A stretch of DNA of 64,000 nt. Origin: Epithemia pelagica (Eukaryota; Protista; Bacillariophyta). This document shows, piece after piece, positions 1 through 64,000 of the stretch. The notes beneath the pieces are model-generated. The model was not told the origin of the DNA. It saw only the letters and a list, made by a program, of their open reading frames with translations, and did no database searches. Positions within the stretch are counted from its first letter, which is position 1. The number at the start of each line of letters is the position of its first letter. The stretch covers positions 1,116,001-1,180,000 of the forward strand of contig OX337236.1 in assembly GCA_946965045.2 (NCBI GenBank), read 5' to 3'. The translations under genes were made by a program, and so were the position numbers.

Positions 1-1
1 T

Positions 2-715
2 TTCGAAACCGAAAATGACGGGGTTACAACTCAACGGACTGAGAATGTTGCGCCATATGCTCTTGGTGGCGATAATAAGAGCAACTTTTCCCCTGTATCT
101 ATCCTCAGCGAGGTCGGTACTTATGTCATCAAGGCAACTCCTTACTCGGGTAACGGTGGGACTGGAACAAGTGGAACAGAAATCTCGATTACCATTACAG
201 TGGTCACGACAGCCAATAGCGGACCTTCACCCACACCAGCTCCCGTGCAACCCACTCCAGCTCCCGTGCAACCCACGCCTTCTCCTACACCTGCTCCTGT
301 CTCGCCCACGCCGCAACCTACCACACCTCAACCCACCGAACACCATCCGGATGTGCGTGAGATTGTACTAGTTCCTGGTGGAGAGGACCCCAAGAATGGT
401 TGGGCGGATAGCTACTCCTTCGGTGATCGCTGCTATTGTGATGACTCCATTTCCACCTATGATCACAAGATGAAGGACTTTATGGTCGAGTTGGAGGATG
501 GTAACTGGTACACGGTCGATTATATCTGCAACCACATTATTGGGCCAGGACCTGGTTCTGCGGGCCGTCCTCTGTACAACGACGTTCAGTGCGGCAACGG
601 ACCACCCAATGATGCGGGTGATGAACACAATTGCCCCGGTCGAGTGGACCTTGGAAGTAGTGGCTGTGGACACATTGGACCAAAATGGAACTTTAGCAAT
701 GTGACATGGACGTAA
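2..715 (+). CDS. 5'-partial probable secreted protein: beta-rich domain (TENVAPYALGGD...ATPYSG), Pro/Thr linker, Cys-rich C-terminal domain (WADSYS...CYCD...YNDVQCGNGP...CPGRVD)
   Basis: Frame +2 is open from base 2 into the listed ORF 200-715. Both domains resemble modules I recall from secreted proteins of marine bacteria (not verified by search). Confidence 0.75.
   Translation, partial: FETENDGVTTQRTENVAPYALGGDNKSNFSPVSILSEVGTYVIKATPYSGNGGTGTSGTEISITITVVTTANSGPSPTPAPVQPTPAPVQPTPSPTPAPVSPTPQPTTPQPTEHHPDVREIVLVPGGEDPKNGWADSYSFGDRCYCDDSISTYDHKMKDFMVELEDGNWYTVDYICNHIIGPGPGSAGRPLYNDVQCGNGPPNDAGDEHNCPGRVDLGSSGCGHIGPKWNFSNVTWT
228..340 (+). repeat. Pro/Thr-coding tandem repeat (PTPAPVQ units)
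   Basis: CCAGCTCCCGTGCAACCCAC occurs twice at 21-bp spacing, followed by degenerate copies. Confidence 0.85.
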
Positions 716-1044
716 CGTGCTGCCTCGCCTCACAAGCGGCAATAACGGGAAACAAGTAGACATGGTTTCAAAGAGAGACAGGTCTATGACACATTTTACT
801 TTTCGCAGCCTTCACTCTCTCGCCACTTTCCCGTGTATCCATTCTGTATCACATTTGCCAACTTCACACGATCATTCATCCAAGATCTACTCAACGAACA
901 AACAATACTTGACAACTACAAACAGAACTTAGGAATAACGAACCAATTTAGTACAAACGTTATTTCGAAAACTATACACACCACAAAGAATTCCAGATGT
1001 CTTGGACGAGAATGTAGAGCAAAACAGAGATGGTACTGTTTTGC

Positions 1045-1654
1045 TTAATCGTCGTAGTGATATTTGCCTTCCTTTTTGCCACCCTTCTTCTTGTAGGATT
1101 CCTTTTTGCCTCCCTTCATTTTGAGTTTTCCTTTGTCGCCCATCTTGTAGGATTCCTTTTTGCCGCGCTTCTTGACAAGTTTTCCTTTGCCGCCCTTCTT
1201 TGAGGGTTCTGTTACTTTACTTGTGGGTTTCATTGTCGGTTTCATTGTGGTGGGCGTCTTCGTTGGAGAAGACACGGGGGGAGCAACGGGGGAAGCTGTT
1301 GGATCCACATCCTCAACCAATGGGCAAATCCCGCTAATACGGTAGTATGGAACCAATTCGCCACCCAGGGTCATGAGGAACTCGTCGATTGCCCCATCAC
1401 CCCAACCCCATCTCGAGGGAAGGGAAAATGGACTCGCGTGATTCACAGTCCACTCGCAAAAGTCTGGTTCTGGGATCTCCGTAATGGGAAGATCAGCATG
1501 TAGGCTTGCAAAGCCTTAAAGTAGGCCAAGCCTACTTCAACTTGAACACAGATACCGTCTTCCACATAACATGGCTCAATGTTGGGTGGGTCGATTGAAA
1601 TCTGTGCGCCCTCTTCTGTGACACTCCTGCGGGGAAGGGCGACTTGCAGCCGCC
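1045..1654 (-). pseudogene. 3' part of the M14 carboxypeptidase gene (Pro/Thr stalk, Lys/Gly-rich tail), separated from its 5' part by copia A
   Basis: Reads RLQVALPRRSVTEEGAQISIDPPNIEPCYVEDGICVQVE, then a probable 59-bp GT-AG intron (1477-1535), then IPEPDFCEWTVNHAS...KKGGKKEGKYHYDD*. TSD CCGCC at 1650-1654 matches 28276-28280. Confidence 0.7.
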
Positions 1655-2158
1655 AGTCGCAGTTTATGTTTTTTTAGCACCAGTCGCGTTTCCAAATTTG
1701 TATTTGTGTTTTGAAATATTAAATTTGCACCACTGGCAGTTTGTGTTGCATGACCCAATGATATAAGCCTACAGGTCGGAATCCGCGCATGCATGACGCG
1801 CAGGATGGGCTTTTGGCGCCACAGAACGCCGGGCCATTCGCCGTTTGTGTCTACGACACTCATGTTTTGCTAACTCACCTATGACACAACAAACAACAAA
1901 TGAGATTACTATCGTCCATTTGAATCAAGCTGTGCGTTGCAAGATAGCAGATCAATTCCTGGAAGCCAAAGCAAGGAATCAAAATGAGGAACTCAAGATC
2001 ACTTTGTTTACTCTATAGCTTTAATCATAATATCGATACAGGAGTTTTTGCAACGCAAAGACTTCTAGGTTGGTGTGGAGACTTGATCAATCTCCACCCC
2101 GATTACGCGGTATTGCCCTAGCTATTAGTATACCCAGTGTATGCTAGTGACTCTGATA
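1655..2158 (+). repeat. 5' LTR of copia A (504 bp)
   Basis: Matches 27771-28275 with 3 substitutions and 1 indel by manual comparison. Confidence 0.93.
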
Positions 2159-2393
2159 GGTTGCTACACCCAATTTTACAGCCTAACCCGCTACCGTTTC
2201 CTCTGTTCTAGTCCCAACGACCACCATCGTCGGACTACCCCTTCTCGAGATTTTTTGACAGGCCAACAAGCTGTCTACCCCAAGCGACGATTCACCAACG
2301 ACTCTAGGGAGCCACTTCTCCTTTGAGCCAATCGAAGAAGAAATCGTCTTCAACAGTTCCAGTTCTGACGGAAACGCCTCGGACACGTCCAGT

Positions 2394-3057
2394 ATGGCAA
2401 GTTCTGAAACCACCCCCAAGCCCACTTTCAAGCCACCCAAGCCCACAATGGGCGATCTTGTTCAACTCGACGAGTACAAGTGGGCGGCTTGGACCGGCGG
2501 AAAGCCTCTCCACACCTGGAAAGGACTCGACCCAACCGCCAAAACCTTCCCTGCAACTCCTCACCAACGACGATTTGGCAAAGACATCACCGGATTTGAG
2601 ACTCGCTGCAGCGGATTGTCCATTCGTTTCAAAAAGGGAGACAACCTCCACGAATTTATGAGGCGTCTCAACGACGTCTTCGTCCTCCGAGGTCTCGACA
2701 CCATCTGCTACCTCGCCGATCCAGCAACCCAAAAGAAATGCGACACATCGTCAATGAGCACACTCGCTTTAACCTCAAGCTTGTGCAGAAGGCAGCCCCT
2801 GCGCACTGCGCCCAGTTCGACCCATACGATTCTGAAAACGACACCGCTGCCCGCATGTGTCTCCTCGACTCTGTCAAACTGAAGATCCGCAAAATGTTAG
2901 AAACAAAGACAAACTCAACGGACTCCTTTCTTGTTACCTGGATGACTTTTATTAACCTTCTCCAATCCGACTCGGTTCAGAAATACGATGCTCTATCCGC
3001 CAAGATCGCAAGCCGAACCCCATTCATGTATCCAGGGCAGAACATTTCTGAAATGGC
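2394..3057 (+). pseudogene. gag: Copia A gag, N-terminal part (frameshift near 2738)
   Basis: WAAWTGGKP motif shared with copia C gag; ORFs 2394-2882 and 2738-3091 join by a 1-nt shift; cut by copia B. Confidence 0.85.
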
Positions 3058-3844
3058 TGTTACAATTCTCTTGGAATTGCAGTGGCGTTGATGCTCGGTA
3101 GAGCAGACAATCAGGTAGTCACCAACCGATACAAACCTCTCCACGGGTAAGAGAGGAAAGCAAGTCGTAGTCTATCAAAAGGATAGTCGGGACACAAAAG
3201 AGGATGTGATAAATGGTGATATTGTTAGATTGTGTGTTGATTACTACGATAGGTCTACGTGAAATGTTCGGTCCTGCCAAGGGTCATGTGTCAAAGGTTC
3301 TTGGCGGCAACAGGTTTGGAATAGTTGGAGTTGATTCATGTGATGTATATGACATGTATATGTGGACGGATAACATATACAGGGTCAACAGCTCTTGCTT
3401 TGGATTGGCATAGTTGTTTTCATGGCGCGCAGCTTGTTGACAATTATTTGGAGATTGTGGGAATGGAAATATGGTCTCGCGTGATCGTGTGTCGTGCTTG
3501 GGATACTTAGACCGTTGGGTCGGATAGATGCCGACAGCGCTCGGATGTCGCTTGGGCGCGCTCGATGATTTTGGGCGCGTACGCTTAGGGCGTTAGTATA
3601 ATGTCCGAGCAACGGCCAAATTTACGTCCGTTGTAATACCGCACGACCCAGTTTAGTCTTGAGAGTGAGTTTGTCAATCTATTCTCACTTTTCATGATTT
3701 GCGAAGAAATATAGGTCGATATAGCGCAAAGCTAGGGAACATAGCTCGAAGCTAGATGGCATGATGCGATAGCACGAGGCTATGTGACATGGGGAATCGA
3801 TGAGATGTAGAATCTAACCACCATAGACAGTGAGAATTCTAACA
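3058..3844 (-). repeat. 3' LTR of copia B
   Basis: Matches 10662-11448; I found 2 substitutions. Confidence 0.97.
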
Positions 3845-6800
3845 CTCCCCACAACTCGTCGTTTCAGCCTTGTCATCATTGGATTTGTTGAGGTCTTGAA
3901 CTTCTCCTTTCCAAAACAACAATGGCTTGAGCATGGGCCAAATAGATACGAAATCCCAATGTTTGCTAAGGATATCGGCAGGGTTGGTCTTTCCATCTTT
4001 CCAGTAGAATGCAACATACTTTGCTGCGATGGCTTCACGAACTCGGTGGTATGACAGAAGATGGTGTCTCTTGGATAGTATGGAATGAGGAACGGTTGCA
4101 TTGAGCACAACAGATCTGTTATCTCCGTACATGTAACTTTGCTCTCGGATAGGTACTCCAAGGTAGCGGAGAGAATGTCGTAATTCTGTAATCTGATCTA
4201 TTGCTGTCCTTGCAGCCACAAACTTGGATCCATAGGTAGCAGTTTCCACCGTGCTCTGTCTCTTGCTGTACCAGTCAATAGGTGTTCCGTTCAACAAATG
4301 TAGAACAGCAGTGACGGATTTACCAGTGACTATGTCATGCATGAGATTGGCATCAACATAATGAGTTGTGGTAACATAGCGGCCAAGAGGTGTTGGGCAG
4401 TCTTCAGGAATACGTTCACTTGCATTCGAATAGACAGTGCGAGTCCAATCAAATTCTTGGGTAGGAAGACTTGAATTATCAGGCTCTCCAATCCTAAATC
4501 TGATTGCACCTTCTGGGAGATGTGCAAGGTATCCATAGATACGCTTGGCTCTATCAAGATGTCCTTTCCTCGGAGCAGCACGAAAGTGTGATAGCGTCAT
4601 TGTAGCGGTGAAGACGTCGAAACGACCAAAAGTGATCACCCATTGTAGTTGTCCAATCAGAGTTTGGAAATGGCTAGTACCTTCTTCATCAAGGAGCTCA
4701 GAATCATCCAATTCAGGATGGTCTCCACCAATAAGAGGTGTTTTGGCTTTCTTGGGTTTCTCCTTGAAGATTCGTTCGAAAGTGTCCATCATCTTACCAA
4801 TGTAGCGTCTTGGATCTGCTACTAATGTTCCATCAGAATCCTTGGTGTAACAACATCCCAAGTGGAAATCAATAGGTCCATCTCCTTTGAGTTTAAAGTT
4901 GTATTTCTCCTTCAGGACCTTGCAGATATTCCCAGGATCAGTAGAAATAATGGCTAAGTCATCAACCTATACGGCAATGTATTTGTAACAGTCTTCTCCA
5001 GGTGCTTTCCTCATCCAGATATCCGGATCTGCTTTGCTTGGTGAAAATCCCATGTCTGTCAAAACATCAAATAAGACATCATGCCAGCGTGCGCCTGATG
5101 ACTTCAATCCATAAAGTGCCTTGTATATAATCAGGATGTGACCTTCTAATTCCTTGAATTCAGGTCCTGCGACAATGAAGATTTTCTCCCCTGTCAAGGC
5201 TTCCAGATATGCATTTCCAATATCTGCTCCCCATATTTCCAAGTCATTCAAAGTACCCAGGAATAAGGCAATGCGGAGGTTGCAAATGGAAACAACACCT
5301 GAATAGATTGTCTCAACAGGTTCTTTTGTGAGATGTCCATCTGCGATAAGTCTTGCTTTATGTCGTCCATCATGTTTTACGTCAAAGACAAGATGTACAC
5401 GTATCTTATGATATCCTTCAGGTGCATTGGATACTTTCCCTTTAATGAAGATGGCTTTCCCAAAATCCTTGAATGTCTTGTAGGACTGGATCTGTGACAA
5501 TTCTAATTCTGTTGCATCCTGCCACTTTGTGTTGCCATGTTGTTTATCAAGAGCGACAGCATCCTCATAATTGCGTGGTACTTGGAATCCAAACTTATAC
5601 TTGACGGAATGGTGAACTTGTTTAATCCTTGACTGTTTGGCTGCTTGAATGAGACGTTTGCTTGTTTTGACATAACGTTTCAAATGCTTCCATCCAGGTT
5701 CGTTGAGTAAACCATGTTTCTTTCCATAAATTGCTACAGTGATCGGATCATCATTGGCGATGAGTGATAAAGGTTCATAGGTAGTCTCCCCAGTTTCCCA
5801 ATCAACAAGCAAATTATATTTGCTCCCCTTGTAATCTGGATCAGTTGTGTTCAGTGGGCCTTGATGGGCAATGACGTCCCTGAACCTGAAAAGATTATCT
5901 CCAGAGGTTTGAGCTTGGTTATCTCGTTCGATATACTCCATGAGTTGATTATAGGATATCATCTCATCAACATCAGAATTTGTCTTTCGGTAGATGTACT
6001 TGACACGTTCTTCCTGTTTCGTTGCTTCTTCATTAAGATCAATGACTCGTTTGATGACACGTGCACGGTGTCGCTCCCCATTTTCTTCTGTGTCGCATAG
6101 GAATGTGCGTCCTATCATGTCGTCAAAATCGATCGTGGGCATTGGTTTGGATGGATCTTCACTATCACTGCGAATGAAGACAGTGTCAGCTTGCTTATCA
6201 TTGTCATCCTTCTCAGACGAATCCTCCCCTGAAGGGCGATCCACACGTAGGTTAGGTGTAGTGGATTCAACACGGCGAACGGCAGAATGGTAGATTATCT
6301 GGTTATCCTGGGTGAGAATCTTCCAAGTAAAAGAATCACCAACGCTGTGAGCAAAACCAACCCAGTGGCCAAGTTTCTCATCAGAAGAAGATGGATATGA
6401 ACCAGAATTGGGTTCAGCGGGGTCGACACGGTAGTAAACCTCATCCCAGAAAGGAAAGAACAAGAGATGAGTAATGTCAGGTGGGCGTCCGGAGAGAGCC
6501 TCAAGAGGAGTGCGACCGGAATGGGTGGGTGATGATGTATGGTTCAATAAGTCACAGACATACTCAAGGCAAAGAAGCCAGGTGTTGGCAGGGCAACCAG
6601 TGGCATTCATGAGAGCGTTAGTCATACGTTTGACGGTCTGGTAACGGTTTTCAGCCTTATTCTGGTGTTGATGATAAGGTTCGGATTGATACTCCCCAAT
6701 AAGCAAAGTGCGAAGAATGTCTTTGACCTTTTGAGAGATGAGAGATGAACCACCATCACTGATAAGAGTCTCCATGGCACCACGAAACCGGATGTTGTCC

Positions 6801-9526
6801 TGAAGAGTATTGACAAACTGTTTGGTTGACTTGATCCCATAGATATCAGTAACCAGGGTATCTCGACCAACAAAGATTTTTGCGACTTTACCGCCATGGT
6901 CAACAGCAGGGGTGTCGGAGAAAACCGAGTCAGTAGCAACGGGTTCATGACGTCGAGGTATATTAAGGACCGGATTGCGAGCCTTCAAATGTTTCTTGAG
7001 GGTGTCGTGGTCAAAAGAAATGCTACCATTACGTGTAGTGTGCTTGAACGTATCGGCAATAACATCTTCAGATTGCCAACCAAAGAATGGCCGGAACTTC
7101 TTCCAGTCATACGCTTCCTGGTAACGACGGTGGACATAGGCATGAAGTGTAGGATCATTACCTTCTGCGTCAGCATAGATAGAAAAGAAGGGTGTGTCGT
7201 CAGGTCCATGATCGTATGGGAGATCCAAAAGGAGATTGAGGTTACAAACAACACGATCAGTGTACTCCCCATAGTTGTCATATGGATGGTTCGACATACT
7301 ACCATCAGTCTTGACGTGTTTCCAATCAGGATCATTGTCAGAGGGTGTGGGAGAATACGAATGGTCCAGAACACCAGGATCCCATGTGTCGGGTGACGTG
7401 AAGATGATCTGAGGTAAGGTATTCATGTCATCGTCGCTGGGGATACCCAAGGAGTGGATGTAGGCTAACCCATCCTTGATGTGAAGGGGTATAGCACGAC
7501 CATCAAGTGTAGTGATGCGTTGTTTACCATCAACTTTAACAGATCGTTCATCAACAGCAAGTCCGAAATGCTCGAATTGACCAGGAGCATGGATAGATAA
7601 GCCCTTTCCATAATAAGCATATTCATTGAAGATGCCGACAATAGGTCCATCATTGGTCTCAAACTTTGCGGCACATGTGACGACAGGAAGTCCAGTAAGT
7701 TCATGGTTATCAATACCCACAATAGTGATATGGCGGCCAGTCTTAGAAAGGATGCGCATGTCAGAACCAGCAAGTCCTCCTTTAGCACCACGGTCAATCA
7801 ATTGATTTCCTGGTAAAGTAGATTTCCTGGAAAACAAATAGCGTGGAACATGTCCTGCTTGTTTATGCATGTTGGCTTTGAAAGTAACCTTCTTGCTCGT
7901 CTTGGACTTGGCGTTAGAAAGAACACTAGTCAGGTCAGTTGCCAGGTGATTGATATCAGTCGTCATGGCTTGGTTGATAAATTGTGTAACCGGATCTGAA
8001 TCATCTGGATGCTCAGGGACTGCGCCAGGTGAGTCGTCATCAGATGCAACTTGGTTGGGGTCAGGATCAGGTTCCGGATCAATGTCGAGGGCATGTGTTT
8101 GCACTTTCCTCGGTGTTGTTGATGAAGGTGCTTGAATCATCTTGTTATACTCAATGATCAACTTGCGATCTTCTTCAGAAAGTTTGAACCATAGGTCACG
8201 CGGTAGACTAACCTTGGACGAAGAGGATGGAGATTCAGATGTCGCTTTGGTGTTGTGGACATGATACTCCATATCATCTTGTGAGGTTATGTCAGCATCT
8301 GTATCTTGGCCATATAGTGATTCATGTTGTTTGACATGTCAACGGCGACTATGAACAGATGACTGGGTTGCTTGATCATGGTCATAAGCTGCGTCTAGAA
8401 GGAGACGGAAGTATGATTGATAGCAAAGGGATTTTGCACCGGATTTGGTGTTCACCACATTATCCAAGATCTTGACTCGGCAGAGATCAGGTACCTTTTC
8501 TACAGCTTGCATGAGGAAGGTCATCCTGGTATGATCAGGGATGCGATCAGACAATGTCACTAGATTGTCTAGCAAACGTAGCTGCTCTTGAAAGTGTAGA
8601 AGAAATTGACGTGTTGTTCCGCGCCATGTGTCGTCAAGACGTAGATTGGAAATGTAGTTGGTTAAACGGAGGACTTCTCGTTTTGCTAGGTCGGATTCGG
8701 TATGCAAAGAGTGTAACTTCTGCAATACGGCACGCGCATCTTCATCATGTTCATGTTCACGTACATAGGCTCGACCTTGGTCAGTCTGAATGATACGGAC
8801 AAGAACGGAGTAAAGAAATACTTGTTGCTCTTGAAAAAGTTCTTCGGCATACTCATCATCATGGGGTGGTGTGTATTTGAAATTCAGAACGTTGGATAGG
8901 CCTTGAGCCTTAGCTGTAGTCTTGAATACACGCCAGAATGAATCGTATTATCGTTCATCCTTGAATACCTCATATGCAGTTGCGTCGCGTTTAGTTCCCT
9001 TTCTGAATGCTGTAAGGTCTTGTTGAGATTGGGATGCGGCAGTAACTGTGCTGACAGATTTCACAGATGACGGTGACTTCATTGGGGAGACTGGAACTTG
9101 GCTAGGTGGTCCCTTAGAGAAATCTGTGTTGATCCTCCAAGTGTTGAACTCTTTCCTCGTTAGGTTCATCCAGTCGCTATTGGATAGCTCGTCTTGAATT
9201 TCATTGGTCTTGTATATGGCCCAATAAGCCAAGAGCTTGATCTGCTGTCTTGTGGGGCCTTGTAGATCATGTGTCTGTTTGTTGACCTTGTATTGTGTCA
9301 GTTCGTTCATGGATTCCTCGGTATTAGTTTGCATATACGAGATAACATGGGTAATGTTCTCAAAACCATGGTATTTCATCCACTTCATTAAGTAGTCGGC
9401 CCTTTCCTTGGTAAAGAATTGGCAGACAGTAAATATGATGTGGTCGAATAGGTCTGTGTTCGAGACATTGTCTTGGTTATCTTCTCCCTTAGGAGTCGTA
9501 GGTGTCTTGGGTGATTGAGGATCCAT
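3839..9526 (-). pseudogene. Copia B gag-pol, one reading frame with three premature stops
   Basis: ORFs 8948-9526, 8339-8725, 4967-8272 and 3839-4861 are all in frame. Protease LIDRGAKGG, integrase ATDSVFSD/LISDGG/AENRY, RT with YVDD hit by a stop (IAV*VDD), RNase H YVDANL/MYGDNRSV/NPADILSK. Confidence 0.93.
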
Positions 9527-9882
9527 GGTGTTATTTGTTTGGTTCGATGTTTATTTAATGTGTGGTGTGATGTGGTTTATTTAATGTGTGATGTGATGTG
9601 AACCCGGATGTACCACGTTTGCCACGTATGTACCACGTATGTTATACCCGGATGTGTGTTGTGATGTGCGACTCCTGGAAATTTCCGTCGATTCCGACAA
9701 ATTTTCGCCGAGTTTAAACAAATTTTCGCCGAATTTTTGCGATTTGACGGGAATGTGTGGCGTGTTGTGCGACCAAGTGTACCCGGATGTGCGTTGAGTT
9801 TAAGTCTTGGAAAGGTTTTGAGAGGACGGGAGTTAACTATGAGTAATTAAGCTTCGGTTTCCGAATCTCCACTCTCTTCCGA

Positions 9883-10626
9883 CTAATCAGAGTCGTTTCC
9901 AGGCTCAGATGGGGCAGCACAAGCAACAGAAGAAGGGGTATCACCTTCAGCCAAGTGGTTCTCGGCCTCGGCACGCAAAGGGAAGATAGTTGCACGATGG
10001 TCCTCGATGGTATGGACCTCGTGGATGTAGGCAACGTAGTTATCTAGGCGTACAACGTTAGGAGGCAGAGGGCAAGTCGTCGTGTTCACGACGTAGATGG
10101 TATTGTAGTATCCAGTTGGGCGCTCGAAGGTTAGGAAGCGGAGGTGGACAGTACGGATGGGGTTGCCCGAGAGGGTGGCCAAGATGAGGCGACGCCTCGG
10201 AGAGCGATGAAGTTGGTCGTTCAGACGTTCAATGTCTTCTTGGTCGACGATGTGGGTCACCGATTGGAACTGGCGTTCGATCTAGGTCTCCCCACGGATG
10301 ATCTCGGGATCGAAGGTCGAAGAAGTTGGTTGACGGAAGTACTTGATATGATCAGCAATCAACCGGGTGGTACGACGGGATCAAGAAGGGACGAGCCGAC
10401 GAGGCGGACTCGGGGGCCGAAGCAACGGCGCAGGGATCGGAGCGTGAGGCTGGGTTGGAGTCTCGAATGGGTTGCTGTTGGAACTGTCGACGGAGATGTT
10501 GACCGATGTGTTGACTGCCTTTGGCGTCGGCACCAGTTCCTGCTGCACCAGGGTATCGGGCTGCCCGGAATGCAGGTTGACTCGATAGATCTGTCGTACA
10601 GGAGTGATAAGCTCGTTAGTATCCAT
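9883..10626 (-). pseudogene. Extra ORF upstream of gag in copia B (248 codons, two in-frame stops), function unknown
   Basis: ORFs 10381-10626 and 9883-10260 share a frame; the gap has only one further stop (TAG). Confidence 0.55.
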
Positions 10627-10647
10627 GAAACCACAAGGAATAAGCTC

Positions 10648-10661
10648 TGAGACTGTTAATC
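10648..10661 (-). promoter_or_regulatory. Primer-binding site of copia B, complementary to a tRNA-Asn(GUU)-type anticodon arm
   Basis: GATTAACAGTCTCA directly follows the 5' LTR; its complement reads UGAGA-CUGUUAA-UC. Confidence 0.6.
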
Positions 10662-11448
10662 TGTTACAATTCTCTTGGAATTGCAGTGGCGTTGATGCTC
10701 GGTAGAGCAGACAATCAGGTAGTCACCAACCGATACAAACCTCTCCACGGGTAAGAGAGGAAAGCAAGTCGTAGTCTATCAAAAGGATAGTCGGGACACA
10801 AAAGAGGATGTGATAAATGGTGATATTGTTAGATTGTGTGTTGATTACTACGATAGGTCTACGTGAAATGTTCGGTCCTGCCAAGGGTCATGTGTCATAG
10901 GTTCTTGGCGGCAACAGGTTTGGAATAGTTGGAGTTGATTCATGTGATGTATATGACATGTATATGTGGACGGATAACATATACAGGGTCAACAGCTCTT
11001 GCTTTGGATTGGCATAGTTGTTTTCATGGCGCGCAGCTTGTTGACAATTATTTGGAGATTGTGGGAATGGAAATATGGTCTCGCGTGATCGTGTGTCGTG
11101 CTTGGGATACTTAGACCGTTGGGTCGGATAGATGCCGACAGCGCTCGGATGTCGCTTGGGCGCGCTCGATGATTTTGGGCGCGTACGCTTAGGGCGTTAG
11201 TATAATGTCCGAGCAACGGCCAAATTTACGTCCGTTGTAATACCGCACGACCCAGTTTAGTCTTGAGAGTGAGTTTGTCAATCTATTCTCACTTTTCATG
11301 ATTTGCGAAGAAATATAGGTCGATATAGCGCAAAGCTAGGGAACATAGCTCGAAGCTAGATGGCATGATGCGATAGCACGAGGCTATGTGACATGGGGAA
11401 TCGATGAGATGTAGAATCTAACCACCATAGACGGTGAGAATTCTAACA
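10662..11448 (-). repeat. 5' LTR of copia B
   Basis: Direct repeat of 3058-3844. Confidence 0.97.
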
Positions 11449-11650
11449 ATGGCTGCACACATGAAGGCAGACTGTGAGGATTTGTATGCATCAGGGTTTT
11501 ACAAACAAACGCTTACCTTGTCCGTTCTCCAAGCCTTTGCACTCGCAAATGGAGATCCCCTGTACAACCTTGGATTGTTGAATCTGTACCCACAAGTTCA
11601 GCAACGAATTCTGGAGATTCGATACATGACGGAACAAGACCAACAAAACA
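11449..11650 (+). pseudogene. gag: Copia A gag, middle fragment between the two nested insertions
   Basis: MAAHMKADCEDLY...MTEQDQQN continues ...NISE at 3057 and rejoins TLDKEGLSFAHICDKADALYMDAMNLK at 20721 in frame. Confidence 0.9.
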
Positions 11651-11820
11651 TATATATAGTGACTTCTTAGTTTATAGACTATCCTAGGCATGTGGCATAC
11701 ACAAGTTGGACTCGTCTACCGCGGCCGTAGCGACGGATTTGTTGTGGGTGTATAGATGGGTGCAAAAGGGTTGGGAGAGGACTAAAAGGACGACGAAGAA
11801 GCAGGGGTTCCCGCCAGCTG

Positions 11821-14800
11821 TTACGAAGGATGGTTGTTGTCACCCGTTGTGTTGGCAGTGGAATGGGAAGCGCTTTGTCGTTGGAAGGGGAAAAATTCTC
11901 GGAGATCACGTTGTCGTTGGGTCACCTGACCACTGTGGTCGGGGTGTGGTGGTCGGGTGGTTGGACGGCCTTGCCGATGAACCGGAAAGTGAGTGCGAAT
12001 ATCTGAAGTGTGTAGTCTAGTCTGGGAGGCTTGTCGCTTTTGTCCGCGGGCCACCACTGGACCTATGGTGGTAATCCAGTCTTGGAGTTCCGCGGTGGAG
12101 GACGTGGCGAGGCGTTGTTCGAGTGGTTGTGCAAACGGGGTGCGGTCATCATATAAAAGTTGCTCGCCTGCACGGTATAGTTGATGTACCATGTTTTCCA
12201 TCTGACGTCGAGTGTGAGGACTACCCTCATGGGTTTGGGCGTGGACACGTTGGTTGCGTTGCCTCCAGAGAGTGCTCCTGGCGAACCAAAGATGTGTAAT
12301 CATTGTGGGTCCCCACGGGGGAGGAGGTCGTTTTTGTTGCATAATGTGGGGGTTTGCCTCGAGGTAGTGTTCTTGTTGGATTCGCCACCCTTTCGGGATA
12401 AAACCCCGGAAGACAAGGATAGGCTGAATGTCGGTGAGATCGCCGTCGAGTGACTCATCTACTTCAATTTTGGGCGGGGTGTGTAGTAATTGCTCAAAAC
12501 ACTGGAGCATGTGTGTTTGAAGGGTGGGCTCAGTATAGAGGGTGGTCAAGCGTTCCTTCAGTTCGGTGAGGAAAGACGAGCGCCATTGGTCAGCGCTTCT
12601 GCATCTGTACAGGTGGTCTTGAGTTTCATCAAGAGGACAACACGGGCAGCATGGTGGCATCGGTTCATATTTTGCTAGGCGGACATTGGTGGGTAGCCAC
12701 CCCGCGAAAAGTTTCGCGAGGAAAGTTTGGGATATAGAAGCAGTATGGCATGCTTGTTCGAACGAAATCCAATCAATGCACTCGTGGGTTTGGTCTGTCC
12801 ACTGGAACTTATGTTGGAAATAGCGGGCCAAATTCTTCCCCGGGACAATCTTCCGGAGAACTTTGAGCTCGTCGCCGTTGTGGGGACCATACGCCTGGGT
12901 CGTGAGGCGAACCTTGGAATGGGGAAGCATCGGAAACCAAGGGCGAGGACCGGGCTTTTGGCGGTCGAGGGCTACCGTGGCCATTTCGTCTGCCAAGACG
13001 TTGAGCTGTGCCAATCTAGGGAGGAAGTTGAAGCTGACTTCCGCGTCCTGATGGCCTTTGACGTGTTCAAACTCGATGTAATACGGGAAACGCCGGAGAA
13101 CCGCAAAGATTTCAATAAATAAGTCAATATCGTTGCGCGTATAAACCGAAGAATACCACAATTCGCCGTAACTGCGGAGCTCGTTGAATCGCTGTATGAA
13201 ACTTAAACTGTCGGTATGCAGGACCCATTTTTGAATTGGGTTACCTACAAACCCATAATGACTGGTGGCATGTTGTAAGAAACAGAGAAGGCACCAAATG
13301 GACCACGCCTCCGCTCGGAAGGACGACATTGGCCAGCCGAGCACAGGGCCGTGGGCTTTGAGCCAGACCTCCTGATCGTTGCCGATGACCCATCCATAAG
13401 AGCCGAGGGGAGTCCGACATCCTCCGTCGCAGACACAATGCATCGATGGAAGGCGAAACGGTTGGTTCAAAGTCGTGAACAAATGTTGAAGGCCGTCACT
13501 GTTGGGAAGAAAATCCACGTGCCGGTGGAAAACCGGCCATCGATGAGTAAAACTCTCGAGTAGACCGTTTGGCGCCGCCGAGGGGATAAATTCGTAGATG
13601 TAGTCCAACGCTGGAGGTATTGCGCACAATCTGCGGGGCCAATCCACTCGGGTAGGAAAACAATTGGGGGGTAGCTCGGTTAAAGGAGTTGCTTTGACTG
13701 TAACGATGGTGCGGTCATAGAGGGCGGACCTAGCCCGGGCTGGTAAAGTAGGGTAGCGCAAGAAATTTTTGCCGGTGCCACGAAGCAAGATATGGTCGGT
13801 TTCGAATTCGAAGTAAGCTGGCCAGAGTTTTTCCGTGGCTTGGGGAAGCCATTTCTCTAATCGGTCCCGTAAAATGTCTGTGCGGCCATGTTTGCAATAT
13901 GTTGTTCTCAAGAAGCGACGGAAGAGAGCCCATTGCGCCTTTCCGGGGCATTGTTGGATTGGCCAAAGTTCCTTGTCCGGTTGGGAAATCGTAGAAGCGG
14001 TGCCGTCCAAGCAAGGAATGTAAAGTCGATCGCCCAAAAGGGTACAAACTTCCGACAAAAAACGAACTTTGAGGTACATCCTGCAATTGTTGATATGGAC
14101 CAAGTCAGATTTTTTCCATGGGCCCCGGCAGGCCTCTTCCATAAGGTTGGAATCGGCGACTCGATACGGCCGATGAGCGGGGAATTCGTCCTCCCTCAAT
14201 TCGAGTCGGGCATCACTGGCTATGAGAAAGTCGCGGGTTGTTTTGAACCAACCGTCTGGCAGGTAGAGAAGGTGCGGATCCACGTCTTGAAACGGGTGAA
14301 ACATGATCCCCGAAGACATATGGCCCCACTTGAGCAAGATGACCAAGGTGTTCCGGAGTATATTCGGAGGGCCCCGCAGTGTCGGCAAAAGTATAGAATG
14401 CAGATGTTGGCAGCCTTGCTCCACCCAAAAATGGGTAAGGCCAAGTCCGCCCACTTCGGTTGGAGCAAAACTTAGGGCAAGAGGAAACGTCCGGGGAAGG
14501 CCGAGAGCATTAAGAAGATAACCGGTTGAAGCACGATGAATACGTTGGCAATCCTTGTAACGGAGATGAGTACTTGGAAGGGAGTACGTGAGTGACGGAA
14601 GGAAAATGGAACTGTAAAATGTTCGGGCCGCGCGCCGACTGATTTTGGTAGACGCTAATGCGACTCCGAGCCTCCAGCCTTTCTTGATCAGGTGATTGAT
14701 TTCAGTAGTAGATGATCCGTTCGGGGCGACCATACAACCGAGGGTTCTTGTTGCCACGGAACAGTCTAGGTGACGAAGTTCGGTGGTCGTGGTGTCATCG

Positions 14801-17800
14801 CTATTCGTAAGGGACACAGAAATGCCCATGTCTTGTAATTGCTGGACCGATGCAGGACGTGGGAGACCAGTGGTGTCGAATGTCCAGTGTAATACGTATA
14901 GGAAGCATTTGCGGAATTCCAGCTGCCCTCCGGAATGCCAGAGGAGAGTCTCCCACCATTGTGCCATGGCCGTAGCTTCCTGGACCAACTGGAACAAGAA
15001 TTGTTGTGCCTTCGCCTCGGCATAAGGGTTGTGGGTGAAATAGTCAAGTGTCTCCTGGAACTTAGCGGAAGCATTGGCTACGTCGTCGACGAAACCTTGA
15101 AGGGCCTGTGCAATTTGGAGTTCGCGGTCAGGGGCGCATAAATCCACGCCTTTGAAATGTTTGGTCAAGGCGTCCATTATTTGGGAGCATTCAATGGCCC
15201 ACAGACAAGGTCCGGGTTGGCTGCCCTGACCGGGACCATGGAGGTCGTTGCCGTCGTCGCCATGGGAGTAGTGGCTGTCCGAAACTCCGAGCACCGTTTT
15301 GACATGATACTTTGCCTCGTCAAGAAATTTACCGAACGCTACCGCCGTCATCTCGGGCAGTCCCAAATGCATGCAACACGCGAGAGCGTAAGCCATCACG
15401 ATCCTGTCATAACAGGATTTCGCATCATTGTCAAATGTCACTAAGTCAGTGCGGGAGAAGGTGGCAATTTCATAAGTGAATTGCTTAAGGCAGACGCAGT
15501 CGATGGCTTTCTTGCCCTGTCGAGAACCCCATTGGCCTTCATGGAGCGCGCCGTGGGCTTCGCAGTGCGGCATGAGACGGCGAGACCACAAAATGCCTAA
15601 TCCGGCATTCCACAAGCCATCGAACAAATGGATCACGCGGAGTCGATCGATTTTTGGATCGCCCGGATCCTTCTCCAGCATTGTATTGTGAACCGTGAGC
15701 CAACGGTTGGCTACCTGGCCTGTCTTGAAGGAGGTGGTTAAGGCTCGTCCCATGATGTCGAAGATAAAGGAGCAGCTATTTTCGGCGGGAGCACTCATGG
15801 CCAAGGCGTCGTCATGGGTGAGGAATTGGTCTTCAATGGAGCGATCGGGGGCAGCACGTTCGGCGACAGGCTGGGCTGGGGTCGGACCACCGGTCGGTGG
15901 TGGTATACCTTCAATTCGTTCTTGCTTGGGGGGATCTAAGAGAAGGAGGCATTTGTAATGTCCAAGATGGACTCCGCTGGGGGACGTCGACGTCGATTCA
16001 CGCCACCGCTGGAATTTTTGGCTAAGGTCATGGCCTGTAATCGTATTGGAGATAAGCGGTAAATGGGGACCTTGCAGTTGATCCAACAAAGCTTTGGTGG
16101 CCGGGGAAACGTCGGGCAGAGCAAGTGCACGGTCGATTCCTTCGAGGCCATGGCATGCGTTTCGGCCCAAACAGTCGAGGACTGGTCCTGTGGTAAAAGG
16201 GCCGCGAGCTTGGCTAAAGTGGGTTAGGTTGCGCTCAATTAATCTTGGTCCCATGTGGTCTGGGTCGTGTAACCACTCGTAGTCTCCGGTTGCCTGGCCT
16301 GTAGTGGGGTCAATCTTGGGGACTTTGAGGGAAGCTAAACCCCCACCGGATTGGTGTTTCTTGAGCATTGTTCTGAATCGATAAAAGACGCGTTGCACAG
16401 ATTCCATTCCCAAAAGACCAGCCAAGACCGCCGCTTTCTTGTGGTGCAATACAGCGGCCCAGTATTCCGCACGCTCTTCTAGGAACTCTTCGCGTAGTAG
16501 GACTGCCTTCCGCTCGCATTCTGCTAGGTAGTGTTTTGCTTGTTTTAAATGACGGAGCACAATAGCACGAGATGTGGGCAACGAGAGAGACGGGGGTTCC
16601 CATTGTGCTTCCGAAGCTAATTGGGCGCGTTCGTTAGCAAAGGAACGACCGGTGCGAAGTTCCGAAATCCAAATCCTCCAATAACGCACTCGCCGTCTGG
16701 CATTGACTAATGTAGGTGACCATGGGTGGGAATGGTGGGCACCGCATTTCTGTTCGGCTGAGAGCATGCCTCTAGTGAGGTCCTCAACCAAACCGTTGAG
16801 TCGAGATGGAATCTGGGGGTTGTGGGGATCGTCGTTGGCCATCTGTTCCAATCGTTCAGATCGGGCGACCATGTTATGTTGAATGACATATTCAAGAACG
16901 TGTTTACGGTATTGCAAAGCATGCGCGATGCGATGGGAATGAAGTAATCGCGTTGCAGGTGTCGCCAATGGTGTCGGTTTGCCACCAAAGAATTGTTGCA
17001 TGTGGAGGTCGACGTAGAGGCCACGATGGTCCGAAGAAAACAACTCGTGGTACGCCGAAATGCCTGCACGGGCGGTGCAATGCGAGATAAGATGGGTGCC
17101 GAAAATGTAATCTAACCGTTTGTTGCCGCGTTGATACGTCCCTGGTGGGTGAGCATGTATCGCGGAGTGACGGAGTAGATGGAGATCGGTTAGCTTGCAG
17201 TCCTGGACGAAGCGGAGAAGCTGACTGTTGGGGTCATACATGCTTTCGTTGGCGTCGAGCATGAGGACAACTTCATATTCCTCGGATATTAACCGTTGAA
17301 TTTCCCGTTGGAGATCAGTAAAGAACTGACGTCGTGGATCGGGGGCCCTGTGAGGCTGCTGGGTCCGGAGAACGTGCCATTGCTGCATGTAGGCGGTACG
17401 GCCACCCGCTTGGCTGGCATTCTGGTTGCAAACGCGATACGCCGAAATCACCGCTAATTTGCTCTGGTGGCGCCCTCGTATGAGGAGTGTAGACCACCGG
17501 CCCATGTTCAAAGGATCGGATTGTCGACGGCATCTTGGTTGCCAAGGGCCGTGTGCCAAGGTGCAGGTACCGCCGGGTTGGTAGTAGGAGTTGTACCTTA
17601 CCGTAGACGACGCTGTAGCAATGGTGCATGGCTTGAGGACTTGATTGAATTGGCGATGAATCTCGTGTTGGACATTGTAGTTACGCCAGTCTATATTCGT
17701 TTCTGCCAAGCCCAAGATATCAATATCCGCGCCTTGCGCAGTGATGGCCATCGTTTGAACTTGACTGAAGCCATTGCCCGCTTTGATGCCGTTGATGTTT

Positions 17801-18615
17801 TGAAAGTACAATCGTATGTGGTCTGTTTGTTTGGGCAAGAGTGGATCGCCCCACGATTCATTGGACCGGTTATTTGGAGCGTACTGAGGAAAATCGTGGA
17901 GGCTGGATTGGATGATGAGTGGGGATGAGGGGTCGGGTGCTGGTGGTGGAGGTGGACTGGAAGTGGGATCGGTAATGGGAGGAATCCTAGCAGGGCTAAG
18001 ATTGTTTTGCCTTGGCCGTGGGGTCTGGTGCCGCAGGGGGTCGCTGCTCCTTGTCTGGTCCGTTGCGGCCTGTTCCAGAGGGTTGGAGCCGCTGGGGTGG
18101 GGGATTGGAGTGACCGTCGGTAGATCGGCCCGTGGTGCTGTTACCAGGACGGCGGGCCGTGGTATAGGGGTTGACGCTAATGGAACCTGGGCAGCGGAGA
18201 TTGTTGGAAGCCGGCTCAGCAGTAGCCCGAGGATCCCCGTTACTAGGAGTAGTGATTGATGGAGCGGCTGAGGGAGGAACCGACGGCGTCTGGATGGAGG
18301 GCGTCGATCTTGGTTGGTCAGAAGGAGCAGAGGCCGAGGGAAAAAGAGTGGTTGGTGCAGCAGGGGTGGTTTCAGTAGGACGGAGAGCTGGAACTGGTGG
18401 ATCCTCTGGCACGTGGATTGGGGATGAGTTGTCGAGGACATACTGAGTATCAGGGGAAAACGGAGGGCATGTCCGTTTGTGGGGCGGACTACGGGTTTCC
18501 GGATCGCTACCGGTTGCGGGTTCTCTTGGACGACTCGCGGAACGACTGGTAGTATCCGATGGTTGTGCATTGGTTGGGATGGACGGCGTGGACTGGTTGG
18601 TGGAGTTTGTAACAT
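11821..18615 (-). CDS. LINE ORF2: APE endonuclease, reverse transcriptase, RNase H, Cys/His finger; uninterrupted
   Basis: YFQNINGI, LAETN, LDANE, RLDYIF, SDHRG (APE); DNDAKSCYDRI, GPGQGS, GFVDD (RT); CDGG, SFRAE, TDS, HVKGHQD, NVLAD (RNase H); CPCC...ETQDHLYRC. Confidence 0.95.
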   Translation of the reverse strand: MLQTPPTSPRRPSQPMHNHRILPVVPRVVQENPQPVAIRKPVVRPTNGHALRFPLILSMSSTTHPQSTCQRIHQFQLSVLLKPPLLHQPLFFPRPLLLLTNQDRRPPSRRRRFLPQPLHQSLLLVTGILGLLLSRLPTISAAQVPLASTPIPRPAVLVTAPRADLPTVTPIPHPSGSNPLEQAATDQTRSSDPLRHQTPRPRQNNLSPARIPPITDPTSSPPPPPAPDPSSPLIIQSSLHDFPQYAPNNRSNESWGDPLLPKQTDHIRLYFQNINGIKAGNGFSQVQTMAITAQGADIDILGLAETNIDWRNYNVQHEIHRQFNQVLKPCTIATASSTVRYNSYYQPGGTCTLAHGPWQPRCRRQSDPLNMGRWSTLLIRGRHQSKLAVISAYRVCNQNASQAGGRTAYMQQWHVLRTQQPHRAPDPRRQFFTDLQREIQRLISEEYEVVLMLDANESMYDPNSQLLRFVQDCKLTDLHLLRHSAIHAHPPGTYQRGNKRLDYIFGTHLISHCTARAGISAYHELFSSDHRGLYVDLHMQQFFGGKPTPLATPATRLLHSHRIAHALQYRKHVLEYVIQHNMVARSERLEQMANDDPHNPQIPSRLNGLVEDLTRGMLSAEQKCGAHHSHPWSPTLVNARRRVRYWRIWISELRTGRSFANERAQLASEAQWEPPSLSLPTSRAIVLRHLKQAKHYLAECERKAVLLREEFLEERAEYWAAVLHHKKAAVLAGLLGMESVQRVFYRFRTMLKKHQSGGGLASLKVPKIDPTTGQATGDYEWLHDPDHMGPRLIERNLTHFSQARGPFTTGPVLDCLGRNACHGLEGIDRALALPDVSPATKALLDQLQGPHLPLISNTITGHDLSQKFQRWRESTSTSPSGVHLGHYKCLLLLDPPKQERIEGIPPPTGGPTPAQPVAERAAPDRSIEDQFLTHDDALAMSAPAENSCSFIFDIMGRALTTSFKTGQVANRWLTVHNTMLEKDPGDPKIDRLRVIHLFDGLWNAGLGILWSRRLMPHCEAHGALHEGQWGSRQGKKAIDCVCLKQFTYEIATFSRTDLVTFDNDAKSCYDRIVMAYALACCMHLGLPEMTAVAFGKFLDEAKYHVKTVLGVSDSHYSHGDDGNDLHGPGQGSQPGPCLWAIECSQIMDALTKHFKGVDLCAPDRELQIAQALQGFVDDVANASAKFQETLDYFTHNPYAEAKAQQFLFQLVQEATAMAQWWETLLWHSGGQLEFRKCFLYVLHWTFDTTGLPRPASVQQLQDMGISVSLTNSDDTTTTELRHLDCSVATRTLGCMVAPNGSSTTEINHLIKKGWRLGVALASTKISRRAARTFYSSIFLPSLTYSLPSTHLRYKDCQRIHRASTGYLLNALGLPRTFPLALSFAPTEVGGLGLTHFWVEQGCQHLHSILLPTLRGPPNILRNTLVILLKWGHMSSGIMFHPFQDVDPHLLYLPDGWFKTTRDFLIASDARLELREDEFPAHRPYRVADSNLMEEACRGPWKKSDLVHINNCRMYLKVRFLSEVCTLLGDRLYIPCLDGTASTISQPDKELWPIQQCPGKAQWALFRRFLRTTYCKHGRTDILRDRLEKWLPQATEKLWPAYFEFETDHILLRGTGKNFLRYPTLPARARSALYDRTIVTVKATPLTELPPNCFPTRVDWPRRLCAIPPALDYIYEFIPSAAPNGLLESFTHRWPVFHRHVDFLPNSDGLQHLFTTLNQPFRLPSMHCVCDGGCRTPLGSYGWVIGNDQEVWLKAHGPVLGWPMSSFRAEAWSIWCLLCFLQHATSHYGFVGNPIQKWVLHTDSLSFIQRFNELRSYGELWYSSVYTRNDIDLFIEIFAVLRRFPYYIEFEHVKGHQDAEVSFNFLPRLAQLNVLADEMATVALDRQKPGPRPWFPMLPHSKVRLTTQAYGPHNGDELKVLRKIVPGKNLARYFQHKFQWTDQTHECIDWISFEQACHTASISQTFLAKLFAGWLPTNVRLAKYEPMPPCCPCCPLDETQDHLYRCRSADQWRSSFLTELKERLTTLYTEPTLQTHMLQCFEQLLHTPPKIEVDESLDGDLTDIQPILVFRGFIPKGWRIQQEHYLEANPHIMQQKRPPPPWGPTMITHLWFARSTLWRQRNQRVHAQTHEGSPHTRRQMENMVHQLYRAGEQLLYDDRTPFAQPLEQRLATSSTAELQDWITTIGPVVARGQKRQASQTRLHTSDIRTHFPVHRQGRPTTRPPHPDHSGQVTQRQRDLREFFPFQRQSASHSTANTTGDNNHPS

Positions 18616-20623
18616 CGACGGGAGGACTGGGAAGAGGAGCTTGGGTAGTTGGAGGACTGGGAGTGATAGCTGAGGCCGAGGGCGAGGACTGGAGTCCCCG
18701 GATAAGAGACGCTAAATGTTCGAATTGGGCGTTAGATGTCTGGAGAAATTGGTTCAGAGCAGTCGATACTTGCTGCTGGGTTTCGCTCTGCTGGACTTGT
18801 GTTTGCTGGATGGTTTCTATTTGGGTTTGCAGCGTATCTTGTCTCGTAGAAAATTGCTGTTGGTTGTTGCACACCGTAGTGAGTTTGTCGTCTTGTTGGG
18901 AAGCCTTGGTCTTAAGGGACGAGAGGTCGGACTGGATCGACTCGGTTTTCTCAACTTGGGCCTGGAGTTGCTGGGCCAGTTTGTTTACCTTCTGCTCTAG
19001 GGCGGCGGTGACCGTTGTAGTTGCCGAAGTTAGTGCCGTCGACTGCGACGACGAAACCGTAAGAGCGTCCGCGTATGACACCTGTTTTTTAGTCTTGGAG
19101 GTTCGTCGTGACCGAGGGGGCGGAGGTGCCGTGGGATTCGACACCGGTTGCCACGGGTTCACCAACTCAGGGAAGGACTGCTGATCAATCATGACGCGCA
19201 CAGCTGGTTTGCGGGCGGTTGGACGAGGACGGCCTGTTGGCAAGGTCATGTTGAGGCCGGACGCTTCCATGAGAGTAGCACGGGCCTGGCGGTCGGAGCG
19301 GATGGTCCTTCGAAATGGTTGACGACATGGATCCTGAGCTTCCAGATTGGCAAAGACGTCCACGCTTCGATACAAAGCCACAAAATGATCATCGAACCAC
19401 TCACTGTTTGCCTGGAGGCAGTCATTATGGCAAATCAATTTCCAAGATCCCCAGCGGTTTTCTGGCTCCAGCGCCATAAAGCGGGGGGTATTCTTAGTGT
19501 CGTCTTGTAGTTGGCCTGGGAGGTATAACAACATGTTCCGCAATCAGACAGTAGAGGTAGTATCAGTAAAGCCTTCATAATTGTTCACGGTGTCAAGAGG
19601 CACTTGGCCGTCGAAGACGCGGCCAGCGGCGTTCTGGATCAGAATGTACGACGTAGATTGGACAAACGTATTTTGCTCCGCAACGCAAGCGCGGAAGTGA
19701 TCGGGGCTGTCGGAGCGGAGCTGGTAAGAAGCGAATTGTCCCAAGGACCAGATATCTTTCGATGTCACTCCGTCCAGAAGACAAAGAAACAAGTCAAGAT
19801 GTGCGCGAGAGCAGCGGAATTCAATGGCTTCAGCGGAGATGAATTTGGCTTGGGGTTTGGACGAAGCAGCTTGAGGATTCCTGGTGGAAGATCGTGCGTA
19901 GTAGGCCCGAACGTTCTGGATGCAAAGGTCAAATTTAGGCAATGCTTGCCCATACAGTTTATAAGGACGGACCGCGGCCACTTGATCCGGGGGCAATGTG
20001 CCTATGTCCAGGTCGTGAAGGTATGTTTCAAGAGCCATCTCGGCTCTCCAATGAAAGCCTTCCATCAATGTCCATTGCGGATGTCGGAGCGTAAAGACGC
20101 CAGCGGCCTGGATGTCAAGAGTATCCAGATTATGGTACGTGAGCCACGCGTCCGTGGAATGTAAAAACTGGAGAAACTGCTTGTTCTGTTTCATATTCTG
20201 AATAGAAAGGCCGAGAGTCTGGACTGTGATGACCATGTAGAACCGATACGCGCCGTGTTCGGGGCGATGGGACTTGGCGCCTTGAAAGTAGGTAGGGTAC
20301 GATAGTGGAGGCGGAACTTGGGACTGATTGGAAAAGTACTCGGACCCGTCGTTAGTGCAGAAATGAATCACATTGGGAAAGGCCTGAAGGGTTGTCGAGA
20401 CGAAGTTGCTATAAGCTTTGCCAGCATCGAAGGCAAGGTTCGTGTCATTGGGGAGGCGAATTTCGAGGCGCCAACGCGCCTGATACCATGGGGAACGGGG
20501 GCCAGATAGCAGAACCGGAGGGGCCGGTCCGGTATCAGCGTTCGGAGAGGGATTGGTAGGGTTAGTATCCATGCTTGAGTTGTTGGTTGGGGAATCGTCG
20601 GAGCCTTCCGTCGCTTCGGCCAT
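17996..20623 (-). pseudogene. LINE ORF1 (876 codons) with one in-frame TGA at 19544-19546
   Basis: ORFs 19544-20896 and 17996-19543 abut in frame; first ATG inside the element is 20623; Gln-rich coiled coil and Pro-rich C-terminus. Confidence 0.85.
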
Positions 20624-20720
20624 GGTCAGCAGTACAGTATCTACGTAGAATTCTACGTTACTAGTAGTTACCGTTGCTTTCCAAAACCGCGCGGTGCCGA
20701 AAAGTAAGACCAACAAAACA

Positions 20721-23700
20721 CTCTTGATAAAGAAGGACTCTCGTTTGCCCACATCTGTGACAAAGCCGACGCTCTGTACATGGATGCCATGAACCTCAAG
20801 AAATGGCCAGCTTCCACCCACAACAAAGACTCCAAGACACCTCCTGCAGCCTTTGCCAACCTCTCGGTAGTACAAGCCATGGCCCTTCGTCAGCACATGG
20901 GTGACACCCCCTTGTCGAAAGGAGCATGTCTAATTTGTGGCAGCTTCGACCACTGGGCGAAAGATTGTCCCCACAAAAGTTCCAAGCAAGCTTCCGGACC
21001 ACGCGCACACTCGCGCGGTGGCAGTCGCGGATCTTTCAACCAGAAACCCAAGGGAAACTCCAATCGCACCTCCAGAAGCAACAACAAGACAACCACCAAG
21101 TCAACCCCGGGATCCTCCGTCAACTGGAAGTACCAAGCACCCTCCCAAGGACAGTCCGAAACAAAGACAGTCGAAGGGAAAACTTGGTACTGGTGCGCCC
21201 ACTGCGGCCGATGGACCGGCACCCACTCCACGGCACAGCACTCGGATGACCACAAGGGGCACTCCAAGTCCAACAAGAAAACATCCAACCCCGGCGGAAT
21301 CGCAGCCCCTCAGGCAAACATGATCTCCCTAGATCTTGATGCTGGCGCCTGGGCAGCACGATTTCCTGTCCGAAACCTCATCTCAGTCGAAGATTTTGAC
21401 TCTGTCGCTCCTGACCAAACCCAAGACGACACCGACAGCATGCCATCCATCCCTGACTCGTTCTGGGACACGTTCTCCGCATCATCCGGCCCTGAAGATG
21501 ATGATGATAATGTGTCGATTGTTGTTTCAGAGGGAGAAGAACGTCAAAACACCACACAAAACGAGTCTCTTCTCAACAACACCGTTGAAACCACCGACAT
21601 GTTGTTGGATACGAGACCGGTTGATTGTTGCGACGACGCCGAATCCAACGATGCAAGCGATGAAAGCTCCGCAACCACAGAGCCGCCTCCACTGATTCCA
21701 CGCTTCCAAGACGACGAAGAAGAGGATTCAGACTTGGCCTCTCTGTTCAGGAACGTCGATTCCGACCAAACCGACGAATCGGTCGAACTCCCACCTCTCG
21801 TTCCACGACCAATCACACCCTATGGCCTTCATCAAGCTCCTGCAACATTTCGTCCCCTCATATTCATTGACCCCGACGACCTCTCAATCGCAGAATCATC
21901 GGACGAAGAAGAAGACAACGATCCAAACGCCCCAAACCGAGATTTGATGGCTCTTCCACCCAACATCCGACAAGCCTTCATCCAAGCTGCAACGGATGAA
22001 CTGCGCCGCGTCATGAACCTGCACCGCATTGTTCATCCACCAGAAGACTCCGACGACGAAGCTACCGAGACAGGTGACACCGCAAGCACCACCGACAACG
22101 ATGCAGCCGACGGAGAAAATGACCAAGACGATGAAGACGAAGATGACAAAGAGGAAGAAGATGAAGAAACCGACGACGACGACTCAAATGGAGACGCCGA
22201 CGACAAAGCAGATGACGACGATCACGATGATGACAACAACGACGGAGCCTGCCCACCTACGATGGCAAACGAAAGAAACAACGAGAGTGAGACAGATGAA
22301 GAACAAGATCCAGCACCCGAACCATCGGACATCGACTTTACCGTAGATAAAAATAAACTGAACCTCAATGCCAAAGTGGCAACCATCAACTCACCTTGGA
22401 AAGAGTACAACAACTCAAATGTCGGCGAAACTGAACGAACCGACGACACCTGGTATGACTTCTATGAAGCAACATTCACATTCGACAAGAATGAAGATCC
22501 ACAGAACACTGACATCCACACGAAAATTCCGTCAGACTGTCCAGTGAGTCAAGAACAAGACCAAAAGGAACGGCCCAACTTCCATGAACAAGACCAAGCA
22601 ACACCTGATAGGAAGATGCCGGCGATTCAAGACGATGAAGTATCCTCCATTGAGTGGGAAACGCCTCCCTGTGACAGTGCACCCTCGCCCAACAGCCTAG
22701 ATCTGTCGTTCATCACCCCAACACGACTCTTCCACGCGCCGGGCGAGCCCTCAGCCCCCAAGAAAGGTCCCTCCTCTCCCATTATTCCCTTCGCAACTCG
22801 TCAAAGGCAAATGATGGGAGAAGACGACCCGGCCATCCGTCAAGACCACATTGAGAGCCTAGTGGAGCACTTTATCCACACACACACGGCCTATCACAAA
22901 GAAGAAAATCCACGTTTGAAGATGACTTTAGAACAACAACTACCTTCTCTCCAACAGAAACTGAAGGAAGCACTAACCGCTCTCCAACTAGACGAGCAAG
23001 TGCACCACAGCCGTCTCAGCATGAAAACACCAAGTCTGAGCAGTACCTTGCACACAGCATGGGAGTTGGCCACCATCTCCGACTATGGTGCCATCATCAT
23101 CAAGCAGAACAAACAAGGACTCCCTGGTCATGCCATGGATATCACCATCAATCCAAATGACATTACCCCGGACTCCCACGACGAACATCTGACCAACCTG
23201 CCCAGCAAACCAGCCGCCCATGTAGCGACCACCAAGCTTACAACAAAACCGAAACGAAAGAAAAAGAAACCACTCCGTCTGAACCTTCCTTCTAATCCAA
23301 ATCGTCATCAATTCTTCCCACCACTGACTTCTACAAGAACACTGATGACAACCGTGAAGCAAGCCGCTCTCACCGGTTTGCTCGGCACTGGTTTGTTGTA
23401 TATTGGTCCACATCTGGCTCCAAGAAAGGCACTCCCATACCTCCTTTCCTGTTTTGGAGGCACAACAGCTGCCTTGCAGATTGTTCAGCCTTTGTCGCTT
23501 CCCTCCCACCCGCCCGTGGATTGTCTCACCCACAGGTTGATTGTTACATGTCTTCCACCCAACTCTGGCATGTCCTTGGTCCGCTCTGTTGGACGATGGC
23601 TGCGATCAGCACTCGGTCTCTGTACCACATCAGAGGGAGAATACCAACCAACCCATGCCATTGCTGTGGCACCGAAACCTCGCTCCCACCACGACCGACA

Positions 23701-26700
23701 CCGATCTCACCCAAAGTCCAAACCACGGAAACCAAAACATCGACAAAACCGTAAGAAACACAAACGAGACAGAACAAACAAGACAACGATTAGACCATTG
23801 CAAGGACCACAGCCACTTCCATCGCTCATAAGCACCTCTGCCATCAAGGCACATGCTTACACCATGAGCCAGAACCTGGCGCTCCAAGCTGTAATCAATC
23901 ATCCAAGAAAGTTCCAGTCAGAAATGAACGACGAACATGCCTTCCTCCTCATCTGGGATTCCGGTGCAAGCGTTTCCATCACAAACGACAAGACCGACCC
24001 GAACAAAGTAAGGGACGTACCTGATGATTACCAAGTCCAAGGATTGGCCAAAGGCGCTCAAGTCGAAAGCCAAGGAGTCGTCGAGTGGTACATCAAAGAC
24101 GTCAACGGACGCCTAAGATGCATCGAACTCCTCGCCTTATACATCCCAGCAGCAGGCTGTCGACTACTCAGCACAACCAGCCTTCTACAACGATACCAAG
24201 GTGAATCAATAAAATTAGAATCACAAGGACTCAAACCCAGTGGTGTGAGAAATGACCCTGACCGAGGACCAATCAAAGTCAAAATCGAAGCAGAAAGCAA
24301 CTTACCAAAAAGCATCTGCTACCACCGACAAGGAGTGAATCGTTCAGTTCGTGCTTTCGTTGCCACCGTAACCACAGTCGACGAACGAAACATAAACCTT
24401 TCAGCGCCACAAAAGGTCTGGAGCCAATCGCACATCCGGTTTGGACATGCACCTTTCCGCGTCGTCCAGTTTGTTCTCCGCACTGGTGTATTGTCGAATG
24501 ATGAGTCGTCGCGGCGACTCCACACTACCGTCTGCAAACTGACAACTCCTCCATTATGTGCTGCTTGTCTTTATGGAAAACAAAAGACCAGGCACTCCCC
24601 AGGACAGAAAACCGTCAAAATACAAGACAAAGAAGGAGCCCTGAAAAAGGACAACCTTTTCCCCGGTCAACAAGTTTCAGCAGACCACTTCATCTGCTCG
24701 ACAAAAGGACGCCTCTACACATCAAAAGGCAAAACCAAAGAAGAAGCAATGCTTAGCGGTGGATGCATTTTCGTAGACCACGCAAGTGGATACATCGACG
24801 TATCCATGCAAACTCACCTTAACACCCACCAAACACTAAAAGCAAAAACAGAATACGAACAACAATGTCAGAACCAAGGAGTGATCATTCAACAATATCA
24901 CACGGACAATGGCACCGCCTTTACCTCGAAGAAATACACCGAGCACCTGCAAGCCTTCCAGCAAGTAACAAGCTTTGCCGGTGTAGGCGCACACCACCAC
25001 AATGGCGTGGCAGAGCGCAGCATCCAAACCATCATGTCCATGGCAAGGACCATGATGTTACACGCCGCCACCCATTGGCCCGAAGTTGTAGACCCAACTC
25101 TTTGGCCCATGGCCGTTGACCATGCTGTCTTCATCTACAACCGACTCCCCAAGATTGAAACAGGAATTTCCCCCATCGACCTCTTCACCAAAACAAGATG
25201 GGAGCAACGACGCTTCCACGATCTTCATGTCTGGGGTGCACCGGCATATGTTCTTAACAAAACAATACAAGATGGTAAGAAATTACCACGATGGAAGCCA
25301 AGAAGTCAACGCTGCATGTTTGTTGGATTCTCCCAACAACATGCACTCACCGCTCCCCTCGTACTTAACCTCGACACGGGTACAATCTCACCGCAATACC
25401 ACGTTGTCTTCGACGACTGGTTTGCAACAGTGGCAGCAACCAACAAAAGCTCCCACTCACCACATGCAACAGTTGACCAAATCTTCGCAAACATGGACAA
25501 CATTCTGCACTCACCAGGATACGACGATCCATCAGCAGACGACAATTCTCCGAATGACACCCCCGAAGCCACTGCCTCCGAACTCACCAAAAACAAGATC
25601 TTTGAGGCCATGGAAAAAGCGACCCCTCCTGTTCCACTGGAATACGACACCCCTGCCGTACCACCAACTTCAACCACGGCTGGCCCTCCCTTGCCCCACC
25701 CAGTCAGTACTCCACGTCCAGCGTCCACCCCACCAAGTGTTCCGTCGTCGCCAGCCGATGCTCCGCCGCGCATGTCGACCAATCCTCTCCCCACCACTTT
25801 GGCTCCACCGCACAAAATCCCTCCCATTTCTCTTGAAGATGATTGGACCATGCCCACGGAGCAGAGGGAGAGTACGCCAACACAGGCTCCTCCTGCCCCC
25901 AAATCACAACCACCTGAACTCAAGCAACAGAGGGAGCAAACCAACCAGAGGGAGCCATCCAACCAGAGGGAGCATGCCTCTCCAGCCCCTCGTCGATCTG
26001 GCCAAAACCGACGTTCACCTAATCGTCTCGTCGAATCCATGGACCCCACACACAAGTCCTACCTCGCCCACGTCGATACTCTCGACAACCTACCTTTTCA
26101 AGCCACAATTGGACTCTTCAAGGCAACCATCGTAGACCCTGACACTTTGAGCTACGATCAAGCGTCGAAAGATGCAGACCTTCTTCACTGGCGCAAGGCA
26201 GCAAAACAAGAAATTGATGAGCTGACAGAAAAAGAGACATGGATTGAAGCGCCACAGTCGGCTGCCAAAACCAAGATTCTACCAGGCACATGGGTTTTCA
26301 AACGAAAACGCCACGCCGATGGAACAATCAAGAAGCACAAAGGACGCTACTGCGTGAGAGGCGACCTTCAAGAACAAGCACCAGACGCCTATTCACCAGT
26401 TGTAAATTGGGCAATCATCCGAATTTGCATGATCTACGCCCTAAGTCAACAATGGGTAATGGTATGCATAGATTTCAGCAATGCCTTCGTCCAGGCAAAA
26501 CTCAAGGAACCCATCTGGATCCACATACCACCTGGTTTCAAGTCAACAAGCTCAGAACCCACCTGCCTACGTCTACTGAAGAGTCTCTACGGTTTAACCA
26601 TTGCCCCTAGATTATGGTATGAAAAACTCATTGAAGCTCTCTTGGAAGATGGTTTCAAGAAAAGCAACTATGACGAATGTTTCTTCATGAAACCAGACAT

Positions 26701-27744
26701 GCTTCTCTTTATTTGGGTGGATGATTGTGGCATCGTTGCACCCACCATGACTCTTGTGGATGCATTCATTGAACGACTGAAAACAAAAGGTTTCGAATTG
26801 TCCAAAGACTCCGATTTCGCAGATTACCTGGGAATCAATTTCAAGCGGAACAAGGACGAGATCGTAATGACTCAACCCGGCTTAATCAAGCGTATCCTCC
26901 AAACCACAAAGATGGAAGACTGCAACGGAAATTGGACCCCTGCAGCGTAGATTGGATTGGGAAGTGATCCCAACGGACCTCCCATAAAAGACAATTGGAA
27001 CTATCGGTCAGTGGTTGGTATGTTGTTGTATCTCTCCACCAACACACGGCCAGATATAGCGTTTGCCGTGAGCCAAGTGGCACGTTTTCCAATGATCCGA
27101 AACAATCGCACGCTCAAGCCGTCAAAGCCATCATCCGATATCTCTCACGGACCATCGACAACGGCACCATCTTTCGCCCAAGCAAAGATTATCGGCTTGA
27201 TTGTTATGTCGATGCAGACTTCATGGGTCTGCACGGCCGAGAACCAGAAGATGATCCAACAAGCGCCAAGTCCCGAACTGGGTATATCATCTTCTTTGGG
27301 GGAAGTCCTCTGGTTTGGAAATCTCAATTGCAAAGCGAAATTGCAACAAGCACCTTTCACTCCGAATACGTGGCTCTGTCCCAAGCCATGCGAGTTATAG
27401 TCTGGTTGCAAGAAGTCTTGAACGAGTTAAACTCTTGTGTGAGAATCAATCCAAGTGTGCCACGGATTACTGCAGAAGTCCATGAGGACAACAATAGTGC
27501 TTACCTTGTGGCCACCAACCAACGCCTCACCTCTCGATCTCGCTCGCTAAACAACAAGTGGCACTGGTTTTGGTCCCAGGTGAAAGCCACAAACGCAACC
27601 ATTGTGTCCTCGAAATCCAATATGGAAGATCGAACGATTATGATTTCCAAGATCGACACCAAGTTGCAACGGGCTGACATACTCACAAAAGGTCTGGCTC
27701 GAGAAATCTTTGAGACCATCCGAAAACTGAATCAAGGATGGTGA
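20721..27744 (+). pseudogene. Copia A gag C-terminus and pol (PR, IN, RT, RNase H); stop at 26948-26950, frameshift near 27085
   Basis: WCAHCGRWTGTHSTAQH finger, LIWDSGAS, SADHF/HTDNG/GVAERSI, IDFSNAFVQ/KSLYGL/WVDD, YVDADF/HEDNNSA/ADILTKGL. Confidence 0.93.
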
Positions 27745-27770
27745 CCTGTGACACCAAGCCCAAGAGGGAG

Positions 27771-28275
27771 AGTCGCAGTTTATGTTTTTTTAGCACCAGT
27801 CGCGTTTCCAAATTTGTATTTGTGTTTTGAAATATTAAATTTGCACGACTGGCAGTTTGTGTTGCATGACCCAATGATATAAGCCTACAGGTCGGAATCC
27901 GCGCATGCATGACGCGCAGGATGGGCTTTTGGCGCCACAGAACGCCGGGCCATTCGCCGTTTGTGTCTACGACACTCATGTTTTGCTAACTAACCTATGA
28001 CACAACAAACAACAAATGAGATTACTATCGTCCATTTGAATCAAGCTGTGCGTTGCAAGATAGCAGATCAATTCCTGGAAGCCAAAGCGAGGAATCAAAA
28101 TGAGGAACTCAAGATCACTTTGTTTACTCTATAGCTTTAATCATAATATCGATACAGGAGTTTTTGCAACGCAAAAGACTTCTAGGTTGGTGTGGAGACT
28201 TGATCAATCTCCACCCCGATTACGCGGTATTGCCCTAGCTATTAGTATACCCAGTGTATGCTAGTGACTCTGATA
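27771..28275 (+). repeat. 3' LTR of copia A (505 bp)
   Basis: Direct repeat of 1655-2158, preceded by the PPT, followed by TSD CCGCC. Confidence 0.93.
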
Positions 28276-29647
28276 CCGCCCAAACTGGTACTTCGATGAG
28301 GAGGCCATTTATTCCAAGTGCGGCAGCACCGCTGGTAATCGAGGCATCATTTGATATTCCCGTTCCAAGCTGGATTTGCGAAAACCGCAGGAATCCTCCT
28401 ACAAAGCCCCCGTCTGCCAGAATAGAGTCTTCTATGAAAGATGAAATTGCTTGGCCCTTGTACTCTTGTTCGTAGTTGCCGTTAGATCTCGGGGGAAGAG
28501 ACACTTCCGCCATAAACTCCCGGACCGTGACAAGGGAAGAAAATGCAGGGGCAGGATCAGCGCACTCAATAGATGGCAAGATTCCCAACCACCTACCAGG
28601 AACAAGGGTGGAAAAATCCAGAGGACACAAACTCTTTTGAAGATCTCCATGAGCATCTGCCACGAATTCTGGTTTGAAGACGTGTAATACGGCAACAATT
28701 GCCTGGACTTCCACAGGGCGAATGGCAGCATTCAGTTTTGTATACACGTATCGAGTCCCATTGTAGCCACGCCCGACCGTACCAAAGAATCCCGGTTCGG
28801 ACAAGGGATTTCCGTCTACTAGTCCAAAGGCACCTCCCGCGCATGGGTCCAGGGTCTCGCGAATGACAAAAGCATCTTGATCGGAATAGAATTTTGCCCT
28901 TGTTAGGTAGTCGATATAGTCGTCCTCCAAGTTGTCCGCAAATGGCTCACCACTGTCGGGATTGGCCCGCACCAGTAACAGAATATCAAATTTCCGCAAA
29001 AGGTCATGATGCGAAGCGTCAGTGGCGAATTCCTCAGCCAGGGCCAAGACAGCCTCGGTACTGTGCATTTCACTTCCATGGATTTGGCTGACGTAGAATA
29101 CACGAATTCCGGTCTCCATGTTTCCCATACGAATTCCCACCAAATCTCGGCCTTGTGTGGACTTGCCAATGAGTGCCGGACTCGGTTGGGGAAGCCTTCG
29201 GGATCATTTTGGATGGTACAAATGATAGCTTGACAAACCGTCGGATTGGCAATCGCATCACCGCAAACATTGCAATTGACTACACTGTCATCGCAATCGT
29301 CCAAGAGAGGCACATCAATGTCGACAAGGCCACCATTGTCACCATTGACAATCAATGGGCCTGCAATGGCCGAGGTTCCACTGGGACCCTGATAGTTGTC
29401 AGCAATGGTCTGTAGCTTGGGCAAAAGATCTGTGTACGTGGTCAGATAGAGCTGCTGAGCTTCCGTGGCGGTCAATCCACAGGATGGGTTCATGGTGTTG
29501 CATAGCTTCCCTGTTGGTGGTATACAAACAAGTTGCAATGATGAGACCGTGAAGGAAAGAAAAGAAGTGCAAAGATCCGTATGACATGCGCTCACCTGAA
29601 GCCTGGTACAACGAAGCAAGGAAAAGGAATGAAGCAAGGACTTTCAT
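28276..29647 (-). pseudogene. 5' part of a secreted M14 zinc carboxypeptidase-like gene, disrupted
   Basis: Signal peptide MKVLASFLFLASLYQASG, 85-bp intron 29511-29595, then GKSTQGRDL, QIHGSE (HxxE), ANPD, DAHGD, LLIEV; frameshift near 29165. Confidence 0.8.
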
Positions 29648-30688
29648 GGCGGTAATTGTCTCCTTCTTTCGCTTGTCAAACAACAGGATCCTCGTTCAAT
29701 GGTATCTCAAAAAGTGGCGCTGTATGGTCGGAAGACTGCGAGTTGTTCTTGATCCGCTTGTTCTGGTTCAGGCCTGTGACGAGATATCTTATGCTCGTCC
29801 ACAACAACACATTGGATAGTGCATATCTTTTCGCGCCAAATTTGTGAGCTATGCTCCGTTTTGCCGTTGTGGTCATAAACTCATATCAAACCGCGGCCAA
29901 AAATTTAACCTCCGTTTCGGTCGCCTTCTAGCGTGTTCTGTGTCCAAAGTATACAATACTCGTACTCGTACTCGTATATGAATCATCACCGTATGGAACG
30001 GAGTTGTCGTCTCCGTTGGGTCCGTTGACAATCAACAGTCAAGAATCCAGAGATTCATGCGAGATTCGAGATTACCTACGGATTCCTGACCCCCTATAGT
30101 CCTGGACCCCCACCCCTCTTAAACGTACATGGCCCCCAAACTTCTTATCTGTAGGTTCTTTCCGGGTTTTAGGGTTACCCCCACGTTCCTCACGTTCCGA
30201 GCTTTCTATCACACTGTCTGACATCAATCAAACAGGAGCAACAAGAGATACAGCATGATGGGTATTATGAATAGGGTTAAGGCTACGCTTAGAAGCACGG
30301 TCTTTCCCCTAGCTGGAATAGTGCGACCAACCCTTCTCTACAACCCCGATGTTGAGCATTAACTTCACTATGAAGTTAATTGTACTGTGTGAATGGAATC
30401 TAAAAAAGAGATATCCAAACCGGCTGGACCCCTACCCTCGATCGGTCCAGGAATCCGGAACGGTCCGGCTAAATCGATTTTAGGTACTCCTAGAGAGAGT
30501 TTATTTCTATTTCAGAAGTATCGAAAAACAGGTGAAGGCTACAATATCAATACTAGGAGTACCTACTACTGCAAAATCATGGAGTAGGAGTAAATCATAC
30601 TCCTAGCTAGGAGTACAGGAGTCGCTAGCTAGGAGCTAGGAGTAAGGCGTAGTCGTCAAGGGTCAATTGCATTCGATCATCAAAAAAG

Positions 30689-30780
30689 TGACAACCGTGG
30701 GATTCGAACCCACGCCAATCAAGACAACGGACCCAATTGGGCAGTCCTCAGCGTTTTCCTTTAGAGCTTCAAATCAAGTC
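30689..30780 (-). pseudogene. tRNA-Leu pseudogene: intact 3' half, broken acceptor stem and D arm, GAG at the anticodon position, 15-nt intron
   Basis: GTGGG-TTCGAAT-CCCAC T arm and TTTTTT terminator; 3' half resembles the tRNA at 36229. Confidence 0.65.
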
Positions 30781-30904
30781 TCCTATTATTGTGTCAAGAG
30801 TCGACCAGATTCTGCCTGTAGGATGTAGGAGTACCTCCAGAACAAAAGGCCACAAGAAACTGACCGGGAAGTAGTTTCGTGCGGGTCGCGCGGTTTCCCT
30901 CTCC

Positions 30905-30947
30905 TGTGTGACACTTTTGTGACACTTGTGTGACACTTGTGTGACAT
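30905..30947 (+). repeat. Minisatellite, about 11-bp unit (GTGTGACACTT) x4
   Basis: Direct reading. Confidence 0.85.
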
Positions 30948-30979
30948 CGCTTCCATTAAGTCTACACAGCGCTTGTGAA

Positions 30980-31542
30980 TAGAGGTGTGTCCAGCGGTAA
31001 GCGCTCCAGCAGCTCCAGTGCTGGAGATAGCGCTACATCGGTCACCGTTCTCGGTGTCATTCATTTGCTCCGTTGGTCATTACTGACCCTGTGTCATTCA
31101 TTTGCTCCACACAGCCTTCCAAAATGTCTGCTTGCAGTGATGATGATGAGTCATCAAAGGTGAAACAGTGTGATATGGATGGCATTCCGAAGGACACCAA
31201 AGTAAGTGAATTTCCCAACATTTGGCGCCTAGCAAGAAAATATCTTGCATTGCCTGCGACTGCTGCCTCTTCTGAACGGGCGTTCAGTATTGCAGGACTG
31301 ATCATATCTGCGAAACAAGCATCACTGGACCCTTCCACCGTTACAGATTTACATTTTTTACTTGAGAATTGGGAACATGTGTTCTCACCATAAGATAGAT
31401 TCACTAGCTTCTACTCCTAGCTAAGTATTTTCATCCTGGTAGCACAGGTAGTCTTTTCTCCAGCGGACGCGCATACCTAGCTCCAGCAGAGACTTCTCAA
31501 GCGCTTACCGTGCTCCAGCAGAGATGAGCTGTTGCGCCCCTA
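30980..31542 (+). mobile_element. Non-autonomous hAT derivative (about 563 bp) keeping only the transposase dimerisation domain
   Basis: ORF 31073-31393 contains PNIWRLARKYLALPATAASSERAFSIAG; imperfect TIRs TAGAGGTGTG / TAGGGGCGCA; subterminal inverted CGGTAAGCGC; degenerate 8-bp TSD CTTGTGAA / TTTGCGAT. Confidence 0.7.
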
Positions 31543-32012
31543 TTTGCGATAGATGGAGTAAGTTTACTAATAAGGTTACTAATTCCAATGTCCTTTCGCG
31601 TCGGGCGCGCCCAGCTTGTCGGTAGAATCAAGAGCAGGGCAATGGTCAGAGAGGGCGCATGCCTGACATGACAATTGCCCTCCTCGTCATTCTACAATAT
31701 CCGTCGCGCCCGGCGATCCCTCCTTGAAAGGACTCGACACAGGGGACTATTGTAATACTACTCGTACGAGTACGAGTACTCGTACAATATGTCCCTTCGC
31801 TTTACACACAGACGGTCATTCGAAAAATTGCAAATTGCCCCCACCCAGATACGCGCGAGCCCAGCGACGGCGTACACAACTTCGGGCGGAGCTTCTGCAT
31901 CAGATTCGCGCACACAATCTTGAGACAGTGAGCAGAGACCCGAGAACACTCCCATCTCCAAGATAGATAGTTGTAAGAAAGATTACAAGAGTAACGATGG
32001 TGTTGCATACAG

Positions 32013-32837
32013 GTGAGGATGTTGACAACCTTCCCCCCGGCAGAGGACTCTCCTCCTCAAGCTGCTGAGCAGTCCCCAGTGAACGGGACTGCTGTTGGCT
32101 CTTCCAGTGGCAACGGGACTGCTGTTGGCTCTTCCAGTGGCAATGCTGTTTGCCATGCTTCCCAGGATGGGAAGCATAGTGGTGTGACAAATACCACATT
32201 CCAGATTTCTCTCGAAGTACTTTGGTTTGCGTACCATCTACTCAGCAAATGGTCGGCTATGGATCCGAACGATGCCGTTCATCTCATTAAAGAGTGTCTT
32301 GCAGAGGACTGGGATGTCCTGACATTTGCAAGGGCACACCAAGGTGACCATGCAACAGACGCTCTTGACCCAGAATACCCATACAATCGAAAAATTGAAA
32401 ATGTAGCGACAATTTTGAAGCTTGTTCCCCGCATGCAAGAAATCAAACTTGGTGATGTCAAGTTTCGTGACACCAACTCTTATTTCCGCAAGCGATTCAT
32501 GGAGGGCGACTTTGATCGTGACACAACCTTAATCTGTGAATTGCTTTACCGCCGCAAGGATGCGACTGTTGCGTATGCTCGAACTCTCAACGTTGATGAC
32601 CTACTTGAGTTCACGGAACCACTCCGTGATCCTGTCCATGGTGGGACCAACTTCCCTTTGAAGGGATTCTTGTACACTGTTCTCCCTTTCTGGGAAAATC
32701 TTGCCAAGGACCTCACTCCAGCTCCTATTCAAGTCAATTGTCCTATTGGCCTCGCGGTAAAAGATCAAGTTGACCAGATTCTAGAAAAAGGCAATGGAAA
32801 TATTGCTCGCGCTGTTTCACCACAGGAGCTGAGTTAG
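32013..32837 (+). CDS. Hypothetical protein or captured gene fragment; likely true coding part starts at ATG 32259
   Basis: Globular-looking 192-aa core; both ends overlap locally duplicated segments; 30-bp tandem repeat at about 32075-32150. Confidence 0.4.
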   Translation: MRMLTTFPPAEDSPPQAAEQSPVNGTAVGSSSGNGTAVGSSSGNAVCHASQDGKHSGVTNTTFQISLEVLWFAYHLLSKWSAMDPNDAVHLIKECLAEDWDVLTFARAHQGDHATDALDPEYPYNRKIENVATILKLVPRMQEIKLGDVKFRDTNSYFRKRFMEGDFDRDTTLICELLYRRKDATVAYARTLNVDDLLEFTEPLRDPVHGGTNFPLKGFLYTVLPFWENLAKDLTPAPIQVNCPIGLAVKDQVDQILEKGNGNIARAVSPQELS

Positions 32838-33116
32838 TGCAGATCACGAGAAAAGAAGCTTGCACATAAGAGTTGCCCACTAAATGAAGTCCCAACACTA
32901 TGATAGATTCAAGATAGCATCTCTTATTATTGAATGCTTAGAACTGAAAACTGGGAATCAATGGAGACAAGAGTGTGAGGTGGTGTCGATTCCCCAGCTG
33001 CGTGAGTCGCAATGGCCACAGACTTGGGCTCCTCGCTCCCTGACGATGCCGCCAGTGCAGGTGGTACAGACGGCACCACGGCGGAGGGTGTAGTAGCTGT
33101 ACCTCCTCCCACCAGA

Positions 33117-34120
33117 TCAGAGCCACTCACGACCGGTACTTCTTGCAACAAATTGAATCGTTGCTTGCGACATGCGCACAATGGGTGTGGACCCCATCAT
33201 ACCCACAATGGTGGAAGGAGCAGGCGCAGAAACAGCCATCGGTGGATCGGTCGCCAAGATAGGTTGTTGTGGCGGTGGGCCCGACTCGGCTGACGACTGT
33301 TGTGGTTGCAATGGCTGCGAAGAAGAAGACGAAGGTGGGGGCAATGTGGGCGTTAAGGCACTTATCGCATCGCATACTCGACGTCATACTCCTTTTATCC
33401 TGTGAGCCGGCATCTTGGAGTTTCTCGTGCAAATTGTTCTGCCTGCTGTTTCATCAAAGCCATCCGCTGTTTCATGTCTCCTCCTGATGGATTATAATCA
33501 TTATTGGTCTGGTTCGACGGCGAAGAACTGTTGCGAGAAGCAAAGGATCGTACCACACTCATGAGACTACCGACAAATCCAACCCGAAACAACATGTTTG
33601 GAAGTTCTGCAGCGGGGCATAAAGGAATCTACATTCATCATTGTCATTGCGTCCGAGTTCATGAATGACGCTGCTCCAATTAGTGCAATTAACAGAGCGG
33701 CCCCGTGAAAAGAGAGAAGTATCCTTTCCCCGCAGTGGTAGAGAGGGTGCTCAATTTGACCAAGAAGGATCTCAAGGTTTCAATGCAAAATTTTCCTTGT
33801 TCCGCCTTGCGAATGGCCAGTTCGGTACTTTCGGTACTATCTTCTTGATTAAAGACGGGGGCCAACAAATCTCGTTAATTGTCCACAAAGGCAATTGTTT
33901 CATTCATGGAAGTACTCAGGCGATTCCATGTCGTCGTGGCAATTTGTGGTATCGGAATGGTAGTAGTGGGTGGTTCATTGTCCTTTTCCAAATCATTTTG
34001 TGTCACTTGATGGGCCAACCATTGTCGTTGGGGACGTTGATCCAGAACCAAACCAGTTGACAAATCTTTTTCCGATTTGGATCGGTGGTTGGAAGTTGGA
34101 TTGGAGGAGGACTTGGACAA
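33117..34120 (-). pseudogene. Degraded low-complexity gene of unknown family
   Basis: Chain of short ORFs (33875-34120, 33395-33595, 33117-33344) broken by stops. Confidence 0.3.
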
Positions 34121-34392
34121 ACCACGGTGGTACTTACGAGTACTGCAGTGAGACGAAGATGGTTTTATGGAGTAGGAGTCGTCTTAAAATGGGACGGATA
34201 GCTATAGAGCTCTCAGATATCAGATATTCGGGGTTTGGGGTTTGGGGGTCTAGGTCACGACTTTGTTCCTTACCGTTGCTCCAGAGACCCAAGAACACTG
34301 CCATCTCAAGTGGATGTCCTCAAGATAGATAGTTGTAAGAAAGATACAAGAGACACCATCGTGTATCTTGTAATCGTGTCTCTTCAAAAAAG

Positions 34393-34485
34393 TGACAGCA
34401 GTGGCAGTGGGATTCGAACCAACGTCAATCACGACGACGGACCCAATTGGGTAGTCCTCAGCGTTTTCCTTTAGATAGAGCTTCT
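34393..34485 (-). pseudogene. Second, more decayed copy of the tRNA-Leu pseudogene
   Basis: Shares ACCCAATTGGG.AGTCCTCAGCGTTTTCCTTTAG with 30731-30764. Confidence 0.65.
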
Positions 34486-34749
34486 CTCCTATTTCCTATT
34501 GTCAATTCTAGCTACCTCTAGTAAAAGGCAATCTCGCGCTGTTTCACAACAGGAGCTGAATTAGTCCAGATCATGAAGAAAGAAGCTTGTACATAAGAGT
34601 TGCCCACTAACTGAAATCCCAACACTATGATAGATTCAAGATAGCATCTCTGATTATTGAATGTTTAAAACTGAAAACTGGGAATCAACGGAGACAAGAG
34701 TGTGATGGGACGAAGTACAACATCCGGTTGGACAGTCCGGTCTGTCCAT

Positions 34750-35870
34750 TGAAATCATGGACAATCTCTGCGCCCGCATCCATCAAGTTTTCTAGACGGT
34801 GGAAATTTCATTGGTAGCGCCATCCACAGTATCCGTTTCTAGCGCATCACCCACCATACACACGACTGCGCTCCTATGGTTTGCTTTGTTTCGTCAAGGC
34901 AATGTCGTAAATGTCCTGAAATGGTTTCCCTATTCATTCGTCTGGGTTGGTGACGCACATTGGGATTTGGCGCAGGGCTGCTTGTTGCAAACATTCCTCC
35001 AGGGCGGATTGGTACGCTTCTTCATCATCGTGTTGTTTACATCTTCGCACATTGCAAGTCGACCTCGCCACTCTTGCTGCATCATCCGCATTCTTGAATT
35101 GGATTGCCTCTTCTTTTTCGTCATCTTCATTCTCTGGACTGTTGTTGTTGCTGCTTGGTGGAGGAGACTGTGGCTGCGGTGAAGCCGCGCTCTCGGCACA
35201 ACTCCAGTAAACCTCTGGGTCCTGTTGGGTGTGAAGCGGTTGTCCAGGAGGATTGAGTTCCTCGTCATCATCATCATCATCATCAAAGGCCAGACTTGGA
35301 ACAGTTGGTTGACCTTCGTGGAGTTTTCTTGGACGAAGTGGCATCTTCTTCTTCGTCTTGTTTGTCTCGTTGGTCCAGTGCTGTGATCCAATGGCAGCGG
35401 CTTGAGCAAATTGACAGGTGCATCGTCCTCCAACGGGATGGAAATGTCGTCTGCATCGGGCAGTAGCCCTATATGTGCAGGAGTCAATGACAACAACAAA
35501 ATCGTAGGACACTCCTTCCACGACAATTGCTTGAGATGAAGACGATGCGCCGGTTTGTTGTTGGGTTTCAGCGCCATGAGTCAAGTCATTGATTCTTTTC
35601 CCAAAATGCACGGTATCCTCGGACAAGGAGTCATACAAAAACTTCCACAGATTCCCGTAGAAAAAAGATCCTTGATGACGAGAAGCTCGTTGATTTCGTC
35701 GCATCATGGGCTTACCAACAAGGGCCTCCCAAGCCAGACTTGCACAAATCCCAAGCCACTTCCTTTTTCATGCAGAGGGCCAGAGGCGCGTTCGTATACA
35801 TCCATCTTTTCAAAAAGACCGTGGGCCTAGAGTAATCGTCCTCGGACATTAGTGAAGCCCCAGCAGTATC
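34750..35870 (-). pseudogene. Chimeric remnant: FAD-dependent monooxygenase N-terminal fragment joined to an acidic, possibly ankyrin-related fragment
   Basis: VYERASGPLHEKGSGLGFVQV and LWKFLYDSLSEDTVHFGKRI across frameshifts; ARNG and GAEIVHDFNGQT remnants downstream. Confidence 0.45.
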
Positions 35871-36228
35871 AAGCCTTCCCTCCGTGCGTCCCTCTGTCCC
35901 AGCAGCCGTCCTCCAACAACCGACAACCGTGTAGAAAACCAATCACGCCACTGTCAGTATTTTATCATAAAAAATGGGGATCTTCACGGACATCCAGCTC
36001 ATCATCAGCATTTTCAATCATTCAGAAACGTTCAAAAATATGAAGATAACATCTTCGAACCAAGAGCCGCACCGATGTTTTGACCATAGTCACGATTGAC
36101 AATCAATGGCCCTGCCTGGCTGAAGTTCCACTGGGCTGATAGTTGTCAGCAAAAGAATACACAACAGTTCGCTAATCCACCCGCTAGGAGGGTAAACCTT
36201 AGCGCTCCCAACTTCAACATCAAAAGGA

Positions 36229-36332
36229 TGACAGCTGTGGGATTCGAACCCACGCCAACTAAGACAACGGAGCTAATCAAACCGTTTGGTTTTACCTTAA
36301 CGTTGCGCCTTGGACCGCTCGGCCAAGCTGTC
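36229..36332 (-). tRNA. trnL-AAG: tRNA-Leu(AAG) with a 24-nt intron
   Basis: Acceptor GACAGCT/AGCTGTC, D stem GCC/GGC, anticodon stem CAACG/CGTTG with TT-AAG-G[intron]C, T arm GTGGG-TTCGAAT-CCCAC, downstream TTTT. Confidence 0.88.
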
Positions 36333-38089
36333 ACTGTAAATTAATTGAAATTTAGTTACCATTACATTGACTTACGACACCACTGCTCACAATTCACAAT
36401 AGATTGACTTTCGACGTTCGCTGCTCACAATTATTTTATTAAGGCTTCTAGGAAATTATTGAAATTATTGTGCGAGCGGGAGGTAGTGACCGAAAATTCG
36501 CGCAGAAAAACGGACAAAGGCACCACATCCAAACTCGAGGCATGGACTCAAAATCTTGTATTCCTACACACCGCACCCTCGGAGGAAGTGGCGCGACTCT
36601 GGATTCGACTCACCAGACAATCCTAAAATAAGGATTCACTTCCTCGACAGGATTCGAGCCGACAGCATTCAACAACCCTGATGGCACGAAGGTTGTCTCG
36701 TGGCATGATACTCTCGAATATGTCGCCGAATAGCAACAACGAACCCTACCACCAACAGGGACGCTCACAGGGATGGTCCCGTCCAATTTCCCTAGGACAC
36801 TGCTACTGCGGATGATGGCACCACCAAGCCAGCCAAGACCTCGTCCACCATTCTTCCCTTATGTTTCACCAACGGCGGCGTGGTCCAATTTCATGTCCAT
36901 CAAATTGTGCAGGGCGACGTGTTGATTCAATGTCGTCACGTGAAACCACGGCGCAAGAATGCCAACCGGTTCGCACTGGGTTGCTCGCAGTGTGTTGTAT
37001 TCCCGAACGATCCATGCGTGTTGCTCCTTGATTTCACCCTGTGAAGAACGATTTGAAGAACCAGCAGTCCGACAATTGCGAGAGGAACAGACCATGGCTC
37101 TCACCCAAGAGAGCGTGGCCAAGGAACCCAAAGCCCTGCAGAATCCAAATTTGTTGCTTGCCGTGGAATACGTGACGAGTATAATGCACAAATTCCTTTG
37201 TTTCGGTTCCATGACAAACAATCCTTGATCATTACCACTTCAGAAGACGAACTGAAGAACATAGATCATTTACTTTTCCTGAGCAGAATCCAGTGAACGG
37301 GACTACGGTTGCCTCTTCCCTACAATGACTGCGTGTTGAGGATGTTGATAACTTTCCCCCGGCAGAGGAGAGTCCTCTACCGGGGGAAGTCCGCTACCGT
37401 GGGAAAGTTATCAACATGCTCAACAGCAGCAACAAGATTTGAAATCTTTCTTAGAACTATCTATCTTGAGGACCTCCACTTGAGATGGTAGTGTTCTCGG
37501 GTCTCTGGTCTCTGGAGCAACGGTAAGGAACAAAGTAGTGACCTAGATCGTATTGTAATAACCTATCTATAATTCAATGTCATTTTTACGCAGGGACGTG
37601 CACGAGATATTTTCCACGACGACTGGTCTTTCGAAAAAAGCCCATTGCGAAAGAAAATGTAAGGGGAATCACCGTGAAATTTGAAAATCAGTCAATGGAA
37701 CCCCGTTTGTCGCCACATAATGGGATCATTCTTGTCAAACCAAGTGCTTATGGTGGAACAAGGAATTGAATTGAAAGGTACATGAAACGACACTATTTTT
37801 CAAACAAGTTGTAACCTCTACCTACTCCTACCGTCTAGGCCGGTGTACTGCTACCCTCTCTCTAGAGAGACAAAGAGCAGAGAGGTAGATGACATAACTT
37901 TTCAATTACGCCCTAGATTTTTCGCGACAAGATTATCAATAATTTTGTATGCTTTTCTTATAGACAGGACGCTGGTAAGGAACACAGTAGACGTTCGTAC
38001 TTACTTCATGGAGGGCAACTATTGTAGACATCGGTGGACCAGAGCAAAGAACATTTGGAAATTGGTACAACTACTTGACTCAGTTCACC

Positions 38090-38764
38090 ATGATCACGAC
38101 ATTACGCTTTTTGTTGTTGTTGATTGCTGCTCTAGCGTCTGCGTCGACCTATGGATTCACGTTCTGTCCAAGATCCATCATTCCGTCTCCCGCTACGAGG
38201 TCAACAAACAGTAAGACAACATCGACGACACAACTTCTCGAAACGGCATCCCAACAAGCGGAATACGGAAAGTCTCTCGAACTTCCCAAAACTTACGTGA
38301 AATGTGGGAAGTGCCAAACAGTCTATGCTGTTCAAGCATCAGATCTTGGTGATAAGGGCCGGGGGCGTCGTTTGGGTTGTTCTGTATGTGGACACTCTTG
38401 GTATCAATCAAAAGATCGACTCATGACTCTGCGGGATGGCTTTGAAATGATTGAGTTGCCTGAAAGTGATAAGGAGAGAATTGAGTTAAATATGAAAGAA
38501 GGCAAGTCGCCAGGTTTTACTGGCGATGTCAAGCTGTATGTTGGCAATATTTCTTTTGAATGTCATGAAGACGATCTGAGAAATTTGTTTGAAAGTGTTG
38601 GATCGGTGGGTGATGTCAGCTTAGTTCGTGATGACGAGGGAAAGAACCGTGGCTTTGGGTTTGTCACTATGCGGACCAAGGAGGACGGCGAAAAGGCCTT
38701 GGAGGAACTCAATGGATCCAGTATTCGCGGACGAAGCATCGCTGTTCGTGAGTCGACAAACTAA
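38090..38764 (+). CDS. Probable plastid-targeted zinc-ribbon plus RRM RNA-binding protein
   Basis: Signal peptide ending TYG-F then Ser/Thr-rich transit peptide; CGKC...CSVC; RNP2 LYVGNI and RNP1 RGFGFVTM. Confidence 0.88.
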   Translation: MITTLRFLLLLIAALASASTYGFTFCPRSIIPSPATRSTNSKTTSTTQLLETASQQAEYGKSLELPKTYVKCGKCQTVYAVQASDLGDKGRGRRLGCSVCGHSWYQSKDRLMTLRDGFEMIELPESDKERIELNMKEGKSPGFTGDVKLYVGNISFECHEDDLRNLFESVGSVGDVSLVRDDEGKNRGFGFVTMRTKEDGEKALEELNGSSIRGRSIAVRESTN

Positions 38765-38916
38765 TCGGAGAAGAACTCAGCAAGACACGCAACCACACAA
38801 GATAACGCTTCACTACTCTTGATGTATAATATCCAACGCAGCACAGCTCGGTATGTATAATGGTCTAAGCAAAAATTGGTCTCCTCTATAGAAAAAACAA
38901 AGCACAAGGATCCATG

Positions 38917-39864
38917 CTATACCTTTCGTTGAAAATAGGGGATTTTCCATCCGAAATTGCGTCCTGCTGCCGCCATTTGGTTCCATGTGAGAAGTAACTG
39001 CCGCTGTAGATCAGTTTCCACGGTGAGGCAGTATTCCTCTGATACAGATCGCCAAGTTGATTGATAGAGATGCTTTGATAAAGCTACGGCATCAGGGGAT
39101 CGTTCCACAATGTTCTTCGTCAGCTCCTTAGCCTCTGCTAGAGGATCGGCTGCGGTACGAGTAATCAAATGAATGCGGGCGGCTTCCTCACCTGTGATGA
39201 TTCTCCCAGTCATGGTGAGTTCTTTGGCAACATCAATCGAAACCAATTCTCTTAATGTGACACTCGCACTCATGTCCGGAATCAAGCCCCACTTCGTTTC
39301 CATAATGGACAATTTACAATCGGGCGTGGCCAGTCGAAAGTCGGCACCCAAGGCTATCTGCATCCCCCCGCCAAAACACATTCCATGCAAGCAAGCAATC
39401 ACAGGAACATTCAGCTGTCTCCATTGATATCCTAGTTCTTGCGCTAAATTGGCATTTTGTCCATCCGCTCTGTCCAGTAACTCCCGAAGTAACTTATACG
39501 GGTTCCCTTGTGTTCCATCCTTGATGATGGATGGTACATCTAGACCAGAACAGAATGCCCTCCCAGTTCCAGAAAGAATCACTGCACGCACTTCCTTGTC
39601 ATTGCTGATCTTCTTTCCAGTTTCCGACAAAGCCTTGAACATTTTCATGTCCAGCGCATTCAGTTTTTCTGGTCGGTTTAAGGTAACATGACATATGCCC
39701 TGATTGTCCTTGTCAATCTTTACTCGATCATGCAGAACTTCCGAATTGAGTTGGAGCGACTGGGCTGAAGAGTGAAAGAGTCTTTTATGGCTTCTATGAA
39801 GCACATGGCTGTTGTTCCAAAGAGAATGGTGCAAACAACAACGGCGTGATGCGTGAAAGAACAT
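38917..39864 (-). CDS. Enoyl-CoA hydratase/isomerase (crotonase family), probably mitochondrial
   Basis: LNRPEKLNAL, AFCSGLD, HGMCFGGGMQIALGADFR, ETKWGLIPDM; basic N-terminal presequence. Confidence 0.92.
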   Translation of the reverse strand: MFFHASRRCCLHHSLWNNSHVLHRSHKRLFHSSAQSLQLNSEVLHDRVKIDKDNQGICHVTLNRPEKLNALDMKMFKALSETGKKISNDKEVRAVILSGTGRAFCSGLDVPSIIKDGTQGNPYKLLRELLDRADGQNANLAQELGYQWRQLNVPVIACLHGMCFGGGMQIALGADFRLATPDCKLSIMETKWGLIPDMSASVTLRELVSIDVAKELTMTGRIITGEEAARIHLITRTAADPLAEAKELTKNIVERSPDAVALSKHLYQSTWRSVSEEYCLTVETDLQRQLLLTWNQMAAAGRNFGWKIPYFQRKV

Positions 39865-39929
39865 CGAGCAGATTTCCGAAGATACCAAAATGATGAAAAC
39901 ATGAGATCTTGATGAGGAGATGGGAAATG

Positions 39930-40676
39930 CACCCCCTAGCGGGGGTGGCTAAGAGGGTTTAATTTCGTGTAGCCACCCCCATCTCTCTGGTATCCGGTCT
40001 AGTCGGCAGGTATATCTCATTTTCACAAGCACGATAACAACACGACAATCAAACTTTGTTGTTGCTGGTGACCTCCTATGATCACCCCATCATGATCCGA
40101 CCATCGTGTGATTCATATTAGTACCATGGTAGTGCATTGTGAGCGGCACAGTGCATGAGGGTCACTCTAGGCAAGGATGAAAATAGTGGCCCAGCATTAT
40201 GGCATGACACAAGACCATGATGGCCCCAAAAACACATGGGAATAGAGGTCCTGCTGTCGATACACTCCGTTACTACTGTTGTGTATATTGTGTACCATTA
40301 GGCGTCGAAACAATGAATGATAAGAGCCATACATCCCTCTGAGATGCTTCGTTCGAAATGGTGAGGCGTTGCTTCCGTTTGACCGTGCCACGAGGCATGG
40401 TGCCTGTGAACCAGCTCCACAATAGACTCAACCTTCATATTTTGGCCATGCAGATGTATCCTACGCTATTGGTTAGAGGCCTATGACTCGCCCGACAGGT
40501 ACCAAGTGTCAAAATAGGTGCACAACAACAGGTGCAACACCGAGGTCCGTGTTGTTATCGCGATGGATGGAATGAGATATGCCTGCCGACTAGAAACAGG
40601 TTATTTTTCTACGAACCAGAGAGATGGGGGTGTTTCAACGAAATTACAACCTCAAAAACATCCCCGCTAGGGGGTG
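39930..40676. mobile_element. Non-autonomous Mutator-like (MULE) element, 747 bp
   Basis: About 90-100-bp imperfect TIRs starting CACCCCCTAGCGGGG; exact 10-bp TSD ATGGGAAATG (39920-39929 and 40677-40686). Confidence 0.85.
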
Positions 40677-41094
40677 ATGGGAAATGGACGCCTTCCTATT
40701 GTAAATCCTATCGGGACTTCATCCTGTGGTCTTACAAGAATTAACCGCTATTAAACGGCCAATATATGAGGACATAAAATCTAGTGTAATATTTCAGTCC
40801 CAACTTGTATCTGTCATTGAATTTATCATTTCTCCAATCTAGGTATTAGCTAGAAATTTCGCTCGGCGAGGCGAGAGTGCTGTCCCTGCGTGTTTTTTCC
40901 GTCAGCATCCGCCGCCAAATTAATGAAAAAAGCGAGGAACGTGTTGTGCCGGTTGGTGTTTGGATCTTATCGCTCTGCCTTCGCGTTCGTGTATGCGTGT
41001 GGTGTGTGGTGTGCCTTGCGACAGCAGCAGAACGGCAAAACTTTATCGAAGCGTTTCGCGCTGCTTCTATTGGATCAAATAGTTCTAGCTGACC

Positions 41095-42048
41095 ATGAGT
41101 TCCGTTGTCGCTCGTGGACCAATCCAAGCCTTTCTTGGTGGAGCCACAGGACAATGGTTTGTGTTGGGAGCTGGAGCTATTGCGCTGTTTCCGGAACGGG
41201 TTGATAAATTGCTTGGTACGAGCTTTGAAAAGACTATTGCGGCGTTCATCAAGGCCGCACCAAAATCATCCACGTCAGATGCCCCTTCACCGATTGTAAT
41301 CCACACTGGAACTAGCAAGTCGGATGAAGGAAATACCTTTGTCACTACGATTGTGAAATATGGATGTGGAGCAGGAACAATTTGGATTGCGTACATGATT
41401 GCCGCAAATATGCTTCCGGAGTGGGCGAAGGACATGCTCCCGGTCTCGCGCAAGTTTTTCGATCGTGCGGTAACCAATTTGGGCAAGGGCATTTTGAATG
41501 TGAAGAATGCTTTGAGCCGGCAAATCGCTAATTTGAGTGCGAAACAAGATGATCTTTCGAAGAAACAGAGCGAAACACACACGGAAGTAGTTAACCTTCA
41601 ATCGCAATTGGGAGAGGCCCGTCAAGATTTGAGTGTAATGAACGAGTCTTTGGGTCGCTGTGAGGGACAATTGGAGACAGCCGAGCGCTTACAAATATAC
41701 ACTTCTCGTGGGGTCAAGTTGCTCGTACGATGTGTTGCCAGTGTTATGCCAGGAAATGACCGCATCATGTCGGAGTTGTTGCAGTTCACCAAGGAAGGCG
41801 AATCTCTCCAACAAAAGAAAGAGGAAGACAACAAGATGTTGGAATCCCGTCGTGAATCGGAAGCCCAGAAGGAGATCATGAAGTTGACCTCTCCAGCGGC
41901 AACACCCGCTTCCTCGACCCACAAGGCCGGATTCGTTTCCCCCGAGAATGAACATCCTCAGCAAAGGAACGAATATTCCGAAGAAGGCCTCCAAGAACTT
42001 TTGACGTTGGTCCGCGAAGGCAAGATCCACTCCTTGTCTAGTGTTTAG
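41095..42048 (+). CDS. DUF1664-like membrane and coiled-coil protein
   Basis: Two hydrophobic segments, MLPVSRKFFDRAVTNLGKGI, long coiled coil. Confidence 0.72.
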   Translation: MSSVVARGPIQAFLGGATGQWFVLGAGAIALFPERVDKLLGTSFEKTIAAFIKAAPKSSTSDAPSPIVIHTGTSKSDEGNTFVTTIVKYGCGAGTIWIAYMIAANMLPEWAKDMLPVSRKFFDRAVTNLGKGILNVKNALSRQIANLSAKQDDLSKKQSETHTEVVNLQSQLGEARQDLSVMNESLGRCEGQLETAERLQIYTSRGVKLLVRCVASVMPGNDRIMSELLQFTKEGESLQQKKEEDNKMLESRRESEAQKEIMKLTSPAATPASSTHKAGFVSPENEHPQQRNEYSEEGLQELLTLVREGKIHSLSSV

Positions 42049-42757
42049 ATTGTTTAGTCTCTACTTTTTACGTATGAATTTAATTCCAGTCTCATGCGCC
42101 CACCTTCTCATCTTTAACTAGGAAAGGCGAGGAACAAAACCCGACTTTTCCGTATTTGTCTTCAAGAATTCATCACAAGTTCCTGGTAGAGGTGGGTCTC
42201 GAGGACAGGTTACGCTCCATTAGAAATCAAACCCAAAGCACTTACCTTGAGCAATCGAAAGAGAAATGGGTAGAAAGCAATTGCGAACAGTCATTTTGAC
42301 CAACTCCTTATGACCAACTCCTAAAAGGAAACTTTCGGTCGAGGGAAAAAGAGCACTATTACATGGCATGCTTGTGTCTTGCACTGTCCTTCATTCTATG
42401 ACTCGCCATTGTCGTTGGAGTAGTTTTGAAGAGCTAGGTAGAGGACTCCACAAGGAGATGGCGAAGGGTAGCTGGTAGCTGGTGGACCACGGACAGAAAT
42501 AACAGAGACAGAAGAGAATGACGTGGAATGCTGGCCATGGCCAGTGGTTTGGGAAGTTCTCCTGCACCAATGGTATTCTCATGTTTAAATTTTTAAAATG
42601 ATGGACACTGATGTCACAAGGTGCGATCGAGGGCAATACTAAATCTGTAAGACGGAACATCAATCGCAATTTCTGTTGGAATGAAGGATTCTGCAGAGAG
42701 GTAGAGGTACGTGAGGAATCATCGACACAACAGAGCAATAATTATTGATGGATCTAC

Positions 42758-45322
42758 ATGATCTCTATTGTCGTCTTCCCTATTTCTCGACTGACAATCG
42801 AGACCACCATGAGTACTCGCCACCATCAGATGTCGAGAAAACCAGAATCTGAAGATGAACCATGTGATCTCAGGATGACCATGGCAAAACGAGGGAAGGG
42901 ACCACATCGTTGGTTTGAAGTTGTCTGCTGCGTATTATTGCTCGGCAACGTACGCCACAAAGCTCATGCCGTCAGCAACAGCAACTACAAGATCCTACAT
43001 CAGCACTCTCCTTCTCGTATGGATCCATTCTCTGTCTCACTTCATGGGCCCTTGATGGTCACAGCATTCAACTCTCAAGCCATACGACACAGTCGTCGTC
43101 AACGAAACGAACAGTGGTTTGACACCATGTCAGATCGTGAGAGGAGTTGCTCCTCCTTCGTTCAATGCTGGGCAAAAACGTGGAGCGAATACGACGAAGC
43201 GAAAGACCATGTTACCAGACATCGACGATCCATGAACAATCCTTCCCAGCGTCAATCATTTTTGTTCCCGCGTGCAGTTGCGTTAGGTGCCATACCGTCT
43301 TCTTCTTCCGCCTCCTCCTCCGCGTCTTTCTTTCAACGAAGCAGCAGCTCCAAGCGAAGCACTAGTTCGAGTGGCTCATCATCTCAGTCATTAGATGGCT
43401 TGAATCATAATCGAACATCGGTCAAGGGTGGTGGTTGGCGACGATTCTTATCCTGGACGTCCTTTCTTCACGTGGGAAATCGTGCGACACGAACCGCAAC
43501 CGCAGCCCATCCATCCCTCATTGAACCAATCGCCAAAGAACGAGGGCGCAACCAAAAACAGCCCAACACGGTTGCAGGATGGCGGACAACATCAGCTACT
43601 GATACTGTTGTAACAACGGATCAAAATCAATCACTTTCTGCTTTCCCATCTTCCACTTCTCTATCACCGTCCTCAGAAACAACTGACTCGGTCCACCTCA
43701 AGTTAAATGGCAACGGCACCTGCGACGAGGAAGATGCTCGAAATGGAGGCCCCGAGATGGAGATGGAAAAGAATGTGACGACAATTAAGGTACATTCGTA
43801 CATTCATCCTCAAACAGGAAAAACGTGGAAAGCTGTCAATACTCCCAAGACAAAGTTTCTTGCTTTTCTGGAGTACAACAAGTTGTTATCAGGAAGACGG
43901 CGGTCATCCCAACAAAATAGCACAAAACCGGAGCCGATCATATTGACCAAGGAATTTCAATTTACGAACCCGAGTAGTCACAATGATGAGGTCGACAACC
44001 CAGTCTACTATCGCCGTATTGCTCTGGAACAAGAGAAACAGGAACGGTTGCGTGTCGAATGGCGCAAATTATGGAAGCAAGGACGTCTCTTGACGGATCG
44101 TACCGAGTTCTTGGCTGTTTATCCCAGCGACACTCACAAACATCGTGGCCAGAAACGCAGGGGTCTTCCGACACGAAGCAACCGAAACGGTACCGCCGTG
44201 AAACGAGGTGGCTTTACCGATCTCTTGCACTTGTATTGTGAACGATTGGTTGCAGTGTTGGAAGATGAACTAAACGACGAAAAGAAAGATCTGCACGAAA
44301 TACCAACAACGAATACCAACAAGCAACAGCATGACCCACGAAGAATGTGGCTTACCAGTGGACCCTCGCTTCTTACCACGTCTTCGACTTCTGTACAGGT
44401 GGCACCTCAGAAAACCTCCAGTGCACTTTTGTCTTGGCTAGAGGAGCACTATGGCAGCGAAGCAACAAAAAGTCTCATGGCTCAGAATTTGCACTCCTTA
44501 CCCGAAGCGCAACAGCTGGCAACATTCAAGCACTTTTTGGAATGGTTCCGAAGTTACTTTCCATATTATTACGATCGCTGCGGTGTCTGTGGAGCATCAA
44601 TCAAAGAAGATCTGGCAGCACATCCTCTGCCAACACCAACAACAACGGAAGCGAATGAGGAAGACGAAGAAACTTCGCCACAAGGCCCTCAACAGCAGAC
44701 CTTTGTCGGATACATCTATCCAGGTCGCGATGAATTGGAAGGCAAGGCGAGTCGGACTGAACTTTATCAATGTCACAAATGTCATGAGTTTACGCGCTTT
44801 CCTCGATTCAATTCGGCTTGGCATGTCATGGAGAGTCGGCGGGGACGTTGTGGCGAATACAGCATGCTGTTGTTCCGGTTTTTGCGCGTGCTCGGTCACG
44901 AAGCAAGATGGGTCGTCGATTGGGCTGACCACGTGTGGGCTGAAGTCTTTGTCTACAAGAACGGACACGATGCCGAAACTAGAGATCCAGCAGGTCGTTG
45001 GGTTCATTTGGATCCCTGTGAAGCAGCTGTGGATGAGAATTTGATCTATCAAGGGTGGGGAAAGAAACAAACCTACATTGTGGCTTTTTATGCGCCAAAC
45101 CAAAGGCACGGGTCTTTGGACGTTCCATCATCCTCCATACTTCATGAGTTCCCTCTCATTGAAGATGTTACGTCCACATATACCAGCGATGATGCTTCTA
45201 CGATTCAGCAGCGCCGCGATGAATCGCCCGAACAAGTTCGTACCTCGGTGGAACAAGCACTAGAGCACTTGCAAACGCACCGTGGACCTATCGCACGTGC
45301 AAGACATTCCGACAAGAATTAG
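42758..45322 (+). CDS. PNG1: Peptide:N-glycanase (transglutaminase fold) with long N-terminal extension; true start uncertain
   Basis: Zn pairs CGVC and CHKC, TRFPRFN, RRGRCGEY (Cys), DWADHVWAEV (His), WVHLDPCE (Asp), WGKKQTY. Confidence 0.9.
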   Translation: MISIVVFPISRLTIETTMSTRHHQMSRKPESEDEPCDLRMTMAKRGKGPHRWFEVVCCVLLLGNVRHKAHAVSNSNYKILHQHSPSRMDPFSVSLHGPLMVTAFNSQAIRHSRRQRNEQWFDTMSDRERSCSSFVQCWAKTWSEYDEAKDHVTRHRRSMNNPSQRQSFLFPRAVALGAIPSSSSASSSASFFQRSSSSKRSTSSSGSSSQSLDGLNHNRTSVKGGGWRRFLSWTSFLHVGNRATRTATAAHPSLIEPIAKERGRNQKQPNTVAGWRTTSATDTVVTTDQNQSLSAFPSSTSLSPSSETTDSVHLKLNGNGTCDEEDARNGGPEMEMEKNVTTIKVHSYIHPQTGKTWKAVNTPKTKFLAFLEYNKLLSGRRRSSQQNSTKPEPIILTKEFQFTNPSSHNDEVDNPVYYRRIALEQEKQERLRVEWRKLWKQGRLLTDRTEFLAVYPSDTHKHRGQKRRGLPTRSNRNGTAVKRGGFTDLLHLYCERLVAVLEDELNDEKKDLHEIPTTNTNKQQHDPRRMWLTSGPSLLTTSSTSVQVAPQKTSSALLSWLEEHYGSEATKSLMAQNLHSLPEAQQLATFKHFLEWFRSYFPYYYDRCGVCGASIKEDLAAHPLPTPTTTEANEEDEETSPQGPQQQTFVGYIYPGRDELEGKASRTELYQCHKCHEFTRFPRFNSAWHVMESRRGRCGEYSMLLFRFLRVLGHEARWVVDWADHVWAEVFVYKNGHDAETRDPAGRWVHLDPCEAAVDENLIYQGWGKKQTYIVAFYAPNQRHGSLDVPSSSILHEFPLIEDVTSTYTSDDASTIQQRRDESPEQVRTSVEQALEHLQTHRGPIARARHSDKN

Positions 45323-45725
45323 GGCCGAACGGTATTTGCGAATCCTCAAAGCTGTCGAAGAACTGGTGCATTTATACGACTTGATGATTGACGTACATCC
45401 GCAGTTGAGAAGTCGTTGGGTGATTGGTCATAATGGTCTTGATGAAACTGAAATGTATCAGATCAACCCCGACAAAATGTTTTTCTTATGTCGAGACGAG
45501 GATGTCTTATTGTATGCCAAGGACGAGGATTTTCGGATCGACGTGAATCAAGCGTTTGAAGCACGGGGACAGAGCACGGACTGGGGAGAGTCACACTTGG
45601 TAGTCAAGGTTACGGGAGAAAATGATGAAATAGAGAAATATGCAACATTCACCCACTTGGATGTGATTGTTCCTGGTCCTCCTCCTTCGAAAAAAGCCAA
45701 ATCAGTCCTTCATGGTAGTAAGTAA
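45282..45725 (+). CDS. Hypothetical protein fragment overlapping the PNGase stop, no ATG at its 5' end
   Basis: 147 open codons with protein-like composition. Confidence 0.35.
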   Translation: MDLSHVQDIPTRIRAERYLRILKAVEELVHLYDLMIDVHPQLRSRWVIGHNGLDETEMYQINPDKMFFLCRDEDVLLYAKDEDFRIDVNQAFEARGQSTDWGESHLVVKVTGENDEIEKYATFTHLDVIVPGPPPSKKAKSVLHGSK

Positions 45726-47830
45726 AGGGAGCGTATTGTAGATCCGTTCATACGTGACAAATCACAGTCGATAAAGAGTTGTTGTAGCCCCTTGGTCGAA
45801 AAGGATGATTGACGTCCGTATTACATCACTGGGTTTATACTACCAGAGTAGTATTTGAGTGATACAATCCTATAATCGGCAATTTAGCTCTAGGCATGGA
45901 TGCCGTCGTTTGATTGTAATGCAACACCAGTACGAGCCAAAACACACAACAATATCAAGTCTGCCAATTCCGTGTTGCAAGTGAAGCGCGATTCATGAAG
46001 GGAGGTTGTGTATGTCTGCTCATGTTCATTGCCTCATTGCCAAAAGGATCACGAATCTCCAAATACTCCAGAGAGTTGAGATCTGTTCCATTACTCAAGC
46101 CTCCCGACAGCAAACATGCGATGGCCAATGACAGCACTAGCACAACAATGCCAAGGAATTGACCTCAGAGCTTCGTCTTTCTCCTCAGAAAATATGAAAA
46201 TGGACTTCGAACGATATGGACTGAATATTCTGGACCTTTCACACCAAAACCGGGCAACGACGGACGGACCTCTACGGCGGCGATTTCAATCATGGTATCC
46301 TTCAGTTCCAAAACCATCCACGAAAAAAACGCCACCCGCTGTCAATCCCATTTCGAGGGAAGCTGATCGCACATGGTTGTAGAAGCCCTCCGACCCTTCT
46401 ATCGAGATCACTTGAAATTAGCACCCACGATAGCAAAATCATCCACCCAACCTGGGGAAGCCACAAGAACAATCATATAGATGCAACTGGCGCAAATACC
46501 TCAGGGGAGACCGGGGCGCTTTGTCCACTCTTGAAGACCATCCCAATCAAGCAGGAAAGGCTTCTCGTACGTTTCCACCAATGATCTGTCTCTGGCCGAT
46601 TGCTGCGTCTCCTCTGTTTTTTCACTTCTTCTTCCACATTGGCTTGCACTCTATAGTTCCACATTGAGACTGAGACTTTTTGGTTCTCTCTCGGTGAGCT
46701 CATATGTATCAATCATAAGCCTCCTCACTGTGTGGCACGAGCAATGTCGCAACTCGACAACTCGTTGCGACAAAGTGTCATTGGTTATGGTAGAATGCTA
46801 GTTTCTTGCTCCATTTCGTAGCAGCATTGCAGTCCTCGTCCTTGTGGTTGTGGTGGTTGTGAATGCGGCTATATGGTTTTGTTTTGTTTTGGTTCGAGGA
46901 TGATTCGTGTATAGATTCATGGCAGCGTTTCGGGCTGGGTATCTCATCCTCACGTATTATTGTATATATTGTTTTGGGGACTATCATTCTCCCGTGGTAC
47001 CAAAAAAAGGACCATTCCTCTTGCGCAAATCATTCGTCCTGCCGGTTGGATGAGAGTGCTGTTCCGTATACTATTATATACTGTGAAGGGTGCACCGAGT
47101 GAGTGTGTCTGGAAGAATGACACCGTCACTCGATCATCATCATCATTCTTGACACAACCAACACACTGGAGACGTGTGCCAATGTGTGTGGGCCTTCGTT
47201 TTGTCCTTGTCGTTGTGGGTCGTCATGGTGATTAGACGACGAGAAAGGATGTGGATCTTCTGATCCGTGACACAGAGATGCGCGGTGTCGGGAGACCGGA
47301 TCGAGTGGCGAGTATACAATAGTCGCGAAAGTACTTCTGGGACTCGGGACTCGCATGCCAACCAGATGGACCATGGACGAGAAACTGTATAACACGGAGT
47401 GTATGAATGTGATGCGGACTGTACAAAGGCATCCAACCCTAGGCGTTGAGAAACCCACAAGAACTCCCACTGCAATGCCCCGGTCATCCCTATCCATAAT
47501 CCGTACTCCTACGAACATCCGTAGAACTACCTAGGTAGGTAGGTAAGTTACCGGTAATTACCGGGAGTCTATTCGGACCCAAGCGCCATGCACCTTGCTA
47601 AAAGAAATGATGTCGAAGCAAGAAACTTTCAATCCTAAATCCTAATGCCAAGTATAGCAAGTAATTCAAGTGATTTATACATTTATCTTGTCGCTGTTGT
47701 TTGTCCAATGACCTTCCGTCGAAAGAAAGGACCACTTTCATTCACCTCAGGTTTAAGAATCAAAGATAATTCATAGAATACTCTTCTAAGCAAGCAAGTC
47801 TGCGAATCTGGCACGCTGGTAAGATCTTCC

Positions 47831-47900
47831 TATGGTCGTCCAATGCATGCGGAGCGTACCCATTAAATGCATTTTCATTCACATCTGAATCATCACCATA
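47831..47900 (-). promoter_or_regulatory. Candidate SECIS element
   Basis: ATGA (47878-47875), helix AATGCAT/ATGCATT, unpaired AA (47864-47863), mini-stem, GGAC; outer helix TATGGT/ACCATA; 88-157 nt after the TAG. Confidence 0.5.
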
Positions 47901-47987
47901 CGTGTTGTCTCACAAATCTGTCTTTTTATTGGGCATCGCTCCTAAAGAAGAACAATGATAGTCAAAAGAAACCCCACAGAGTTTCTT

Positions 47988-48986
47988 CTACGGTGCCGTA
48001 GAGGGAATGTGGCCATCGTAGAGTGCATCAAAGGTGGATGCATGGGACGTGAACGCCTTCGCCAGTGCTTGTGCCACAGCATTCAGTTCCCGTTTGTCCA
48101 ACCGTCAGCAATCACTTCCGACCACGTTAGCTCCGTCAGTCGGTTCTGGCCCCAATACCTTACGACCCAAATCAAGAATGCGTTCATGGTCGTTGAAGTG
48201 TGAGGTGAGCGCCGAAAATTCCGACTTTTGGCCCGCCGACCCCGATGACTGATAGTATGCCTCGAGGAGCTTCTCTTCATGAGCAAAATGAGCTTCCAGC
48301 ACGTGCAAGGCCTCGCTCAAGGACTTTGTCGATGGGAACTGTAACAAGGCGTTGAGTTTTTCGGTGCATTCTTCGTGTTCATGGTCCATGCTGTCCACGC
48401 CCACTGAAGGAGGAGGCTCTACCTTGGACAGACTGTCATCATGTTTCTCTTCTGATGCATTTCTGTTATTATTTTCCGACTTTTGGGTGAGTTCTGAATT
48501 TCCGGGATTCGTTGGCCAAAGCATGGTAGCTAGCAATTCTTGAACATGTCGAAATGCGTCTTCTCCATACTGTAGAAAGGCTCTTGTTTTACGGCTTACA
48601 AAGCATCCATTTTGGTCCACCACAATGAAACCGGAACATCCCAATTGTCCATATCCCACAGGCATGTAAGGACGACCAGGGATGTAGGCATTTATGGCAT
48701 GCTCAAATTGAAACATGCGTTGAAACATATAGGCCGTTTGCCTGGACTCGACGCAAACACAGAGGAACTGAACTTGGTCTCGACCGTAGGCTTCCGCCCA
48801 AATCTCCATTTGTGCCGCACAAGGGCGGCACCCGCCTCATCCTCCGTCGTAGAAATGAATGACACTGGGTTTCTGGGCCGTCCGCAAAAAATGGCCGCTC
48901 GGAAAGAGTTCACTCTCCCGTCCGTTCGATTCGTTGATTACATGGACATAGAAGTCACCGACTGGCTCGCCCACCGAACTCGTCAT
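47988..48986 (-). CDS. Probable selenoprotein: thioredoxin/AhpC-like domain (UxxC) fused to hemerythrin, 332 aa, Sec at 50 and 294
   Basis: ATG 48986, in-frame TGA at 48839-48837 (HFYDGG-U-GGC) and 48107-48105 (GSDC-U-RL), TAG 47990-47988; the last hemerythrin ligand motif HxxxxD lies after the second TGA. Confidence 0.82.
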
Positions 48987-49619
48987 GGTAAGCCAGTGGG
49001 ATCAAAACAGCCCGGATTCCCACAAGTTATGAGGCAATGACCAGTTTCTCTGTCGTTTTGGTTTTGGAGCAATGGACAGGTCTCTCTTGGAGGGAAACAA
49101 AGAGCCTTTCGGAAACAAATAGCCACAACAAGTCTCGAGGCCATAAATCATGCGTGAAGCAGACAGACGTCATGGGTTTATGCGTAGACTCTCTAGAGCT
49201 AGGGCAGTAGGAGTAGCTTGAACGCTTGTTAATGACAATATGGAATTAGACGAGAGGATAACTAACTTGTACTCCTACTCCTAGTAGCTTGTGGATGGAT
49301 CGACCATGACAACGTTAACCTGTCTAGTCGACCTGACAATCTCACTTGTTTCGTCTTCGTGACGTTTTTACTGCGTTGAACAACAGCGATTTCTCGTTCA
49401 TTGCAGTCTTTAAACATGTTAAGGCTCAGACTAAGCGTAGTGACCGTGTGCCGTCTTTCGATGCAACGTTGTGACTATCATTAGACTAGGTAAATTAATA
49501 CTGTGCGCTATCGGATTAATCCTTCTAGAGTCATATTGTATTCCGACCTCCAATAGTCTCTCTCCAAAAGTCACGGACCTCCACCAGTCTCTCTCCAAAA
49601 GTCACTAAACCGGACTACG

Positions 49620-52013
49620 TCATTTCTTGACGTACTCCATAAACATGGCTCCAGTATCGGTATTTTGGAATCGCCGTTCTGCTTTGTATTTCTTTCCATC
49701 CAGAACATCGTCTACTGCTCCAGCGACATTGTGCACAATGCACCAGTCGAGAAATTGTCCTCTCGGGCCAAGTTCAACAACAACATCAAACGTTGGTTCA
49801 CTTCGACGTTGAGTCTTGGTCTTACTCACACTACCACCAGGTGGTCCACTTTCGCTGCCACGGTTCATCTTACGTTTCGCTTCCTCCTTCGCCATTTCAT
49901 CTCCCATGGTCACTGTCTCTAAACCTCCGATCAAACCATTTAGCTCCTTGTTCCCTATGAGCTTGCGCAGATCTCCATGTGCGCTAGCAATGATGCGCAC
50001 CCCTCGTTGTCGTACAGTACGAGCTGCCTCGACCTCCTTGGGTCGGCCAATCTCGTCAATTACCATACAGGATGGCGTATGATTCTGGACACATTCAACC
50101 ATTACTTTGCTCTGTTTTTCCAGAGATTCTACCATCATGCGGCGGGCCAAACCGATACTCTTGTGGGGCTGAACTCCATCACCACCAATCTCGTTCGACG
50201 TATCGACAACCACTACATTTTCTTCAACAGCAAGCAACCGAGTTACTTCGCGAACAACCGTTGTCTTACCAGAGCCCGGTACTCCAACAAACAGCATCGA
50301 TTTCGATGATCCGAGGACAATATCCATACTTCGTCCGATACGGATGGTCAATCCAGTAATTGAATTGTCACGAGCTCGCATCACAGAAAAACGGTGCATT
50401 TTCCCATTTAACCCAGCACGATTGTCGTGACCAATCTCACCGAGATGATCTATGACAGATTGAATATCTTCGTCCGTCGCTACAACGTATGGATCTGTGC
50501 AAAGAAATTGGCGTTTTCCAGATACCCAGCATTGAGGCCTTCGAGCGACATCAATTACGATGTCTCTAATGTTTGGGACATCTATCCATCTGTCATCATG
50601 TGTGTTACAGCTTGTTTCTTTCGTCGATCCATTCTTTGGAAACCTTTCTTGGAAACTGTCTGGTAGGACGTTGATAACGTCCTCGGTTTCACTTGCGACT
50701 ACGTGGACACTGCCAAAAACGCCTTTTGCCGGATTCTGGAGGCGTAGTAACTCTGCTGATACCATTCGGTAGTTTTGGGAGCGATCAAAACAAATCGAAC
50801 GTGATCCGTCGTTGGCCACGGCGCTACGGGCTCTTTCTTCAGAAGCCTTTTTGAGCAATGATAAATGAGCAAACGCTTCGTCGTCTTCTATCACTTTGAA
50901 CGCACGAACAAGACAGGATGCTTCCAATGCAGAATACTCGAGCTGGGAGCTCGGTAGCGGTCTTTTGGACCAGAAGTCGGAGCAGCCATCCATCCGACTG
51001 TGCATAAAGCCCTTCGAAGGATGTAAGGGGACTCCAAGCTTCTCCATTGCATAGTCGAAGCCTGCATTGAAACGGTCAAAGTGATGTTCCATGAACAGCT
51101 GAGTATCAAATACGTTAGTAAGGCGAACATAACCCAGAGTCTCAAGCGCAACGGCGTCTCTGTGAAGATCATGAACAACCTTGACAATGTGTCGGGACGT
51201 AAGCAATGGACGCAATGATTGGCAAAGAACACTCGCCCCGATAAGTTGGGCGTCAAACACATAAACCTTGGACGAGTGCCCAATTTGAACCAGTTCCAGC
51301 GATCCCGGAATTCCTTCACAATCAAGCGCCACGAACGAATGTACCCGGTATTCCGCAGAAAATATTGGGTTCGACCGCATGATCTCTTCCAGGATCTCGG
51401 CTGACTTTACATAGAGGCAGGTAGTCCCATCCGGTAGTTTCCATTTATCCTGACTGGAAAACTCCCACTCATCATGAGGTACGAGTTCAGGCGATGCTAT
51501 TGTTCTGGGAGTGCTTTCTGTAGCGATACCACGTGATGAAGAGTCCTTTGTTTTCTGCTTTGTCGTTCTATCAAGATCTCGAAGTCGATCGGTATTCCAC
51601 TCCAACAGGCCTTTGTTCACTGAGACATACCCGAAGTAAAGAATATCGGCAAGAAAAACTTCAAAATTGAAGTTTGCATGGAGTTCACTTAGCATCCTCC
51701 TAGTGGTACCTTGAAGTTCTTTCTTCTTTTCAGGGAGCGGAAGTCGGGCGTTGTTAAAGATGCAAAGAATCGATGTACGCATTGGCTCCTGTATCGGGTG
51801 GTCTTGGTTGGGCGAATGAGGGACAAGCGATACGCGCTCCCTATCACAGACAGAGAGCCGAGTGGATGTCTTCAGAATTGAAAGAATTTGGTTTCTTGCC
51901 TTTCGCGGCCCATTGCAAACGCCGAGCTGTTCCAAAGGCAGGGTTTCGCCTGCGTAGAAGAGAAATGTGACAACTTTTGCGATGACTGTTTCGTCATCGT
52001 CTATCTTTGCCAT
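49620..52013 (-). CDS. DnaQ-like 3'-5' exonuclease fused to a Ycf45/SpoIIIAA-like AAA ATPase
   Basis: ALDCEG, HDLHRD, VFDTQL, YSALE; GVPGSGKTT, VVDTSNEIGGDG, QNHTP, VIDEIGR, IIASAHG. Confidence 0.88.
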   Translation of the reverse strand: MAKIDDDETVIAKVVTFLFYAGETLPLEQLGVCNGPRKARNQILSILKTSTRLSVCDRERVSLVPHSPNQDHPIQEPMRTSILCIFNNARLPLPEKKKELQGTTRRMLSELHANFNFEVFLADILYFGYVSVNKGLLEWNTDRLRDLDRTTKQKTKDSSSRGIATESTPRTIASPELVPHDEWEFSSQDKWKLPDGTTCLYVKSAEILEEIMRSNPIFSAEYRVHSFVALDCEGIPGSLELVQIGHSSKVYVFDAQLIGASVLCQSLRPLLTSRHIVKVVHDLHRDAVALETLGYVRLTNVFDTQLFMEHHFDRFNAGFDYAMEKLGVPLHPSKGFMHSRMDGCSDFWSKRPLPSSQLEYSALEASCLVRAFKVIEDDEAFAHLSLLKKASEERARSAVANDGSRSICFDRSQNYRMVSAELLRLQNPAKGVFGSVHVVASETEDVINVLPDSFQERFPKNGSTKETSCNTHDDRWIDVPNIRDIVIDVARRPQCWVSGKRQFLCTDPYVVATDEDIQSVIDHLGEIGHDNRAGLNGKMHRFSVMRARDNSITGLTIRIGRSMDIVLGSSKSMLFVGVPGSGKTTVVREVTRLLAVEENVVVVDTSNEIGGDGVQPHKSIGLARRMMVESLEKQSKVMVECVQNHTPSCMVIDEIGRPKEVEAARTVRQRGVRIIASAHGDLRKLIGNKELNGLIGGLETVTMGDEMAKEEAKRKMNRGSESGPPGGSVSKTKTQRRSEPTFDVVVELGPRGQFLDWCIVHNVAGAVDDVLDGKKYKAERRFQNTDTGAMFMEYVKK

Positions 52014-53345
52014 GGTGGTTGCACTTACCCCTACTACAACAAAAATTGGATGAAGAGGAATACAGTCGGGGAAGTTTCACTTTCGCGGGGTCAGAATTTC
52101 AGGTGAAAATGTGATTGGACCAGGCGCCACCGTCAAGATGGGATAGGACGATGACGTATCTTGCAGATGAATGCAGCTAGCTAGTCCCCGATAAAATATC
52201 GCGCGGCTGGGCAGGACTTTGGATTCCAAATGACTGCGTAACATTTGCTAGAAGCATTTGAGTGTCACTGTTCACCTGTCTATTTGATAGATCTTTTCAA
52301 GGCAACGTGAAAAAGGCGCTCTCGTTTCACATCGCCAACCCGATTCGATATATTCAGCACCAACAGAGAAGGACCAAGATTTACCGTTATGCTCTGGTAG
52401 AAGCACCAAGATATCCTTTCCTGCTCCTTTGTGTCTTTTGCCTTTGAACGGAGCATACTAGCTGAGTATACTATAGTCCCTCTTCCCACAATAAAGATAG
52501 GCAGTAGCCCATGAATGAACCTGAAGTTGCTTGTGCGATTGTTCATCCTGATAGTCCTGCTCATTTACTTTGAATTCCATTTCCAAAGAGACGGACTCTC
52601 TTTTGTGGATCCATGCTCGGGATCAGTCTTCCACAAGTCCGATACCATGGTACTGAGCAAAGATTCCCTCTGTTGTTGGAGATCTGTTTCGTCTAGTACC
52701 AGTCTGTCATTGTAGGATGCCGAGTTTGTGTCTTGATTACCGTCACTATCATCGACAAACTGGAAGTGAACTTTTGCCGTCGTTGTCATACTGGTTCTAT
52801 CTTCTGTGTGGTTCATTGTCATTGTTCTGTTCCCGCCGTTTTCGAGATTTTGTAAAGCGCGACTCACTTTTCGCAAAGGCAGTCGCGGAGCTCTCCTACA
52901 TAAGTCTAAATTCTGGGGGTGACCCCTTATATGCTATCTGCTACTCGTACTACCTAAATTTTTGTTTAACGAGCCTCCCCCAGAGAGAACCCCTCGACCC
53001 CCCTCTGGAATCGGATTCCCGAGTCCCGAGGTACTTTCCACCCCATACTCCAAAGTCGATCCATATCCATACAGTAGTCGACCAATTCACACAAAAAAAC
53101 TTGCATGACAGAATCTGGAATCTCGAGACATGGCGAGATTTGCATCCAACCGAACACACGAACCCAGATCAAGGCATCAATACAGCCTCTCATCTTCGGC
53201 CGACTTCTGGAACAAGAACCGATCCTCCAAAGACATCACTGCAGACGGTTGGTCCCCTTGAATCAGTGGGACGCAACTGCTGTATCTCCTGCCCATCCAG
53301 TATTCAGTTGCTGGTGAGCCTCTCTTTGTCGGTCGAAGCAATCTC

Positions 53346-53795
53346 ATGATTAAAGTTTACTTGGCTCTTGCGTTGACCATGATTGTGGTCTTATTACTGT
53401 CGCAAGCTCTTTCAGTTCTCTTCTTTTGGAACGACGCTGCGGAAGAGGATGACGAGGATTTAGAGGAAGGATCACCGATTGACGACGACGATGCCACCAC
53501 GTGTGCGGAATCAGTATCTACCGACGACGCCTCTCGAAACGTGAAAGAAGATCACGACAGCTTTGAAGACAATAACGATAGCGCCCATGGATTGGATCGT
53601 ACCAACTCCGAAGACCAACTTATCAATGGTGGTGGGTCTAGCGAGTTTAAAGTCATTGATATCGAAACCCGATCCGAGTCCGATGAGCCGGCCAACGTCC
53701 CGACACCATCGGCTGCTGCCCAAGTCATCGTAAGAACGACCATGGCTCAGAAACATGCGTGTTCCCCTGGTTCAGATCATGATGATACAATGTAA
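53346..53795 (+). CDS. Small hypothetical protein with N-terminal hydrophobic helix and acidic tail
   Basis: ATG-started 149-aa ORF; composition only. Confidence 0.4.
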   Translation: MIKVYLALALTMIVVLLLSQALSVLFFWNDAAEEDDEDLEEGSPIDDDDATTCAESVSTDDASRNVKEDHDSFEDNNDSAHGLDRTNSEDQLINGGGSSEFKVIDIETRSESDEPANVPTPSAAAQVIVRTTMAQKHACSPGSDHDDTM

Positions 53796-55379
53796 GAGGA
53801 TTGATGGCCCATGACAGAAAGGAAAGTTCGAGTTGCTCGACAGACTAGAGTCCGTAGCGTTCATTTTGGTCATCCAAACTCCCGGTCATGGGTATAACAT
53901 GAGAAAATGAATGACGCAAACCATGCATTGCGGTATGGGACTTTGGAAGTCCTTTCCTTTTACTCCACGGAAACATCACGATGACTGGATCACGCGTTCC
54001 CACAAAGAATTTCGAATGATCATTTTGATCATCGATTTTGATCATCGATAATCTCAGTCATGGAAATGATATGAGAAACAGAAATGAAGGAAACTCCTTT
54101 TATTGCGATATGGAGGAAGCTAAAGACCTGTGCTTTTACTCTACGCAAACTCGGTGATGGTTGGATCATGCTTACCGGTGAAGACTTGCGAGTGATGGAA
54201 TCTCACCTTTCTACAATCCTGTCAAGTGGACAATTCAATGGATTCATTGAAAAGATCGCAATCTCAAGCTTTCAATGTCAAACAAAAAGAACTCCAGATC
54301 GGCCACATACATCTTGATCAAGATTAGTTTACTAGCACCCTGGCGACAAGGCTTGGAATTCACTTTTCCCTTGCCCTCTAGAGAGAGAACCAAATGATGA
54401 ATAGATTGCTTGACAAATGGTAAGAATGCTCATTTCCAATGCCTGGGGTGCGAAGACGTGAGATTTCGATGTAGGAATAATACGTTGATCATGCTATTGT
54501 GTTTGATACTTTCGATTCCTAGATCGTTATTATGTCTTTTCTTTGTGGTTACATGTACTGCGTGTCACTCGCAGAACATGAAGAGTTGCGCATGGCAACG
54601 ATGCCTAATGTCATTGTTCAAAGCTTGTAAGCTTGAGGGGATACATGCTCCCTCTACAATATCTCTCCGCCTCCAACCTCCGGCACATCCCATCCCTCGG
54701 TATCAGTGTCCACTGCTTAGCTGTTTTTTGTCTGTGCCATCATTTTAGGTTCCCAGGTGGACACAGACAACATTTTTTGCTTTTGAGACAAATAGAAATG
54801 ATCAAATGGCAAATTGGCACGCATACCCAGCTGGAGTTTTCACAGTTTGAAACAGACGCATGCCCAGCAAGCGGCCGTGCGTGGATAACTGCTGGTTGCT
54901 CCATAATTCATAATGACAAGCACACAATTCTTTTCTCTTGTTGCCGAAGCACATCGTACGAATGGCATTCCAGGTGAGTGTGATCCGTTGCCAATTGCCA
55001 TGACAATTACATAGCTCATGCTCACTGATCACTGACACTTGTCACTTTTGTTTGCTCTGCTCATGGGAAGAGAGGCGATCATCTGTTGTGTCTCTGGGTA
55101 GCTCATTACGTGCCATTCTACATGTCGAAATGACGGATTTTTGATAACTTTCATTCGATTCATAAACAGACTGCAGACATTGTTTTCTTTATATACTAGG
55201 AGTAGAACTCAAGTGCTATTCATTCGTAGAGTTCAGTGCATTCTGAATTCGTTGCAGATCTCTTTTCTGTTTTGATCATGGCAATGACTCTCAGTTTCAC
55301 CATGAACACAAGCAGCTCTCACACGCTACAGCTACAACTTTTGACTCTATGAACTGATAGACATGGAAAGTAGGGTGTG

Positions 55380-56252
55380 GCAAGAGCAAGAGGGCTTCCC
55401 ATCTATTTGAAGCAAAAACAACAAAGTGTTCGGTCATTGAGAAATGAGATGATGCTACGACCTATGACGATAGTAGTTAAAGTACGGCTAGCTATAGACC
55501 TAGAACTACCTTTCGAAGAACAACACCTAGACTCTATGAGAGTACACGTCTACCATGACATAGCTGTGCCATCTGTCCTGCAAGCTTGTGCGAACACGTG
55601 CGTGGACGGCTGACGAAGCTGAGCCATATGTGCCCATGTATGTGACATGTCCGAGCCTGCGGCACAATGTTCCCTCTCTGAATAACCCTGGTGTTTTGTG
55701 ATACACATTTACATATGCCCACTACTATCTACGACAGGCAAAAGCCGGACGAGCTCCACTCGGAAGCAAAGTCCAGGCTATGTCTCACCTAAAACATACA
55801 CGTCTCCAACTTACAACAAGATTCACCAAAGGATCATGGATACTTGGTTCAAGCCAATAGTTCCGCCTCTATCCCTCACAGTTTGAGTATATGGAACAGG
55901 TTCTATGCACTAAGAGAACAGGTTCCATTAGTCCCTAAACGTAGAGCGTCTGTAGCGCCTTACCTAGAAGTCAAAGATGTTTCTTCACCGGGCCCAACGG
56001 TTCGGGAAAAGTAAACTCTTTATGACTGAAAGGAAGTAATGAAAGAGCAATCATGAGAAACAAACACTTTCGATAGAATAAGCTCACTTCTTATAAAAAC
56101 CTGAAAGTTGTAAGCAACCTTTAGGAAGGAGTCAACCATACTAACCTAGTGCAAGGTGAGGGCCCCATCGTGTACCGAGTGAACTGGTTGACTACAGAAG
56201 TTCAGAGCACTAACCATCACGTCTTACGTTAGTTTTTCTACATACATTAAGT
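55380..56252 (+). repeat. Probable 5' LTR region of copia C; left boundary undefined
   Basis: Lies just before the PBS-like site; TATAAAA at 56092-56098; partner LTR is outside the window. Confidence 0.35.
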
Positions 56253-59200
56253 GGTTATAGAGCCCAAAGAGGCTGACGAACCGTACGCCTCCTCTATCGT
56301 ATTGCCGACAAGACCGACGGACCGAACCAACCTCTCTTCAGTGTGAATTATTGTATTCATCAGGAAGGGAACGACAAATCTCCATTGCTACGTGGTTATC
56401 GACCCACTAGCATCCAACCAAGCGCGCCGGAAGCCATCAAGGCTCCAACCAAGGTACCAACACGAGCGACGAGGACTCACCAACTTCCAGTGGTGCAGGA
56501 AGCTTCGACCTCGTGTCCATACCAGGTGACGAAGACACCGTATCCAGTACCGTTGATCTTCCAACACCTATAGCCAATCTGACGAACGAAGACGCCCTTG
56601 TTGACGAACAAGGACAGAGTATTGCTGCTTCGGAATCGCAGATTGTTGAGTCTCCACCAGGTCCATCTAACAACGACACCCAACATCAGGGTTTGATTGT
56701 TGCATCTCAACGACAAAGAAGGAAGACCACCATGAGTGACGAGACTCCTACTCCTCCACCCGGTATCGATTACCGCCCCGACCCGCCGAAGATTGGCGGA
56801 CTGGTCCGAAGCAAGAAGGACGAATGGGTGGCCTGGACTGGAGGAAAACCCACGTACAAGTGGGATGGGTTAGAGGTAAAGGCGACAGAACCACTGCGAA
56901 CGATGCAGATACGTACCCTGACAGACAAGAAATACTACGATCGTATCTCCGGGCCTGACGAAAAGTACAGCAAGAAGACTGGTGATTTTAGCCGTCTCCA
57001 GGATGAAATCAAGCAGCACTTGATTAAACACGGCATGGACTCGATCGCATACCTCCCCAATCCTCATGATCCCAAAGACATGTTGTTCATTGTAATCGAG
57101 CACCCAAAATATACGATGAGCAAGGTGAAGGAATTGATGAAGACGCAGATTGTGAGTTATGACAAGTACGACAGAAACAACGACGTCAGTGCCCAGGACT
57201 ACTTACTGGACTGTTTGGAAAAGTCCTTTAGGCACGAAGTTGAGGACCAGAGTCGGGAAGTGACGTGCTTCCCCGAGCTCTTCATGGTCCTTGTCACCAT
57301 CGTGACACATGATTCCCCGCAGCACTGGGAACAAGTGAAGCACGAGATGCGAGCTCTTGTGCCTCACAAGTACCCTGGCCACGATATTATGGCGTTGACT
57401 AAAGATTTTTCGGAAAAAGCGCGACCGTTGATCGCAGCTGGACAGTACGACCACACTCTGACTGGGAACCTCCTAGCTAACATCCTCAAGACTGAATGGC
57501 CTGACACGCCTAAGTTCGACCTACTTACTCTGAACAAGCGTGTCAATGACGGTATTATCCATATTCGGTTTCTAGATCGCTCTATCGGAGACAGTCATAT
57601 GAAGAAAGAGCGTCTTTTGTACACAGATGTTATCGAAGAGGCGAACAAGAAGTACCTAATCTGTGTCAAGGAAGGTGAATGGTCACCTAAACGAAGTTCT
57701 CCTGATTCTAAATCCGTCCCCTCGTCGTTCACCGCTAACAAGGCTGCCGTTTCGAGGACTAAGAAGAAACGGAATTCTATTATGACTCAAGCTAGTCTTA
57801 ATGCACTCATTCAGACACTTCGAAACCCGCCGGGTTCCAATCCGACTCCAAGCAATGGACCAAACACCCAGCCTGGCTCCAATCACCGCGACAGGAAGGG
57901 AAAGCCGATTCACAAGCGTAACAACACTCGCGTTGATCGATCGCAGGCTCACCCTTGGAAGAAGATCCCTCCTGCTCCTGGTGCACCTGAGCAGCAGACG
58001 ATCCAGGGTCAGCGGTGGTTCTGGTGTGGTGTTTGTACCCGTTGGAACACCTCTCACACCACGGCAAACCATATTGTTGGGTATAAAAAGTCTCCTGGCG
58101 ACAAGGACAAAGCAAAACCTCGGAATGCCACCCATGCAAAGAAACTTGAACTCGAAGTATCCGCTTGGCAGACCGAATTCGATCTCGACCAACTTGATCC
58201 TCCTGCCTTGCCCGTTGCTGCTTTACCCGACTGTATGTCCCTTGCCTCTGTGGATTGTTGCGAAGCTCTGATGAATGATGATGATGATTGTTGCGATTCG
58301 GTTGATTGTTCCGAAGATTCGGTTGATTGTTGCAAGGACACCGTCGACCACTACGTCTTCTTCACCATTTGGGACATGTCACCATCCGATGACAGCTCGT
58401 CCATGGACTGCAGTTCCACCAACTCTGGAAACGACGATGATGACACTGACCGGACACCGCCTATTCCGTTTGACGAATTGCGCCGCATCCTGTCACCCAA
58501 CAACAATGAACCAACCGCCACCAATCACAACGATAGCGACCACAAGGATGAACCATGCACTTGCAACACAGAAACAAAAGAAAAGAAAACAAGCACAAAT
58601 AATGAAACAGTCTCGATCTGTCGACCTCACAAGGACGATGACAGCTCCACTGAAAGTGAAGACAACGAAGATGAGTATGCTGATATGCCACCACTTGTGG
58701 CACAAAAACTCACACCAGTTGTGGCAAACAAAGACTTACCGAGTTCGGCAAGTAACAAGGAAGAAGAACAAGAAAAGAAAAAGGGAAAGTTGAGTGGATC
58801 GCATGCCAAGACACTGTACTTCGACAGGTGGGACGACATCGATATGTGGTACGGCAGTGACCACAGTCCCACAGACCAACGTACCTTCTCTAGCGTTGAA
58901 GCCAACGCAGCTGTGCACGACAAAAGCTTCGACAGCACCAAGATCAAGCAGGAGGACGAACAGGATAGTGATGAGAATGCTGGTGGTTTGGACACAACCA
59001 TGGATACACAAGAAGGATCGCTTATCAGCCATGACAACAGCAGCGACCTTACCCACCTCAAGAACCTGCAAGAAGGACTCCTGGACGACTCGAAGCCGCC
59101 AGCTCTTCGGCGACCCGAGATCTCACCGGTGACGAACCCGACGCCATTGCGCAATGACCAATTCCCGACTCCTGCCACTGAAGCTCTCGAGCAGTGGACT

Positions 59201-62200
59201 CGAGGTTTTGTACCTCGGCCACGTCCACGTGATCCACGCATCTCCATCGAGCAAGAAGCCAACACAGCAAAAAGAGACGGAATGAGGTACGAAAGGGCGC
59301 AGTACACGGTGTACGCTCTTCGACATCAAGAACCAGAACTTACCGTGGCTGTCGCCTACCAGCGAGTCAAGGACGAAGAATGGTTCGTGGGATGGTTCAT
59401 TGATGGAACCAGAATCCCGAACCATCCAAATCCAGCTCCCGTCTGGCCCGAGATGAGTGTGCACTCAACTCCTCTTCCTTGCCTTCTTCGCTCTCGAATC
59501 ATGGAGCACCGACCCATTGACCAGAAATATGATCAATTTGTCTCGTTCTTGAATCAGAGTAACGCCACGCCTTCTCCCGTGAATATTTCCGATCCACCGC
59601 CCGTCGATCTACATTCAAGAAGCGCAGCGTGTGAGACCTTGGAGAACATGGCTGATGAATCTGTCTCATCCACCTCTTTCGTCGACAACAGTCAACTTGG
59701 TGCACTGTACGTACCAACAGATACCAGCGAAACCGACGACGACTCTAGGACCAAAAAGCGCAGCGAAAATCCATTTGCAAAATACTATGCCTGTGCTGCC
59801 ATGGTGGATCTCGACGACACCACAAACTTGCAAGGAGACGATGCTGCAGAAAATGAAGCCGAACTGGCTCGCCATCCTGACACAATGGATGAGCTGATCA
59901 CAAGTGCGGCCGACCACTTATGGTTTTTGTATGCTGAGTATTCCCATGCAGCTGACCCGGGACTCAAAGATCTTTTGACTCTTCGGATTCAAAATACCCG
60001 TCGCATGATTCGCGACATGTGGTATTTTATTCTTGAGTGCGAACAAACACCAGGATCGCCCTACGAACATGCGGGATTGAGTCTCGTACATGATGTAGCC
60101 TATGAACTGACGAAATGTGGACCAATTTCACCACCGTGGTACAACTTGGATCGCCCCTGTCTTACGGTCACTCCCGATCGAGTCTCTTCTAATGACTCCA
60201 TCTCTACTGTGACTGTTGACCAAGACAGGTCCTATCCTACAGATGACCACGCGAAGGTTTATATGGCTGCCTTTGACATGTCATACACCGAGTCAACCCG
60301 CCGTGGTCGCCCTTACGTGACTCCGCCACGCGCTCCCGCGCCTGTCGACACTACTGTTGACTCAAGATCCCTGCGCCGTCACATGTTACGTGCTAGCTTC
60401 ATCACGTTGGTTGTGGTGGTACCCAGTGTCCTCTATCTTCTGCCATCACCCCAACCCTCCACCTATGCAACTACAGTCTTCACAGACGGAATGGCCTCTC
60501 TCATGTCTAGCTTTGGCTACTACTGGATGGGAACCAAGACTTTATTTTATGGACTATGGGCTTTGCTCTGGAGCGTTTTGGCCCATCCATCATGCCAACC
60601 TGCCTTCTTTTCTTGGCTTTCCTGCTGGCTTGTTGTTTTGATCTTGCTTCCCAAGACCATCTCACCCGTGACAGGCCATCCTTCTCCTTTGTTCAACTCC
60701 ACATCGACACCTTCCGTCCACCATTTCCGTGCCACTCTCCATCCGGTACCTCCGCCCTCTTCTACCTTATCATCTGGTGGATTGTGGAGTGTGGTGAGCA
60801 ATGGACTGGCCTATGCAATGAGCCGCCGTTTCCCGCTCATTTACATCCGTTTGATTGTTGGGTCGTTTTGTAAGTTGTTGCATCTGGACTCTTTTGGGTC
60901 CACTCACGCTGCTCCTCCATGTGCACCAGTCAGTACCCGTCCGAAAAGAGGGAAGAACACTGCATTCCCTTTGAATCACCCTCGTGTCAAGCAAAAGCCG
61001 TCGTTTTGATCCGTGACTTCTTCACCGGCACACAAACGAGCGCGTATGCGACAACGGATGCCGCGGCCAATCCCTCTCCGTCGTCGCGCAACTCCGTACA
61101 ACAACAACAACAACAACAACAACTCAGCACGTACCAGGTCTAATCCACCCATGGGAACCCGCAGCTCTGTGATTCCCACGAATAGCTACCAGCGCTTCCA
61201 TTACAACAACCGAACCTCGTTCACGACGCCCAATCGTCGTAACAGAAACACCGATAACCACTCACCCACTCGAAGTGAAGCCTTGAGGAGCAACCGACAG
61301 TCATCAACCCCAAGACAAGTCTTTGGTTTGACTGCATACCTTGAGGAACTCCGCTCCCTCAACGCCTTTCAAGTCTTGGGGAACACACGCAACTACGACT
61401 CATGGAGGTACATCACTCCTGCTGGCTTGGAAGCGTGCCTTCAGGATCCAATGGCCTTGAGGAGCGCAATGCCGAATGACGCGTCTTATCCCATCATCTG
61501 GGATAGTGGCGCCAGCATCTCCATCACCAACAACGAAAAAGACTTCGTGGGCAAGATCGAACCACTACCAAACTTCAAGGTGAAAGGCATTGCCAATCGC
61601 ATGAAAGCGATTGGCCGCGGAGAGGTCTTGTGGAGCATCCTTGATTCTTCTGGGAACATCCGACAACTTCGAATTCCTGCTTTCCTGGTACCCAAGACAA
61701 GTGTCAGACTGTTATCGACACAGAGTTTGCTTCAGACGTATGACGGCGAAAAGATTGTGCAAGACGGTAAAACATTGGTACTCACCGGTTTACCTGAAGA
61801 CACAACACGAACACAAGTCACTGTCGTTGTGAATCCGCAAAACAATCTCCCAATGTCGTACGGTTACAACCATGAGGAAGTAACCAAGAGTTCGCATGCT
61901 CTCAACACAATCGTCAACGAAACATCAGAACAAAACAAGAATCTTAGTGAGACACAGAAGGAACTGGTACGTTGGCATCTTCGCCTTGGGCACCTATCGT
62001 TTCGTCGAATCCAGTTCATTATGAGAACTGGAATTCTCGCAAAAACTGAGCAACAGCGTCGTTTGCACACAAAAGCAGCATCACTCACCGACTTACCTCT
62101 TTGTGCAGCGTGTCAATATGGAAAACAAAAGAGACGTCCATCACCTGGAACCTTGAGTTCCATTGTAAAAGACAGACGGGGAATAACAAAAGCCGGAAAT

Positions 62201-64000
62201 CTTTACCCTGGTCAGTGTGTAAGCGTAGATCACTTTGTATGCTCCACTAAAGGACGCTTATTTACATCCCGAGACAAGTCAAAATCTTCCGACCTGTACA
62301 TGGGCGGCGCAATCTTTGTAGACCACGCTTCGGGGTACACCTGGATTGGGTTCCAGAGTCATCTAAACACCCATGAGACCCTACAAGTAAAAGACTCATT
62401 CGAACTTTTCTGTAGAGATGTGGGAGTTGTGCCCCTACAGTACCTAACTGACAATGGCTCTGCCTTTACATCGGCTAAATATACGGAGTCCCTACAAAAT
62501 TTTGCACAAACTTATCGATTTGCGGGAGTTGGGGCACATCACCATGCCGGTATAGCCGAACGTGCAATACAAACCATTATGTCTATAGCAAGAACGATGA
62601 TGCTACACGCGGCCATACAATGGCCCGAAATGGCTGATCCTTCTCTATGGCCAATGGCAGTCGCACATGCAACTTTCTTAAGTAACCATGTCCCAAGCCT
62701 CGACACGGGCATAAGTCCCCATGACTTGTTTACACGAACAAGATGGGAGCAACGGAAATTCCATGACTTACATGTGTGGGGTTGTCCCGTCTATGTATTG
62801 GACAAAGCCATGGCTGACGGTAAGAAGCTTCCACGATGGAAGCCCCGCTCCACGCGAGGAATTCTCATGGGCCTAAGTACCCGTCATGCTACAACTGTAC
62901 CACTGGTACTCAACCCCAATACGGGGTATATTACCCCTCAATTCCACGTTGTCTTCGACGACTGGTTTAGTACAATTGCCACATCCGTTGAAGACCTTCC
63001 TGACCTTACCAGTCACGAATGGGACCGACTTTTTGGTGACTCACACTACCAATACATTGAGGACGATGATGATCTCGACTATGAGTCTCCAGCTCCACAT
63101 GATGTTCTACATCATTCCGACTTTGGCAACAAACAGACCACTGTAACTCGATCTATTGAGACTCACGACCCCCCTTCCGTCCTCCCTAGTCATTCTAACT
63201 CTCCTGGTATCTACCCTCTTAATACTTCTGGCTCTGCTTTAGGCGAGAAACCGGTGCCGTTGTCAGAGGGAGTAACCCCTCTTTCTCCATCGACGCCCCT
63301 TTCTCAGAGGGAAACAGTCCGTACCACTCCTACCAAACTACCTACTATCGCAGAGCAACCTTCTCCTATGACCCCTTCTTTGCCTGCACCCCCTTCTTTC
63401 GAGCCATCCACTCCTCAGAGGGAGCAACCACATTCGCCTCGCATCCCTACTCCAGCTCCTACACCTGGTCCAACTATGGTGTCTAGGCGTTCCGGACGAA
63501 CTATTCGACCGCCCAAACGCTATGTGCAAGACCTATGTAGTTTCCCAGCCTCTGTCCAGTCTAGTGACCTTCTCTCCATGATGAAAGCTTCCTTATCAGA
63601 TCCTGACACCCTCAGTTATGATGAAGCTATGCGAGATAAGGATCTCACCAAGTGGCAGGCTGTAGCCAGCAAAGAAATCCGAGAACTAGAAGAAAAGGGA
63701 ACATGGGTAGAGGTGCAGCAGAGTGAAGCAACTACGCGAATTTTACCCGGTACCTGGGTGTTTAAACGCAAAAGAACCCCTGACGGAGAAATTTCCAAGT
63801 TCAAAGCACGATATTGCGTTCGCGGTGACCTCCAGGAGTCAGAGCAAGAGAACTATTCCCCTGTAGTCAACTGGAGTACTATTCGCATTGTACTCACCCT
63901 CAGTCTGATTCTAGGATGGGAACTTGCATGCATTGACTTCAATAATGCTTTCGTGCAAGCCACTTTGAATGAACCCGTATGGATCCATCTGCCTAGAGGA
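56253..64000 (+). mobile_element. Ty1/copia retrotransposon C, same lineage as A, running off the window end
   Basis: PBS-like GGTTATAGAGCCC (56253-56265), gag WVAWTGGKP, then PR, IN and RT in copia order. Confidence 0.93.
56732..64000 (+). CDS. Copia C gag-pol, single frame with one in-frame TGA at 61007-61009; 3'-partial
   Basis: Frame +2 throughout; WCGVCTRWNTSHTTANH, IIWDSGAS, RWHLRLGHLSF...CAACQYGK, SVDHF/LTDNG/IAERAI, KARYCVRGD, IDFNNAFVQ. The ORF track lists no stop-terminated ORF in this frame after 61009, consistent with it staying open. Confidence 0.9.

Follow-up and report, generated by a model that had tools for sequence, protein, structure and literature searches.

A predicted diatom selenoprotein of the algal "TlpA" family with a thioredoxin fold, a complete hemerythrin domain, and two candidate selenocysteines

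Introduction

An algal selenoprotein named "TlpA", which carries a hemerythrin domain, was described by Jiang et al. (2020, BMC Genomics 21:699; PMC7539508). The multi-Sec proteins named in that paper are SELENOP, SELENOW, SELENOJ, and PDI_e, and TlpA is not among them (PMC7539508). Previously, Lobanov et al. (2007) reported one thioredoxin-like selenoprotein in Thalassiosira pseudonana (PMC2375036), and this protein with its thioredoxin fold is probably a member of the same family. In the literature searched, only Jiang et al. (2020) link an algal selenoprotein to hemerythrin, and a second Sec or tandem SECIS elements in the algal TlpA are nowhere mentioned in it, the authors' database aside.

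Here, we analyse a gene located in a 64-kb stretch of the Epithemia pelagica genome (64,000 nucleotides, referred to below as the window). We infer that it belongs to the algal "TlpA" family, to which it is matched by description alone (a thioredoxin-like domain, Sec, and hemerythrin in algae). The sequence-only reading of this DNA had proposed a comparison with published algal selenoproteomes, and one of these already includes the family under the name of "TlpA" with hemerythrin (PMC7539508). Like our protein, the TlpA of Jiang et al. is a thioredoxin-like algal selenoprotein with a hemerythrin metal-binding domain that occurs mostly in the Sec form; unlike for our protein, neither a second Sec nor two SECIS elements are given in the text of the paper. 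The family is therefore known; what may be undescribed is its second Sec, together with the tandem SECIS elements.

A broader likeness is seen with selenoprotein P. There, too, an N-terminal TlpA-like thioredoxin fold bearing UxxC (PMC2397514) is followed by a C-terminal metal-binding part with further Sec residues, and the 3'UTR contains two SECIS elements. The C-terminal part of our protein is nevertheless different, being a folded hemerythrin with one Sec and not a Sec/His-rich tail. Homology to selenoprotein P was considered and rejected: no match to the Pfam SelP family was found at E ≤ 1, and the likeness is one of layout only.

Our main reading, to which we assign a probability of about 85%, is that a nuclear gene devoid of introns lies at this locus and encodes a predicted 332-residue selenoprotein of the algal "TlpA" family, in which two selenocysteines are distributed between a thioredoxin-fold domain and a complete hemerythrin domain. 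Comparative and structural evidence establishes the gene structure, the predicted recoding to Sec, and the two modelled folds.

Results

Gene structure and the two in-frame TGA codons

The features of the gene are collected in Table 1.

Table 1. Predicted features of the gene and its 3'UTR, in positions of the window
Feature	Position	Strand	Description and basis
Full coding sequence	47988..48986	(-)	332 codons + TAG; predicted Sec50 + Sec294
Thioredoxin-fold domain, DsbE/TlpA/ResA type	48519..48968	(-)	~residues 7-156; structural matches of the model
TGA1, predicted Sec50	48837..48839	(-)	codon 50; opens the U-G-G-C-R-P-C motif (48819-48839)
Hemerythrin four-helix bundle	47991..48431	(-)	~residues 186-332; Pfam, profile and fold matches
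TGA2, predicted Sec294	48105..48107	(-)	codon 294; helix 3-4 loop of hemerythrin, D-C-U-R (C293-U294)
True stop codon TAG	47988..47990	(-)	translation
SECIS-like element A	47823..47896	(-)	ATGA 47878-47875, GA 47840-47839; helix II AATGCAT/ATGCATT
SECIS-like element B	47689..47759	(-)	ATGA 47741-47738, GA 47705-47704; MFE fold

Translation of the minus strand gives a single frame from the ATG to the TAG, in which the only internal stops are two TGA codons, just as the sequence-only reading had described it. The translation holds, in this order, IHFYDGG-U-GGCRPC, MDHEH, HFAHEE, and SHFNDHE before TGA2, then GSDC-U-RL and HASTFD. No intron is apparent in the 332-codon gene when it is aligned with its orthologues end to end, from VGDFYVH at the N-terminus to IPSTA at the C-terminus. 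The mechanically listed ORF of 234 aa (48105..48809) extends from the first Met after TGA1 up to TGA2.

The contigs of three sequencing runs (X1, X2, and X3) show no base difference from the window at either TGA and no joints, whereas assembly errors at the TGAs had been named earlier as a possible refutation; X2 and X3 are apparent DNA assemblies and possibly the assembly's own data, so their agreement with the window may not be an independent one. None of the contigs examined for mRNA origin ends in a poly(A) tail.

TGA is the stop codon of 6 of the 18 long ORFs in the window, and since it ends ordinary long ORFs there, the genetic code is standard. No tRNA genes were found within the 64-kb window. 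Both TGAs, together with the flanking coding sequence, are retained in dozens of orthologues at 30–60% identity, which places the two-TGA frame far beyond chance; the conservation over dozens of taxa also excludes a pseudogene.

Homologues and their database annotation

When the middle piece of the protein was used as a query, about 200 homologues were obtained, and the named ones are all from diatoms (Chaetoceros, Thalassiosira, Stephanocyclus, Odontella, Cyclotella, and Amphora). Among the matches listed, about 110 of 120 start at a Met just after the motif of the first Sec and end in a Cys-containing loop. These are the start and end of the protein called in the window, so the truncation at these two codons is shared by more than 100 homologues; the statement that standard annotation would truncate the gene at both ends thus holds well beyond the 234-aa protein of this locus. 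Several of the cut homologues are "complete" ORFs on MMETSP transcript assemblies. These ORFs stop at TGA2, and their mRNAs therefore keep at least TGA2; the ORF start is the Met after TGA1.

Eight longer database proteins carry Trp at both Sec positions, and this is the observation that would favour reading of the TGAs as Trp. A full explanation of this kind would have the TGAs decoded as Trp or through non-specific readthrough, or would treat the gene as a pseudogene or an artefact of assembly; in our view its probability is practically negligible. In the DNA of three of the Trp-containing proteins, every Trp codon is TGA at both sites, and the loci fail to give the stored proteins under standard stops. 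TGG was found at neither Sec site in any orthologue examined. The standard use of TGA as a stop in the window and the agreement of the three runs argue in the same direction. The stored Trp fits metagenome gene calling under a code with TGA as Trp and would then represent a systematic database artefact of selenoproteins.

The full-length entries stored with Trp are P0004, P0005, P0007, P0012, P0035, P0054, P0060, P0062, and P0193 (loci L001–L004). Another kind of annotation was observed in the gene model P0130, which reads ...VIHFYDGG|VQFLCVCV... and is devoid of the stretch holding the first Sec motif; the likeliest explanation is that this stretch was taken out as an intron to dodge the TGA.

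For database users, the gene and more than 100 public homologues are thus misannotated: some are kept as fragments of 220–250 residues that are deprived of the redox active site and of the last hemerythrin helix, and others with a spurious Trp at both Sec positions.

The first TGA and the thioredoxin-fold domain

The codon at the first Sec site (U1) was surveyed in 80 metagenome loci and in the other loci fetched, and the motif x-GGC[RW]PC could be located in 63 of them. The codon preceding GGC[R/W]PC is TGA in 62 of these 63 loci. In the only exception (L038), the upstream sequence is non-homologous, which suggests an intron or a frame boundary. Cys replaces U1 in the homologue P0174 (HG-C-GGSC). 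The pairing of TGA with Cys that had been proposed as a check for codons 50 and 294 is thus found at the first of these sites and, as described below, at the second one as well.

In the alignment of the family profile with thioredoxin (E 9.5e-5), U-G-G-C falls on C-G-P-C of thioredoxin 5g2z, which puts U on the first Cys of the motif and bears out the earlier placement of U1 at the first Cys position of the TlpA/thioredoxin CxxC. The fold was modelled with AF2 for the orthologue P0012, using an alignment of 126 sequences and Trp at the Sec sites (pLDDT 89, pTM 0.78). In this model, the first long helix begins right after the motif Cys, and residues 1–150 match proteins of the DsbE/CcmG/ResA/TlpA group over about 135 residues, namely 3gl3 (Z 15.9), ResA 2f9s (Z 13.5), and TlpA 1jfu (Z 12.6), as well as the selenoenzyme deiodinase (Z 13.9). 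The Foldseek matches of the model include Prx/TlpA/Sco proteins.

The domain search by HMM suggested in the sequence-only reading gave a divided result. The hemerythrin domain was recovered by Pfam above its cut-off (see below), while for the thioredoxin-like domain Pfam was negative: AhpC-TSA remained under its cut-off (13.8 bits vs. 26, E 0.057), and a search with the N-terminal piece of the window's protein gave no match. The thioredoxin-like domain is nevertheless matched by the profile and by the fold.

Our protein shares with the DsbE/CcmG/ResA/TlpA group the thioredoxin subtype and a redox motif at the CxxC position. It differs from this group in having a predicted Sec for the first Cys and an extra Cys three residues on (UGGCRPC), a Cys at the place where the cis-Pro loop is expected, and a fused hemerythrin, and also in the lack of a membrane anchor and of a signal peptide. 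In the alignment A1, three Cys residues are invariant. One lies in GQLGCSGF, another is the later of the two Cys in FLCVC, and the third follows the first His ligand of hemerythrin at a distance of 3 residues. In the alignment A2 of 126 sequences, only the GQLGCSGF Cys is invariant, and the other two are present in at least 90% of the sequences.

This pattern of Cys residues raises the question of whether the cluster formed by U50, C53, C56, and C117 (in GQLGCSGF) could be a Sco-like metal site, so that the protein would serve as a chaperone or a store for iron or copper. Sco1/ScoI and the iron-uptake thioredoxin FetE occur among the structural matches, the Cys homologue P0174 has the Sco-like CxxxC spacing, C117 is invariant at the expected cis-Pro loop position, and the fusion partner is an iron-binding domain. 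The best structural matches, however, are the DsbE/TlpA/ResA reductases, and U-G-G-C is superimposed on the CGPC of thioredoxin. Moreover, the Sec of known selenoproteins is overwhelmingly catalytic and rarely a metal ligand. We therefore consider the metal site unlikely and retain a catalytic, thioredoxin-like role for the predicted Sec50.

The second TGA and the hemerythrin domain

The C-terminal half of the protein represents a hemerythrin, which is joined to the preceding thioredoxin fold through a low-complexity linker. Pfam PF01814 matches the middle piece of the window's protein with 26.2 bits (cut-off 25.3), and the family profile matches myohemerythrin 1a7d (E 5.5e-6). Residues 162–313 of the P0012 model match bacteriohemerythrin 4xpw (Z 14.0) and hemerythrin 1hmd (Z 13.9, 111 of 113 residues), and DcrH-Hr is matched, too. 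Since the match to hemerythrins spans all four helices, helix 4, which lies past TGA2, is integral to the bundle.

All seven residues of the di-iron ligand set are present in the sequence: H204, H233/E237, H263/H267, and H315/D320, corresponding to H, HxxxE, HxxxH, and HxxxxD. The last pair lies past TGA2 and would be translated only upon readthrough of this codon. The first five ligands are invariant in the alignment A1, and the His and Asp of helix 4 are found in the sequences that keep the C-terminal tail. The 38 codons past TGA2 are conserved in every orthologue and include the peptide AFTSHASTFDALY. These data agree with the earlier proposal that the 38 codons supply helix 4 with its HxxxxD pair, and that the CU motif (C293-U294) is located in the helix 3–4 loop of a complete hemerythrin.

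At the second Sec site (U2), TGA occurs in 45 related loci, from which 39 non-redundant loops were obtained. A Cys is usually located 0–14 residues upstream of U2, and His follows the Sec directly in 25 of the 39 loops, the general context being C-x(0-14)-U-[H/R/Q]. In six homologues (P0105, P0131 with S-C-H, P0148, P0183, P0193, and P0114), a loop Cys is found instead of U2. In a more distant subfamily with the motif YTG-U-GGCWPC, U1 is retained and U2 is absent.

It could be supposed that only TGA1 encodes Sec, and that TGA2 is a stop or a selenium-dependent switch, in which case the main product would be a protein of 293 residues with a three-helix hemerythrin incomplete in its ligands. Only 38 codons separate TGA2 from the end of the gene, four sequences (P0027, L041, L060, and L065) have neither Sec nor Cys in the helix 3–4 loop, and element B of the 3'UTR, considered in the next section, is a non-canonical SECIS. 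On the other side stand the conservation of the 38 downstream codons in every orthologue, with their HxxxxD pair and their folding as helix 4, and the maintenance of TGA2 as TGA in 45 loci with a loop Cys elsewhere. Termination at TGA2 as the main outcome is therefore very unlikely, and we prefer to read TGA2 as Sec294.

In comparison with hemerythrin, myohemerythrin, and bacteriohemerythrin (1hmd, 1a7d, 4xpw, and DcrH-Hr 2avk), the domain is alike in its four-helix bundle, its full ligand set, and the degree of structural match (Z about 14). It is unlike them in its helix 3–4 loop, which is long and variable and carries the Cys...Sec pair, in its fusion to a redox domain, and in the near-invariant Cys located 3 residues past the first His ligand (the last residue of MDHEHEEC in the window).

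SECIS-like elements in the 3'UTR

Two SECIS-like elements, A and B, follow the stop codon. The unconstrained MFE folds of both, and of two elements found in the 3'UTR of the closest orthologue (L085, 59% identity), consist of helix I and helix II, separated by an internal loop in which ATGA faces GA. Element A has an unpaired TTAA and then a mini-stem, as in form-2 SECIS. In element B, the apical loop is without a clear AA, and the 3' partner is ambiguous.

The sequences GTGAATGAAA (5' core) and TTGGAY (3' core) are common to all four elements (two in the window and two in L085), and the window pair reads GTGAATGAAA...TTGGAC. Helix II varies among the elements of the window and L085 and yet still pairs (AATGCAT/ATGCATT, AATGCAAA/TTTGCATT, and AATGGGAAC/GTTTCCGTT). 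This comparison with L085 speaks more strongly for the elements of the window than do the model scores given below. The combination GTGAATGAAA-N(20-50)-TTGGAY occurs twice in 64 kb, both times in this 3'UTR, against an expectation of 0, and among 87 loci the 10-mer GTGAATGAAA is present only in L085, also twice. Contigs of the marine metatranscriptome X5, which are 95–99% identical to the window, cover 47843–48016 and thereby the stop codon and element A. A variant of these contigs at 47873 (T>C, A>G in RNA) falls in helix II of element A and changes an A-U pair to G-U, so that pairing is maintained.

The family as a whole was analysed with a SECIS-type pattern composed of ATGA, a helix II in which 7 or more of 9 positions pair, GA, and a helix I. 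In 26.8 kb of the family 3'UTRs, this pattern gave 52 matches in the sense orientation vs. 0 in antisense, and looser settings gave 64–81 vs. 1–2. We also used the R1 and R2 models, which were seeded with five well-aligned SECIS candidates from orthologues and passed through one iteration; both are biased to the "GCAGAATGAC" subtype, and the window elements were reached by them only with the filters off. Under these conditions, element A is the best R2 match in 2.5 kb on both strands, although a weak one (47827–47890, 10.2 bits, E 0.19), and element B is the second best, also weak (47654–47753, 7.7 bits, E 0.68), with a 3' partner that differs from the one we favour. An alignment of 15 SECIS candidates with MAFFT was tried and discarded as structurally unusable, since the apical lengths vary.

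An Rfam scan of 47000–49500 at E ≤ 10 detected no SECIS, and none was detected in eight orthologous loci with clear candidates either; this negative result is uninformative, since Rfam also misses the clear candidates of the orthologues.

Many two-Sec members of the family, L085 and L086 among them, carry two or three SECIS-like elements in tandem. The covariance models indicated three tandem elements in L016 and L045 and two in L046–L048, L050, L007, L043, L054, and L055. At least two elements were counted in 15 of 32 two-Sec loci vs. 2 of 7 loci scored as having no U2, figures obtained with a crude detector on incomplete contigs and with no loop extractable for L032, which is one of the latter 2 loci.

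Most likely, both UGAs are recoded by the two tandem SECIS hairpins predicted in the 3'UTR.

Loose matches to the pattern are also present elsewhere in the window, at 52692–52752 (-), with helix II of 8 and helix I of 6 pairs, and at 5151–5247 (-), with a TTTGAATGAC core at 5247. Both may be due to chance, as the background of the scan is about 1 per 7 kb.

Discussion

The likeliest biochemical function that we infer for the protein is a selenol/thiol relay coupled to a di-iron O2/peroxide site. Sec50 would be the first residue of the U-G-G-C(-R-P-C) motif, an active site that occupies the CxxC position in a thioredoxin fold of the DsbE/TlpA type. The flexible C...U loop would form a selenenylsulfide and act as the electron shuttle that links the UGGC centre with the di-iron site, in a manner similar to the C-terminal GCUG arm of thioredoxin reductase. 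Such a relay would couple thiol substrates to O2/peroxide chemistry or to the re-reduction of met-hemerythrin. That the whole protein operates as an intramolecular redox relay, with the Sec/Cys loop connecting its UGGC and di-iron centres, is a tentative proposal drawn by analogy, and the odds stand rather against it. Alternatively, hemerythrin could act as a sensor of O2, iron, or NO that gates the oxidoreductase.

A related suggestion is that the second Sec in the hemerythrin loop and the tandem SECIS elements are both real and undescribed, and that the loop selenol would be a direct redox partner of the di-iron/O2 site; we give this suggestion a little less than an even chance. If it is true, a selenol would be placed beside a hemerythrin iron centre, making the domain the first hemerythrin to contain built-in selenium. 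The protein would also represent a protist parallel to the layout of selenoprotein P, in which a UxxC thioredoxin fold is combined with a distal Sec and with two SECIS elements. Should the second Sec and the paired SECIS prove to be undescribed, the gene would offer a simple system of two UGAs and two SECIS elements outside selenoprotein P, suited for studies of distal-UGA decoding.

The growth of diatoms is limited by both iron and selenium. In the predicted protein, selenium, thiol redox chemistry, and a di-iron site of the O2-binding type are joined in one diatom molecule.

Other features of the window

A second case of ORFs parted by a TGA was observed at 17996–20929 (-), where one TGA (19544–19546) splits a single reading frame into ORFs of 461 and 515 codons. 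This pair adjoins an ORF of 2296 codons at 11821–18711. An intron, a frame artefact, or a further recoding site could account for this arrangement.

The neighbour of the selenoprotein gene is an ORF of 797 aa at 49620–52013 (-), in which motifs resembling those of a 3'-5' exonuclease (DCEG...) and a P-loop (GVPGSGKTT) are recognised by eye, and for which TGA is the normal stop.
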